Below, in pieces: positions 1-33,942 of a stretch of 33,942 bases of DNA. Positions within the stretch are counted from its first letter, which is position 1; each line of letters opens with the position of its first letter. The notes below the pieces were generated by a model. That model had not been told where the DNA came from. It made no database searches and saw nothing but the letters and a program-made list of their open reading frames with translations. The stretch is from contig CAZJVM010000027.1 of the NCBI GenBank assembly GCA_964549305.1, positions 1 to 33,942 on the forward strand. The letters are read 5' to 3'. The translations under genes and the position numbers were made by a program. The stretch is from an uncultured bacterium. GTDB taxonomy: Bacteria > Schekmanbacteria > GWA2-38-11 > J061.

Positions 1-141
1 GATAGGAGCGCAAAAGCAGGGAAAAGATATTTCTACAAGCTTGTCGATATTGAAATTGGAGGTGATGAAAATGTGAATGAGCCAAATCCCAGTGCAAAAA
101 TAAAAGCTAAAAATAAACGGCAGAAGAAACACAGAAAATAG
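1..141 (+). CDS. 3' end of a CDS truncated by the window edge; probable secreted/surface protein
   Basis: Frame +1 is open from base 1: DRSAKAGKRYFYKLVDIEIGGDENVNEPNPSAKIKAKNKRQKKHRK, TAG at 139-141. The D..A..G..YFYKLVD...G pattern resembles the end of Fn3/Ig-like modules in secreted proteins. Confidence 0.65.
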   Translation, partial: DRSAKAGKRYFYKLVDIEIGGDENVNEPNPSAKIKAKNKRQKKHRK

Positions 142-179
142 ATTATAAAAATTATAAATAATGATAAGGAGTTATTATT

Positions 180-344
180 ATGAATAACAATATGAAAGAG
201 ATGGAAAAAAAGAAAGACGAGGTGGTAAAATCGGGAAAGGATTTAAAACCAAAATATGCTTCTCCTGAGATAATAACTTATTCAGGTGATGACATTTTGA
301 AGGAGTTAGGCACTGCGAAAACCTGCAGTCCTTTTCCTCCATAA
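180..344 (+). CDS. Putative RiPP precursor peptide, 54 aa (not in ORF track)
   Basis: AAGGAG RBS precedes ATG 180. Translation MNNNMKEMEKKKDEVVKSGKDLKPKYASPEIITYSGDDILKELGTAKTCSPFPP, TAA 342-344. Has a KPKYxxPxI RRE-binding-type motif and lies directly upstream of an RRE-fused radical SAM gene. Confidence 0.85.
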   Translation: MNNNMKEMEKKKDEVVKSGKDLKPKYASPEIITYSGDDILKELGTAKTCSPFPP

Positions 345-370
345 GACAAAGCGATTAAAAAAGATACTTG

Positions 371-414
371 AAACCTTGCCTTAAAAATGAACTTTTAAGG
401 CAGGGTTTTTTTTT
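371..414 (+). terminator. Rho-independent terminator between precursor and radical SAM gene
   Basis: Stem AAACCTTGCCTTAAAA (371-386) pairs with TTTTAAGGCAGGGTTT (393-408) with one G-U pair; 6-nt loop; T run to 414. Confidence 0.85.
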
Positions 415-440
415 GAAAAAAAGTTATTTATTTTTTAAAT

Positions 441-1802
441 ATGCGAAAAATGGAAGATAGAAAAACTTATAACCCCACAGTGAGTCAGAGCTTTTTTCTG
501 GAAAGAAGAGAAGGAAAAAACCTTCTTACCCACAGAAATCGTCGTGCGTTTGTCGTTGTCAATGACTCGGGACTTGAAATTATCCGCTTAATGGACGGAA
601 GCAGAAGTATTGATGATATAAGTAAAATAATTGCCGGTAAATATGGAGTTAATAGCAAAACCGTTCGGGAAGATGTTTTAAATCTGATAAGAAAGCTTGA
701 AGAAAGCGGTTTTCTTGATAATAACAATATTGAAACGATGACCGGTAAATGTTCTCCCGAATCCCTTTCAATCCATATAACAGACAAGTGCAACCTATCC
801 TGTCTTCACTGCTACAATGAAAGCAGTCCTTCTTCCCTAAAAGAACTTTCATTTGAGAAAATAAAGGAATTGATTGAATGTTTTAAGAAACTTGGAGGTG
901 AATCGCTTACTCTTACGGGAGGTGACCCTCTCCTGCATCCTCATTTTCAAGAAATTCTGAAAATGACAAAAAGATTTAAGCACGTATCCGTCTTAACAAA
1001 CGGAACTAATATAGACAGTAATTTTGCAAAACTGCTTAATGAATCGGGTGCGCGAATCCAGATTAGTCTTGACGGGTCAACTGCGCAGATAAATGACCGG
1101 ATAAGAGGGAAGGGAGCTTTTAAAAAGATTGGAAGAGGAATTGAATATCTCAAAAAAAATGGTGCCGGAGATAAAATAGTTATTTCCGCTACTGCGATGA
1201 GACAGAATATCCGCAATGTTCCGGCAATTATTGAACTTGCAGAAGGAATGGGAATAAAAAATTTCAGATGCCTTCCATTGAGGCGGGAGGGATGCGCAGA
1301 TAAAAACCGCGATGAGATATCTTCGGGGATTGATATTGATGATTATTATTCTCTTTACAGAGAGATTGACCGTTTGAGGGAGATTAAAAAAGGAAAGATT
1401 GATATTGAAACCGGATTCGGAAGGTCCGCATTGAATATGCAAGGCGATGAAAACGGGCTTTCATGTCCTGTGGGAAAAACATTCACTGTCTATGCGCGGG
1501 GCGATGTGTTTCCTTGCCCTGTAATGATGGATGAAATATTTTGCGTGGGAAATGTTTACGAAATGCCGCTTGATGTGATAATCAATTCAACTGCAGTCTC
1601 CACTCTGAGGAAATCCTGCGCAGAGAGAAAGGAGAAGATAAAGAAATGCTCTCTCTGCCTTTGGAAGAATTTCTGCGAAGGCGGTTGTGCGGCAATTGCC
1701 TACCTGCAGAAGGGAACTATTGAGGATGCAGATGATTTCTGTGGGATAAGAAAGGAATTCCTCGGCAAATCTCTTTGGGGGATAGTTTCGGAGAAAGGTT
1801 GA
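441..1802 (+). CDS. PqqD/RRE-fused radical SAM/SPASM peptide maturase
   Basis: N-terminal ~95 aa PqqD-like (VNDSGLEIIRLMDGSRSIDDISKIIAGKYGV...VREDVLNLIRKLEESGFL); CNLSCLHC motif; SPASM cysteines CPVG...VFPC...CSLCLWKNFCEGGC...C. Confidence 0.92.
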   Translation: MRKMEDRKTYNPTVSQSFFLERREGKNLLTHRNRRAFVVVNDSGLEIIRLMDGSRSIDDISKIIAGKYGVNSKTVREDVLNLIRKLEESGFLDNNNIETMTGKCSPESLSIHITDKCNLSCLHCYNESSPSSLKELSFEKIKELIECFKKLGGESLTLTGGDPLLHPHFQEILKMTKRFKHVSVLTNGTNIDSNFAKLLNESGARIQISLDGSTAQINDRIRGKGAFKKIGRGIEYLKKNGAGDKIVISATAMRQNIRNVPAIIELAEGMGIKNFRCLPLRREGCADKNRDEISSGIDIDDYYSLYREIDRLREIKKGKIDIETGFGRSALNMQGDENGLSCPVGKTFTVYARGDVFPCPVMMDEIFCVGNVYEMPLDVIINSTAVSTLRKSCAERKEKIKKCSLCLWKNFCEGGCAAIAYLQKGTIEDADDFCGIRKEFLGKSLWGIVSEKG

Positions 1803-1807
1803 TTATT

Positions 1808-2956
1808 ATGAATTACAAAGGAGAAGGAAAGGGATATTCGCGCAATATACGCAGAGCTTTTTACAAGATTCTCGATTTTTCTTTTCTTATGGAATCGGAT
1901 TCAAAGTCATTGCTCGATGCTTTTGAAAACTCATATGGAAGATTTAAAAAAAATGATATTTCCGGGAAGTTTTCCACATTCGGTTTTTTTACAGTGAAAG
2001 CGGAAGAAAATCCTTATGTGATTTTCAAAGGTAAAAAATATAATCTTCCTCCCTCGGAGAATGTACATATTTACGCGGTCTCATTCGTAATGAGAAATGT
2101 GATAGAAAACATCAGGGAGTACTTCCTCATACACGCAAGCGCAGTTGAACGAAACGGGGATGCAATAGTTATTTCCGGGCCTCCCTCACACGGCAAGACA
2201 AGTCTTGCTCTGAAACTTTCCGAAAAGGGATTTAATCTCCTTTCCGATGAGTATGCCCCCCTTTGCAGAAAGAATGGCAATCTATTGCCCTTCCTGCAGG
2301 CAGTAGGCATAGAAGATGAGGCATTGGAGTTGTTTTGGAAGGGGAAATATGCTGAAAAAGATAAACGGATAAGAAATGATTTACGCAGTAAAGCAAAGTG
2401 GGTAATCGATGCTGATAGTATCAGTCACGTAAAAAGCGATATGAAATTCGGATTGAAATATTTTTTCCTCCTTAAATCCTCAGGCACAAATGAAAAGGAG
2501 GATGTCGTTGAGGTCGCTTTTTTGCGTAATGCCGAAACCATCAAGGATAAATTCTGCCATATTGATGAAGTTACGGTTATCTCTGAAGGAGTGGTTGACG
2601 GTTATGCCTCCGCAAGGTTTTCCGTACCTAAAACCAGGAATGTCATAAACGCCTTTGATAAAGTGCGACATAAAGAAAAAGAGCACATAATTTATGTTGA
2701 GAAGATTGAAGAGGGTAACCCCGATTTTTCGAAGAAACCTTCTGCAAGAGAGGTTTCCATACAACCCCTTTCCATTGAAATTATGAAAAATATGAGAAAT
2801 TTCACTAAAGGAAGCGAGCTTTTTGAAGAGTTTGAAGGAGATTATTCAAGAGTGATTTTTGAAATTACCGCTTTGTTAAGGGGTGTGAAATGTTTTACCC
2901 TGAAACCGGGAAACCTTGATGATACTGCAGACCTCCTGATTGACATTATTTCCTGA
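1808..2956 (+). CDS. HprK-related P-loop Ser/Thr kinase
   Basis: IHASAV motif, Walker A GPPSHGKTS, LLSDE. ATG 1808 after AAAGG is preferred over the ORF-track start at 1775. Confidence 0.85.
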   Translation: MNYKGEGKGYSRNIRRAFYKILDFSFLMESDSKSLLDAFENSYGRFKKNDISGKFSTFGFFTVKAEENPYVIFKGKKYNLPPSENVHIYAVSFVMRNVIENIREYFLIHASAVERNGDAIVISGPPSHGKTSLALKLSEKGFNLLSDEYAPLCRKNGNLLPFLQAVGIEDEALELFWKGKYAEKDKRIRNDLRSKAKWVIDADSISHVKSDMKFGLKYFFLLKSSGTNEKEDVVEVAFLRNAETIKDKFCHIDEVTVISEGVVDGYASARFSVPKTRNVINAFDKVRHKEKEHIIYVEKIEEGNPDFSKKPSAREVSIQPLSIEIMKNMRNFTKGSELFEEFEGDYSRVIFEITALLRGVKCFTLKPGNLDDTADLLIDIIS

Positions 2957-3013
2957 TATATTATTGATTTAAAAGAGCTTTTAATGGCGGCAACCTTTAA
3001 AGAACCTAATGCG

Positions 3014-6000
3014 ATGATAAAAAGATTTTACCTTGTCATATTTTGCCTCTTCTTTTTTGTCTATGCTGATTCGCGTTTCTGCGAATCCGTTGAATCCCTT
3101 AGACTTATAAGCGGGAATGACTCGGGTCTGGTTGGCGAATATCAATTGCCCTCTTATTCCATTGTCAATGCTACAGACCAAAAAGAAGTCGGTTATTCAG
3201 AAATTGAGATACCTGATACATTCCCGTTGCTTGAATGCGGCAAACCTAAAATTGTTCAAAAGTCTTTTATGATTGCAATTCCCGAAGATGTAAGTCCTCG
3301 CATTGAAATTCTTTATAAAGAAACGGAAGACATCGGTGATATTAATATTCCTTTGGCGAAAAAAAAATATTATCCAGATGAATCTTTCATTGAAGCGAAT
3401 AAGGCATCCGGTCTGTGCGAAGGAATATTTAATGAGAATACTTTATATCCTCAAAATATAATTGAAATCGATAATATTGGTTTTCTGAGAAATCAGAAAG
3501 TCGCGAGAGTTACAATCTATCCTGCCAGGTATCTGCTGTCTGAGCAAAAATTGAAGATATGTAAAAAACTGAAATTCAAAATACATTTTGATAATATCGC
3601 GGGAAGCGCGAGAAGAATTGTAAAAGGTGGTTTCCCGGGAATGTCGCGAGGGAGAAACAATACTTTTGACAGGTTAATAAGCGCTTCGGTCATAAACAGT
3701 TATTCGCCTTCTCAGGGATTTAAAAATAATAATTTGTCAAAATCATTTAAGCAGGCAAAACTTCAGGAATTTAATTTAAAAGTCAAAACAAAATCTGCCG
3801 GGTTTTATGTGATTGGCTATGATGAGTTTAAAAAACTGCATTATGCTCCTGAAAGCATTGATCCCCGTAATCTGCGAATTTTTCATAAAGATGTTGAAGT
3901 ACCGCTTTTTATTGAGGGAGAAGATGATGGAAAATTCGACAAAGGAGATTTCCTTGTTTTTTATGCCAATGATGTTGACAGTGAATACAGTCGTTACAAT
4001 ATATATATTCTTTCATACGGAAGCACTTCGGGGTTGAGGATGGCAAAAAGAGACGGGACTCCAACGACTACCGTGAATGTAACTGAGGATTTCAGGAATA
4101 AAATTCATTTCGAGGAAAACATCGAATATGTGAAATATACTTTTGAAGAAGGAGCAGACCACTGGTATTGGAGCAAACTAAACCCCGGGGGAAAAAAGAA
4201 TTTTCCCTTCGAGGTGAACAATCCATTATACGCAGATAGTAATATTACAGTAACAGTTTCAATCAGGGGATTTACTTATAATTCTTCGGACACAGAAAAT
4301 CATCACGCAAAAATATCTTTAAACGGAGAGCTTATAGGGGAAAAATATTTCAAAGGGCAGGAAGAAGTTCTCTATGAAACATCGGTTTCGGACACATCAC
4401 TTATCGACGGGGAAAATTATTTGTCCGTAGAAAACCCCGGAGATACGGGTTCATCAGTTTACATTGACATCTTTCTTTTTAATTCCATTGATGTAAATTT
4501 CAGGCAAAAGCTCAAAGCCGAAAAAGATGAAATAATTTTTTCGTTGGAAGGTAATACCGGTGAAACATTCGGAATAAGCGACTTTTCCGGAAGCGATATT
4601 TGGGCATTTGATATAAGCAACGCAGAATCCCCTGAGATAATCACAGGCGTATTGAAAAATGCTTATGAAGATGAAGAAAAACTCAGCAAGTATAAAGCCT
4701 ATTATTCGGATAATTCGGATTCTGCTGGGACAATTTATCTGCTTTCATCGGATAAGTTTAAAAAACCTCTCAAAATATCCGAAATCTCGCCTCAAAAAAT
4801 TAAGGGTACATCAACGGGAGTTGATTATATTGCCATAGTTCATGATAAATTTTTTGATGCAGTAAAACCGCTTTTGAAATTCAGGGAGAAGAAGGGGTTA
4901 AAGGCAAAAGCGTTTAAAATTTCAGACATCTACAATGAGTTTAGTTCGGGAATTCCCGACGCGCGGGCAATAAAGGATTTTTTACGATACGTCTATGAAA
5001 ACTGGGATCCTGTTCCTGCATATGTACTCCTGGTAGGAGATACAGTTTTGGATTATAAAAATTATCTCAATTACGGGAGAAAATCATATATTCCCGTAAA
5101 ATATCTTGATTCAAGGTTTTCGGCGGAGTATCCAAGCGACAGTTGGTTTGTGGAAGTGAACGGTGATGACATATTTCCGGATATGCTAATTGGCAGAATA
5201 CCTGCCAACAGCGTGTCGGATTTAAAGGCGGTAATTAAGAAGATTAAAAAATATGAGAATGGCTCATCCGGCAAGGTGTGGCAGAAGAAAGCAGTTTTTG
5301 TTGCCGATAATAACGATGATATTTTTCAAAACGGCCTTGACTATTTGGCGGATACTTACCTTTATTCCGATTTTAGTCTTAAAAGGATATATCTGTCTGA
5401 CTATAACGATTGCACGAATAGCGGATGCTCTTCTGTTACAAAAGATATTTTGGACAGTATTAGCGCGGGCACATTGATGACAGTTTATTCGGGGCATGGA
5501 AACGTCAATAACTGGGCAGGTGAATTAGCGTTGCAGACTTCGGATTTGGATAAAATCAAACAAAATAAAAAATATACATTTTTGACGACTTTAAACTGCA
5601 ATAACGGATATTTCGTTAGATTGGGAGAGAAGTTTTCATTGGGTGAAAAATTTCTTATGACAGACAATGGCGGGGCAATAGGCGCCTTTGTGTCAACGGG
5701 CTTGGCGTTTGCAAATGAAGAGAAAAATCTTTCAGTAGAACTTTTTAAATTAATTTTTGATGAAGGTGAAAACGAGCTTGGATATATTACAACGAAAGCA
5801 AGAGTATCAGCGTACAGCTATGGCATTTCAGATGAGATTATCAAATTCTTTCTTCTTTTCGGCGATCCCGCGCTTCGCCTCAAAATAAATACCGAAAGAA
5901 TCATTCCGCAAAGTCCTTTAAACGGTGATAAAATTTCAAAACAGGATAAAGACAGGTTGTTTTTTTCATGGCAGTCGCCTCAGAGTTATAAATTCAGAAT

Positions 6001-6223
6001 TCAGTTTTCCGAAGATGAGCTATTCACCAATAAATACGGGTTTAAAATACCTCTAAAGGGCTGGATAAAGAAGAATAAGAAAAAATGCGAAAAAGTGAAA
6101 GCCCAAAGCATCAGGGAATTAATCGATGGCAACGATGGAGAAATATTCTGGAGAATCAAAGGTAAGCCCGTTAAAGGAGTTGAAGGAAAAACTTTATTCA
6201 GTACTTCGAGAAAGATGAGATAG
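3014..6223 (+). CDS. Secreted C25 (gingipain/PorU-like) cysteine peptidase with N-terminal propeptide
   Basis: Signal peptide MIKRFYLVIFCLFFFVYA from ATG 3014 (track start 2984). Propeptide-like region (GKPKI...YP...GFLRNQKVARVTIYP). C25 motifs IYNEFSSG, YVLLVGD, PDMLIGRIP, catalytic YSGHG and LNCNNG, LFGDPAL. Confidence 0.9.
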   Translation: MIKRFYLVIFCLFFFVYADSRFCESVESLRLISGNDSGLVGEYQLPSYSIVNATDQKEVGYSEIEIPDTFPLLECGKPKIVQKSFMIAIPEDVSPRIEILYKETEDIGDINIPLAKKKYYPDESFIEANKASGLCEGIFNENTLYPQNIIEIDNIGFLRNQKVARVTIYPARYLLSEQKLKICKKLKFKIHFDNIAGSARRIVKGGFPGMSRGRNNTFDRLISASVINSYSPSQGFKNNNLSKSFKQAKLQEFNLKVKTKSAGFYVIGYDEFKKLHYAPESIDPRNLRIFHKDVEVPLFIEGEDDGKFDKGDFLVFYANDVDSEYSRYNIYILSYGSTSGLRMAKRDGTPTTTVNVTEDFRNKIHFEENIEYVKYTFEEGADHWYWSKLNPGGKKNFPFEVNNPLYADSNITVTVSIRGFTYNSSDTENHHAKISLNGELIGEKYFKGQEEVLYETSVSDTSLIDGENYLSVENPGDTGSSVYIDIFLFNSIDVNFRQKLKAEKDEIIFSLEGNTGETFGISDFSGSDIWAFDISNAESPEIITGVLKNAYEDEEKLSKYKAYYSDNSDSAGTIYLLSSDKFKKPLKISEISPQKIKGTSTGVDYIAIVHDKFFDAVKPLLKFREKKGLKAKAFKISDIYNEFSSGIPDARAIKDFLRYVYENWDPVPAYVLLVGDTVLDYKNYLNYGRKSYIPVKYLDSRFSAEYPSDSWFVEVNGDDIFPDMLIGRIPANSVSDLKAVIKKIKKYENGSSGKVWQKKAVFVADNNDDIFQNGLDYLADTYLYSDFSLKRIYLSDYNDCTNSGCSSVTKDILDSISAGTLMTVYSGHGNVNNWAGELALQTSDLDKIKQNKKYTFLTTLNCNNGYFVRLGEKFSLGEKFLMTDNGGAIGAFVSTGLAFANEEKNLSVELFKLIFDEGENELGYITTKARVSAYSYGISDEIIKFFLLFGDPALRLKINTERIIPQSPLNGDKISKQDKDRLFFSWQSPQSYKFRIQFSEDELFTNKYGFKIPLKGWIKKNKKKCEKVKAQSIRELIDGNDGEIFWRIKGKPVKGVEGKTLFSTSRKMR

Positions 6224-6246
6224 CTCCTTTTTTATTTCAAAAGAAA

Positions 6247-6795
6247 ATGCCATACAAAAATGATACAGACATTTCGTGGCGAATCCATTCAGGACTTCAT
6301 AGTAATGGCTATATCATTATGAATATTTCCGGGACGAGCATGAATCCCATCTTATCTGAAGGCGACGAGATAACCGTAGAAAAAATCAAGTTTGAAGATA
6401 TCCGCAAAGGAGATATCCTCCTTTTCAGGATTGGCGACACTTTTTTTGCCCACAGGTTTGTGAAATATATTAAGCGCAGAGATGACCGAAAGGGAAAAAT
6501 CATTCAATGCGGTGACAACAGCATGGAGTTTAAACCTGTTGATGAAGATGCTGTTGTGGGAAGAGTGAAAAGCGTAAAGAGGATAGATTCGGTAGATTGT
6601 CTGACACAAGGCAGTTGGAAAATTTTAAACAGACTGACAGGTATTATTCAGAATGCTTTATACACAGTCACGTGTAAAGCAGAGAAAGAGGAAAATAAAA
6701 AAATTTTACAAATTTATGGTAAAATAACACATATCTTTGCTAAAACTACCATAGGTTTTTTTTCACGTTTAAGGGGCTTTTTTTCAAAAAAATGA
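6247..6795 (+). CDS. S24/S26 family serine peptidase (signal-peptidase-like, no N-terminal TM)
   Basis: GTSMNP (catalytic Ser), KGDILLF, AHR (Ser-His type dyad), GDN, VVGRV. Confidence 0.85.
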   Translation: MPYKNDTDISWRIHSGLHSNGYIIMNISGTSMNPILSEGDEITVEKIKFEDIRKGDILLFRIGDTFFAHRFVKYIKRRDDRKGKIIQCGDNSMEFKPVDEDAVVGRVKSVKRIDSVDCLTQGSWKILNRLTGIIQNALYTVTCKAEKEENKKILQIYGKITHIFAKTTIGFFSRLRGFFSKK

Positions 6796-6804
6796 TGAGA
6801 AAAG

Positions 6805-7902
6805 GTGAAAAAACAAAATAATATCAGCGCCTATGCAGACTACATCTTGGTTTTTTTCAGTACTATCCTGATTTTTCTTACAATTCCCTATGTCCCAAAA
6901 ATATGGCTATCCCTTGAAAGCGATGAGAAGAGAATTGCTGTCAATATTCTTTACTTTCTTTTTTTGTCAACTGCCCTTGCACTAATTTTTATTATATTCC
7001 GAAAAAAAGATTATTCTTTTTTAAGATTTGGAATTCTTCTGATAATTTCATATTTTTATGTTGAAGTATTTTTAAGCCTTTATCGTTTTCCGGCGGAAAA
7101 ATTTCATCTTGCCGAGTATGGAGTTCTGACATTATTCGCTTTCAGGTTGTTTTTAAAGAAAAACAGCGCTTTGTCTGCAATCGTCAAAGCGACTTTTTAT
7201 ACTTTCTATGTAAGCATTATAGACGAAACAATCCAGTGGATAGTGCCGGGGAGAGTGGGGACATACGAGGATTTAATAATAAACATTAAAAGTGTGCTTC
7301 TTTCCCTCGCTGTTGTGTGCGTGATTGTTTTTCCCGTGAAACAGGGGATGAGATTTACCAGAAAAGAAGTAAAAGAGTCTTTGTTCTATTGCTTTTTCGC
7401 CGTGATTTTAATCTGTTTTTTCCTTTATAATGTTCATAGCTATGGATATGTAATTAAAGATGAGGATTTGAGTTTTTACTCTTCTCTGACTAAATCGGAG
7501 TTGGAGGAAGTTTCAGAAAAAATTATCAGGAAGAAGGAGTTGTTGAAAGATTCTCAGATAGACAGGGCAATAAAGGATAAAAAGATAGAGCATCTCGAAG
7601 AAGAGAAAAGAAATATTGCCTATTTTTTGAGCGAGAGATACAGGCACCTCACCGAGAGCGAGATCGCGTTATCTAAAAACAAAAAGGAAAAAGCATATTT
7701 TGAAAAGCTCATAGCAGACAGGTATTATCCTCTTTACGACCTGCACGACAAAAAGACGGAAATTGTCCGGCAAAACAAAGCGGAGGGGATTTACACAAGC
7801 CCTGTAAAATCTGAACTAATAGTGAGTTTCTCAAAAAAGCAACTCATCTTAGCGGGTTTTTTTTCCGGCGCTATTGTTTTAGCCGTCGCTATATTTGTTT
7901 GA
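6805..7902 (+). CDS. VanZ-like multi-pass membrane protein with soluble C-terminal insert
   Basis: EKFHLAEYGVL and IIDETIQWIVPGRVGTYEDLIIN are VanZ-type motifs; many hydrophobic helices; GTG start. Confidence 0.8.
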   Translation: MKKQNNISAYADYILVFFSTILIFLTIPYVPKIWLSLESDEKRIAVNILYFLFLSTALALIFIIFRKKDYSFLRFGILLIISYFYVEVFLSLYRFPAEKFHLAEYGVLTLFAFRLFLKKNSALSAIVKATFYTFYVSIIDETIQWIVPGRVGTYEDLIINIKSVLLSLAVVCVIVFPVKQGMRFTRKEVKESLFYCFFAVILICFFLYNVHSYGYVIKDEDLSFYSSLTKSELEEVSEKIIRKKELLKDSQIDRAIKDKKIEHLEEEKRNIAYFLSERYRHLTESEIALSKNKKEKAYFEKLIADRYYPLYDLHDKKTEIVRQNKAEGIYTSPVKSELIVSFSKKQLILAGFFSGAIVLAVAIFV

Positions 7903-8135
7903 AAAATGGTTACAGCGGGGAATAATGAGATAAATCGGACTGATAAAGGTTAATCAGAATTAAATGCTATCTAACCTTCTGTTATTTTTGAAAAATCTTA
8001 ATATAATAATCGACTCATATTGAATTGATGCTTTAATGCAATAAGCCTCATAGGCAGTTGACTGTAAGCCGAATATCTTTTTTTAATTGTTAACTTTTCT
8101 ACAGCTTCGGGATACAATATTTCCACGGAATAAAT

Positions 8136-9296
8136 ATGAAAAACAGTATTAGAGTATATGTTACAGGAATCAACGGAATACCCGCGAGACACGGTGGTTT
8201 TGAAACCTGTGTGGACAATGTTGCTGTAAGGCATGCAAAAAAAGGTCTGAAAGTAACTGTATATTGCAGGAAAAGAAATGTTAAATTGAAAGATGACTAT
8301 TATGAAGGCGTGAAGCTGATAAAGCTTTCGTCTTTAGGTCATAAAAGCCTTGAAACGCTAAGTCATACCTTTCTTTCCATTCTTCATATGCTTTTTAGAA
8401 GAAAGGAAATAGTGCATCTATATGGCGTTGGAAACGCGGTATTTCTTCTAATTTTAAAACTCTTTGGGAATAGAGTTGTTGTTTCTGCAGATTCCTTTGA
8501 CTGGGAAAGAGACAAATGGGGAAAATTTGCAAAATGGTTCCTGTTCAATTCAGCAAAACTTTCCACAAAACTCTCGGACGCGATAATCGTGGATTCAAAA
8601 TCGGTGCAGAAATATTACAGGGAAAAATTCGGGAAGGAAACTGTTTACATCCCCTATGGCGCTCAAGTGGAAAGAAAAACCAATAAAGATATCCTCACCA
8701 AATACGGTCTCAAGGAAGATAATTATATCCTTTTTGTGGGAAGGCTTATTCCGGAAAAGGGTGTGCACAACCTTATAGAAGCATTCCGCAATCTTGACAC
8801 TGATAAGAAACTCGCAATTATCGGAGGGGATTGGTTTACTACGGACTACATAAAATCCCTCGAAGAAAGGGCAAAAGGCGCAAATATAAGTTTTCTTGGT
8901 TTTGTTTATGATGAGGAATGCAGGGCGATATATTCGGGCGCCTATCTTTATGTGCAACCGTCTCTGATTGACGGTACATCACCTGCGCTTCTCACTGCTA
9001 TGGGAACGGGAAATTGTGTTTTGGTAAATGCAATCGATGAAAACCTCGAAACAGTTGGTGACGGAGGACTGAATTTTAAACGGAATGACGTTGTTTCTTT
9101 AACTGAGGAGCTGAAAAAACTTGTTAACGATGAAAACCTTGTTAAGGAATATAGAAAAAAATCTCTGAAAAGAGTTCAGGAAGTATATAGCTGGGATAAG
9201 GTTGCTGAGGCGATTAGTGATTTGTATGAGGATATCCTGGAAGGAAAAGAAGTGAGAACCGATGTTTATGAAAAGAAAATAGAAATAAAGGGATAA
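8136..9296 (+). CDS. Glycosyltransferase family 4
   Basis: GINGIPARHGGFET N-terminus, LFVGRLIPEKG, PSLIDGTSPALLTAM, YSWDKV. Confidence 0.92.
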   Translation: MKNSIRVYVTGINGIPARHGGFETCVDNVAVRHAKKGLKVTVYCRKRNVKLKDDYYEGVKLIKLSSLGHKSLETLSHTFLSILHMLFRRKEIVHLYGVGNAVFLLILKLFGNRVVVSADSFDWERDKWGKFAKWFLFNSAKLSTKLSDAIIVDSKSVQKYYREKFGKETVYIPYGAQVERKTNKDILTKYGLKEDNYILFVGRLIPEKGVHNLIEAFRNLDTDKKLAIIGGDWFTTDYIKSLEERAKGANISFLGFVYDEECRAIYSGAYLYVQPSLIDGTSPALLTAMGTGNCVLVNAIDENLETVGDGGLNFKRNDVVSLTEELKKLVNDENLVKEYRKKSLKRVQEVYSWDKVAEAISDLYEDILEGKEVRTDVYEKKIEIKG

Positions 9297-9297
9297 G

Positions 9298-10320
9298 ATG
9301 TTTTCTTTGTTAAAAGGGCGCATTGCCCGAAAAGCTACTATGTTTGCCGCAAGAAACAGGGCAATCAGGAATATCATTGAAAAAAACAGAATATCACTGG
9401 AATTTCCTTCAAATATCTTCATTGAGCCTACAAACCGCTGTAACCTTAAATGCAGAATGTGCCCGCAGAATGACAATGAGGATGTGGAGAGGGGATTTAT
9501 GGATATGGCGCTTTTTAAAAAAATAATCGATGAAAGCGTTCAGCACGGTAAAAGAACGGCAATTTTTTTCCACAAAGACGGTGAACCCCTCCTTAATGAA
9601 AATCTGCCTGATATGATTGAATATGCTGTTTTAAAAAAAGCGGCATATAAGACACATTTGAGCACGAATGCCCATCTTCTTAATGAAGATAAAATGAAAA
9701 AGCTTGTAATGTCGGGAATTGACAGCGTTATAATAAACCTCGACGCAAGTGATGAAGAAACATACAAACTGATAAAGGGCAGAGGAGGTCTCAGAGAAGT
9801 GGAAACAAAAATAATGTCAATGATAGACTTCAGGGATAAAATGAAAAGAATCAATCCCGCCATACGAGTGAAAATAATACCTGTTGAAGAAAATATGAAT
9901 GAAATAGAAGATTTTCAAAAAAAATGGAAACCCTATGCCGATGAAGTGGTAGTGAGCAGAGAGTTTGCCTGGCCGGGCAGAAAATCGGAAAACGGGAAAG
10001 CTTCCAGCCGTGAAGATAACCGTTATCCCTGTATAAGTTTGTGGCTTTCTATGACGATTAACTGGGATGGCAGTGTTTCCGTTTGCTGCATCGATTATTA
10101 CCATCGGGGCATTATCGGGAATGTGAGGGAAAAGAATATTGCGGACATCTGGAAAGGAAAACGCCTTCAGGAAATCAGGAAATACCATATTGAAGGCGAT
10201 TTCGGCAAGGTCGCTGTTTGCAAAGATTGTAAAGGATTATGGGTAAGAGATACAGTTGGAAGAAATTCAGAAAAGTGGTTAAAAAAAAGAATGTTAAAAT
10301 CGGAGTTATGGAATGGATAG
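9298..10320 (+). CDS. Radical SAM protein with short SPASM/twitch domain (glycan-locus type)
   Basis: IEPTNRCNLKCRMC, GEP, C-terminal YPC...WDGSVSVCC.D...IGN...IW...CKDC. Confidence 0.9.
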   Translation: MFSLLKGRIARKATMFAARNRAIRNIIEKNRISLEFPSNIFIEPTNRCNLKCRMCPQNDNEDVERGFMDMALFKKIIDESVQHGKRTAIFFHKDGEPLLNENLPDMIEYAVLKKAAYKTHLSTNAHLLNEDKMKKLVMSGIDSVIINLDASDEETYKLIKGRGGLREVETKIMSMIDFRDKMKRINPAIRVKIIPVEENMNEIEDFQKKWKPYADEVVVSREFAWPGRKSENGKASSREDNRYPCISLWLSMTINWDGSVSVCCIDYYHRGIIGNVREKNIADIWKGKRLQEIRKYHIEGDFGKVAVCKDCKGLWVRDTVGRNSEKWLKKRMLKSELWNG

Positions 10321-12235
10321 AGAAACTAAAAAAAATAGAAACGGCTTTGTAAATGAGCTCAAAAGTTTTATTCCGAAGCTTTTACTGCTTGGATTCATTA
10401 ACGGGATTTTCGTACAATTCGGGACTATTTTAATAAATAGCGATGTTATTTCTTTTGGAGATAGTTTTGTAATTGCTTTATATTTTGTTGCTATTTTTTC
10501 CATTGTTTCTTTTTTTGGCGGTGTCATTCTTTTCTCATTACTTTATTTTATTTTTTCCTTTTTAAGACCTTCGATTATCGCAAGGGGATTTCTTGAAAGA
10601 TATTTCTTCATCATAGTTTTTGCAATTGGGGTTTTCTATCCTCTTTTTAACAGATTATCTATGAACTATTCCTATTATTCACTTTTTCCCTTTGCAGACA
10701 CTTATTATAAAATGGCTATTCTTTTGTGGAGCGTTCTTGCCCTGTTGATATTGGTGTCAGTTCTTTTATCTTTTGCCATTACTCTGATTTATCAACTTTC
10801 GTACAATATTATGACCGGGCTTTTTGGCAGATGGCAGATTACAGCAGGAATAATAGTTCTTTTTATATGCAGTTCAATATTCCCTGTTTTATACAACAGG
10901 AGTGTTCAAATAGAGTTTTCCCAAATGGAAGGGGAAGTTCAACAGCAGGCATACGGAAAGGATAATAATGTTTTTCTTATTGGAATTGACGGCGCTGATT
11001 GGAGAATCATTGACCCTTTGTTAAAGGAAAGCAAGCTCCCTAATTTCCAGAAATTGATAGATGATGGTGTGCGCGCAGGTATGAAAACATCGGTTCCTAC
11101 CTATTCTCCCATTTTGTGGACATCCATTGCAACCGGACAGAAACCGGAAAAACACGGCATAAAGTCCTTTATAATGATGTATTTTTTTGGAGCAAAAACT
11201 CCCCTTCAGGATATCCTGGAAAGGGGTTTTTTCAGCAAACTTGATTATCTGAAGTTTACGGGATTGGTAAATGTTTTTCCTTCGAATACCTATTTAAGGA
11301 AGACTCCTGCAATTTGGAACATTCTATCAAGGGTGGGGAGAAAATCGGTGGTAGTTAACTGGTTCCCTTCCTGGCCCGCGGAGCATATAAACGGATATAT
11401 GATTTCAGACAGATTTATCCGCTCCGTCATTACCGAGAAGGAACTTCACCACGACCCCTGCGGGAAATATAATCATCTTGTTTATCCTGACTCCATTTGT
11501 AGAGAAATTGCCGACGATACAGAGAGTTATCTTTCCGAAGATTTGAAAAACAGAGAATTCGTTACGCCATTTCAGAAATACTCCTGCCAGTCGGAGAATA
11601 TTTATTTTAATCTTTCACTTGATATGCTTTCGAGAAACAACGGGACTGACTTCTTTACGGTCTATCTGAGAGGTACCGACGATTTCGAGCATGAATACTG
11701 GAAATACAGAAAATCCGATGCAAAAAAATTTCCTTATGTTACTGATGAAGAAAGAGAAAAATTCGGAAGCATTATTGACGATTATTATATTCAGGTGGAC
11801 GCTTATATCGGTGAGGTACTAAAAAGAATCAATGACAATACTTCCATTATAGTAATATCAGACCACGGACACGAGCCCTTTTTTACGGGTCTTAACTCAA
11901 AACAAAACGGTGCTCACGGTTTAGGACCTGATGCAATATTCATTGCGTCCGGGAAAAACATATCAAAGGAATTCAAAGGGGGAAAACCGTCTATCTATGA
12001 TATAACACCTACTATTTTGTATCTTCTCGGGCTTCCCACTGCTGAAGATATGGACGGTAGAGTCCTCGAAAATGTAATTGATACAAAACTACTTGAAGAA
12101 AACCCTCCGAAAACCATTCCGACTTATTACATCAAAAAAGATAAAAAAACGAAAGAAGAAGGCGAAAAAAACAAGAAATCAATGGGTGATGAAAAACTGA
12201 TGAATAAACTGAAAGCCCTTGGATATATAAACTGA
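10313..12235 (+). CDS. Membrane-anchored alkaline phosphatase superfamily (nucleotide pyrophosphatase/phosphodiesterase-like) protein
   Basis: About 5 N-terminal TM helices; IGIDGADW, PTYSPILWTSIATG, GTDDFEH, ISDHG, DITPTIL...MDGR; C-terminal LKALGYI. Confidence 0.88.
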   Translation: MDRETKKNRNGFVNELKSFIPKLLLLGFINGIFVQFGTILINSDVISFGDSFVIALYFVAIFSIVSFFGGVILFSLLYFIFSFLRPSIIARGFLERYFFIIVFAIGVFYPLFNRLSMNYSYYSLFPFADTYYKMAILLWSVLALLILVSVLLSFAITLIYQLSYNIMTGLFGRWQITAGIIVLFICSSIFPVLYNRSVQIEFSQMEGEVQQQAYGKDNNVFLIGIDGADWRIIDPLLKESKLPNFQKLIDDGVRAGMKTSVPTYSPILWTSIATGQKPEKHGIKSFIMMYFFGAKTPLQDILERGFFSKLDYLKFTGLVNVFPSNTYLRKTPAIWNILSRVGRKSVVVNWFPSWPAEHINGYMISDRFIRSVITEKELHHDPCGKYNHLVYPDSICREIADDTESYLSEDLKNREFVTPFQKYSCQSENIYFNLSLDMLSRNNGTDFFTVYLRGTDDFEHEYWKYRKSDAKKFPYVTDEEREKFGSIIDDYYIQVDAYIGEVLKRINDNTSIIVISDHGHEPFFTGLNSKQNGAHGLGPDAIFIASGKNISKEFKGGKPSIYDITPTILYLLGLPTAEDMDGRVLENVIDTKLLEENPPKTIPTYYIKKDKKTKEEGEKNKKSMGDEKLMNKLKALGYIN

Positions 12236-12239
12236 AGAT

Positions 12240-13574
12240 ATGAATATAAAAAAGAAAATCGTTATCCTGGGCGGCGGGCTTACCGGGTTAAGCAGCGCTT
12301 TCCATCTGGAGAAAATACGGGGGAAGGCGAATTTCGATTATATTGTAATTGAAAAGGAAAAAACTTTAGGAGGTCTTTGCCGCAGTTTTGAATCGAAGGG
12401 TTTTACCTTTGATATAGGCGGTCACTTTCTTCACACAAAAAATGCGTATATTAAAAAACTTGTTCGAAAATTGCTTTCAGATAACAGGCGTGAAGTAGAG
12501 AGAAAATCGGAGATATTGACCACCGGTAGAAAAATGCCTTATCCCTTTCAGGGAAATCTTTTTTATCTTCCCGATAAGATAAAATTTGAATGCCTTGAAG
12601 AATATGTAAAAGCCTATGCGCGCAGGGAAAATGGTAAAAATAAGGATATGAATTTCCGGGAATGGATTGAATTCAATTTCGGAAAAGGTATTGCAAGACA
12701 TTTTATGATTCCTTTCAATTCGAAGCTCTATGGTTATCCTCTCGATAAAATTCATGCTGAAAATATGAAAAAATATATTCCGGTGCCGGATTTAGGAGAA
12801 GTGCTTGACGGAGCGCTTTTTAAAAGCGGAAAACTCTTTGGATATAACACGACATTTACATATCCGCAAAAAGGCGGAATTCAGACGCTTGTAAATGCTT
12901 TTGAAAGTGAAATAAGAAATACAATCAAAGGAGAAGAGGTATATAAGATAAACATGAAGAAGAAGATTGTTTCTCTTAAATCAGGGGAAATTATTCATTA
13001 TGATTCAATTATTTCATCCATCCCTTTAAAAGAGCTTTCGTCTATCATAGAAGACGCTCCTGAAAAAATCCGCAGGGAAGGCGAAAAGTTAAAATGCGCT
13101 TCATTGGTAATAGTAAATGTAGGTTATAGAGCCAAGAGAAAAATGAAGACCCAGTGGTTTTATCTGCCGGGCGGAGAATATTCCTGTTATAGGGCAGGAT
13201 ATTATTCTGCAGTCGCGCCTTCTATGGCGCCAGCGAGAATGAATTCCGCCTACATAGAATTTTCTCTGGGTGAAAGAGAAGGGAAAATCAATGTGTCCGC
13301 ATATAAAAAGAAAGCTGTAAAAAGTCTGAAACTGATGGGCGCAATTTCCCGTGAGAGCGATATCTTGGTTTGTGACGCGATACCCGTTAGGTACGGATAT
13401 GTGATTTTTGATAAAAATAGGGATAGCAGTGTCAATAAACTATCTGATTTTCTTGAAAAAAAGAATATATATGCCGGAGGAAGATATGGAAGATGGGAAT
13501 ATTCGGCAATGACAGATGCCATTGCCTCAGGTAAGGGAATTGCAGAGAGAATATTAAAGAGAGGTTTGCTTTAA
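12240..13574 (+). CDS. FAD-dependent oxidoreductase (NDP-sugar mutase/protoporphyrinogen-oxidase-like)
   Basis: ILGGGLTGL Rossmann motif, GGLCRS...FDIGGH, FTYPQKGG, GRYGRWEY. Confidence 0.82.
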   Translation: MNIKKKIVILGGGLTGLSSAFHLEKIRGKANFDYIVIEKEKTLGGLCRSFESKGFTFDIGGHFLHTKNAYIKKLVRKLLSDNRREVERKSEILTTGRKMPYPFQGNLFYLPDKIKFECLEEYVKAYARRENGKNKDMNFREWIEFNFGKGIARHFMIPFNSKLYGYPLDKIHAENMKKYIPVPDLGEVLDGALFKSGKLFGYNTTFTYPQKGGIQTLVNAFESEIRNTIKGEEVYKINMKKKIVSLKSGEIIHYDSIISSIPLKELSSIIEDAPEKIRREGEKLKCASLVIVNVGYRAKRKMKTQWFYLPGGEYSCYRAGYYSAVAPSMAPARMNSAYIEFSLGEREGKINVSAYKKKAVKSLKLMGAISRESDILVCDAIPVRYGYVIFDKNRDSSVNKLSDFLEKKNIYAGGRYGRWEYSAMTDAIASGKGIAERILKRGLL

Positions 13575-13577
13575 CAG

Positions 13578-14105
13578 GTGCCGATGAAAAGAAAAGTTAC
13601 AGTAACAGGTAAAGAGTCTGATGATTTGTATCTGGAAGAAATAGACCATTCTGACGGGGATGTTTTGTTAAAGTGGAAAAACGATAACCGGGAAGCTTTT
13701 TTTTTCACAGAAACTATTACACCTGAAATGCAAAAGTCGTGGATGGAACAATATGACAGTGATCCAAATAATTTTATGTTTATTTTGAAGTTTATGGATA
13801 AACGAGTTGGAATAATGGGATTTAAAATTTTGCCGGAAGGGGCTGAGATATATAACGTAATACTGGGCGATAAAGAGTCAGGGGGGAAGGGGATTATGAG
13901 CAGAGGCATGGGCCTGATGATTAATTTTATAATGAAAAAAGATATACAAAGAATATTTCTAAGGGTTTTAAATTCCAATAAAAATGCAATAAGGTGGTAC
14001 AAAAAAAATGGTTTTGTCATAAAAGGTAAACTTGAAAGTTATCATTTAATGGAAATAGATTTTAGCAAATTTACTCCAAATAAAATAAGCGTGGAGGAAC
14101 GTTAA
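13578..14105 (+). CDS. GNAT N-acetyltransferase (PseH/RimJ-like)
   Basis: LLKWKND, GGKGIM acetyl-CoA loop, VLNSNKNAIRWYKKNGF. Confidence 0.85.
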   Translation: MPMKRKVTVTGKESDDLYLEEIDHSDGDVLLKWKNDNREAFFFTETITPEMQKSWMEQYDSDPNNFMFILKFMDKRVGIMGFKILPEGAEIYNVILGDKESGGKGIMSRGMGLMINFIMKKDIQRIFLRVLNSNKNAIRWYKKNGFVIKGKLESYHLMEIDFSKFTPNKISVEER

Positions 14106-15229
14106 TGGCGGGGAAAATGATTTCGTTGTTTGGTTCAAAAGTCGGTTCTGAAGAAATTGAAGAAATCAGGACTAGTATTGACAATCAGTGGCTTGGGATT
14201 GGGCCGAAATGCGGCCTTTTTGAGGAAAAAATGTCAAAAAGGCTGAAATGCGACTATTTTGTAATGCTCAACAGTGGTTCAAACAGTCTTCTTCTTGCTA
14301 TTAAGCTTTTAAATCTTCCTTCGGGGTCTGAAATTATAATTCCGTCTTTTACATGGATTGCCTGCGGACATTCCGCCGTACTCAATGACTGCAAACCGGT
14401 ATTTTGTGATGTGGATATAAATACCCATAATATTACGCCTGAGTTGGTTGAACCTCATTTAAGCCATAAGACCGGAGCCATAATGATTGTTCATTATGCC
14501 GGAAAACCGGTTGATGTAGATGGCTTTAAAAAGTTCGGGCTTCCCATAATAGAGGATGCGGCTCATGCCGTCGATTCACATATTGATGGGCGCTATTGCG
14601 GAACTTTGGGGGATGTGGGGATTTACAGTTTTGACGCAGTAAAAAATCTTAGCATTGGCGAGGCAGGCGGACTTACAACGCCAAATAAAGAATATATTCA
14701 AAAAGCGAAACAGTTGAGATATTGCGGAATAGGGAAATCTGGATTTGAAAGTTCAGCCAATAAAAACAGATGGTGGGAATACAATGTCACCGACTTTTTC
14801 CCTAAAATTATTCCCGATGATATAAGCGCATCTATAGGCCTGGCTCAACTAACAAAACTGGATAAACATCAGGAATACAGAAGGCAAATCTGGGACATAT
14901 ACCAAAAAGAATTCAAAGAGCTCGGATGGTTCAATATTCCTGTTAATGCGGGAGAAAAAGAAAAACATTCATATTTTACATACTGTATTTGCTTAAATAA
15001 TGACAAAAGAGATGAACTTGCAAAATATCTTTATGATAATGGAATTTACACAAGTCTGAGATTCCATCCGCTGCACCTTAATAAGATTTACGGTTCCGAC
15101 AGCAAGCTTCCCAATTGCGAAAAATTGAGTGAAAATGCCCTGAATATTCCCATTCATCCCGGATTGGAAGAAAATGACATTAATCTGGTCATAGATAAAA
15201 TAAAGGAATTCGGGAGGAGTCATTGTTAA
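14105..15229 (+). CDS. DegT/DnrJ/EryC1/StrS sugar aminotransferase
   Basis: NSGSNSL, PSFTW, VHYAG, IEDAAHA, SFDAVKN (PLP lysine), EAGG, IPIHP. Confidence 0.93.
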   Translation: MAGKMISLFGSKVGSEEIEEIRTSIDNQWLGIGPKCGLFEEKMSKRLKCDYFVMLNSGSNSLLLAIKLLNLPSGSEIIIPSFTWIACGHSAVLNDCKPVFCDVDINTHNITPELVEPHLSHKTGAIMIVHYAGKPVDVDGFKKFGLPIIEDAAHAVDSHIDGRYCGTLGDVGIYSFDAVKNLSIGEAGGLTTPNKEYIQKAKQLRYCGIGKSGFESSANKNRWWEYNVTDFFPKIIPDDISASIGLAQLTKLDKHQEYRRQIWDIYQKEFKELGWFNIPVNAGEKEKHSYFTYCICLNNDKRDELAKYLYDNGIYTSLRFHPLHLNKIYGSDSKLPNCEKLSENALNIPIHPGLEENDINLVIDKIKEFGRSHC

Positions 15230-15249
15230 TGCTGAAGGAGATATTTTAA

Positions 15250-16632
15250 TTGGCAAATAAAGTTTCAATTCTCGGCGCGGGCGCAACGGGATTGGCGGCA
15301 GGGTGGCGCCTTTCAAAAAAAGGATGTGAAGTTACAGTATATGATGAGTTGCCGAGAGTAGGGGGGCTTGCAGGGGGAGTGTTGATTAACGGGAATATTT
15401 ACGAATACGGACCTCACGCCTTTCACACGACTGATACGGAAATCTTGAGCGACATAAGGGAAGTCGCAAAAGACGACTTGATTAAGTTTAACAGGACCAT
15501 AACCATTAAATTTCTGGGAAGTTATTTTAAATATCCTCTTTCCATTCCTGATGTAATTCTTAAATTACCTCCTTCTACGGTTATCAGGGCTTTTTTAAGC
15601 CTTATCTGGAATATGGCAAGAAGCACTTTGGTTAGGGGGGAAGGCAAGAACTCGGAAGAGGTGCTTATTCAAAATTATGGCACAGTTTTGTATAAAATAT
15701 TTTTTAAGGATTATATTGAGAGAGTTTGGGGAATGACACCTGATGAATTTTCTCCTAACTTTGCGATACAAAGAATTCCGAGATTGAACTTTGTGGACCT
15801 TGTGGGCAACGTGTTTTCCAAAATTCAAAATAAGACAAACAATAAGACTGATAACTATGTGGAAAAGGTTGAGGGAGAACTCTATACTACTAAAAATGGT
15901 TTTTCCCTTATTGCGGAAAGAATGGCTGATAAAATCAAAGAAAACGGCGGGAAGGTAATACTCAGTGCAAAAGTCGTTGAAATGGAGCGAAATGAAAACA
16001 GAATAAAAAGAATAAAATTTATTAATCAGAATAATAACGAAGAAATTCATGATGTTGACGGCGTCATCAACACTATTCCCTTAAACGAAGCTATGCTTAT
16101 GGTTTCGCCAAAACTTGATGGTGATATAATCGAGGCAGGAGAAAATATAGAGTTTCGGTCATTGGTTTTCGTAGGGTTGCTGGTTAGCAGACCTAAAGTC
16201 CTTCTCTCTTCTTTTATGTATTTCAGAGAGCATTCATTTAACCGCATAACCGACCTTGGACAGTTTGGAATAGATATTATGCCGAACAACGCGACTATAC
16301 TTGTTGCGGAAATAAGCTGCTCTAAAAAGGATAAATATTGGCAGGATGATGAATACGCTATTTCTTCCGTTATAAGCGATCTTGAAAGGGAAGATATACT
16401 TAAGAAAGATGAAATAATCGAATCACACGTATTCAAAGCGGAATATGCTTATCCCCTTTATTCCCTCGGATATGAGAAAAGACTCGACTCTTTGCTTTCG
16501 GCTGTTGAAAGTCTGAAAAATTGCGAAACTGCCGGAAGACAGGGAAAGTTTCAGTATGTCAATACTCATATTGCCATAAAAATGGGCTACGAAGCGGCAG
16601 ACAGCCTGTTTGAAAAAATGCAGAGAGGATAA
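15250..16632 (+). CDS. FAD-dependent oxidoreductase, second family member in the operon
   Basis: ILGAGATGL, GGLAG...YEYGPH, AYPLY, GRQGKFQY. TTG start with GAAGGAG RBS. Confidence 0.82.
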   Translation: MANKVSILGAGATGLAAGWRLSKKGCEVTVYDELPRVGGLAGGVLINGNIYEYGPHAFHTTDTEILSDIREVAKDDLIKFNRTITIKFLGSYFKYPLSIPDVILKLPPSTVIRAFLSLIWNMARSTLVRGEGKNSEEVLIQNYGTVLYKIFFKDYIERVWGMTPDEFSPNFAIQRIPRLNFVDLVGNVFSKIQNKTNNKTDNYVEKVEGELYTTKNGFSLIAERMADKIKENGGKVILSAKVVEMERNENRIKRIKFINQNNNEEIHDVDGVINTIPLNEAMLMVSPKLDGDIIEAGENIEFRSLVFVGLLVSRPKVLLSSFMYFREHSFNRITDLGQFGIDIMPNNATILVAEISCSKKDKYWQDDEYAISSVISDLEREDILKKDEIIESHVFKAEYAYPLYSLGYEKRLDSLLSAVESLKNCETAGRQGKFQYVNTHIAIKMGYEAADSLFEKMQRG

Positions 16633-16646
16633 GGATTTTCAGCCTG

Positions 16647-18719
16647 CTAATCCGACTGCTTGCTTTTCCTGAATGATAACAGATAAAGAAGAATCGTAAG
16701 TAAAAGTGCGGTTATGCTTGTAAAAAGCGGAAACAACGCTTTAGATGAATAAACTATTATGAGTTTGTGCGGTCCGGTCTTGTTAATACGGATTTTCATT
16801 AATTTATAATCATCATCGGAAATTTGTATCGTTTGTCCGTCAAGAGACGCTTTCCAGTAAGGATGATTCTGGATTTTTATTCTGATAGTATTTTTTTTAC
16901 TTTTCGTATTTATCATTGCTACTACCCTGTTATTTTTTAATGATAATTTTGTAATTGCGCCGTCTCCCCGAATAAAGTCAATCCACGAAGGTTTGAATGT
17001 TAAAAGCTTAAAAACTTTAATTATCCCAAAATCCGCTGAAGCTTCAAAATTATAGGATTTATCAAGGAACTCTTTCAGTCCAGGGCTTACGGCGGCAATG
17101 AATCCGGTATTGAAAGCGCTCATATGCTCAATGAGTTTCTCTTCTTCAATGTTGTTTTCTCTCATCTGAAAGATTGTTCCCTGTGCCGTACTGACGAGCT
17201 TTTCCGTAGCATAGGGGAAACCGCTGTTCCATGCGCCTATATGATTAACACCGGAATAATGCCATGTAAGAGAAAGAATATGGCTTTCATTGAGAATGCT
17301 GTCTTTAATATTTCCTTTAGTCCTTTGAATAAGAATTCTTTCACTTTTTGCATCAACATTTTTTCCCGTCCATTCCCAAAAATCTTCTATTTGGGAAAAT
17401 GAAGAAAAATTGCCTGATGTAATAAGGAAGTTGTTTTTTTGCAGGTAAGACGACAATGAGAACAACCCTCCCAGTGTGACGGCAAGAAGAATCCCAAATA
17501 CAATTTTTTTGGTTTTTACTCTATCAAATAAATATTTCAGCCCGCGGGCGCTGAAAAAGAGAAAACCAAACTGTGAAAAAAGTATGAGCCGGTTATTTTC
17601 TATGCCTCTCGCAAAGGGGAGATTGTTCAGAAAACCGACTGCCCTCCACAAATCCGAAGATATTATTAAAAGAAGCAATGTAAACAACAGGAAGGCGGAA
17701 ATGGCAATATTCTTTCCTCTGTCTTTGAATGAAATGAGCAGACCTGAAATTGCCGTAATATCAAGGATTAGCATTACTGCCTTTATGAAGGGCATCTTAA
17801 AAAGATTACCTAAAAACAACATTAAATTGCCGTTGATGAGTTGCCTGCGGATGCTTATATCTTCCGGAATATTGAGAAGAATTTTTACATTATGGTAAAG
17901 GGAAGCAATGGGATGGATTTCACCACCGCCGAACATTTTATTTGCGGAAAGCCATTTCCCCGCTTCTATAAAGGGGAAGAGATAAAAAAGTGAAAGCGCG
18001 ACAGATATAATTCCAACAAAAAAAAGTTTTTTAAAAACACCAAAAAACATTTTTTCTTCTGAAAAAATAGCTGACAGTAAAATGGCGAAGGCAAAAAACA
18101 CTTCCGCGATTGCAACATACTGGTGAGAAATAAAAGTCAACGCAAACAAAAGAGAAGCTATCGCTATATATCTTGCTGAATTTGAATTCAATAGTTTTAG
18201 GAGTGCATAGACGAATAGTGGAAGAAAGCCCAGGGCGAAATAATTATTCCACATACCTTGTGAAATTTTCAAAATATGAGATGTCTGAAGGATAAAAAAG
18301 AATACGGCAGCAAGCGACGCCTTATTCCCGAAGAATTTAGAAAACAGAAAAAAAATTGTACAGGAGGGGAAAAGAAGCGCAAATAACATCATCATTTTGT
18401 ATGAAGTTACAATATCAATTCCCGTGGAGATTGATATTAGCGCTACAAGAGTTTTCCCCAGAATGTAATGATAGAGGAGTATGGGGAAACCGGCGAAATC
18501 CGACATACACCATCCGTTAATCCAATTAGTTTCCGGCAGGAGGTGATTTGCCAGATATATTGTTTCAGAGAGATGTTTCGGGTTGTCAAGAAGCAGTGGA
18601 ATGCCTTTTTCAAAGAGAGGACCCATTAGAAACAGGGATGAAAGTATAATGGCAAGATAACTAAAAAAAATGCCTGAGTAGTTTTTTTCGCCTTCTTGTT
18701 TGGAATAAGGGAAAATCAT
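16647..18719 (-). CDS. GT-C-fold membrane glycosyltransferase (YfhO/PTPS-related-like)
   Basis: First TM followed by DNPKH and W...DFAGFP..YHY loop; >10 TM helices; C-terminal HPYWKA.LDG domain and terminal TM. Confidence 0.75.
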   Translation of the reverse strand: MIFPYSKQEGEKNYSGIFFSYLAIILSSLFLMGPLFEKGIPLLLDNPKHLSETIYLANHLLPETNWINGWCMSDFAGFPILLYHYILGKTLVALISISTGIDIVTSYKMMMLFALLFPSCTIFFLFSKFFGNKASLAAVFFFILQTSHILKISQGMWNNYFALGFLPLFVYALLKLLNSNSARYIAIASLLFALTFISHQYVAIAEVFFAFAILLSAIFSEEKMFFGVFKKLFFVGIISVALSLFYLFPFIEAGKWLSANKMFGGGEIHPIASLYHNVKILLNIPEDISIRRQLINGNLMLFLGNLFKMPFIKAVMLILDITAISGLLISFKDRGKNIAISAFLLFTLLLLIISSDLWRAVGFLNNLPFARGIENNRLILFSQFGFLFFSARGLKYLFDRVKTKKIVFGILLAVTLGGLFSLSSYLQKNNFLITSGNFSSFSQIEDFWEWTGKNVDAKSERILIQRTKGNIKDSILNESHILSLTWHYSGVNHIGAWNSGFPYATEKLVSTAQGTIFQMRENNIEEEKLIEHMSAFNTGFIAAVSPGLKEFLDKSYNFEASADFGIIKVFKLLTFKPSWIDFIRGDGAITKLSLKNNRVVAMINTKSKKNTIRIKIQNHPYWKASLDGQTIQISDDDYKLMKIRINKTGPHKLIIVYSSKALFPLFTSITALLLTILLYLLSFRKSKQSD

Positions 18720-18754
18720 AGGAATAATCTAATATATTATCTCTTTACGGGAGA

Positions 18755-19507
18755 TTAATTTTGCGGAAGCTTTAAAATTTTATTTTTTCTTAAAACAAGA
18801 TTGAAATAACGCCATATAGTGTAAATATACTTCATTTTTGAACTGCCTGCTTTCATATCGTACCTCAGGACAAGGGGAACTTCGGCAATTTTCGCGCCCA
18901 GGCGCGAAAGCTTTACCAAAAGTTCGGCCATACAGACAAAACTTGTTTCTTCTATAAGTTTTTTGCCGTATGATTTAAGCCCTTTATGAAGAAAACTCAT
19001 TCTGTATGCCCTGAATCCGCAGGTGCAGTCTTTTGCTTTCCCAACATCAAATCCGAGCTTTACTATTGTGCTCGCGCCCCTGCTTAAAACTTTTCTGAAA
19101 GGAGAAAGCCCTACTTCATCTCCTCCCTCCTCATATCTCGAAGCGATAACGATATCATTGTTTTCTTCTCTGATTTTTTCTATCATTTCAATAAAAAGGG
19201 AAGGAGAGTGGGTGTTGTCAGCGTCAAGAGTTATTATTATATCTTCTTCTTCGCCTTTATCAGCCGCTTCGTTAAGACCGTTAAAAAGGGCACTGCCAAG
19301 CCCCATATTTTTTTCGTGAGTTATAGTTTTCAGTGGATAGCTTTCAAGCGATTTTTTGAGTATTTCCGGTGTTTCGTCACTGCTCCCGTCGTCGACTACA
19401 ACGATGGTGTAATTTTCTTTGATATTTTCGAAAGTATTTTTTATCTTATCAAATAGGAGAGGAAGCGCTTCTTCTTCATTGTAGGCGGGAAGAATTATCC
19501 ATATCAT
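18755..19507 (-). CDS. GT2 polyprenol-phosphate glycosyltransferase (DPM1-like)
   Basis: ILPAYNE, VDDGSSD, NMGLG, TLDAD, ASRY, DCTCGFRAY, EVP. Confidence 0.92.
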   Translation of the reverse strand: MIWIILPAYNEEEALPLLFDKIKNTFENIKENYTIVVVDDGSSDETPEILKKSLESYPLKTITHEKNMGLGSALFNGLNEAADKGEEEDIIITLDADNTHSPSLFIEMIEKIREENNDIVIASRYEEGGDEVGLSPFRKVLSRGASTIVKLGFDVGKAKDCTCGFRAYRMSFLHKGLKSYGKKLIEETSFVCMAELLVKLSRLGAKIAEVPLVLRYDMKAGSSKMKYIYTIWRYFNLVLRKNKILKLPQN

Positions 19508-19588
19508 ATTATTCTGCCGTTTTTATATTTAAATTCAAAAAAGGTTAAGTTGACGCAAGTTGTTGATTGTTGAGTCCATATTAATCGG

Positions 19589-19616
19589 TTGACATTAAAG
19601 AGTAAATGAATATTTT
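19589..19616 (+). promoter_or_regulatory. Sigma-70-type promoter of rnpB
   Basis: TTGACA (19589-19594), 16-nt spacer, TATTTT (19611-19616), about 7 nt before the RNA 5' end. Confidence 0.6.
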
Positions 19617-19622
19617 ATAGGC

Positions 19623-20001
19623 ACGGGAGAGGGCGGGTAGTCGCTTTCCGCAGTTTGCGCGGAAAGAGGAAAGTCCGGGCTCCTCGGAGAAGGGTGCTTC
19701 GTAACGCGAAGTGGGGGTGACCCCAAGGAAAGTGCCACAGAAAATATACCGCCCGCAGAATATGCGTGGTAAGGGTGAAAAGGTGAGGTAAGAGCTCACC
19801 AGTGTTTCAGGTGACTGAAACAGCTCGGTAAACCCCACCCGGAGAAAGGCCAAGCAGGAAACAGACGAGTGTCTCCGCTCAATAACATTGTTAACTGTTT
19901 CGGGTAGGCCGATTGAACTTAATGGCGACATTAAGTCAAGATGGATGATTACCGTGCTTTTTATTAAGCACAACAGAACCCGGCTTATAACCCTCTCCCG
20001 T
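19623..20001 (+). ncRNA. rnpB: RNase P RNA, bacterial type A
   Basis: GAGGAAAGTCCGGGC, GGAAAGTGCCACAGAAA, GGTAAACCCC and ACAGAACCCGGCTTA signatures. Ends ACGGGAGAGGG / CCCTCTCCCGT form P1. Confidence 0.97.
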
Positions 20002-20005
20002 TTTT

Positions 20006-20656
20006 TTATTTCAGGATTTCGCCGGTTTGTCTGCTCCAAAGGAGAAGGTCGAGTTCGTCAATGTCAATTTCTATGGATTCGGAAAAATTCTTCATTTGTG
20101 TTTCTCTCTCAAGATATTCCGATCTTTTCGATGGTCTCTTGTTCTCTTCGATGACATTGAACTCATAAAGGCAGTTTATAATATGCTTGTCGAGTATTGC
20201 ATATCCATTCCGGCCTATATTCCTGAGAAAATGGCTTGATTCTTTGTAACCGATTCCTTTTATCCTTTTGTTTGCAGCAAGAAAATCCCTGAGCTCGTAA
20301 GGGTCATTGAATGAGCCGAGCATTTTTTTTATATTGTTTCCGAATTCTTCCTTGATATATTCCCGTGTTTCATAAATGAATGCGGGCCTGATGCGCCAGA
20401 AACGATGTTTCCCTTTTATGGATTTGCTAATCTCTTCAGCTGTACCGGTATGAATTTTGTCCTTTATCGCGTCAATAGACCGTATGCCCATTTTCGCGCT
20501 TGCATTGGCGGTAAGAATACAAAAGGCGAGCTCTTCAAAGATTTCTTCATTCGATGCTTTGCCTTTTTTTTTAAATTCGGAGAGGCGTTTTTTTATATTT
20601 GTTTTTTTCTTTGAATAGTCAGCCCACAGTCCTTCTTTAATTTTTTTATAGGGCAT
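20006..20656 (-). CDS. ogg: 8-oxoguanine DNA glycosylase/AP lyase (archaeal/Thermotoga Ogg2 type)
   Basis: ELAFCILTAN, HhH motif IKGIGYKESSHFLRNIG, AILDKHI, ELDLLLW...TGEILK terminus. Confidence 0.9.
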   Translation of the reverse strand: MPYKKIKEGLWADYSKKKTNIKKRLSEFKKKGKASNEEIFEELAFCILTANASAKMGIRSIDAIKDKIHTGTAEEISKSIKGKHRFWRIRPAFIYETREYIKEEFGNNIKKMLGSFNDPYELRDFLAANKRIKGIGYKESSHFLRNIGRNGYAILDKHIINCLYEFNVIEENKRPSKRSEYLERETQMKNFSESIEIDIDELDLLLWSRQTGEILK

Positions 20657-20683
20657 TTATTTTGTCCGGATTCTAAAAAAATA

Positions 20684-22966
20684 TTAATTGCACTTGGAAT
20701 AACCGCATGACCTGCAAACGACACATCCGCTTTCCATTTCAAGGGAACTTCCGCAGTCAGGACATGGTACGAGATTCACTCCGGTCACTTGCTCCTTTGA
20801 GACAGTTATTGCCTCCTGAAGAGTTTTGATTGTCTGGTCCTGCGCCGAATCGCTGCCGTTGCCATTTGCTCCGTCTTTTTCATCAATAAAATTATTCGAA
20901 ATACATTGTTCAATTCCCCAGGCGATTGCATCGGGACAGGAAAGAATTTTTTTCCCCCCGTTTAATTCCCGGTTGTCATTTCTTATGCAGGACAGACACC
21001 TGATTCCTTTCAATTGTTCGGTGATTTCATAGATGTCTATATTAGACCTGAGCGCAAGAGATATGAGGCGGCTTGTCGCTTCCGACTGGCTTGGACATCC
21101 TCCCGCCCTTCCCGTATTAGTAAAAACTTCGCATATTCCGTTTTCATCGGCATTAACAGTGACATAGAGGTTCCCGCATCCTATTCTATTTTTGAGTGTC
21201 AATCCTGATGTCATCCTTGGTCTTGGACGAGGTGTTAATTCCGGTTTCTTTTGGGTGTTGTTTCCGATGTTCAGCACCTGAGAATCTCTGCTTCCGTCCC
21301 TGTAAACTGTCACTCCTTTACAACCGAGGCGATAGGCAAGAAAGTATGCCTTTTCAATATCTTCGGCAGTCGCGGCATTGGAAAAATTGACCGTTTTTGA
21401 TACTGCGTTGTCCACATATTTCTGAAACGTTGATTGCATTTTAATGTGCCAGTCGGGACTGATGTCGTGCGCCGTTACAAAAATTTTTTTAATGTCTTCC
21501 GGTATTTCTTCAATATGCTGAAGACTTCCTTCCTTCGCGATTTTTTCAATGAGCTCTTTGGAATAAAAGCCTCGTTCTTTCGCGATTTTCATAAATGAGG
21601 AATTGACCTCAACAAGCTTGTCGTTATCCATAACGTTTCTGTAATAGCAGATTGCAAAAAGCGGTTCGATTCCGCTTGAAGAGTCGGCAATTATACTGAT
21701 TGTGCCTGTAGGCGCTATTGTAGTGAGCGTTGCGTTTCTTATTTCAGAGTCAGAGTCGGCAAAAACACTTTTATCGTAGTTGGGAAAACATCCTCTTTCT
21801 TTTGCAAGCTTTGAAGAAGCTTTTACGCTTTCCTCCTTTATGAACTTCATTATCTGTCTTCCCGTTTTTACCCCCTTGTCGGAGTTATAGGGAATTCCAA
21901 GCTGAATAAGAGTGTCCGCAAACCCCATAACACCAAGTCCTATTTTACGATTCCCTTTTGTCGTTTCGGCAATGAGTTCAAGAGGATATTTATTTACGTC
22001 TATGACATTGTCAAGAAACCTCACGGCAAGGTGTACCGTTTCTCTCAATCTGTTGTAATCTATGGAAGGATCTCCGGCTTCTGTTGTTACAAATTTCGAA
22101 AGATTTATAGAACCGAGATTACAGGACTCAAAGGGCAGAAGAGGCTGTTCTCCGCAGGGATTTGTGCTTTCAATGGCGGCAAGTTCGGGAGTGGGATTGT
22201 CCCTGTTTATTCTGTCAATGAAGATAATTCCCGGTTCACCGTTTCTCCAGGCAAGGTTTACAATCATCTGAAACACTTTTTTCGCATTGAGTTTTTTTAC
22301 GGCTTCACCGTTTCTCGGATTTATTAGATCATAATCTTCATCCATTTCAACGGCTTCCATAAACTGTTCGGTGAGCGCGACGGAAATATTGAAGTTGTTG
22401 AGTTTGTCGTTATCCTTTTTGCAGACAATGAAGTTGAGGATGTCAGGATGGTCTATGCGGAGTATTCCCATATTCGCGCCTCTTCGTGTTCCGCCCTGCT
22501 TTATGGTTTCCGTTGCCGCATTGAAAACCTCCATAAATGAAATAGGACCGCTTGAAACTCCCTGTGTGCTTTGAACGGAATCGCTTGCCGGTCTGAGTCT
22601 TGAAAAGGAAAAGCCGGTTCCTCCGCCTGTCTTGTGTATGAGAGCAGTATTTTTGACTGTTTCAAAAATACCCTGCATCGAGTCTTCGATGGGAAGAACG
22701 AAGCAGGCCGAAAGTTGTCCAAGTTCCCGTCCGGCATTCATAAGAGTGGGACTGTTGGGAATGAATTCCCGGGATATCATCATATTGAAAAAATTCTTTT
22801 TAATTTTGTTGACCTCTCTTTTTCCCTTGCCGTAAAGTATTTCCGCTTCGGCTATTGCCGTTGCAACCCTCGTTAGCATATCCTCTGCTGTTTCTATCGT
22901 TTCTCCATTTTCGTTTTTTTTGAGATAACGGCGTTTGAGGACGGTTGTGGCGTTTTCGGAAAACAT
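20684..22966 (-). CDS. nrdJ: Vitamin B12-dependent class II ribonucleotide reductase with C-terminal TSCPD and Zn-ribbon region
   Basis: PNSPTLMNAG, QLSACFV, TNPCGEQPL, CNLGS, IAPTGT, VYRDGSR, LSCPDAI, CPDCG...CRSCGYSKC. No ATP cone or intein evident. Confidence 0.95.
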   Translation of the reverse strand: MFSENATTVLKRRYLKKNENGETIETAEDMLTRVATAIAEAEILYGKGKREVNKIKKNFFNMMISREFIPNSPTLMNAGRELGQLSACFVLPIEDSMQGIFETVKNTALIHKTGGGTGFSFSRLRPASDSVQSTQGVSSGPISFMEVFNAATETIKQGGTRRGANMGILRIDHPDILNFIVCKKDNDKLNNFNISVALTEQFMEAVEMDEDYDLINPRNGEAVKKLNAKKVFQMIVNLAWRNGEPGIIFIDRINRDNPTPELAAIESTNPCGEQPLLPFESCNLGSINLSKFVTTEAGDPSIDYNRLRETVHLAVRFLDNVIDVNKYPLELIAETTKGNRKIGLGVMGFADTLIQLGIPYNSDKGVKTGRQIMKFIKEESVKASSKLAKERGCFPNYDKSVFADSDSEIRNATLTTIAPTGTISIIADSSSGIEPLFAICYYRNVMDNDKLVEVNSSFMKIAKERGFYSKELIEKIAKEGSLQHIEEIPEDIKKIFVTAHDISPDWHIKMQSTFQKYVDNAVSKTVNFSNAATAEDIEKAYFLAYRLGCKGVTVYRDGSRDSQVLNIGNNTQKKPELTPRPRPRMTSGLTLKNRIGCGNLYVTVNADENGICEVFTNTGRAGGCPSQSEATSRLISLALRSNIDIYEITEQLKGIRCLSCIRNDNRELNGGKKILSCPDAIAWGIEQCISNNFIDEKDGANGNGSDSAQDQTIKTLQEAITVSKEQVTGVNLVPCPDCGSSLEMESGCVVCRSCGYSKCN

Positions 22967-23016
22967 ATAAATTTACCCCCCTATAAGGACAAAGTTTATT
23001 TGGAATGATGAATATC

Positions 23017-23064
23017 ACACAATATGTTGTGTGTAAATAAATAATACAGCACAAGATGTCGGCT
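23017..23064. promoter_or_regulatory. Tandem NrdR boxes
   Basis: ACACAATATGTTGTGT (23017-23032, near consensus) and GCACAAGATGTCGGCT (23049-23064), 32 bp apart, upstream of nrdJ. Confidence 0.88.
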
Positions 23065-23069
23065 GTCAA
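23041..23069 (-). promoter_or_regulatory. Sigma-70 promoter of nrdJ
   Basis: Minus strand TTGACA (23069-23064), 17-nt spacer, TATTAT (23046-23041). Confidence 0.85.
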
Positions 23070-23229
23070 ATGATTTATCCCATTTAAAAAATATTGCCGA
23101 TTTGTGTGTTTCAGGGATAAATATTAATGCGTGCCTGCAATTTATATAGCACGATAAAAATGGAATTCAACAGGAAATTAAAAATATTTTTAAAAGAAAA
23201 TCAAAGCGGCAAACGGGGTAAAATAAAAA

Positions 23230-25089
23230 TCAAAAGGACATTTCTTTTGTATATTCATTCACTCCGATTACGGCATAATCTTTTAAGAAAAGAGGAAGTT
23301 TAGAAATATCGTTACTTATTTTCTCATTATTGAATCCGTTTTTTTTCGTTATCCCCTCACCGATTCCCTTTGACAGAAATTTTATGAGAGATTCATTATA
23401 TGAAATAAAAAAACTATCGTATTCGCCTTTCCTGCTAAAGGGCATAAGCAATCCAAATCCTCTGTAAAAGTTTTTTTGATATTGTTTAGGGATTTTTTCT
23501 TCCGTTATCTCTTTCAAATTATCGCTGTTGCTTTCCCTTCCGCTGTAATAGGAAAGAGCGGTGCCGAGACCTTTGTAAAAGTTTGCCTTGCTTTTTGAAT
23601 CTGTTCCTTCAAGCTTCTTTTCTTCACTTTTGTTTCTTGAGAGAAACGACCACGCATATTTAAAGCCCAATCCTTCAAAACACTGATGTTTTGCCTTACC
23701 GTTGAATATGGACGCAACGGAAACCGATTTCGAAAGTTCGAAACCGTATCTGAAAACCAGTACCTGTCCAAGCCAAAAATAATCGTAGCCCTTGAATTGC
23801 GCCGCATTTACCGGTGATGTGAACTTTATGAGCTTTAAGTCGTAATTTGCGTTTATAAGGATGGTCACAGAAAGAATAATGATTGAAGTGAACTTATAAA
23901 AATACTTGCTTCTTGTGAGAAGGAAAAAAAGTGAAAGAGTGATGACAATGATTATGTAAAACAAAACAGGCGCCATATAACGAAAGCCGAAATAATCTTT
24001 ATAGCCCGTGCTAATCTTGAAAGCGGTGAATGTATAAAGAAAGACGAAGATTAGCGGATATAAAAATGCGCTGAAGGCGACTAAAAGCTGTTTTATGTTT
24101 TTCTCTTTGCCTGTACTTTCGCAATCGGACAGGGAAGAGTTTTTACGTATCAACTTAACAATAAACAATAGTGTCAAAATGAATGCCGTAATATAAATAA
24201 AGGCAAGAAGTGTCTGTGAATTGCTTGCGTCAACGAATGCCTCTCCGCTGAAGCATGCCGATTCCGGTATTTTCTTCGAGATAAAATCAATGAGTCTGCC
24301 GGTTTTGTCTGCCTGAGTTTGAGATGATGAAAGGATTTCCTTAAGCGATTTGCCTTTTATGCTGAGTCCGGCAAAATTGTGGGTAATGTTAAAGTAGATA
24401 CCGGGCAGGTATCCGATGATTGCAGAAATGGTTAAAATATGAATTTTCCCGAAAAAAAGGCGGGGCGCTAAAAAAATAAACGCGATGAAAATGGCCAATG
24501 CCTGAGGGGCAAGGGAATAGGAATAAAAGATGCCGAATCCAAAGAGAATCCCGGCCAGAGATATAAATAAATCCGGATTTTCGCTTTCTGCGTTTTTGTC
24601 CATTACTTTCAATAAAAAGCAGAGCATCAATGTTGAGAAAAAAGCGCTTTCAAAGTGGTTTCCCCAGGAAGTCAAAGATATTTTAAGAAGCGACGGAACG
24701 GGAAAAAGCATTAAAAGCGAAAAAATGTAAGCAGACGATGAGCTGAAATATTTCAGAAAAATCCAGTACCATAATGAAAAAATAAATGCCGAGGTGACGA
24801 ACGTTACCATCTTGAGAGACAAATAGCTCTTTCCCATCAGAAGAAAAAAAGGCACTGCCGCAATGCCCGTTACAAGGGAGCCTCCTTCATAGTCTGTGTA
24901 AAGATAGTCCATTAAAGGCAACTTTTTGCCTTCGATTATTTCCTTTGCGATTGCGCCGCGGTAAAGCTCTTCAGAGTCGAAAAGCTCGTCGAGAGAAGTG
25001 CAAAGTATCGCTAACCTGAAAATTATGAACAGGGACAGAAATAGAATAAAAATCAAGATGTTTCTTTTTTGAGAATTTTCTTTAATCAT
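23230..25089 (-). CDS. GT-C/ArnT-PMT-like membrane protein with helical-repeat C-terminal domain
   Basis: First TM followed by acidic DSEE loop, YEGGSL, WGNHFES, FRY motif; ~12 TM helices; repeated FxxGxG in the tail. Confidence 0.7.
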   Translation of the reverse strand: MIKENSQKRNILIFILFLSLFIIFRLAILCTSLDELFDSEELYRGAIAKEIIEGKKLPLMDYLYTDYEGGSLVTGIAAVPFFLLMGKSYLSLKMVTFVTSAFIFSLWYWIFLKYFSSSSAYIFSLLMLFPVPSLLKISLTSWGNHFESAFFSTLMLCFLLKVMDKNAESENPDLFISLAGILFGFGIFYSYSLAPQALAIFIAFIFLAPRLFFGKIHILTISAIIGYLPGIYFNITHNFAGLSIKGKSLKEILSSSQTQADKTGRLIDFISKKIPESACFSGEAFVDASNSQTLLAFIYITAFILTLLFIVKLIRKNSSLSDCESTGKEKNIKQLLVAFSAFLYPLIFVFLYTFTAFKISTGYKDYFGFRYMAPVLFYIIIVITLSLFFLLTRSKYFYKFTSIIILSVTILINANYDLKLIKFTSPVNAAQFKGYDYFWLGQVLVFRYGFELSKSVSVASIFNGKAKHQCFEGLGFKYAWSFLSRNKSEEKKLEGTDSKSKANFYKGLGTALSYYSGRESNSDNLKEITEEKIPKQYQKNFYRGFGLLMPFSRKGEYDSFFISYNESLIKFLSKGIGEGITKKNGFNNEKISNDISKLPLFLKDYAVIGVNEYTKEMSF

Positions 25090-25113
25090 TATTTTAATTG
25101 CTGTTGACTGACA

Positions 25114-26991
25114 TTAAGCTCTAACCCACTTTTCTTTCCATATTGTATAGCAGATTACTGTCCATATTTTCTGACCGCAATTTCTTTTTTTGCTCATATG
25201 GTCTTTGACGAGTTTGTTTACAAACTTGGCGTTTAATTCGGGATGTTTTGCCGAATTTTCTTTTGATGTAAGCTCTAAAGAAATCTCTTTCATCTCATTT
25301 CTCAAAAGATTGTCCAGCGGAAGGTTAAATCCTTTTTTTCTTCTTTTTACGATATTTTCCGGAAGTCTTTTCAATGCGGTCTTTTTCACGATATATTTTC
25401 CTTCTCTGCCATTGAGTTTCAGATATTCCGGAACAGACGCGGCAAACTCCACAACCCGTCGGTCAAGGAAGGGTACCCGCACTTCAAGAGAATTTGCCAT
25501 ACTTGCCATATCGACTTTTTTCAGAATATCGTCAACGAGCCATGTTTTTATATCGAGAAAGAGCATCCTGTTCAATTCACCGCAGTCATTGAAATTATCA
25601 AAATGCTCCTTCATTGAATAAAAAGGCGAATAACCGGATTCTTCTTTTATGTAATCCGGGTTTATTAATTCTTTTAGCTCGTCATTGCCGAATATGGTAC
25701 GCCAGCGGATATGGGCATCAAAGGAATTCATTTTCATTCCATCATATAATTTTTCAACTCTCGGGTCATTGCTGAATATTTGTGCCGCAGATAATGCCAG
25801 GCGAAAAAGCGGCAAGCTAAGAGTGGTGAAAGAATTATTGTGGATTTTGTTTCTTAAACTGTCTGCAAGATATGATGGGTATCCGGCAAAATTTTCATCG
25901 CTTCCGTCTCCGGAAAGAACAACCTTGAGTTTTTTTGACGCTTCGCGGGAAATGAGGAAAGTGGGGATGAATGATGAGTCCGCAAAAGGTTCGTCAATAT
26001 GGGAAATTATTGAGATTATTTCCTCAGTGGATATTTTTTCTATGTCAACTCTGTCGTGCGCGCTTTTTAAAAGCGTCGCCACATTATCCGCGGCATCGGT
26101 TTCTTCTCTGTTTTTAAACCACAGGTTTGCCGTAAAGGTATTAATTATTCCGCCTGATATTTCGCTCATAATCGAAGAGACCAGGCTGGAATCGAGCCCT
26201 CCGCTTAGAAATGAGCCTAAGGGGACATCACTCAAAAGGTGTGATTTTACGGAAGATTTAAGCTGATGATAAAACATCTCGTCAAGATTATCTTCGCGCG
26301 TTTCCTCCTGAGGGGTACAGGATATTTCCCAATATTTGCGTATCTGAATATTTCTTTTTTCCGCGATAAGAATATGTGCCGGTGGTAGGGAATATACGGA
26401 TTTGTATGCCGTGTTTGGAGTGAGAATATATCCGAGTGTAAAATAGTCAATAATGCTTCTGATGTTCACCTCTCTGCTGAGATGAGGGTAATTGAAAAGG
26501 GCTTTTACCTCCGACGCAAAAGCGAATGAATCTCCGCAGTTTACATAGTAGAGAGGTTTAATCCCTATTCTGTCACGCGCGACGATTAATTTTTCAGCCT
26601 TTGTGTCGAGTATGGCAATGGCAAACATCCCTTCAAGGCGTGTCACAAATTCCTCTCCACACTCTTCATAGAGGTGAGGAAGAATTTCGGTGTCGGAATC
26701 GGAATTTAATTTGTGTCCCTTTGAGGTAAGCCATGAAGCTATTTCCCGGCAGTTGTATATTTCTCCGTTAAGTATTGCCGCGATGTTTTCACTCTCGTTA
26801 AATGCAGGCTGTTTCCCCTTTTGAGGGTCTATTATCGCCAGACGGTTACTCCCAAGTGCAAAGTTGTCTTTAATAAAATGCTGTTCGTCGTCGGGTCCCC
26901 GATGCCTTAAAGAAGACGTCATCGCGGAGATTATATGGCGCGCCGCAGGAAGCGATTTGTCAAAATTATAAAAACCGGAAATTCCGCACAT
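25114..26991 (-). CDS. asnB: Asparagine synthase (glutamine-hydrolysing) family amidotransferase
   Basis: MCGISG Ntn nucleophile, HRGPD, RLAIID, NGEIYN, RDRIGIKPL, LSGGLDSS, SGDGSDE, EVRVPFLD. Confidence 0.93.
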   Translation of the reverse strand: MCGISGFYNFDKSLPAARHIISAMTSSLRHRGPDDEQHFIKDNFALGSNRLAIIDPQKGKQPAFNESENIAAILNGEIYNCREIASWLTSKGHKLNSDSDTEILPHLYEECGEEFVTRLEGMFAIAILDTKAEKLIVARDRIGIKPLYYVNCGDSFAFASEVKALFNYPHLSREVNIRSIIDYFTLGYILTPNTAYKSVYSLPPAHILIAEKRNIQIRKYWEISCTPQEETREDNLDEMFYHQLKSSVKSHLLSDVPLGSFLSGGLDSSLVSSIMSEISGGIINTFTANLWFKNREETDAADNVATLLKSAHDRVDIEKISTEEIISIISHIDEPFADSSFIPTFLISREASKKLKVVLSGDGSDENFAGYPSYLADSLRNKIHNNSFTTLSLPLFRLALSAAQIFSNDPRVEKLYDGMKMNSFDAHIRWRTIFGNDELKELINPDYIKEESGYSPFYSMKEHFDNFNDCGELNRMLFLDIKTWLVDDILKKVDMASMANSLEVRVPFLDRRVVEFAASVPEYLKLNGREGKYIVKKTALKRLPENIVKRRKKGFNLPLDNLLRNEMKEISLELTSKENSAKHPELNAKFVNKLVKDHMSKKRNCGQKIWTVICYTIWKEKWVRA

Positions 26992-27097
26992 AATTTACTT
27001 TCAAAGATTTTTATCTGTTATTGAATTTTACAGTTATTTGGGGCGGGAAGTGTAATTATTTTTTTTGTGAAGAATTATTTTCGGAGGTTTATGTCTG

Positions 27098-27649
27098 TCA
27101 ATCCGTTATGACATTCAAAACAGATTTGGCAAATTCGCTTATTTCTTTTTTGGTTTTTTCATCTTTACGTGATGTCATCAGGCGTATGAAATAATTCGCT
27201 TTATATGTTTCAATTCTGTATGTGCCGACAAGACCTTCATCTATTCTGGCGCTGTTTCCCGCTATTTGCATATCAACGGGGGAAAGACTGCTTGAATTGA
27301 TGAAAAAGTTCTGCGCTTCCCGTTGAGTTGAAGTTTTGTATATCTCAGCGCTTATTTCGTCTTTTCCCCTTTGATTTCTAAATTCGCAAAACAGAATTTC
27401 CTTCGCTCCGTTGGTTATATAATAGGGCGCGGCACCATCTATGAGCGAGGCAAGGCATACAAGGTCGCCGCAAATTTCATAGTCCTGTTGAAGAGTCAGC
27501 CCGTTGATTGTTTCTCCCTTTGAAAAAATCAGAACTTCTTTTGCGACAGATTCTTCCTTTGACTGGAATTTTATTATGTGCAGCAAAGAGCAACCTGTAA
27601 GAAGGATTGCGGTTATCAGTAATGTAACAGTGCGCCGTATAATCGTCAT
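27098..27649 (-). CDS. Lipoprotein of unknown function
   Basis: Basic N-terminus, hydrophobic core and lipobox LLTGC. Confidence 0.75.
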   Translation of the reverse strand: MTIIRRTVTLLITAILLTGCSLLHIIKFQSKEESVAKEVLIFSKGETINGLTLQQDYEICGDLVCLASLIDGAAPYYITNGAKEILFCEFRNQRGKDEISAEIYKTSTQREAQNFFINSSSLSPVDMQIAGNSARIDEGLVGTYRIETYKANYFIRLMTSRKDEKTKKEISEFAKSVLNVITD

Positions 27650-27720
27650 TTTTTAATCCCCGTTTTTAGAAACCTCATTAAATAGAAAAACCTGTTTTTG
27701 TCAAGGAATCGGGAAGGCCG

Positions 27721-28503
27721 TTATTTTCCCTTAAAGCGAGGTTTTCTTTTTTCAAGAAACGCCGATGTGCCTTCAGCTTTGTCTTCACTGTCGCAAAGTC
27801 CGCTCATATTTTCAATCTCAAGATTTACGGCATCTGCAAATTTAAGTTCCATACCTTTTATAACGGTTTCAATTGCGCTTTTTACGGCAAGTGGCGGCAT
27901 CGTGTTTATCTTCTCCGCTATTTTCAAGGATTTTTTCATTACTGTTGCTTCATCTGTAATTTCATTTAAAAGTCCCGCGTCAAGAGCTTCCTTTGCATCG
28001 AGAATTTTTCCCGTAAGAATCATTTCAAGCGCCTTGCCTCTTCCTACAATCCTTGGAAGTCTCACATTCCCGCCCCAACCGGGGATTACTCCGATATTCA
28101 GTTCGGGAAGCCCTATCAGGGATTTCTTTCCTGCGATTCTCATATGACAGGAAAGGGCAAGCTCGCAACCTCCGCCAAGGGCATAACCTCTTATTGCCGC
28201 GATTGCCGGTTTACCGGACATTTCAATCGTATTGAGCATTTTGTGCCCTAATGAAAGATATTTTTTTGCGCTTTTTTTGGTGAGCATTCTTATTTCATTG
28301 ATGTCTGCCCCCGCGGCAAAGGCTTTTTCTCCCGCGCCTGTTATGACAACTGACCTTACGGTCTTATCGTTCTTAATATTTCCGAAAGCCTGCGCTATTT
28401 CTCCTGCTGTTTCGGCATCTATAACGTTTAATGCCGCGGGTCTGTTAATCGTCACAATTGCCGTCAGGCCTTCTTTTTCAAAAAGGATATTTTTAAATTT
28501 CAT
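27721..28503 (-). CDS. Enoyl-CoA hydratase/crotonase family protein
   Basis: INRP..LN, AFAAGADI, ALGGGCEL, GLPE..G.IPGWGG (both catalytic Glu present), AFLEKRKP.FKG. Confidence 0.93.
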   Translation of the reverse strand: MKFKNILFEKEGLTAIVTINRPAALNVIDAETAGEIAQAFGNIKNDKTVRSVVITGAGEKAFAAGADINEIRMLTKKSAKKYLSLGHKMLNTIEMSGKPAIAAIRGYALGGGCELALSCHMRIAGKKSLIGLPELNIGVIPGWGGNVRLPRIVGRGKALEMILTGKILDAKEALDAGLLNEITDEATVMKKSLKIAEKINTMPPLAVKSAIETVIKGMELKFADAVNLEIENMSGLCDSEDKAEGTSAFLEKRKPRFKGK

Positions 28504-28770
28504 TTCTAGTCACTTTCAAATTTGTGTAAAGAAGTGTTTTGAACAGACTTCACTATTTCAATTTTTATTTGCTGAATCATAATTTACTTCCAGACACATT
28601 CGCATTTAAAAATAAGCAGAAACAAATATAAGTAAATTTTGACGAAGTTAAAACATATTTTATTTTATGCCTGATAAATATCCCAAATTCAAAGTTGCTG
28701 TTGCTCAATTGTTGCCCTCTTTTTTCAAAAAGGAAGAAACCGTTGAAATCAGTCCTGAAATGATCATCAG

Positions 28771-29010
28771 CTGTTTACAGCTTAAACAGAAAATCCGGTG
28801 ATTCGAAGTTGAAAAGATTTTTGTTCAAATTTTCAAAAAAAATAATATTTAACAGTTTTTTCTGTGGCTAACCAACTGATTATTAAAGAAATAATACAAT
28901 ATGGCAAAAAGAAATATATGGAATGGAAAGTGTCGAATTATTGAACAGTTTTTATTTAAATAAATCAATAGGTTATGTTTTTTTATGGCTAAGTGTCGGG
29001 AAAATGAACA
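28771..29010. promoter_or_regulatory. Three TGT-N11-ACA sites; putative enhancer-binding-protein sites
   Basis: Perfect palindrome CTGTTTA-N5-TAAACAG (28771-28789). Direct repeat AAGTGTCG-N6-TGAACA at 28928-28947 and 28991-29010, 63 bp apart. Confidence 0.7.
28963..28975 (+). promoter_or_regulatory. IHF consensus site between the two proximal enhancer-like sites
   Basis: AATCAAtaggTTA matches WATCAANNNNTTR. Confidence 0.55.
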
Positions 29011-29085
29011 TTTTTTAAAAAAATTTAAAGGTGAATATTTTAAGAATAAAAAAATTTATTAATTTATGCATAATAAAGCTAAATA

Positions 29086-29098
29086 TATCAAATAGTTA
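29086..29098 (+). promoter_or_regulatory. IHF consensus site between enhancer and sigma-54 promoter
   Basis: TATCAAatagTTA matches WATCAANNNNTTR, with an A/T tract upstream. Confidence 0.65.
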
Positions 29099-29124
29099 AC
29101 AAATAGTGCGGATATCTTCTTTTT

Positions 29125-29141
29125 TTGGCATAAATCTTGCA
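29125..29141 (+). promoter_or_regulatory. Sigma-54 (-24/-12) promoter
   Basis: TTGGCATAAATCTTGCA: GG (29127-29128)-N10-GC (29139-29140), matching TGGCAC-N5-TTGCW with one mismatch. Confidence 0.85.
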
Positions 29142-29162
29142 AACGCTTATATATAAGAGGTT

Positions 29163-31034
29163 ATGCCTCTTTATCTGTCAACCTTGCGGTGGATATTCAG
29201 GGGGGGTATCGTATCAGTGGGGATAAAAAGACTAAAACTTTTTTTTCGTTTCAATAAATATCTTTTCCCATATTGGGATAAGGAAGTCATAATATTGGTC
29301 TGTACGGTATTTGCAACACTCTTCAGTCTTGCAAGTCCCTATCTTACGAAAATAACAATCGATTTTGCATATGCAAACAGAGATTTTTATCTTTTCAATA
29401 TGCTGGTGCTTTCCGGCGCGCTGATTTTCATTTTTTCAGGACTTTTAAACGGTATAAAAAGTTATATTTCCGTTTATGTAAAACAGCTTTTAACATTCGA
29501 TATAAGAGCGGATTATTACAGGCACCTTCAAAAACTTTCCATTCGTTTTTTCCAGTCACGCACCACCGGTGAGCAGATGTACAGAGTGGGAGGCGATATA
29601 AACAATGTCGCTTCCATGGCAACTGACACAATACCCAATGTAATTACGACAATTATCAGACTGGTCTTTCTCTTTTCGATTTCTTTTGTGTTGAGCTGGA
29701 AACTTACGCTTATTGCTCTTCTAATAACGCCTTTCTTCTATCTCCATTCTTATGTCTTTGGCGAAAAACTGAGAGAAAGGAATAAAGAGATGACGGAAAA
29801 GGGACAGGACATTCTAAGCAGTCTTCAGGATGCCTTTTCCAATATACGTCTCATAAAAGTTTTTGGAAAGGAGAAAAATGAGGTCAGAAGGTATCTGACT
29901 GACCAGATTGATATGATACGCCTCAGCCTTAAAAACTATAAGATGGGGGTCGCGAGCGGAAGCACCCTGAGCATAATGAATACTTTGGTGATGACATCGC
30001 TTTCCTATTATGCGGGATATCTCATTATCGTCGAGGAATTGACCTTGGGAAGTCTTACGGCGCTCGTGCTCTATCTTGTCCAGCTTTTTGGTCTTCTTAA
30101 ATCACTCGGGACGACGTATCAGGGCGTTATAATAAAATTTGTAAATATCGAAAGGCTTGTTGAGACTTTCGATGCCGCGATTGAAATCAGCGACAAACCC
30201 AATGCAGTTGCCCTTCGAAAAATAGAGGGTGAGGTTGAATTCAGGGATATACACTTTGGTTATAAAAATGGTGAAGAGGTTTTGAAGGGCGTGAATTTTA
30301 AAATCGCTCCAAATTCGACTGTTGGAATTATGGGGAAAAGCGGTGCGGGGAAAACCACCATACTGAATCTTGTTTTAAGGCTTTATGACCCGTGGAAGGG
30401 CAGTGTACTCATAGACGGGAAAGATGTAAGGGATTTAAAACTACAAATTCTCAGGGAAAAGACTGGAGTAGTTTTTCAGGAACCCTATCTTTTAAACGGC
30501 ACCATAGCCGAGAATATTAGTTACGGAAAACCGGATGCCACCAGAAGGGAAATCATTGCCGCGGCTGAACTTGCAGACGCGCACGATTTTATCAAGGGAT
30601 TTCCCGACGCTTATGAATCAGAAATAGGCGAGGGCGGATGCAACCTTTCGCAGGGACAAAAGCAGAGAATTGCCATAGCGCGGGCGCTTGTTAAAAAGCC
30701 CGGCATTCTCATTCTCGATGAGGCGACATCATCTTTAGGTTCCGATTCCGAAGGGGAGATAAAAAAATCCCTTTCGGCACTGAAGGACAGATGTACCATC
30801 ATTATAGTTTCACATCGGCTTTCCACTATTATGGACGCCGATTCGGTTTTTGTCCTTGAAGACGGGATGATAACTTCAAAAGGCACGCATGAGGATCTCC
30901 TCGAAGAAAATTCTTTTTACAGGAATGTTTATAATGAACAGTTCAAAAAGTCAGGAAAGCCGCGCCTTGAGATTTTGCGCGAGAAAATAAATAAACCAGA
31001 GCAAAAGGAAAAAGAAACTGACAATGGGGCTTAA
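29163..31034 (+). CDS. ABC exporter, fused permease/ATP-binding, no C39 peptidase domain
   Basis: Six-TM domain, GKSGAGKTT, LSQGQKQR, ILDEATS, SHR. True start may be in-frame GTG 29217 after GGGGGG. Confidence 0.93.
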   Translation: MPLYLSTLRWIFRGGIVSVGIKRLKLFFRFNKYLFPYWDKEVIILVCTVFATLFSLASPYLTKITIDFAYANRDFYLFNMLVLSGALIFIFSGLLNGIKSYISVYVKQLLTFDIRADYYRHLQKLSIRFFQSRTTGEQMYRVGGDINNVASMATDTIPNVITTIIRLVFLFSISFVLSWKLTLIALLITPFFYLHSYVFGEKLRERNKEMTEKGQDILSSLQDAFSNIRLIKVFGKEKNEVRRYLTDQIDMIRLSLKNYKMGVASGSTLSIMNTLVMTSLSYYAGYLIIVEELTLGSLTALVLYLVQLFGLLKSLGTTYQGVIIKFVNIERLVETFDAAIEISDKPNAVALRKIEGEVEFRDIHFGYKNGEEVLKGVNFKIAPNSTVGIMGKSGAGKTTILNLVLRLYDPWKGSVLIDGKDVRDLKLQILREKTGVVFQEPYLLNGTIAENISYGKPDATRREIIAAAELADAHDFIKGFPDAYESEIGEGGCNLSQGQKQRIAIARALVKKPGILILDEATSSLGSDSEGEIKKSLSALKDRCTIIIVSHRLSTIMDADSVFVLEDGMITSKGTHEDLLEENSFYRNVYNEQFKKSGKPRLEILREKINKPEQKEKETDNGA

Positions 31035-31575
31035 AAAAGAAAGAGTGTCGCGGGAATACGAAGTGGAATTTTTAAAAAAAATTATGCAGGGGAGAGTACT
31101 CCTTCCCGCAGTTGTTGGCTTGATTATGTTTTTGCTCGTCTTTTCCGTAGGAGGAATATTTCTTGTTACAAAGGTGAAAGAAAAAACTACAGGCATTATG
31201 AATGTTTCAGCGGGTAATAATGAAAATCCGGGAGATAGCGCGGCTTTCGATGTGAACTTGTCTTTGAATTACAGGTATGAAGTCAATCGTGGCGACGAGG
31301 TGGAGGTTGTTTTGAAGGATTTGAACAACCATGTTTATTTAGAGGGAGGCGTGAAAGAAATAATATCAAATGCCCCGGTTAAAGGGGAACATTACAAAAA
31401 AATTATTGTGAAAATAAATGATATTAAAAGTTCCGGTGAAAATAGTGACGGGGAAATCATAAAGAGAATCGAGGCAGATTCAAATATAAGTGTTGATGTT
31501 TTTGTCAGGTCAAGGCAGTTGCTTGAACTTTTTGTAGGGGAGAAACTCAGAAAATTAGCAGGGAGATTTCTTTAA
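31024..31575 (+). CDS. Single-TM protein, truncated HlyD/membrane-fusion-like accessory
   Basis: One TM, a beta-rich domain (VNRGDEVEV...LEGGVKEI) and a HlyD-like C-terminus (VDVFVRSRQLLELFV). Overlaps the ABC gene stop. Confidence 0.6.
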   Translation: MGLKKERVSREYEVEFLKKIMQGRVLLPAVVGLIMFLLVFSVGGIFLVTKVKEKTTGIMNVSAGNNENPGDSAAFDVNLSLNYRYEVNRGDEVEVVLKDLNNHVYLEGGVKEIISNAPVKGEHYKKIIVKINDIKSSGENSDGEIIKRIEADSNISVDVFVRSRQLLELFVGEKLRKLAGRFL

Positions 31576-31578
31576 GCT

Positions 31579-32844
31579 ATGGGAAGAAACGGAATAGATA
31601 CGGGGAAAATTATAGAAATTATTACCGGAAAGATAAGGGAAGAGGGAGTGGGTTTTTTCGCTCAGCTTGATGCTTTTCTTACGGGCAAGCTTGAATTGTC
31701 CCGCGGGGATTCAAAAGCTCTCACAGAAAAAATAATGGAGCAATTCAAGGAGAAGGCATTTCCTCCCGTAACCCGCCTTGAGATGTTTCTTACTGAAAAC
31801 TGTCCCCTGAGGTGCGACTATTGCTTTGTTGAGGGGAAAAACAACTATAAAAGAATGAGCAGGGAAACGGCGATGAAGGCAGTTGATTTTCTTATTCGGG
31901 AATCAGCTGACAAAGAGGATGTGAATATAATTTTCTTTGGAGGCGAACCTCTTCTCGAGTTTGAGCTTATGAAGGAAATTACGGAATACTCAGGCAGTGA
32001 AGCGAAAAAGGCGGGAAAAAAAATAACCTATGACATAACTACAAACGGAGTGCTTTTTACGGATGAGATACTAAAATATTTTCATCAAAAGGGAATCAAG
32101 TTTCTTTTAAGCATCGATGGTGATGCGGAGACTCACAACAGGCACAGAAAGACAGTGGACGGGAAGGGGAGTTATGAACTCGTAATGGAAAAATTTCCGA
32201 TGATGAAAAAATATCAACCGTGGATGGGTGCTAAACTCACAGTGCATCCCGATACAGCGCATAAAATAACGGATAACGTGATACATCTTTCAAAGAGGGG
32301 ATTCAATCAGTTTATTATCGGCGCGGCAAGCGGAGTGGAATGGGATGAAGAGAACTGGAAAATATATGAAGAACAGATGCATGAAGTCGCCCGTATCTAC
32401 AGAAAAATGAAAAAAGAACGGCAATATTTCAGAATGACGCTTTTTGAGGAGGAAGAAGATAAGTTCTTCAATAAAAAATATATCTGGGGATGCCAGGCAG
32501 GAAGACATTCATTGACAATTGCGGCTAACGGCGACATCTATCCCTGCGCAAAAATGCTTGGACTCGATGACCTTGGCGGAATCTGTAGACTCGGCGACCT
32601 CGATTCCGGAATTACGGAGATAATAACCCGCGGAGAGCTTATGGGAATGGGCAAAGTTGACCGGAGCAAATGCGGCGAGTGTGAAATCCTTGATTGCTGT
32701 AAGGGGGGGTGTTTTGCCACTAACTATCTTGAAACAAAAAATATGTTTAAGCCCAGTTTTTTTGACTGCAGGACATCCGCGATACAAACAAGAGTGATAA
32801 CGAGCCATCTCAGGGCTCTAAAGGAAGAAAGTGAAGATAAGTAA
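31579..32844 (+). CDS. Radical SAM/SPASM peptide-maturase-like protein
   Basis: CPLRCDYC, FFGGEPLL, SIDG; SPASM CQAG...IYPC...CGECEILDCCKGGC...C. Confidence 0.92.
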   Translation: MGRNGIDTGKIIEIITGKIREEGVGFFAQLDAFLTGKLELSRGDSKALTEKIMEQFKEKAFPPVTRLEMFLTENCPLRCDYCFVEGKNNYKRMSRETAMKAVDFLIRESADKEDVNIIFFGGEPLLEFELMKEITEYSGSEAKKAGKKITYDITTNGVLFTDEILKYFHQKGIKFLLSIDGDAETHNRHRKTVDGKGSYELVMEKFPMMKKYQPWMGAKLTVHPDTAHKITDNVIHLSKRGFNQFIIGAASGVEWDEENWKIYEEQMHEVARIYRKMKKERQYFRMTLFEEEEDKFFNKKYIWGCQAGRHSLTIAANGDIYPCAKMLGLDDLGGICRLGDLDSGITEIITRGELMGMGKVDRSKCGECEILDCCKGGCFATNYLETKNMFKPSFFDCRTSAIQTRVITSHLRALKEESEDK

Positions 32845-33805
32845 AAACGGAAAAGAGATTTTGGAATCTCATAGTGGCGAAGAACTTTATGGTAGCGGCT
32901 TATCCTTTTTCGGAAGAAGAGTCACCCTGTTTACGAATTTGAAGGATTTTGATGAGGAGTTTAATTCTTCTTTCAGGCATATGATTGGCAAAGCCGGTGG
33001 GAAGAAGGAAGGAAAGAACTTCTTTCTTTATGAGGAAAAGGACGGGAGGTTCAATCTTGTTCTTCCCACGCATCAAAATCTTAATTTTGAAGGGCGCGAA
33101 ATACTTTTTCCTCTTTTTATGAGTCTTGTGAACTCATTTGTTCTGCCGGAAATAAAGGATATGCTGATTTTTCACTCTGCTGCGGTATCAGTTGACGGCA
33201 GAGGAGTCATAATACCCGGAAGCGAGGCATCCGGGAAAACTACCCTGACGGCAGCGCTTCTTGAGAGAGGATTTACATACTTTTCCGATGAATACGCCGG
33301 CTTTGAATACGGTGAGCTTTCATTGCTTCCTTTCCCTAAATCTCTCTTTATGAGGGAAGAGTCTTTGGGGCTTTTTAACGGCAAAAGAGAGATTCTCGAA
33401 CAATGTTCTGCGTACAACTACCGTAATGAGAAAAGGTGGATTGTCGACCCTAATGAAGTTTTTGGCGCTGATGTAGGCAAAAAATCTTCACCACAATTCA
33501 TAGTATTCCTAAAACCTAATTACGGAGGAAAATCGGATATCAGGGAAATACCGTCCTATGAGGTGCTGACAAGAATTCTCGAGACTTCAAGAAACTCTGT
33601 TTACCTCAGTCAGGCAGAGAGAAAAGATTTTTTTGAGAAAGTCTTAACTCTTGTGAGGAAAACAGCTGGATTTGAACTTACGGTTGGGATGCCCGGCGAG
33701 GCATCTGCAATTCTTCTTGATGTCGTTAAGAATGCGAAAATAAAAATATTCAATAAATTACCGGAACTTGAAGCGGTCGCTGAAAAGGTCCGGTCGATGA
33801 TTTAA
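32831..33805 (+). CDS. HprK-related P-loop Ser/Thr kinase
   Basis: FHSAAV, Walker A GSEASGKTT, YFSDE, LLPFPK. GTG start overlaps the radical SAM stop. Confidence 0.85.
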   Translation: MKISKNGKEILESHSGEELYGSGLSFFGRRVTLFTNLKDFDEEFNSSFRHMIGKAGGKKEGKNFFLYEEKDGRFNLVLPTHQNLNFEGREILFPLFMSLVNSFVLPEIKDMLIFHSAAVSVDGRGVIIPGSEASGKTTLTAALLERGFTYFSDEYAGFEYGELSLLPFPKSLFMREESLGLFNGKREILEQCSAYNYRNEKRWIVDPNEVFGADVGKKSSPQFIVFLKPNYGGKSDIREIPSYEVLTRILETSRNSVYLSQAERKDFFEKVLTLVRKTAGFELTVGMPGEASAILLDVVKNAKIKIFNKLPELEAVAEKVRSMI

Positions 33806-33869
33806 GGGTTTTTGAAGTAAGTGCGGCAAATGGCAGTTAACATTTATTAACCGATAAGGGGGTGAGGAA

Positions 33870-33942
33870 ATGGATTTTAAGGATATCGAAAAGATTGCGG
33901 GAGCGGTAGTTGGTAATCTTTTCAGCCCGAGAAGTGCTAATG
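33870..33942 (+). CDS. 5' end of a CDS truncated by the window edge; candidate precursor peptide
   Basis: Strong purine-rich RBS AAGGGGGTGAGG before ATG 33870; MDFKDIEKIAGAVVGNLFSPRSAN..., open to the end of the window. Confidence 0.6.
   Translation, partial: MDFKDIEKIAGAVVGNLFSPRSAN

Follow-up and report, generated by a model that had tools for sequence, protein, structure and literature searches.

The reading frame at positions 180..344 of the window (the whole stretch of 33,942 nucleotides that was analysed) probably encodes a RiPP precursor, which would be matured by an RRE, HprK-like kinase and SipW-like peptidase pathway related to that of the linear polyphosphorylated peptides (LPP) of Bacillota (LppA/K/B/S/D/N; Popov et al., Nat Commun 2026, PMC13381572), with an added radical SAM (rSAM) step. 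The leader of this peptide represents an uncharacterised, large family that is found in many phyla and is a relative of the phosphorylated LPP peptides.

The precursor gene and its family

The features of the precursor gene and its surroundings are as follows.

166..171, + strand: ribosome-binding site AAGGAG, 8 nt ahead of the ATG (read off the sequence)
180..344, + strand: gene of the precursor peptide, with 54 codons and a stop (ORF list, homologues, profile, codon comparison)
255..272, + strand: RRE-binding type motif [Y/W]-x-x-P-x-[LVIFA], Y26-A-S-P29-E-I31 (conservation)
273..314, + strand: I32-T45, the second block of conserved leader residues, I-T-Y-S-x-D-D-I-L-x-E-L-G-[TP] (alignment)
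315..323, + strand: predicted cleavage site A46-K47-T48, A-x-[AT], 48/49 (alternative 45/46)
324..341, + strand: predicted core C49-S-P-F-P-P, at the start of the hypervariable region of the family
370..417, + strand: hairpin of 17 pairs, then a T-run, between the precursor and enzyme genes (consensus scan only); putative terminator or attenuator

The precursor ORF is a real, conserved gene that is under purifying selection. From its ATG, 180..344 (+) encodes 54 aa (MNNNMKEMEKKKDEVVKSGKDLKPKYASPEIITYSGDDILKELGTAKTCSPFPP; ORF listing), and the properties read in it by the initial annotation are all present, viz. a good ribosome-binding site (AAGGAG at 166-171), a charged N-terminus, which is abundant in Lys, Glu and Asp, the segments KPKYASPEI and DDILKELG, and a tail holding the only Cys (Cys49). 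Three metagenomic homologues are 63-70% identical to the window peptide, with no difference among the four sequences at residues 28-46 and 49-54. When 24 leader codons were compared with those of six relatives, 6-13 conserved residues per pair were found to be differently encoded, and this holds across phyla. Conserved homologues near similar rSAM enzymes, for which the same annotation had proposed a search, were recovered by a profile that matched 108 small proteins, with synteny to RRE-rSAM genes across phyla; a search of genome contigs with a single rSAM protein detected no relative, whereas the peptide profile did find relatives. The wider profile search identified 570 clusters at 50% identity with E <= 1e-3 (94 of them with E <= 1e-10), all unnamed or labelled hypothetical, which makes this a very large new leader family. 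No family in Pfam or NCBIfam matches the precursor peptide, and an ESM Atlas search with it returned only unnamed clusters with scores <= 0.87, while a public protein collection already contains the ORF as a predicted protein. The peptide is present in 3/5 genomes of the phylum and absent from a genome of the same genus (G003, 97% complete), and due to this the cassette peptide is regarded as accessory.

Leader, cleavage site and core

In its general architecture, the family shows a leader that is conserved up to A-x-[AT], followed by a hypervariable tail. The conserved leader of about 23 residues reads Y-x-x-P-x-[IV]-I-T-Y-[ST]-x-[DE]-[DE]-I-L-E-E-L-G-P-A-Q-[AT]. Within it, Y26 and P29 are invariant in one alignment (A2), and in another (A3) P29 is invariant and Y26 is >= 90% conserved, so that the lasso-type leader motif noticed initially (in the form Y-x-x-P-x-[ILV]) is borne out and now belongs to a conserved family. 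Motifs of the Y-x-x-P type bind the RREs of lasso and LPP systems, based on the crystal structures and mutagenesis presented in the text of PMC13381572. In the second block, I32, T33, Y34, L40, L43 and G44 are each >= 90% conserved (44 sequences), and the DDILKELG segment forms part of the conserved leader and not of the core. A PQQ-like Glu-x3-Tyr cross-link between E30 and Y34 was also considered, but many members have Lys, Arg, Gln or Ala in place of E30, and the idea was abandoned for this reason.

The end of the leader is marked by Ala in position -3 (104/107) and by Ala (95/107) or Thr (9/107) in position -1. Together with the SipW-type peptidase in the cassette, this A-x-[AT] pattern leads to the prediction that the leader is cleaved at 48/49. 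The core which would result starts with Cys in 74/107 members, with Pro at +3 in 67/107 and Phe at +4 in 60/107, whereas position +2 (Ser50 in the window) is Ser in 48/107, Asn in 21/107 and Tyr in 21/107. The complete tail CSPFPP is found in 6/107 family members, one of which is named as Aquificota, and cores with a second Cys are common. Cys49 is a plausible target of the rSAM enzyme, given that the closest solved relatives of this enzyme form thioethers and that its gene co-occurs with Cys-containing cores, and Phe52 as a cross-link partner is only hinted at by the frequency of Phe at +4. For a thioether peptide, a core of six residues with a single Cys would be exceptionally short. With regard to phosphorylation, the suggestion that Thr45 and Thr48 are kinase targets is weakened because these residues are not conserved: the commonest contexts show Pro at position 45, and position 48 shows the Ala and Thr frequencies given above for -1. 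Ser50, the other candidate, is likewise variable (+2, see above). The invariant hydroxyls (T33, Y34 and S/T35) are all within the leader.

The enzymes of the cassette

The other genes that are discussed here are the following.

1..141, + strand: 3' end of an upstream gene, truncated where the contig begins (5'-open ORF, 46 residues visible)
441..1802, + strand: rSAM/SPASM maturase, the N-terminal part of which is a PqqD-like RRE, residues 35-92 (Pfam, motifs, fold)
1775..2956, + strand: HprK-like P-loop kinase (start codon uncertain, another ATG 33 nt downstream)
2984..6223, + strand: PorU-like cysteine peptidase of family C25, secreted and with a propeptide (Pfam, NCBIfam, synteny)
6247..6795, + strand: ER/archaeal (SipW) type signal peptidase I homologue, predicted leader peptidase (TIGR02228, PF00717, triad)
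6805..7902, + strand: VanZ-like membrane protein, possibly a cassette member (PF04892 7.1e-9)

CteB and SkfB are thioether-forming rSAM enzymes, and they are the best fold matches (5why/5wgg and 6efn, respectively) to the predicted structure of the rSAM protein (pLDDT 83), by fold (CteB 7.7e-20, SkfB 3.7e-18) as well as by sequence (full-length CteB 5wgg 2.5e-15, SkfB 4.4e-16). The protein matches PF05402 (6.7e-12), PF04055 (6.2e-28) and PF13186 (2.6e-8), and it contains a CX3CX2C motif and 7 invariant SPASM Cys residues. However, it falls below the curated cut-offs for thioether enzymes (StsB 123.7 vs 625, PapB 100.1 vs 340, AlbA 96.4 vs 850), and the same is true of every match in the cassette to a curated rSAM, kinase or PorU family. 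When the RRE segment and a discrete PqqD protein were compared with PDB sequences, only weak PqqD and lasso-B1 matches were obtained (E 0.02-0.9), and the LppB entry was not found among them.

A different outcome of the rSAM reaction should be considered here, viz. that Cys49 is oxidised to formylglycine and not joined in a thioether. Anaerobic sulfatase-maturating enzymes (anSME) make formylglycine on C-x-P-x-R, the C-x-P part of which corresponds to the conserved Cys at +1 and Pro at +3, and the alignment with anSME covers the entire catalytic region of the window enzyme (sequence 3.5e-12, fold 8.1e-15) and gives the lowest rmsd values. However, Arg is missing from +5, anSME lacks an RRE, CteB and SkfB rank above it, and the second Cys in many cores suggests cross-links; we consider the chance of formylglycine formation to be slim.

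The kinase matches TIGR04352 (2.4e-16, below the cut-off), and its model (pLDDT 82) matches the folds of ATP-PEPCK and HprK/P. Its residues H120, G140 and K141 are invariant and T142 and D158 are >= 90% conserved; the P-loop, the HprK-type Asp and the HprK/PEPCK fold are retained. Kinases of this type act on the precursor in paeninodin-type lasso clusters, as described in the text of PMC8498205, and these clusters also share with the window a Y-x-x-P leader and a PqqD-type RRE. The peptide could on this account, and in view of its Y-x-x-P-x-I motif and an asparagine-synthase homologue at 25114..26991 (-), be taken for a lasso precursor. However, that homologue is 25 kb off and on the opposite strand, and it scores far higher with an XrtA/PEP-CTERM amidotransferase model (530.9 bits) than with the model of the lasso cyclase (246.1 bits). 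Further, no cyclase or B2 peptidase adjoins the precursor gene, the six-residue core has no Asp or Glu that could serve as an acidic ring-closing residue and no C-terminal Ser as in the paeninodin type, and the Thr expected at -2 by its spacing from Y-x-x-P is missing (Y26 + 15 is K41). The original view that this spacing is not observed and that the peptide belongs to a class other than lasso is hence upheld, and the lasso reading, to which we attach next to no credence, is effectively refuted.

The predicted leader peptidase at 6247..6795 shows matches to TIGR02228 (5.9e-10) and PF00717 (5.2e-8), and its S31, H69 and D90 are invariant in 4 homologues; a relative in a planctomycete locus (L022) exceeds the TIGR02228 cut-off (65.7 vs 51.85 bits). 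A homologue of the VanZ-like protein (45% identical) follows the peptidase in another genome (G004), and it was not seen in the other loci. The cassette is located in a glycosyltransferase/polysaccharide locus and is itself without an exporter. An MsbA-like ABC gene is present at 29163..31034, about 22 kb off, beside a second rSAM/HprK-like pair. The 183-aa ORF at 31024..31575 was tried as a second SipW-type peptidase or as a precursor and was rejected (no similarity, hhalign probability 0.2). Its product resembles a membrane-anchored protein.

Gene order across phyla and co-occurrence of the rSAM gene with Cys-first cores

The existence of the leader family, its synteny, the families of the enzymes and their catalytic residues are established. 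The gene order in the window, viz. peptide, RRE-rSAM/SPASM, HprK-like kinase, C25 peptidase and SipW-type signal peptidase, recurs in Thermodesulfobacteriota, Aminicenantes and Chloroflexota. The first four genes follow in this order in the window and in L007, L009, L010 and L016, and an S24-like gene comes next in the window and L007; in L008 the first three are seen before the contig ends. Partial cassettes are present in L011, L019 and L020 and again in the metagenome loci L030-L035, L042, L066 and L100, and several relatives (L007, L010, L011 and others) have discrete PqqD genes. In Planctomycetota the cassette is reduced to the kinase and signal peptidase. Overall, the hosts that carry the peptide are putatively Schekmanbacteria-like bacteria, and Thermodesulfobacteriota, Aminicenantes, Chloroflexota, Planctomycetota and Aquificota.

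Among the loci with an HprK-like gene and >= 3.2 kb of downstream sequence, some of which are close kin so that the counts are not independent, an rSAM gene accompanies 8/8 Cys-first cores (other than C-Y), 1/3 C-Y cores and 1/8 cores that do not start with Cys. The sole locus of the last kind that has an rSAM gene (L100) contains a later Cys in its core. However, 6/17 of the Cys-first loci with >= 3.2 kb downstream (L012-L015, L045, L058) have no rSAM gene in reach.

This distribution bears on the reading that the peptide is an ordinary sactipeptide/ranthipeptide-type bacteriocin, the product of which is set by the rSAM enzyme alone, with the kinase and the S24 and C25 peptidases as unrelated neighbours. 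An RRE-rSAM/SPASM gene directly downstream, for which CteB and SkfB are the top fold and sequence matches, and a Cys in the core are both what such a bacteriocin would show. However, the kinase and an S24-type peptidase persist in seven cassettes that lack the rSAM gene (L017, L018, L022, L026, L070, L083, L099) and due to this they, and not the rSAM enzyme, are the constant partners of the leader. In view of this, of the single Cys in a six-residue core and of the lack of transporter or immunity genes in the cassette, we regard a simple bacteriocin as very unlikely. Four of these rSAM-less relatives (L018, L070, L083, L099) contain a PF14907 nucleotidyltransferase, whereas the window has none and the genome has 4 copies elsewhere.

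The C25 peptidase and the secreted proteins next to the peptide gene

The C25 peptidase matches PF01364 (1.2e-81), PF08126 (3.9e-14) and NF033707 (310.9 bits vs a cut-off of 420), and it is syntenic in L007, L009, L010, L016, L017, L018 and others. Because of its hydrophobic N-terminus and C25 propeptide it is predicted to be extracytoplasmic, whereas the rSAM enzyme and the kinase are cytoplasmic. The gene cut by the contig start (1..141) probably encodes the tail of a secreted protein with a shared C-terminal domain (CTD) and a Lys/Arg-rich end, an assignment that is to be read with caution because only 46 residues are visible. These residues show a Y-x-Y-K-L-x-D-x-[DE] motif and a basic tail, as do 3/4 strong CTD matches of the same genome, and they resemble the secreted proteins whose genes, where >= 700 nt of upstream sequence is available, immediately precede the peptide gene, in the same orientation, in 36/66 related loci. 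A domain of this kind, which is about 100 residues long and is matched by no Pfam or NCBIfam model, occurs somewhere in 57/93 loci.

In some loci, the leader and core are found in natural fusions, with the order ectodomain, CTD, Cys motif, TM helix, R/K cluster, leader and core. No start codon intervenes in the fusions in L014 and L015, and those in P0114, P0131 and P0146 have three different ectodomains. The above observations can be accommodated by a module for surface-protein sorting or anchoring, where the peptide corresponds to a cytoplasmic tail that has become detached, and that in some lineages follows the membrane anchor in a fusion with the cargo protein, and where the matured peptide controls or joins the CTD-bearing proteins that the PorU-like C25 peptidase processes. 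The PorU-like C25 "sortase" would in this case cut cargo with a CTD and basic tail, and the matured peptide would then be attached to this cargo or gate it. The SipW-type peptidase would unmask a (usually) N-terminal Cys, an ideal nucleophile for the acyl-enzyme of a cysteine protease, and the natural fusions may represent the ancestral or cis form. The upstream CTD genes (including the tail at the 5' end of the window), the fusions and the syntenic PorU-like peptidases are all consistent with such a module, and PorV gave 0 matches in the genome (the control of a SprA_N search matched nowhere, so that a T9SS may yet be encoded). However, a second C25 gene of the same genome adjoins a CTD protein without peptide, rSAM or kinase genes, and due to this the link to C25 may be one of neighbourhood only. 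Additionally, the planctomycete cassettes L022 and L026 have the kinase and peptidase but not C25, the peptide is cytoplasmic whereas the C25 peptidase is secreted, and attachment of a peptide to a cargo would be without precedent. Based on these considerations, we regard a sorting module as unlikely, and the broader proposal, viz. that the family supplies the soluble half of a route for sorting surface proteins which does not depend on T9SS and has not been seen before, as less likely again.

Proposed maturation pathway

Returning to the RiPP pathway related to LPP, which we prefer, its steps of RRE binding, rSAM site and chemistry, kinase target and cleavage site, and any role of C25, are those that we infer. 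Residues 1-48 would constitute the leader, in which Y26-x-x-P29-x-I31 would dock as a beta-strand on the rSAM-fused PqqD-like RRE, and the I32-G44 block would present the leader/core junction to the modifying enzymes. The rSAM enzyme would act on Cys49 of CSPFPP, most likely forming a thioether within the conserved C-x-P-F, the HprK-like kinase would phosphorylate a hydroxyl near the junction, and the SipW-type peptidase would cut after A46-K47-T48 or, less likely, after G44-T45. This pathway appears to be genetically coupled to the secreted PorU-like C25 peptidase and to the secreted proteins that share one CTD.

If this proposal is correct, then the logic of LPP (RRE, HprK-like kinase and signal-peptidase-type leader peptidase) would extend from Bacillota to >= 6 other phyla. 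The leader is common to several maturation routes, with and without rSAM, as is the case for Nif11 and NHLP leaders. The C25/CTD coupling and the natural fusions also pose the question of whether these peptides serve cell-surface assembly rather than antibiosis, a role which, if true, would match the fact, so far without explanation, that the clusters for LPP and for paeninodin reside in capsule loci.

Comparison with known systems

CteB (5wgg/5why) has the same RRE, rSAM and SPASM arrangement as the window enzyme, with which it aligns over residues 25-428 at about 22% identity, and the seven-Cys SPASM motif is shared with CteB/SkfB-type maturases. However, the window differs from the CteB and SkfB (6efn) systems in its core, with one Cys in six residues, and in an operon that adds a kinase and a signal-peptidase-type protease. 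HprK-like and PqqD-like proteins are also combined in the HPr-rel-A system (TIGR04352/TIGR04353) and in the SynChlorMet cassette (ScmC/D/E/F), the latter with an rSAM/SPASM protein, both being NCBIfam systems defined by comparative genomics only. Their models are the best or near-best NCBIfam matches for the kinase, the discrete PqqD of relatives and the rSAM enzyme, but with scores far under the cut-offs (59.7 vs 200, 25.8 vs 35 and 115 vs 400). A full-text literature search found no paper on "HprK-related kinase" or "SynChlorMet", no paper with the leader motif "ILEELGPA", and, among the papers listed, nothing relevant on rSAM plus HPr kinase RiPPs, C25 plus RiPP, or PqqD plus signal peptidase. 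Similar to PorU, the C25 sortase of type IX secretion, the window has a C25 peptidase with propeptide beside proteins with a conserved CTD of about 100 residues; however, the NF033707 score is below the cut-off and the CTD is one that Pfam and NCBIfam do not model.

The closest known system to the window cassette is the LPP family of Bacillota, for which the comparison draws on the main text and Supplementary Data 1 of PMC13381572. In LPP, the kinase polyphosphorylates Ser3 of the core, and the SipW-like LppS (catalytic residues S29/H68/D93) removes the leader, which requires that the RRE is bound to Y-x-x-P. The two systems share a small precursor with a leader beginning Y-x-x-P-x-[VI] and a hypervariable C-terminus, a PqqD-type RRE and an HprK-like kinase in the cluster, a SipW/archaeal-type peptidase with Ser-His-Asp (S31/H69/D90 of the window match the LppS residues), and a location within a polysaccharide biosynthesis locus. 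Among the SpI homologues in Supplementary Data 1 of that paper are some of Brocadia, Chloroflexi and Schekmanbacteria, in SSN clusters that were left unstudied there, and the Brocadia entries resemble, by eye and without alignment, the S24-like proteins of L022 and L026; its main text makes no mention of radical SAM, C25, Chloroflex or Planctomyc. However, whereas the RRE is discrete in LPP, the only PqqD domain of the window is fused to rSAM/SPASM. Compared with the LPP leader consensus YxxPxVLxHQxIxFETxxS, the window leader has only Y-x-x-P-x-I-I in common, and after these first seven residues the two are different (I-T-Y-[ST]-x-[DE]-[DE]-I-L-E-E-L-G-P-A-Q-[AT] in the window family, x-H-Q-x-I-x-F-E-T-x-x-S in LPP). 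The core of the window peptide is Cys-first, six residues long and without Ser at position 3, and its cassette lacks the MsbA-type exporter and the PF14907 nucleotidyltransferase of LPP clusters, the latter of which LPP does share with the rSAM-less relatives named above. The presence of the rSAM gene in the cassette argues for a modification additional to phosphorylation of the LPP type. What is new in the window in comparison to LPP is the rSAM enzyme, a different leader, the syntenic C25 peptidase and the adjacent secreted proteins, which bear an unannotated CTD.

Precursor gene and its family

The precursor gene, its signals and the genes downstream are arranged as follows:

AAGGAG, 166-171, read from the sequence
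Precursor peptide ORF, 54 aa, ATG 180 to stop 344, + strand, from the ORF listing
Hairpin of 17 pairs followed by a T-run, between the peptide gene and the next gene, 370-409 (hairpin), from a consensus scan only
Radical SAM (rSAM)/SPASM enzyme with an N-terminal PqqD-like RRE, 441..1802
HprK-like P-loop protein, 1775..2956
C25 peptidase, secreted, with propeptide, 2984..6223
S24/S26 peptidase, 6247..6795
VanZ-like membrane protein, then glycosyltransferase and sugar-modification genes, after the 6247..6795 peptidase

The position and length of the peptide ORF are exactly those of the initial annotation, and the other features remarked upon there, viz. a good ribosome-binding site (AAGGAG ahead of the ATG), an N-terminus rich in K/E/D, the named motifs and a sole Cys (C49), are all present. 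A search of 5.8 billion proteins yielded three metagenomic homologues (63-70% identity), and in these and the window peptide residues 28-46 and 49-54 are invariant whereas the N-terminus is variable. Within the phylum, the peptide is found in three of the five available genomes (its own, another genus of the family and another family); the two that lack it are a same-genus genome of 97% completeness and one of 70%. A six-sequence profile matched 108 small proteins, including members of Schekmanbacteria, Aminicenantes, Aquificota and Thermodesulfobacteriota; none of the 108 carries a functional name, the few named ones being hypothetical. With a 44-sequence profile, 570 of all 1.84 billion cluster representatives matched at E <= 1e-3 and 94 at E <= 1e-10. 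Across 24 conserved codons, the window differs from each of six relatives by 6-13 synonymous changes at unchanged residues, which is a signature of selection on the protein. The sequence comparisons show that 180..344 is a genuine gene, and the homologue search that had been proposed for it has revealed a conserved family located repeatedly upstream of similar rSAM genes. It is very probably the precursor of a leader-dependent maturation cassette.

Leader and core

All but one of the 108 family proteins fit a common pattern, and the position counts are based on these 107. In all of these a variable basic N-terminus is followed by the leader pattern [KE]-[YF]-x-x-P-x-[VI]-[IV]-T-Y-[ST]-x-[DE]-[DE]-I-L-E-E-L-G-[PT]-A-[QHK]-[AT] and then by a hypervariable tail of 3-47 residues. 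As the leader is conserved up to A-x-[AT] and the tail is variable, the DDILKELG stretch, which had been described as an amphipathic helix and is indeed present, forms the end of the leader and not part of the core; the core is predicted to be the residues after A-x-[AT]. Ala occupies position -3 in 104/107 proteins, and the commonest residues of the tail are Cys at +1 (74/107), Ser (48/107), Asn or Tyr (21/107 each) at +2, Pro at +3 (67/107) and Phe at +4 (60/107). The tails include a class with Cys-x8-10-Cys at the C-terminus (39 proteins), a Cys-less x-Tyr class (22), a long Pro/Lys-rich class (12), a Cys-x3-6-Cys-Pro/Thr class (9) and the six-residue tail of the window itself (6, among them P0052, which is named as Aquificota, and the unnamed P0056). 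The only family-invariant hydroxyls, T33/Y34/S35, are all in the leader. Thr45 and Thr48, earlier suggested as kinase targets, are not conserved (position -1 is Ala in 95/107 and Thr in 9/107); our best guess for a target on the core is Ser50.

Gene neighbourhood

The gene set of the window is repeated in both peptide-bearing relatives within the phylum. The peptide profile retrieved 18 loci from named genomes (Thermodesulfobacteriota, Aminicenantes, Chloroflexota, Planctomycetota/Brocadia and one Proteobacteria-labelled MAG) and 79 more from metagenomes. In tblastn searches with the window proteins and Pfam scans, the order peptide, rSAM, HprK-like, C25, with S24 next where the contig reaches, recurs. 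Co-occurrence was counted once two exact duplicates had been removed, and only where the locus extends 3.2 kb or more downstream. The 17 loci with Cys-first cores have the rSAM in 11, the HprK-like gene in 8 and C25 in 8; the 10 with non-Cys cores have the HprK-like gene in 8, C25 in 7, S24 in 4 and the rSAM in 1; and the 3 with C-Y cores have the HprK-like gene in 3 and the rSAM in 1. Among loci with the HprK-like gene, the rSAM is present in 8/8, 1/8 and 1/3, respectively, but as several loci are close kin this is a pattern and not a statistic. In the sole rSAM-bearing non-Cys exception (L100), a Cys occurs later in the core. At six Cys-first loci, either orphans or multi-copy peptide loci, no cassette enzymes were within reach. 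The leader's constant partners are thus the kinase and the S24-type peptidase, and the rSAM tracks Cys-containing cores.

Two orphan peptides (L012 8028 and L013 8010) lie amid housekeeping genes with no cassette enzymes within 8 kb; in L013 a CTD gene (see below) is just 3' of the peptide and a B12-binding rSAM is on the opposite strand. Four other loci (L039, L040, L043 and L045) have two or three tandem family peptides with Cys-x-Pro-rich cores, interleaved with CTD genes.

Enzymes and proposed maturation

The rSAM contains CX3CX2C and seven invariant Cys in a SPASM pattern. Its best solved relatives by sequence are SkfB (4.4e-16) and CteB (2.5e-15; the CteB alignment spans residues 25-428), and anSME (3.5e-12) is the next peptide-modifying enzyme; it reaches none of the curated rSAM family cut-offs. 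In its AlphaFold model (pLDDT 83) the N-terminus has three strands and three helices, i.e. a predicted RRE-type winged helix, and the fold matches are, in rank order, CteB (7.7e-20), SkfB, TigE, SuiB and anSME. CteB and SkfB are thioether-forming enzymes acting on Cys. In a set of 11 kinase sequences H120, G140 and K141 never vary, and conservation is at least 90% at T142 and D158; the model of the window kinase (pLDDT 82) matches the folds of ATP-PEPCK and HprK/P. The S24-type peptidase retains the motifs G-[TC]-S-M-x-P, A-H-R and G-D (followed by Asn in 3/4), with S31, H69 and D90 invariant (4 sequences), and it matches the archaeal/ER-type signal peptidase model, whose cut-off one relative exceeds. 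Such signal peptidases cleave where the residues at -3 and -1 are small, and A-x-[AT] fits this rule. Because the hypervariable region also begins there, cleavage at 48|49 is more likely; by analogy with the linear polyphosphorylated peptides (LPP) of Bacillota, cleavage could instead follow L-G-[TP] (45|46), giving a core that starts A-K-T-C.

The overall scheme, which we regard as reasonably likely, combines a route like that of LPP with rSAM chemistry on Cys49. The PqqD-like RRE would dock on Y26/P29/I31 of the leader, the HprK-like kinase would phosphorylate the peptide, the rSAM would act on Cys49 and the SipW-type peptidase would take off the leader. Within this scheme a thioether is a tentative assignment for the rSAM product, and formylglycine an improbable one.

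Secreted cargo and the C25 peptidase

Very often the peptide gene is directly preceded by one for a secreted protein, which has an LTD, FG-GAP or other ectodomain and ends in one conserved domain of ~100 residues (CTD; W-E-T-x-x-E-x-D-N-x-G-F-N-L-Y-R ... Y-x-Y-K-L-E-D-V-D ... H-G-P) and a short Arg/Lys-rich tail. No Pfam or NCBIfam model matches the CTD. Of the 66 loci with enough upstream sequence, 36 have a same-strand CTD gene whose end is <700 nt ahead of the leader motif; 57/93 have one anywhere in the locus. Window positions 1..141 are probably the tail of such a cargo gene, cut by the window start; three of the four strong CTD matches in the same genome share its terminal motif and basic tail. 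CTD copies occur on its contigs C8, C51 and C132 (L106-L109, L112-L114), and CTDs with Arg/Lys-rich tails in related loci L007, L008, L013, L016, L017, L020 and L021.

In one Thermodesulfobacteriota lineage peptide and cargo are fused, in the order ectodomain, CTD, Cys-Gly-Val, TM helix, R/K cluster, leader and core, with no start codon between cargo and leader in two paralogues:

L014, 111..1316
L015, 5712..8165

Cluster representatives P0114, P0131 and P0146 are further fusions with three different ectodomains, and all five bear the same 12-residue two-Cys core. This topology puts leader and core in the cytoplasm, the compartment of the rSAM and kinase. On contig C51 of the same genome as the window, a second C25 gene adjoins another CTD cargo gene, and neither the peptide nor the rSAM nor the kinase accompanies the pair; C25 and cargo can therefore work alone. 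A search of this genome for PorV found none. What the C25 peptidase and the cargo do is the most interesting question raised by the cassette.

Other loci

A second RiPP-like set (29163..33805), with no recognised precursor upstream, runs into the contig end:

MsbA-like ABC exporter, 29163..31034
Membrane-anchored ORF, 183 aa
PapB-like rSAM/SPASM enzyme, 31579..32844 (NF047865, 270 bits, cut-off 340)
Second HprK-related-kinase-A-like gene, 32831..33805

Two further genes lie elsewhere in the window:

Third rSAM/SPASM gene, 9298..10320, in the sugar-modification block (best models tungsten-cofactor maturase and spiro-SPASM, both below cut-off)
Asparagine-synthase homologue, 25114..26991, - strand (XrtA/PEP-CTERM amidotransferase model, 530.9 bits, below the cut-off of 816.9)

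The latter fits the amidotransferase model better than the lasso cyclase model, and it is no lasso cyclase but part of the polysaccharide context. On contigs C10 and C28 of the same genome, discrete PqqD genes and PF14907 nucleotidyltransferase genes are about 3 kb or less apart, possibly marking additional loci of LPP-like or HPr-rel type.

Comparison with linear polyphosphorylated peptides

The enzyme logic of an RRE, an HprK-like kinase and a signal-peptidase-type leader peptidase was already published in 2026 for Bacillota (PMC13381572). A literature search that reached few subscription journals found no published account of the leader family or its breadth, of the hybrid with an rSAM, of cores beginning with Cys, or of a coupling to C25 peptidases and CTD cargo. 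A term search of the main text of PMC13381572 gave no instance of "radical SAM", "C25", "Chloroflex" or "Planctomyc", and its Supplementary Data 1, searched in the same way, lists Schekmanbacteria, Chloroflexi and Brocadia homologues of the signal peptidase in network clusters left unstudied there.

As described in that main text, LPP clusters sit within capsule loci and their precursors (35-200 aa) combine variable C-termini with a conserved leader, YxxPxVLxHQxIxFETxxS; LppK adds several phosphates to core Ser3, LppS cuts the leader off after Thr(-1) only with LppB bound, and in crystal structures Y(-16), P(-13) and V(-11) occupy the RRE pockets, as in lasso systems (PMC13381572). Compared with this account, the window has the enzyme logic and leader positions one to seven in common, whereas the remainder of its leader is unrelated, its RRE is fused to the rSAM, its core opens with Cys and lacks Ser at position 3, its cassette lacks an exporter and the window a PF14907 transferase (four copies of which are elsewhere in the genome), and, unlike the described LPP clusters, the window-type peptide is syntenic with C25 peptidases and a class of secreted proteins.

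Follow-up and report, generated by a model that had tools for sequence, protein, structure and literature searches.

The window analysed here, 33,942 nucleotides of an uncultured Schekmanbacteria genome (G000), carries near its start six genes that the initial annotation had read as a peptide-modification unit at 180..7902. ORF calling placed all six on the + strand, closely spaced, with the following content (domain E values from Pfam): a precursor peptide gene encoding 54 aa, with an AGGAG-type ribosome site upstream (180..344), a gene with PqqD, Radical_SAM and SPASM domains (441..1802; E 6.7e-12, 6.2e-28 and 2.6e-8), an HprK-related gene (1775..2956; Hpr_kinase_C E 0.0028; HprK_rel_A, TIGR04352, 59.7 bits, below the cut-off of 200), a Peptidase_C25 and Propeptide_C25 gene (2984..6223; E 1.2e-81 and 3.9e-14), an S24/S26 peptidase gene (6247..6795; E 5.2e-8 and 3.7e-5) and a VanZ gene (6805..7902; E 7.1e-9, above the Pfam cut-off). 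By ORF coordinates, the successive distances from the peptide gene to VanZ are 96 nt, a 28-nt overlap, 27, 23 and 9 nt. A terminator-like hairpin (370..409, + strand, 17 pairs followed by a T run) sits in the 96-nt gap between the peptide gene and the enzyme genes. As the whole scan gave six terminator-like sites against a mean of 6.4 in shuffled sequence, it is stem length alone that makes this hairpin stand out; it may be a partial terminator that sets the ratio of precursor to enzymes.

The unit begins 5' of position 180, with a gene that had been missed. Positions 1..141 (+ strand, in an ORF left open at its 5' end by the start of the contig) encode a Lys-rich tail and, before it, the last strands of a conserved C-terminal domain of FN3-like type (GKRYFYKLVDIEIGG), and the product matches the C-terminal part of a tail-domain HMM (E 6e-6). 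On the other side, the cassette is followed by polysaccharide genes, both here and in G004.

The order peptide, radical SAM enzyme, kinase, C25, S26, VanZ is found again in G004, where the kinase shares 28% identity, and in part in G001, where the contig ends; both are genomes of the window's small phylum. Without VanZ, the order recurs in at least five other phyla, and hosts of the cassette include Schekmanbacteria, Thermodesulfobacteriota, Aminicenantes, Chloroflexota and Planctomycetota. Such recurrence indicates that the cassette is more than a chance arrangement. In 28 related loci the sequence extends 5 kb or more downstream of the peptide gene; in these we found a kinase in 16, a C25 peptidase in 15, a radical SAM enzyme in 14, an S26 peptidase in 11, a PqqD domain in 10 and a tail-domain gene in 16. 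Another 37-locus set, flanked by 1.2 kb or more on each side, has an enzyme or tail-domain gene within 500 nt in 34 cases. These counts overstate the support since related genomes are not independent samples. Homologous loci thus keep the peptide in the company of the kinase and the C25 and S26 peptidases, as the initial annotation would have it. VanZ is another matter: an orthologue occupies the matching place in G004, but the gene is found only there and in G000 and at none of 89 loci of other lineages, so that its inclusion in the system holds for these two genomes and VanZ is a lineage-specific add-on.

One search gave 55 members of the precursor's family, another 548 representatives. The leader of the window precursor carries KYASPEIITYSGDDILKELGTAKT, and its motif KYASPEI matches the RRE-binding motif YxxPx(V/L/I). 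Across 55 sequences Y26, P29, T33, Y34 and G44 are invariant and the C-termini hypervariable, and alignment gives the leader consensus xYExPEVITYTxEEILEELGPAQA. We infer that the leader is cut after a signal-peptidase-like A-x-(A/T), which in the window would leave the core CSPFPP: among 112 distinct sequences, Ala occupies the predicted position -3 in 110 and position -1 in 75, with Thr at -1 in 31. Position +2 of the core is Ser, Tyr or Thr in 83 of these sequences, and 107 have such a residue somewhere in +2 to +4, leaving five cores that do not. The commonest cores read C-(S/A/T)-P-x-P, and many have a second Cys five residues further on (C-x-P-x-P-C). The gene set, widely conserved as it is, very probably makes a small, chemically modified peptide.

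The product of 441..1802 is, by Pfam, a PqqD-type RRE fused to a radical SAM/SPASM enzyme, in whose translation we read the motifs CNLSCLHC (CX3CX2C) and a C-terminal CX2CX5CX3C. The PqqD domain, which forms a protein of its own in G004 and at 14 of 87 related loci, has only weak matches in the PDB (TbiB1, E 0.073; a 'PqqD family protein', 9x8z, E 0.26). Among the best 25 of the 88 NCBIfam radical SAM families matched, no equivalog cut-off was passed, the best match being MftC (128.4 bits against a cut-off of 265). Presence of the radical SAM gene tracks the composition of the core. An orthologue comes after the peptide gene in 38 cases, and 37 of these 38 peptides contain Cys; at the six loci that lack a radical SAM gene and whose enzyme genes begin with the kinase (L019, L022, L083, L094, L096 and L098), every core is free of Cys and has an early Tyr or Ser. 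Two loci of Planctomycetota type, L027 and L031, are exceptions, with Cys at +1 yet no radical SAM gene. The correlation fits a radical SAM step directed at Cys.

Among SPASM enzymes, the anaerobic sulfatase-maturating enzymes (anSMEs) convert C-x-P-x-R motifs to formylglycine-bearing ones. The commonest cores resemble that motif, and the enzyme here could likewise oxidise the first core Cys and form no crosslink. The window core, with one Cys in six residues, would leave little room for a ring, and the anSME model TIGR03942 is among the matches at 84 bits. We nevertheless give this possibility only a slim chance, as that score is far under the cut-off of 349 and weaker than those of MftC, StsB, AhbD and ScmE, and as the second Cys in many cores would suit a crosslink or a disulfide-like pair. 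A crosslink, as the initial annotation proposed, would be another possible outcome.

The HprK-like P-loop protein encoded at 1775..2956 is a likely peptide kinase. It carries the Walker A motif GPPSHGKT; in 23 orthologues H120, G140 and K141 never vary and T142 and D158 hardly do, and its predicted model (pLDDT 79.7) most resembles ATP-dependent PEP carboxykinase and HprK/P. For the S26 protein the best NCBIfam match, under its cut-off, is archaeal-type signal peptidase I. The motifs GxSMxP, HR and GDN are kept in 10 orthologues, all of which lack a hydrophobic stretch ahead of the catalytic Ser, and the predicted catalytic residues of the window protein, counted on the translation, are S31, H69 and D90. 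Such a SipW/archaeal-type S26 enzyme without an N-terminal membrane helix is likely a cytoplasmic leader peptidase, a role that the initial annotation, although it had listed the gene, did not assign.

Several known systems bear comparison with this set of enzymes. Paeninodin-type lasso tailoring, whose HprK-like kinase has as its substrate a precursor held by an RRE and bearing a YxxP/WxxP leader (main text of PMC13381572), has the kinase, the RRE and the YxxP-type leader in common with the window, but it also has a macrolactam cyclase and a B2 peptidase, and the window kinase falls short of TIGR04352. Neither an Asn-synthetase-like cyclase nor a B2 transglutaminase-like peptidase lies within 1-12235, in agreement with the cassette's description as a RiPP type without lasso cyclase. 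The sole Asn-synthase homologue, on the minus strand at 25114-26991, clears the cut-off of the AsnB model TIGR01536 (452 bits; cut-off 267) and stays under that of the lasso cyclase model (246 bits; cut-off 525). The SynChlorMet cassette (TIGR04248-04251), known from bioinformatics only, resembles ours in its HprK-related protein, PqqD homologue and PqqE-like radical SAM/SPASM enzyme, and the PqqD and kinase proteins of relatives match ScmD and ScmC weakly. However, SynChlorMet has two radical SAM enzymes whereas the window has one, plus S26 and C25; the window enzyme scores 115.3 bits for ScmE and 101.7 for ScmF against 400, and no window protein matches ScmC or ScmD (for the kinase against ScmC, none at E <= 0.01). 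With none of the model cut-offs passed, the likeness to SynChlorMet and HprK_rel_A systems drawn in the initial annotation was not borne out.

A characterised system of the same architecture is the pathway to linear polyphosphorylated peptides (LPPs) in Bacillota, comprising LppA, LppK, LppB, LppS, LppD and LppN (Popov et al., Nat Commun, 2026; PMC13381572), whose publication has since May 2026 overtaken the earlier statement that no characterised product was known. According to the main text of that paper, LppK puts several phosphates on core Ser3, near the core start, LppS (a Ser/His/Asp enzyme: S29, H68, D93) removes the leader and requires the RRE to do so, and the clusters are located in capsule loci. 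Likened by architecture and published description, LPP clusters and the window both appear to have a PqqD-type RRE, an HprK-like kinase and a SipW-type peptidase, together with a precursor that has a YxxPx(V/I) leader and a variable C-terminus, adjoining polysaccharide genes and no lasso cyclase. In both, the predicted cut has Thr or Ala at -1 and is followed, two to three residues on, by a hydroxyl residue, and the LppS residues S29/H68/D93 have their counterpart, by residues and best model, in S31/H69/D90 of the window S26 protein.

The two differ in other respects, again relative to the published main text (PMC13381572). Beyond YxxPx(V/I) our family does not match the full LPP leader consensus YxxPxVLxHQxIxFETxxS, having ITY(S/T)xD(D/E)ILxxLGxAx(A/T) where LPP has VLxHQxIxFET. 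The core is six residues long here as opposed to 45, the window has an additional radical SAM/SPASM enzyme that carries the RRE as a fusion whereas LppB is discrete, and the hosts are uncultured anaerobic phyla rather than Bacillota. LPP clusters have an MsbA-type exporter (LppD) and the LppN transferase, whereas Pfam annotation of 180-7902 revealed neither an LppD-type MsbA-like exporter nor an LppN-type NTP transferase. An MsbA-like ABC gene is found at 29163-31034, adjoining a second cassette of the window, and PF14907 (compare the LppN-type NTP transferase) is present in one relative locus, L022. Finally, a C25 peptidase and FN3-tailed proteins are linked to the cassette here, unlike in LPP clusters; radical SAM, SPASM, C25 and gingipain are never mentioned in the paper's main text.

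From the gene content and the LPP precedent we propose the following order of events. The PqqD-type domain of the radical SAM fusion would bind the 54-residue precursor through its YxxP leader, and the radical SAM enzyme would then modify the Cys-containing core CSPFPP. The HprK-like kinase would phosphorylate a hydroxyl residue just behind the cut, probably the second core residue, Ser, and perhaps more than once, and the cytoplasmic SipW-type S26 peptidase would cut off the leader after A-x-(A/T). The putative phosphorylated product suggested by the initial annotation is backed by analogy with LPP.

Besides a C25 propeptide domain, the C25 protein has a hydrophobic signal at its N-terminus; it scores 275 bits for PF01364 against a cut-off of 23. 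Its best solved relative is PorU (6za2; E 5e-21), the C25-family sortase of the T9SS, whose GHG and C motifs align with SGHG and LNC of the window protein; as with PorU, the linked secreted proteins have one C-terminal beta-sandwich domain in common. The protein misses the PorU cut-off, however (NF033707, 310.9 bits against 420). Searches of G000 (100% complete) for a T9SS tail domain and SprA (TIGR04183 and TIGR04189) found none, which is weak evidence as the control genomes were equally silent. The tail domain here has a generic FN3-like fold and matches no Pfam or NCBIfam model. C25 is present in 18 of 25 kinase-bearing loci, which, with the 15 of 28 loci above, upholds the proposed link to a secreted C25 peptidase; it is truly absent from three with enough sequence (L027, L031 and L098).

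The ending encoded at 1..141 recurs in four other G000 proteins (contigs C8 and C51, and two on C132). Proteins with the tail domain are secreted and their genes adjoin the peptide gene; the domain is followed by a basic tail, or by a membrane helix and a basic cluster, and the schekmanbacterial tails have no such helix. In G005, which has nine peptides and 31 tail domains, all nine peptide genes lie no more than 340 nt from a tail-domain coding segment or its gene, and the queries used found no radical SAM enzyme, kinase, C25 or S26 in this genome (completeness not given). Across a 151-genome sample of one class, peptide and kinase co-occur in the same two genomes, and all 10 tail-domain genomes fall within the 31 that have C25. 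Moreover, seven natural fusion proteins, all of one lineage, run from signal peptide through passenger, tail domain, hydrophobic 19-mer, basic linker and leader to core. Three of them, in G335, have a core identical to that of the free precursor of a cassette that holds PqqD, radical SAM, kinase and C25.

That genes for FN3-tailed proteins flank the peptide, or are fused to it, argues against a free-standing natural product, and the product is probably no free antibiotic. Coupled as it is to FN3-tailed proteins and a PorU-like C25 peptidase, the peptide module most likely has its role in how these surface proteins are processed or displayed. We think it probable that the locus is an LPP-type maturation pathway with two additions, most likely in the service of FN3-tailed surface proteins. 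It could instead encode an ordinary secreted RiPP, an antimicrobial or a signal. C25 would then be no more than the last protease to act on it, outside the cell, or a gene nearby under shared regulation, and the FN3-tailed proteins would be bystanders in a surface or EPS locus. Natural products classically show short, hypervariable cores behind a conserved leader, some loci have no C25, and the distribution is patchy: peptide and kinase occur in two of 151 genomes of one class, and the sister genome G003 (97% complete) has only weak kinase matches of the type of the second cassette, the better of which (E 4e-13) adjoins a radical SAM gene of that type. A like patchiness is described for LPP in the main text of PMC13381572 and related by its authors to conflict systems. 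We nonetheless consider an ordinary RiPP unlikely. In the seven fusions, FN3-tailed membrane proteins end on the cytoplasmic side in the leader and core, every G005 peptide gene adjoins a tail-domain gene, profile annotation found no exporter or immunity gene within the cassette, and leader removal is already covered by the S26 enzyme.

A closer involvement of the peptide with these proteins can also be imagined, in which the mature phosphopeptide is the acceptor or adaptor of a sortase-like reaction: C25 would cut FN3-tailed cargo near its C-terminus and join or anchor it, either by ligation to the peptide's new N-terminal amine or through a phosphate anchor to glycan or lipid. PorU, the nearest solved relative, is described as sortase-like in mechanism in PMC4560394. 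The cargo-like proteins have their C-terminal domain in common, followed by basic tails or a helix with a basic cluster, tail domain and C25 go together in 10 of 10 genomes, the S26 cut would unmask an amine beside modified residues, and polysaccharide genes come next in G000 and G004. Against it, we see no sign of a route by which the peptide leaves the cell, it lies on the cytoplasmic side of the helix in the fusions, and the schekmanbacterial tails have no helix at all. To our knowledge, moreover, transpeptidation has been shown for no C25 enzyme outside Bacteroidota, and we hold this reading to be very unlikely.

QhpC of quinohemoprotein amine dehydrogenase, a small leader-bearing peptide, is crosslinked in the cytoplasm by the radical SAM/SPASM enzyme QhpD, is served by a leader peptidase and an exporter, and then works in a secreted protein complex, not as a free natural product. 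We know of no kinase, S26 or C25 in that system, and its likeness to the cassette is a functional analogy only, the families being unrelated. A bolder interpretation, which we regard as distinctly unlikely, is that a new class of sorted surface proteins is processed on both sides of the membrane and that the cassette provides the cytoplasmic part of the system. Outside, the PorU-like C25 would cut, and perhaps re-ligate, proteins marked by the FN3 tail; inside, RRE, kinase, radical SAM and S26 enzymes would work on a leader-and-core module that is either the protein's own cytoplasmic tail, as in the G335 fusions, or a separate peptide from a neighbouring gene. The phosphorylated, Cys-modified peptide would be an adaptor or acceptor that fixes cargo to the surface or to polysaccharide, or else a cytoplasmic sorting signal. 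If true, this would be a RiPP pathway employed as protein-sorting machinery.

LPPs were described only in 2026, and in Bacillota alone, in the main text of PMC13381572. The core of precursor, RRE, kinase and SipW-like peptidase that we find is widespread in uncultured anaerobic phyla, with a recruited radical SAM enzyme that tracks Cys-containing cores. Under the reading that we favour, an LPP-type pathway serving FN3-tailed proteins, the cassette would offer a first concrete lead on the purpose of such phosphopeptides, namely surface-protein processing or display rather than antibiosis, and it raises the possibility that bacteria other than Bacteroidota use C25 peptidases in a sortase-like way.

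The window, which is the entire contig C27 of the Schekmanbacteria genome G000, begins with a compact forward-strand cassette, and ORF calls and domain models bore out the presence of all six genes that the initial annotation had named there. A precursor peptide ORF of 54 codons (180–344), with a ribosome site upstream and without any Pfam or NCBIfam match, is followed by a PqqD + radical SAM + SPASM protein (rSAM, 441–1802), an HprK-related P-loop protein (the kinase, 1775–2956), a C25 peptidase of 1079 residues with a propeptide domain (2984–6223), an S24/S26 peptidase (6247–6795) and a VanZ protein (6805–7902), at intergenic distances of 96, −28, 27, 23 and 9 nt, respectively. The 96-nt gap after the peptide gene contains a hairpin of 17 pairs with a T run (370–409), while the forward-strand ORF of a secreted protein with a conserved C-terminal ‘tail’ domain, described further below, ends at 141, only 39 nt upstream of the peptide gene. 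None of the cassette enzymes passed an NCBIfam equivalog cut-off: the best match of the rSAM was MftC (128 bits versus a cut-off of 265), the kinase scored 59.7 bits against HprK_rel_A (cut-off 200), and the C25 peptidase scored 311 bits against the PorU model (cut-off 420). The kinase likewise had no meaningful match among PDB sequences (E = 0.086, to an unrelated protein), and T9SS families were not found in G000, though the control genomes were equally silent. A lasso pathway was rejected because the cyclase is absent, as had been claimed at the outset; the single asparagine-synthase homologue in the window (25114–26991, minus strand) is AsnB/XrtA-type amidotransferase-like and not a lasso cyclase.

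The precursors of G000 and of two other genomes of this small phylum, G001 and G004, share the motif P-x-Y-x-x-P-E-(I/V)-I-T-Y-x-x-D-(D/E)-..-L-G-....-C. A peptide profile search recovered 55 proteins, and among 1.84 billion representatives searched, 548 matched at E ≤ 0.001 and 100 at E ≤ 1e-10. The family has the leader consensus xYExPEVITYTxEEILEELGPAQA and is hypervariable after it. Core statistics were computed on 112 distinct sequences, leaving out the matches of loci L025, L087 and L090, which are identical to one another, have no partners nearby and are probably spurious. Ala stands at −3 in 110 of the 112 peptides and at −1 in 75, with Thr at −1 in a further 31, and Pro stands at −4 in 103; because P-A-x-(A/T) is the textbook signal-peptidase-I site, we placed the cut there, which would leave the window peptide a core of six residues, CSPFPP. 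After this site, 64/112 peptides have Cys at +1, 45 have Ser, 30 Tyr and eight Thr at +2, and 107 carry Ser, Thr or Tyr somewhere at +2 to +4. Two other readings of this region were considered and rejected. A lipoprotein signal, in which Cys+1 would follow a lipobox, is contradicted by a leader that is acidic and lacks a hydrophobic stretch, and by the many Cys-free cores. A cut in the register of the linear polyphosphorylated peptide (LPP) pathway of Bacillota, 16 residues after the Tyr, would place Glu or Lys at −1, and is also contradicted by the A-x-(A/T), nearly invariant seven residues further on. As a separate observation, 59 stretches of a giant protein of 7727 aa (P0056) match leader profile positions 16–33; either this is a repeat protein that mimics ..ITY..E.., or the match is a low-complexity coincidence.

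The composition of the core follows the presence of the rSAM gene. Such a gene lies ≤ 700 nt after the peptide gene in 38 cases, and 37 of these peptides contain Cys, typically in cores of the form C-(S/A/T)-P-x-P-C; the sole Cys-free exception, at locus L029, is a degenerate peptide beside a fragmented rSAM gene. Conversely, the six kinase-first loci without an rSAM gene (L019, L022, L083, L094, L096, L098) have cores that are all Cys-free and start x-Y- or QLS. Counter-examples do exist: Cys is at +1 in the cores of L027 and L031, which lack an rSAM gene.

To survey gene neighbourhoods in other lineages, we ran the peptide profile against two collections, which yielded 20 loci on genome contigs and 69 on metagenome contigs, and used HMMs of the Schekmanbacterial proteins to annotate these. 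The 20 genome-contig loci come from Aminicenantes, Thermodesulfobacteriota/Desulfobacteraceae, Anaerolineales, Caldilineaceae, Planctomycetota (including Brocadia) and ‘Proteobacteria’. Of the 89 loci, 87 yielded a parsable peptide; many contigs are short, hence the subset counts that follow. Among the 28 loci with ≥ 5 kb downstream, the counts were 16 for the kinase, 15 for C25, 14 for rSAM, 11 for S26, 10 for PqqD and 16 for a tail-domain gene, so that the C25/S26 linkage proposed in the initial annotation recurs in homologous loci. C25 is present in 18 of the 25 kinase-bearing loci, and of the seven without it, three (L027, L031, L098) are long enough to show true absence. Where at least 1.2 kb was available on both sides (37 loci), an enzyme or tail-domain gene lies ≤ 500 nt from the peptide in all except L025 and L090 (both probably spurious) and L097, that is, in 34. 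The enzyme-free loci are peptide + tail-domain pairs or degenerate cases (L029, L087), and no VanZ gene was found in any of the 89 loci. L029 (9983–11650) is itself a decayed cassette, in which the peptide lacks the A-x-A site and core and the rSAM gene is split into three frames.

Within the phylum, for which the collection holds five genomes only, the cassette is conserved in part. G004, of the same family as G000 and another genus, has a kinase 28% identical to that of the window and the order PqqD, peptide, secreted 573-residue protein, rSAM, kinase, C25, S26-like gene, VanZ, GT4 and second rSAM. G001 has peptide, rSAM and kinase, then a secreted FG-GAP protein running off the contig. Synteny with G004 extends past VanZ into polysaccharide-type genes, namely a DUF1972-bearing GT4 and a second rSAM/SPASM (window 8136–16632; locus L012, 16789–20000); beyond these, the window encodes an AlkP-family membrane enzyme, two amine-oxidase-like flavoproteins, a GNAT and a DegT aminotransferase. 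In the sister genome G003 (97% complete), all kinase matches were weak, and the better one (E = 4e-13) adjoins an rSAM of the type found in a second cassette of the window and therefore belongs to that cassette.

This second, different peptide cassette occupies window positions 29163–33942 and encodes an MsbA-like ABC exporter (29163–31034), an uncharacterised protein of 183 aa (31024–31575), a PapB-like ranthipeptide-type rSAM/SPASM (31579–32844; 270 bits versus a cut-off of 340), a second HprK-related protein (32831–33805) and a precursor of which the contig end leaves the first 24 codons only (33870–33941). The G003 homologue of this precursor (L013, 4652–4930) is a Cys-rich peptide of 92 aa with repeated F-D-C-P-like motifs. 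Further PqqD + HprK-related + rSAM/SPASM cassettes lie on the minus strand of G000 contigs C86 (L003, 54–2401) and C10 (L005, 1–1980). The genome (2.9 Mb) thus contains at least four kinase + rSAM peptide cassettes, all below NCBIfam cut-offs.

A further partner of the peptide is the tail domain. An HMM built on the G001 and G004 ‘FG-GAP’ proteins matched very diverse secreted proteins near peptide genes, including Lcl_C, He_PIG, MopE, TSP3 and FG-GAP proteins, always on the same C-terminal stretch of 100 residues, with the consensus L.SF.A....V.L.W.T.SEIDNAGFNLYR....G.Y..IN..LI.AEG....GA.Y.F.D..V.N..TYYYKLEDID..G.ST.HGPV. No Pfam or NCBIfam model matched this domain; its structure model is a high-confidence FN3-like sandwich (pLDDT 87), the FN3 fold itself being generic. 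After the domain, the proteins end in one of three ways: in short basic tails, in Lys-rich ends (Schekmanbacteria) or in a hydrophobic helix with a basic cluster. The initial interpretation of the locus is partly supported: it stands for the cassette genes, the C25 link and the lack of a lasso cyclase, but had missed these FN3-tailed partner proteins. In some partners (L015, L039, L085, L060), the FN3-like tail is followed by a small extra domain (..FEWE..F.L.FS..PDF...YW.V.G.D..), which by eye resembles the last ~90 residues of the window C25 (about 5950–6220; ..FSWQSP..FRIQFSEDE..IFWRIKGK..); on this likeness, the two would be a second shared module.

G000 carries four more tail-domain proteins, on contigs C8, C51 and C132 (two). 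The C51 gene, in a minus-strand cluster (223–6205), encodes an FN3-tailed protein whose end is Lys-rich and lies 1.1 kb from a second, paralogous C25 gene (952 aa), separated from it by a single gene for a small PEP-CTERM-like protein. No peptide gene is nearby, and therefore the C25 + tail-domain pair also exists alone. In genome G005, all nine peptide genes lie ≤ 340 nt from a tail-domain segment or gene, usually 12–100 nt downstream, among 31 tail domains in total. The queries used detected none of the enzymes of this family (rSAM, kinase, C25, S26) in that genome (source of L026, L028, L030, L032 and L033), so that either the assembly lacks the cassette or the peptides are orphaned. Among 151 genomes sampled from the class of genome G007, the peptide occurs in two and the kinase family in the same two, while the tail domain (E ≤ 1e-20) occurs in 10 and C25 in 31. 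All 10 tail-domain genomes also have C25, and by our reading of the place tables the two are often in one ORF or neighbouring genes; as the genomes are related and not independent samples, no statistic is given.

Natural fusions tie the peptide to the tailed proteins directly. Among the best 150 representatives, three long proteins carry the peptide at their extreme end, and a search with that end gave seven such fusions in ENA, NCBI and JGI data, which lie on contigs as long as 53 kb. All seven have the order passenger (LTD, LamG or other), FN3-like tail domain, ..CGVVDGP.., hydrophobic 19-mer (Kyte–Doolittle 1.95–2.47), basic linker (RKKLKR..), leader (..YEPPKILTYSGEELLEELGPAQA) and core, and six have a signal peptide ahead, P0201 starting without one. 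The core is CRGFTCPV(S/A)P(T/G/A)P, and in five of the seven is CRGFTCPVSPTP. By the positive-inside rule, leader and core would form the cytoplasmic end of a surface protein that crosses the membrane once, a layout compatible with enzymes working in the cytoplasm. Genome G335 has three fusions along with four free peptide genes, and its cassette consists of a tail-domain gene, a free precursor with core CRGFTCPVSPTP, PqqD, rSAM, kinase and C25. Together, the fusions and this free precursor with the same core are Rosetta-stone evidence suggesting that peptide and tailed proteins act in one process. The Schekmanbacterial tails lack a membrane helix, and the fusion topology therefore cannot be general.

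Of the systems described to date, the LPP clusters of Bacillota (LppA, LppK, LppB, LppS, LppD, LppN) offer the closest comparison. These are described as having precursors whose leader carries the motif YxxPxVLxHQxIxFETxxS, an HprK-like kinase adding up to four phosphates to core Ser3, a discrete RRE, and a SipW-like signal-peptidase-type leader peptidase (S29, H68, D93) that is RRE-dependent and cuts after Thr-1; they also encode an MsbA-like exporter and an NTP transferase inactive in test, and sit in capsule loci (Popov et al., 2026; PMC13381572). The main text of that paper makes no mention of radical SAM, SPASM, C25 or gingipain, and we found no literature on the HprK-like kinase/radical SAM/C25/PorU/RiPP combination among open-access papers and bioRxiv. 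The window S26 has Ser31, His69 and Asp90 within the motifs GTSMNP, AHRF and GDN, and no hydrophobic segment precedes the catalytic Ser in any of the 10 aligned orthologues, so a cytoplasmic catalytic domain is predicted. In the kinase family, the P-loop Gly-Lys and a His are conserved, with Thr142 and an Asp nearly invariant, and the structure modelled for the kinase (pLDDT 79.7) is similar to ATP-dependent PEP carboxykinase and HprK/P, which have a common fold class. Judged by the S26 catalytic motifs, the predicted location of S26, the kinase motifs and the kinase fold, the cassette is a candidate LPP relative, and its architecture and likely mechanism would be those of LPP. The polysaccharide-type neighbours of the window and G004 cassettes echo the capsule-locus setting reported there (PMC13381572). 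In contrast to LPP, the extended leader differs, and exporter and transferase are missing from the window cassette; the closest MsbA-like gene in the window (29163–31034) belongs to the other cassette.

Taken together, we consider it reasonably probable that the cassette is an LPP-type phosphopeptide pathway with an added Cys-directed radical SAM step, its chemical steps being putative, and that its product or substrate module serves FN3-tailed surface proteins and a PorU-like peptidase.
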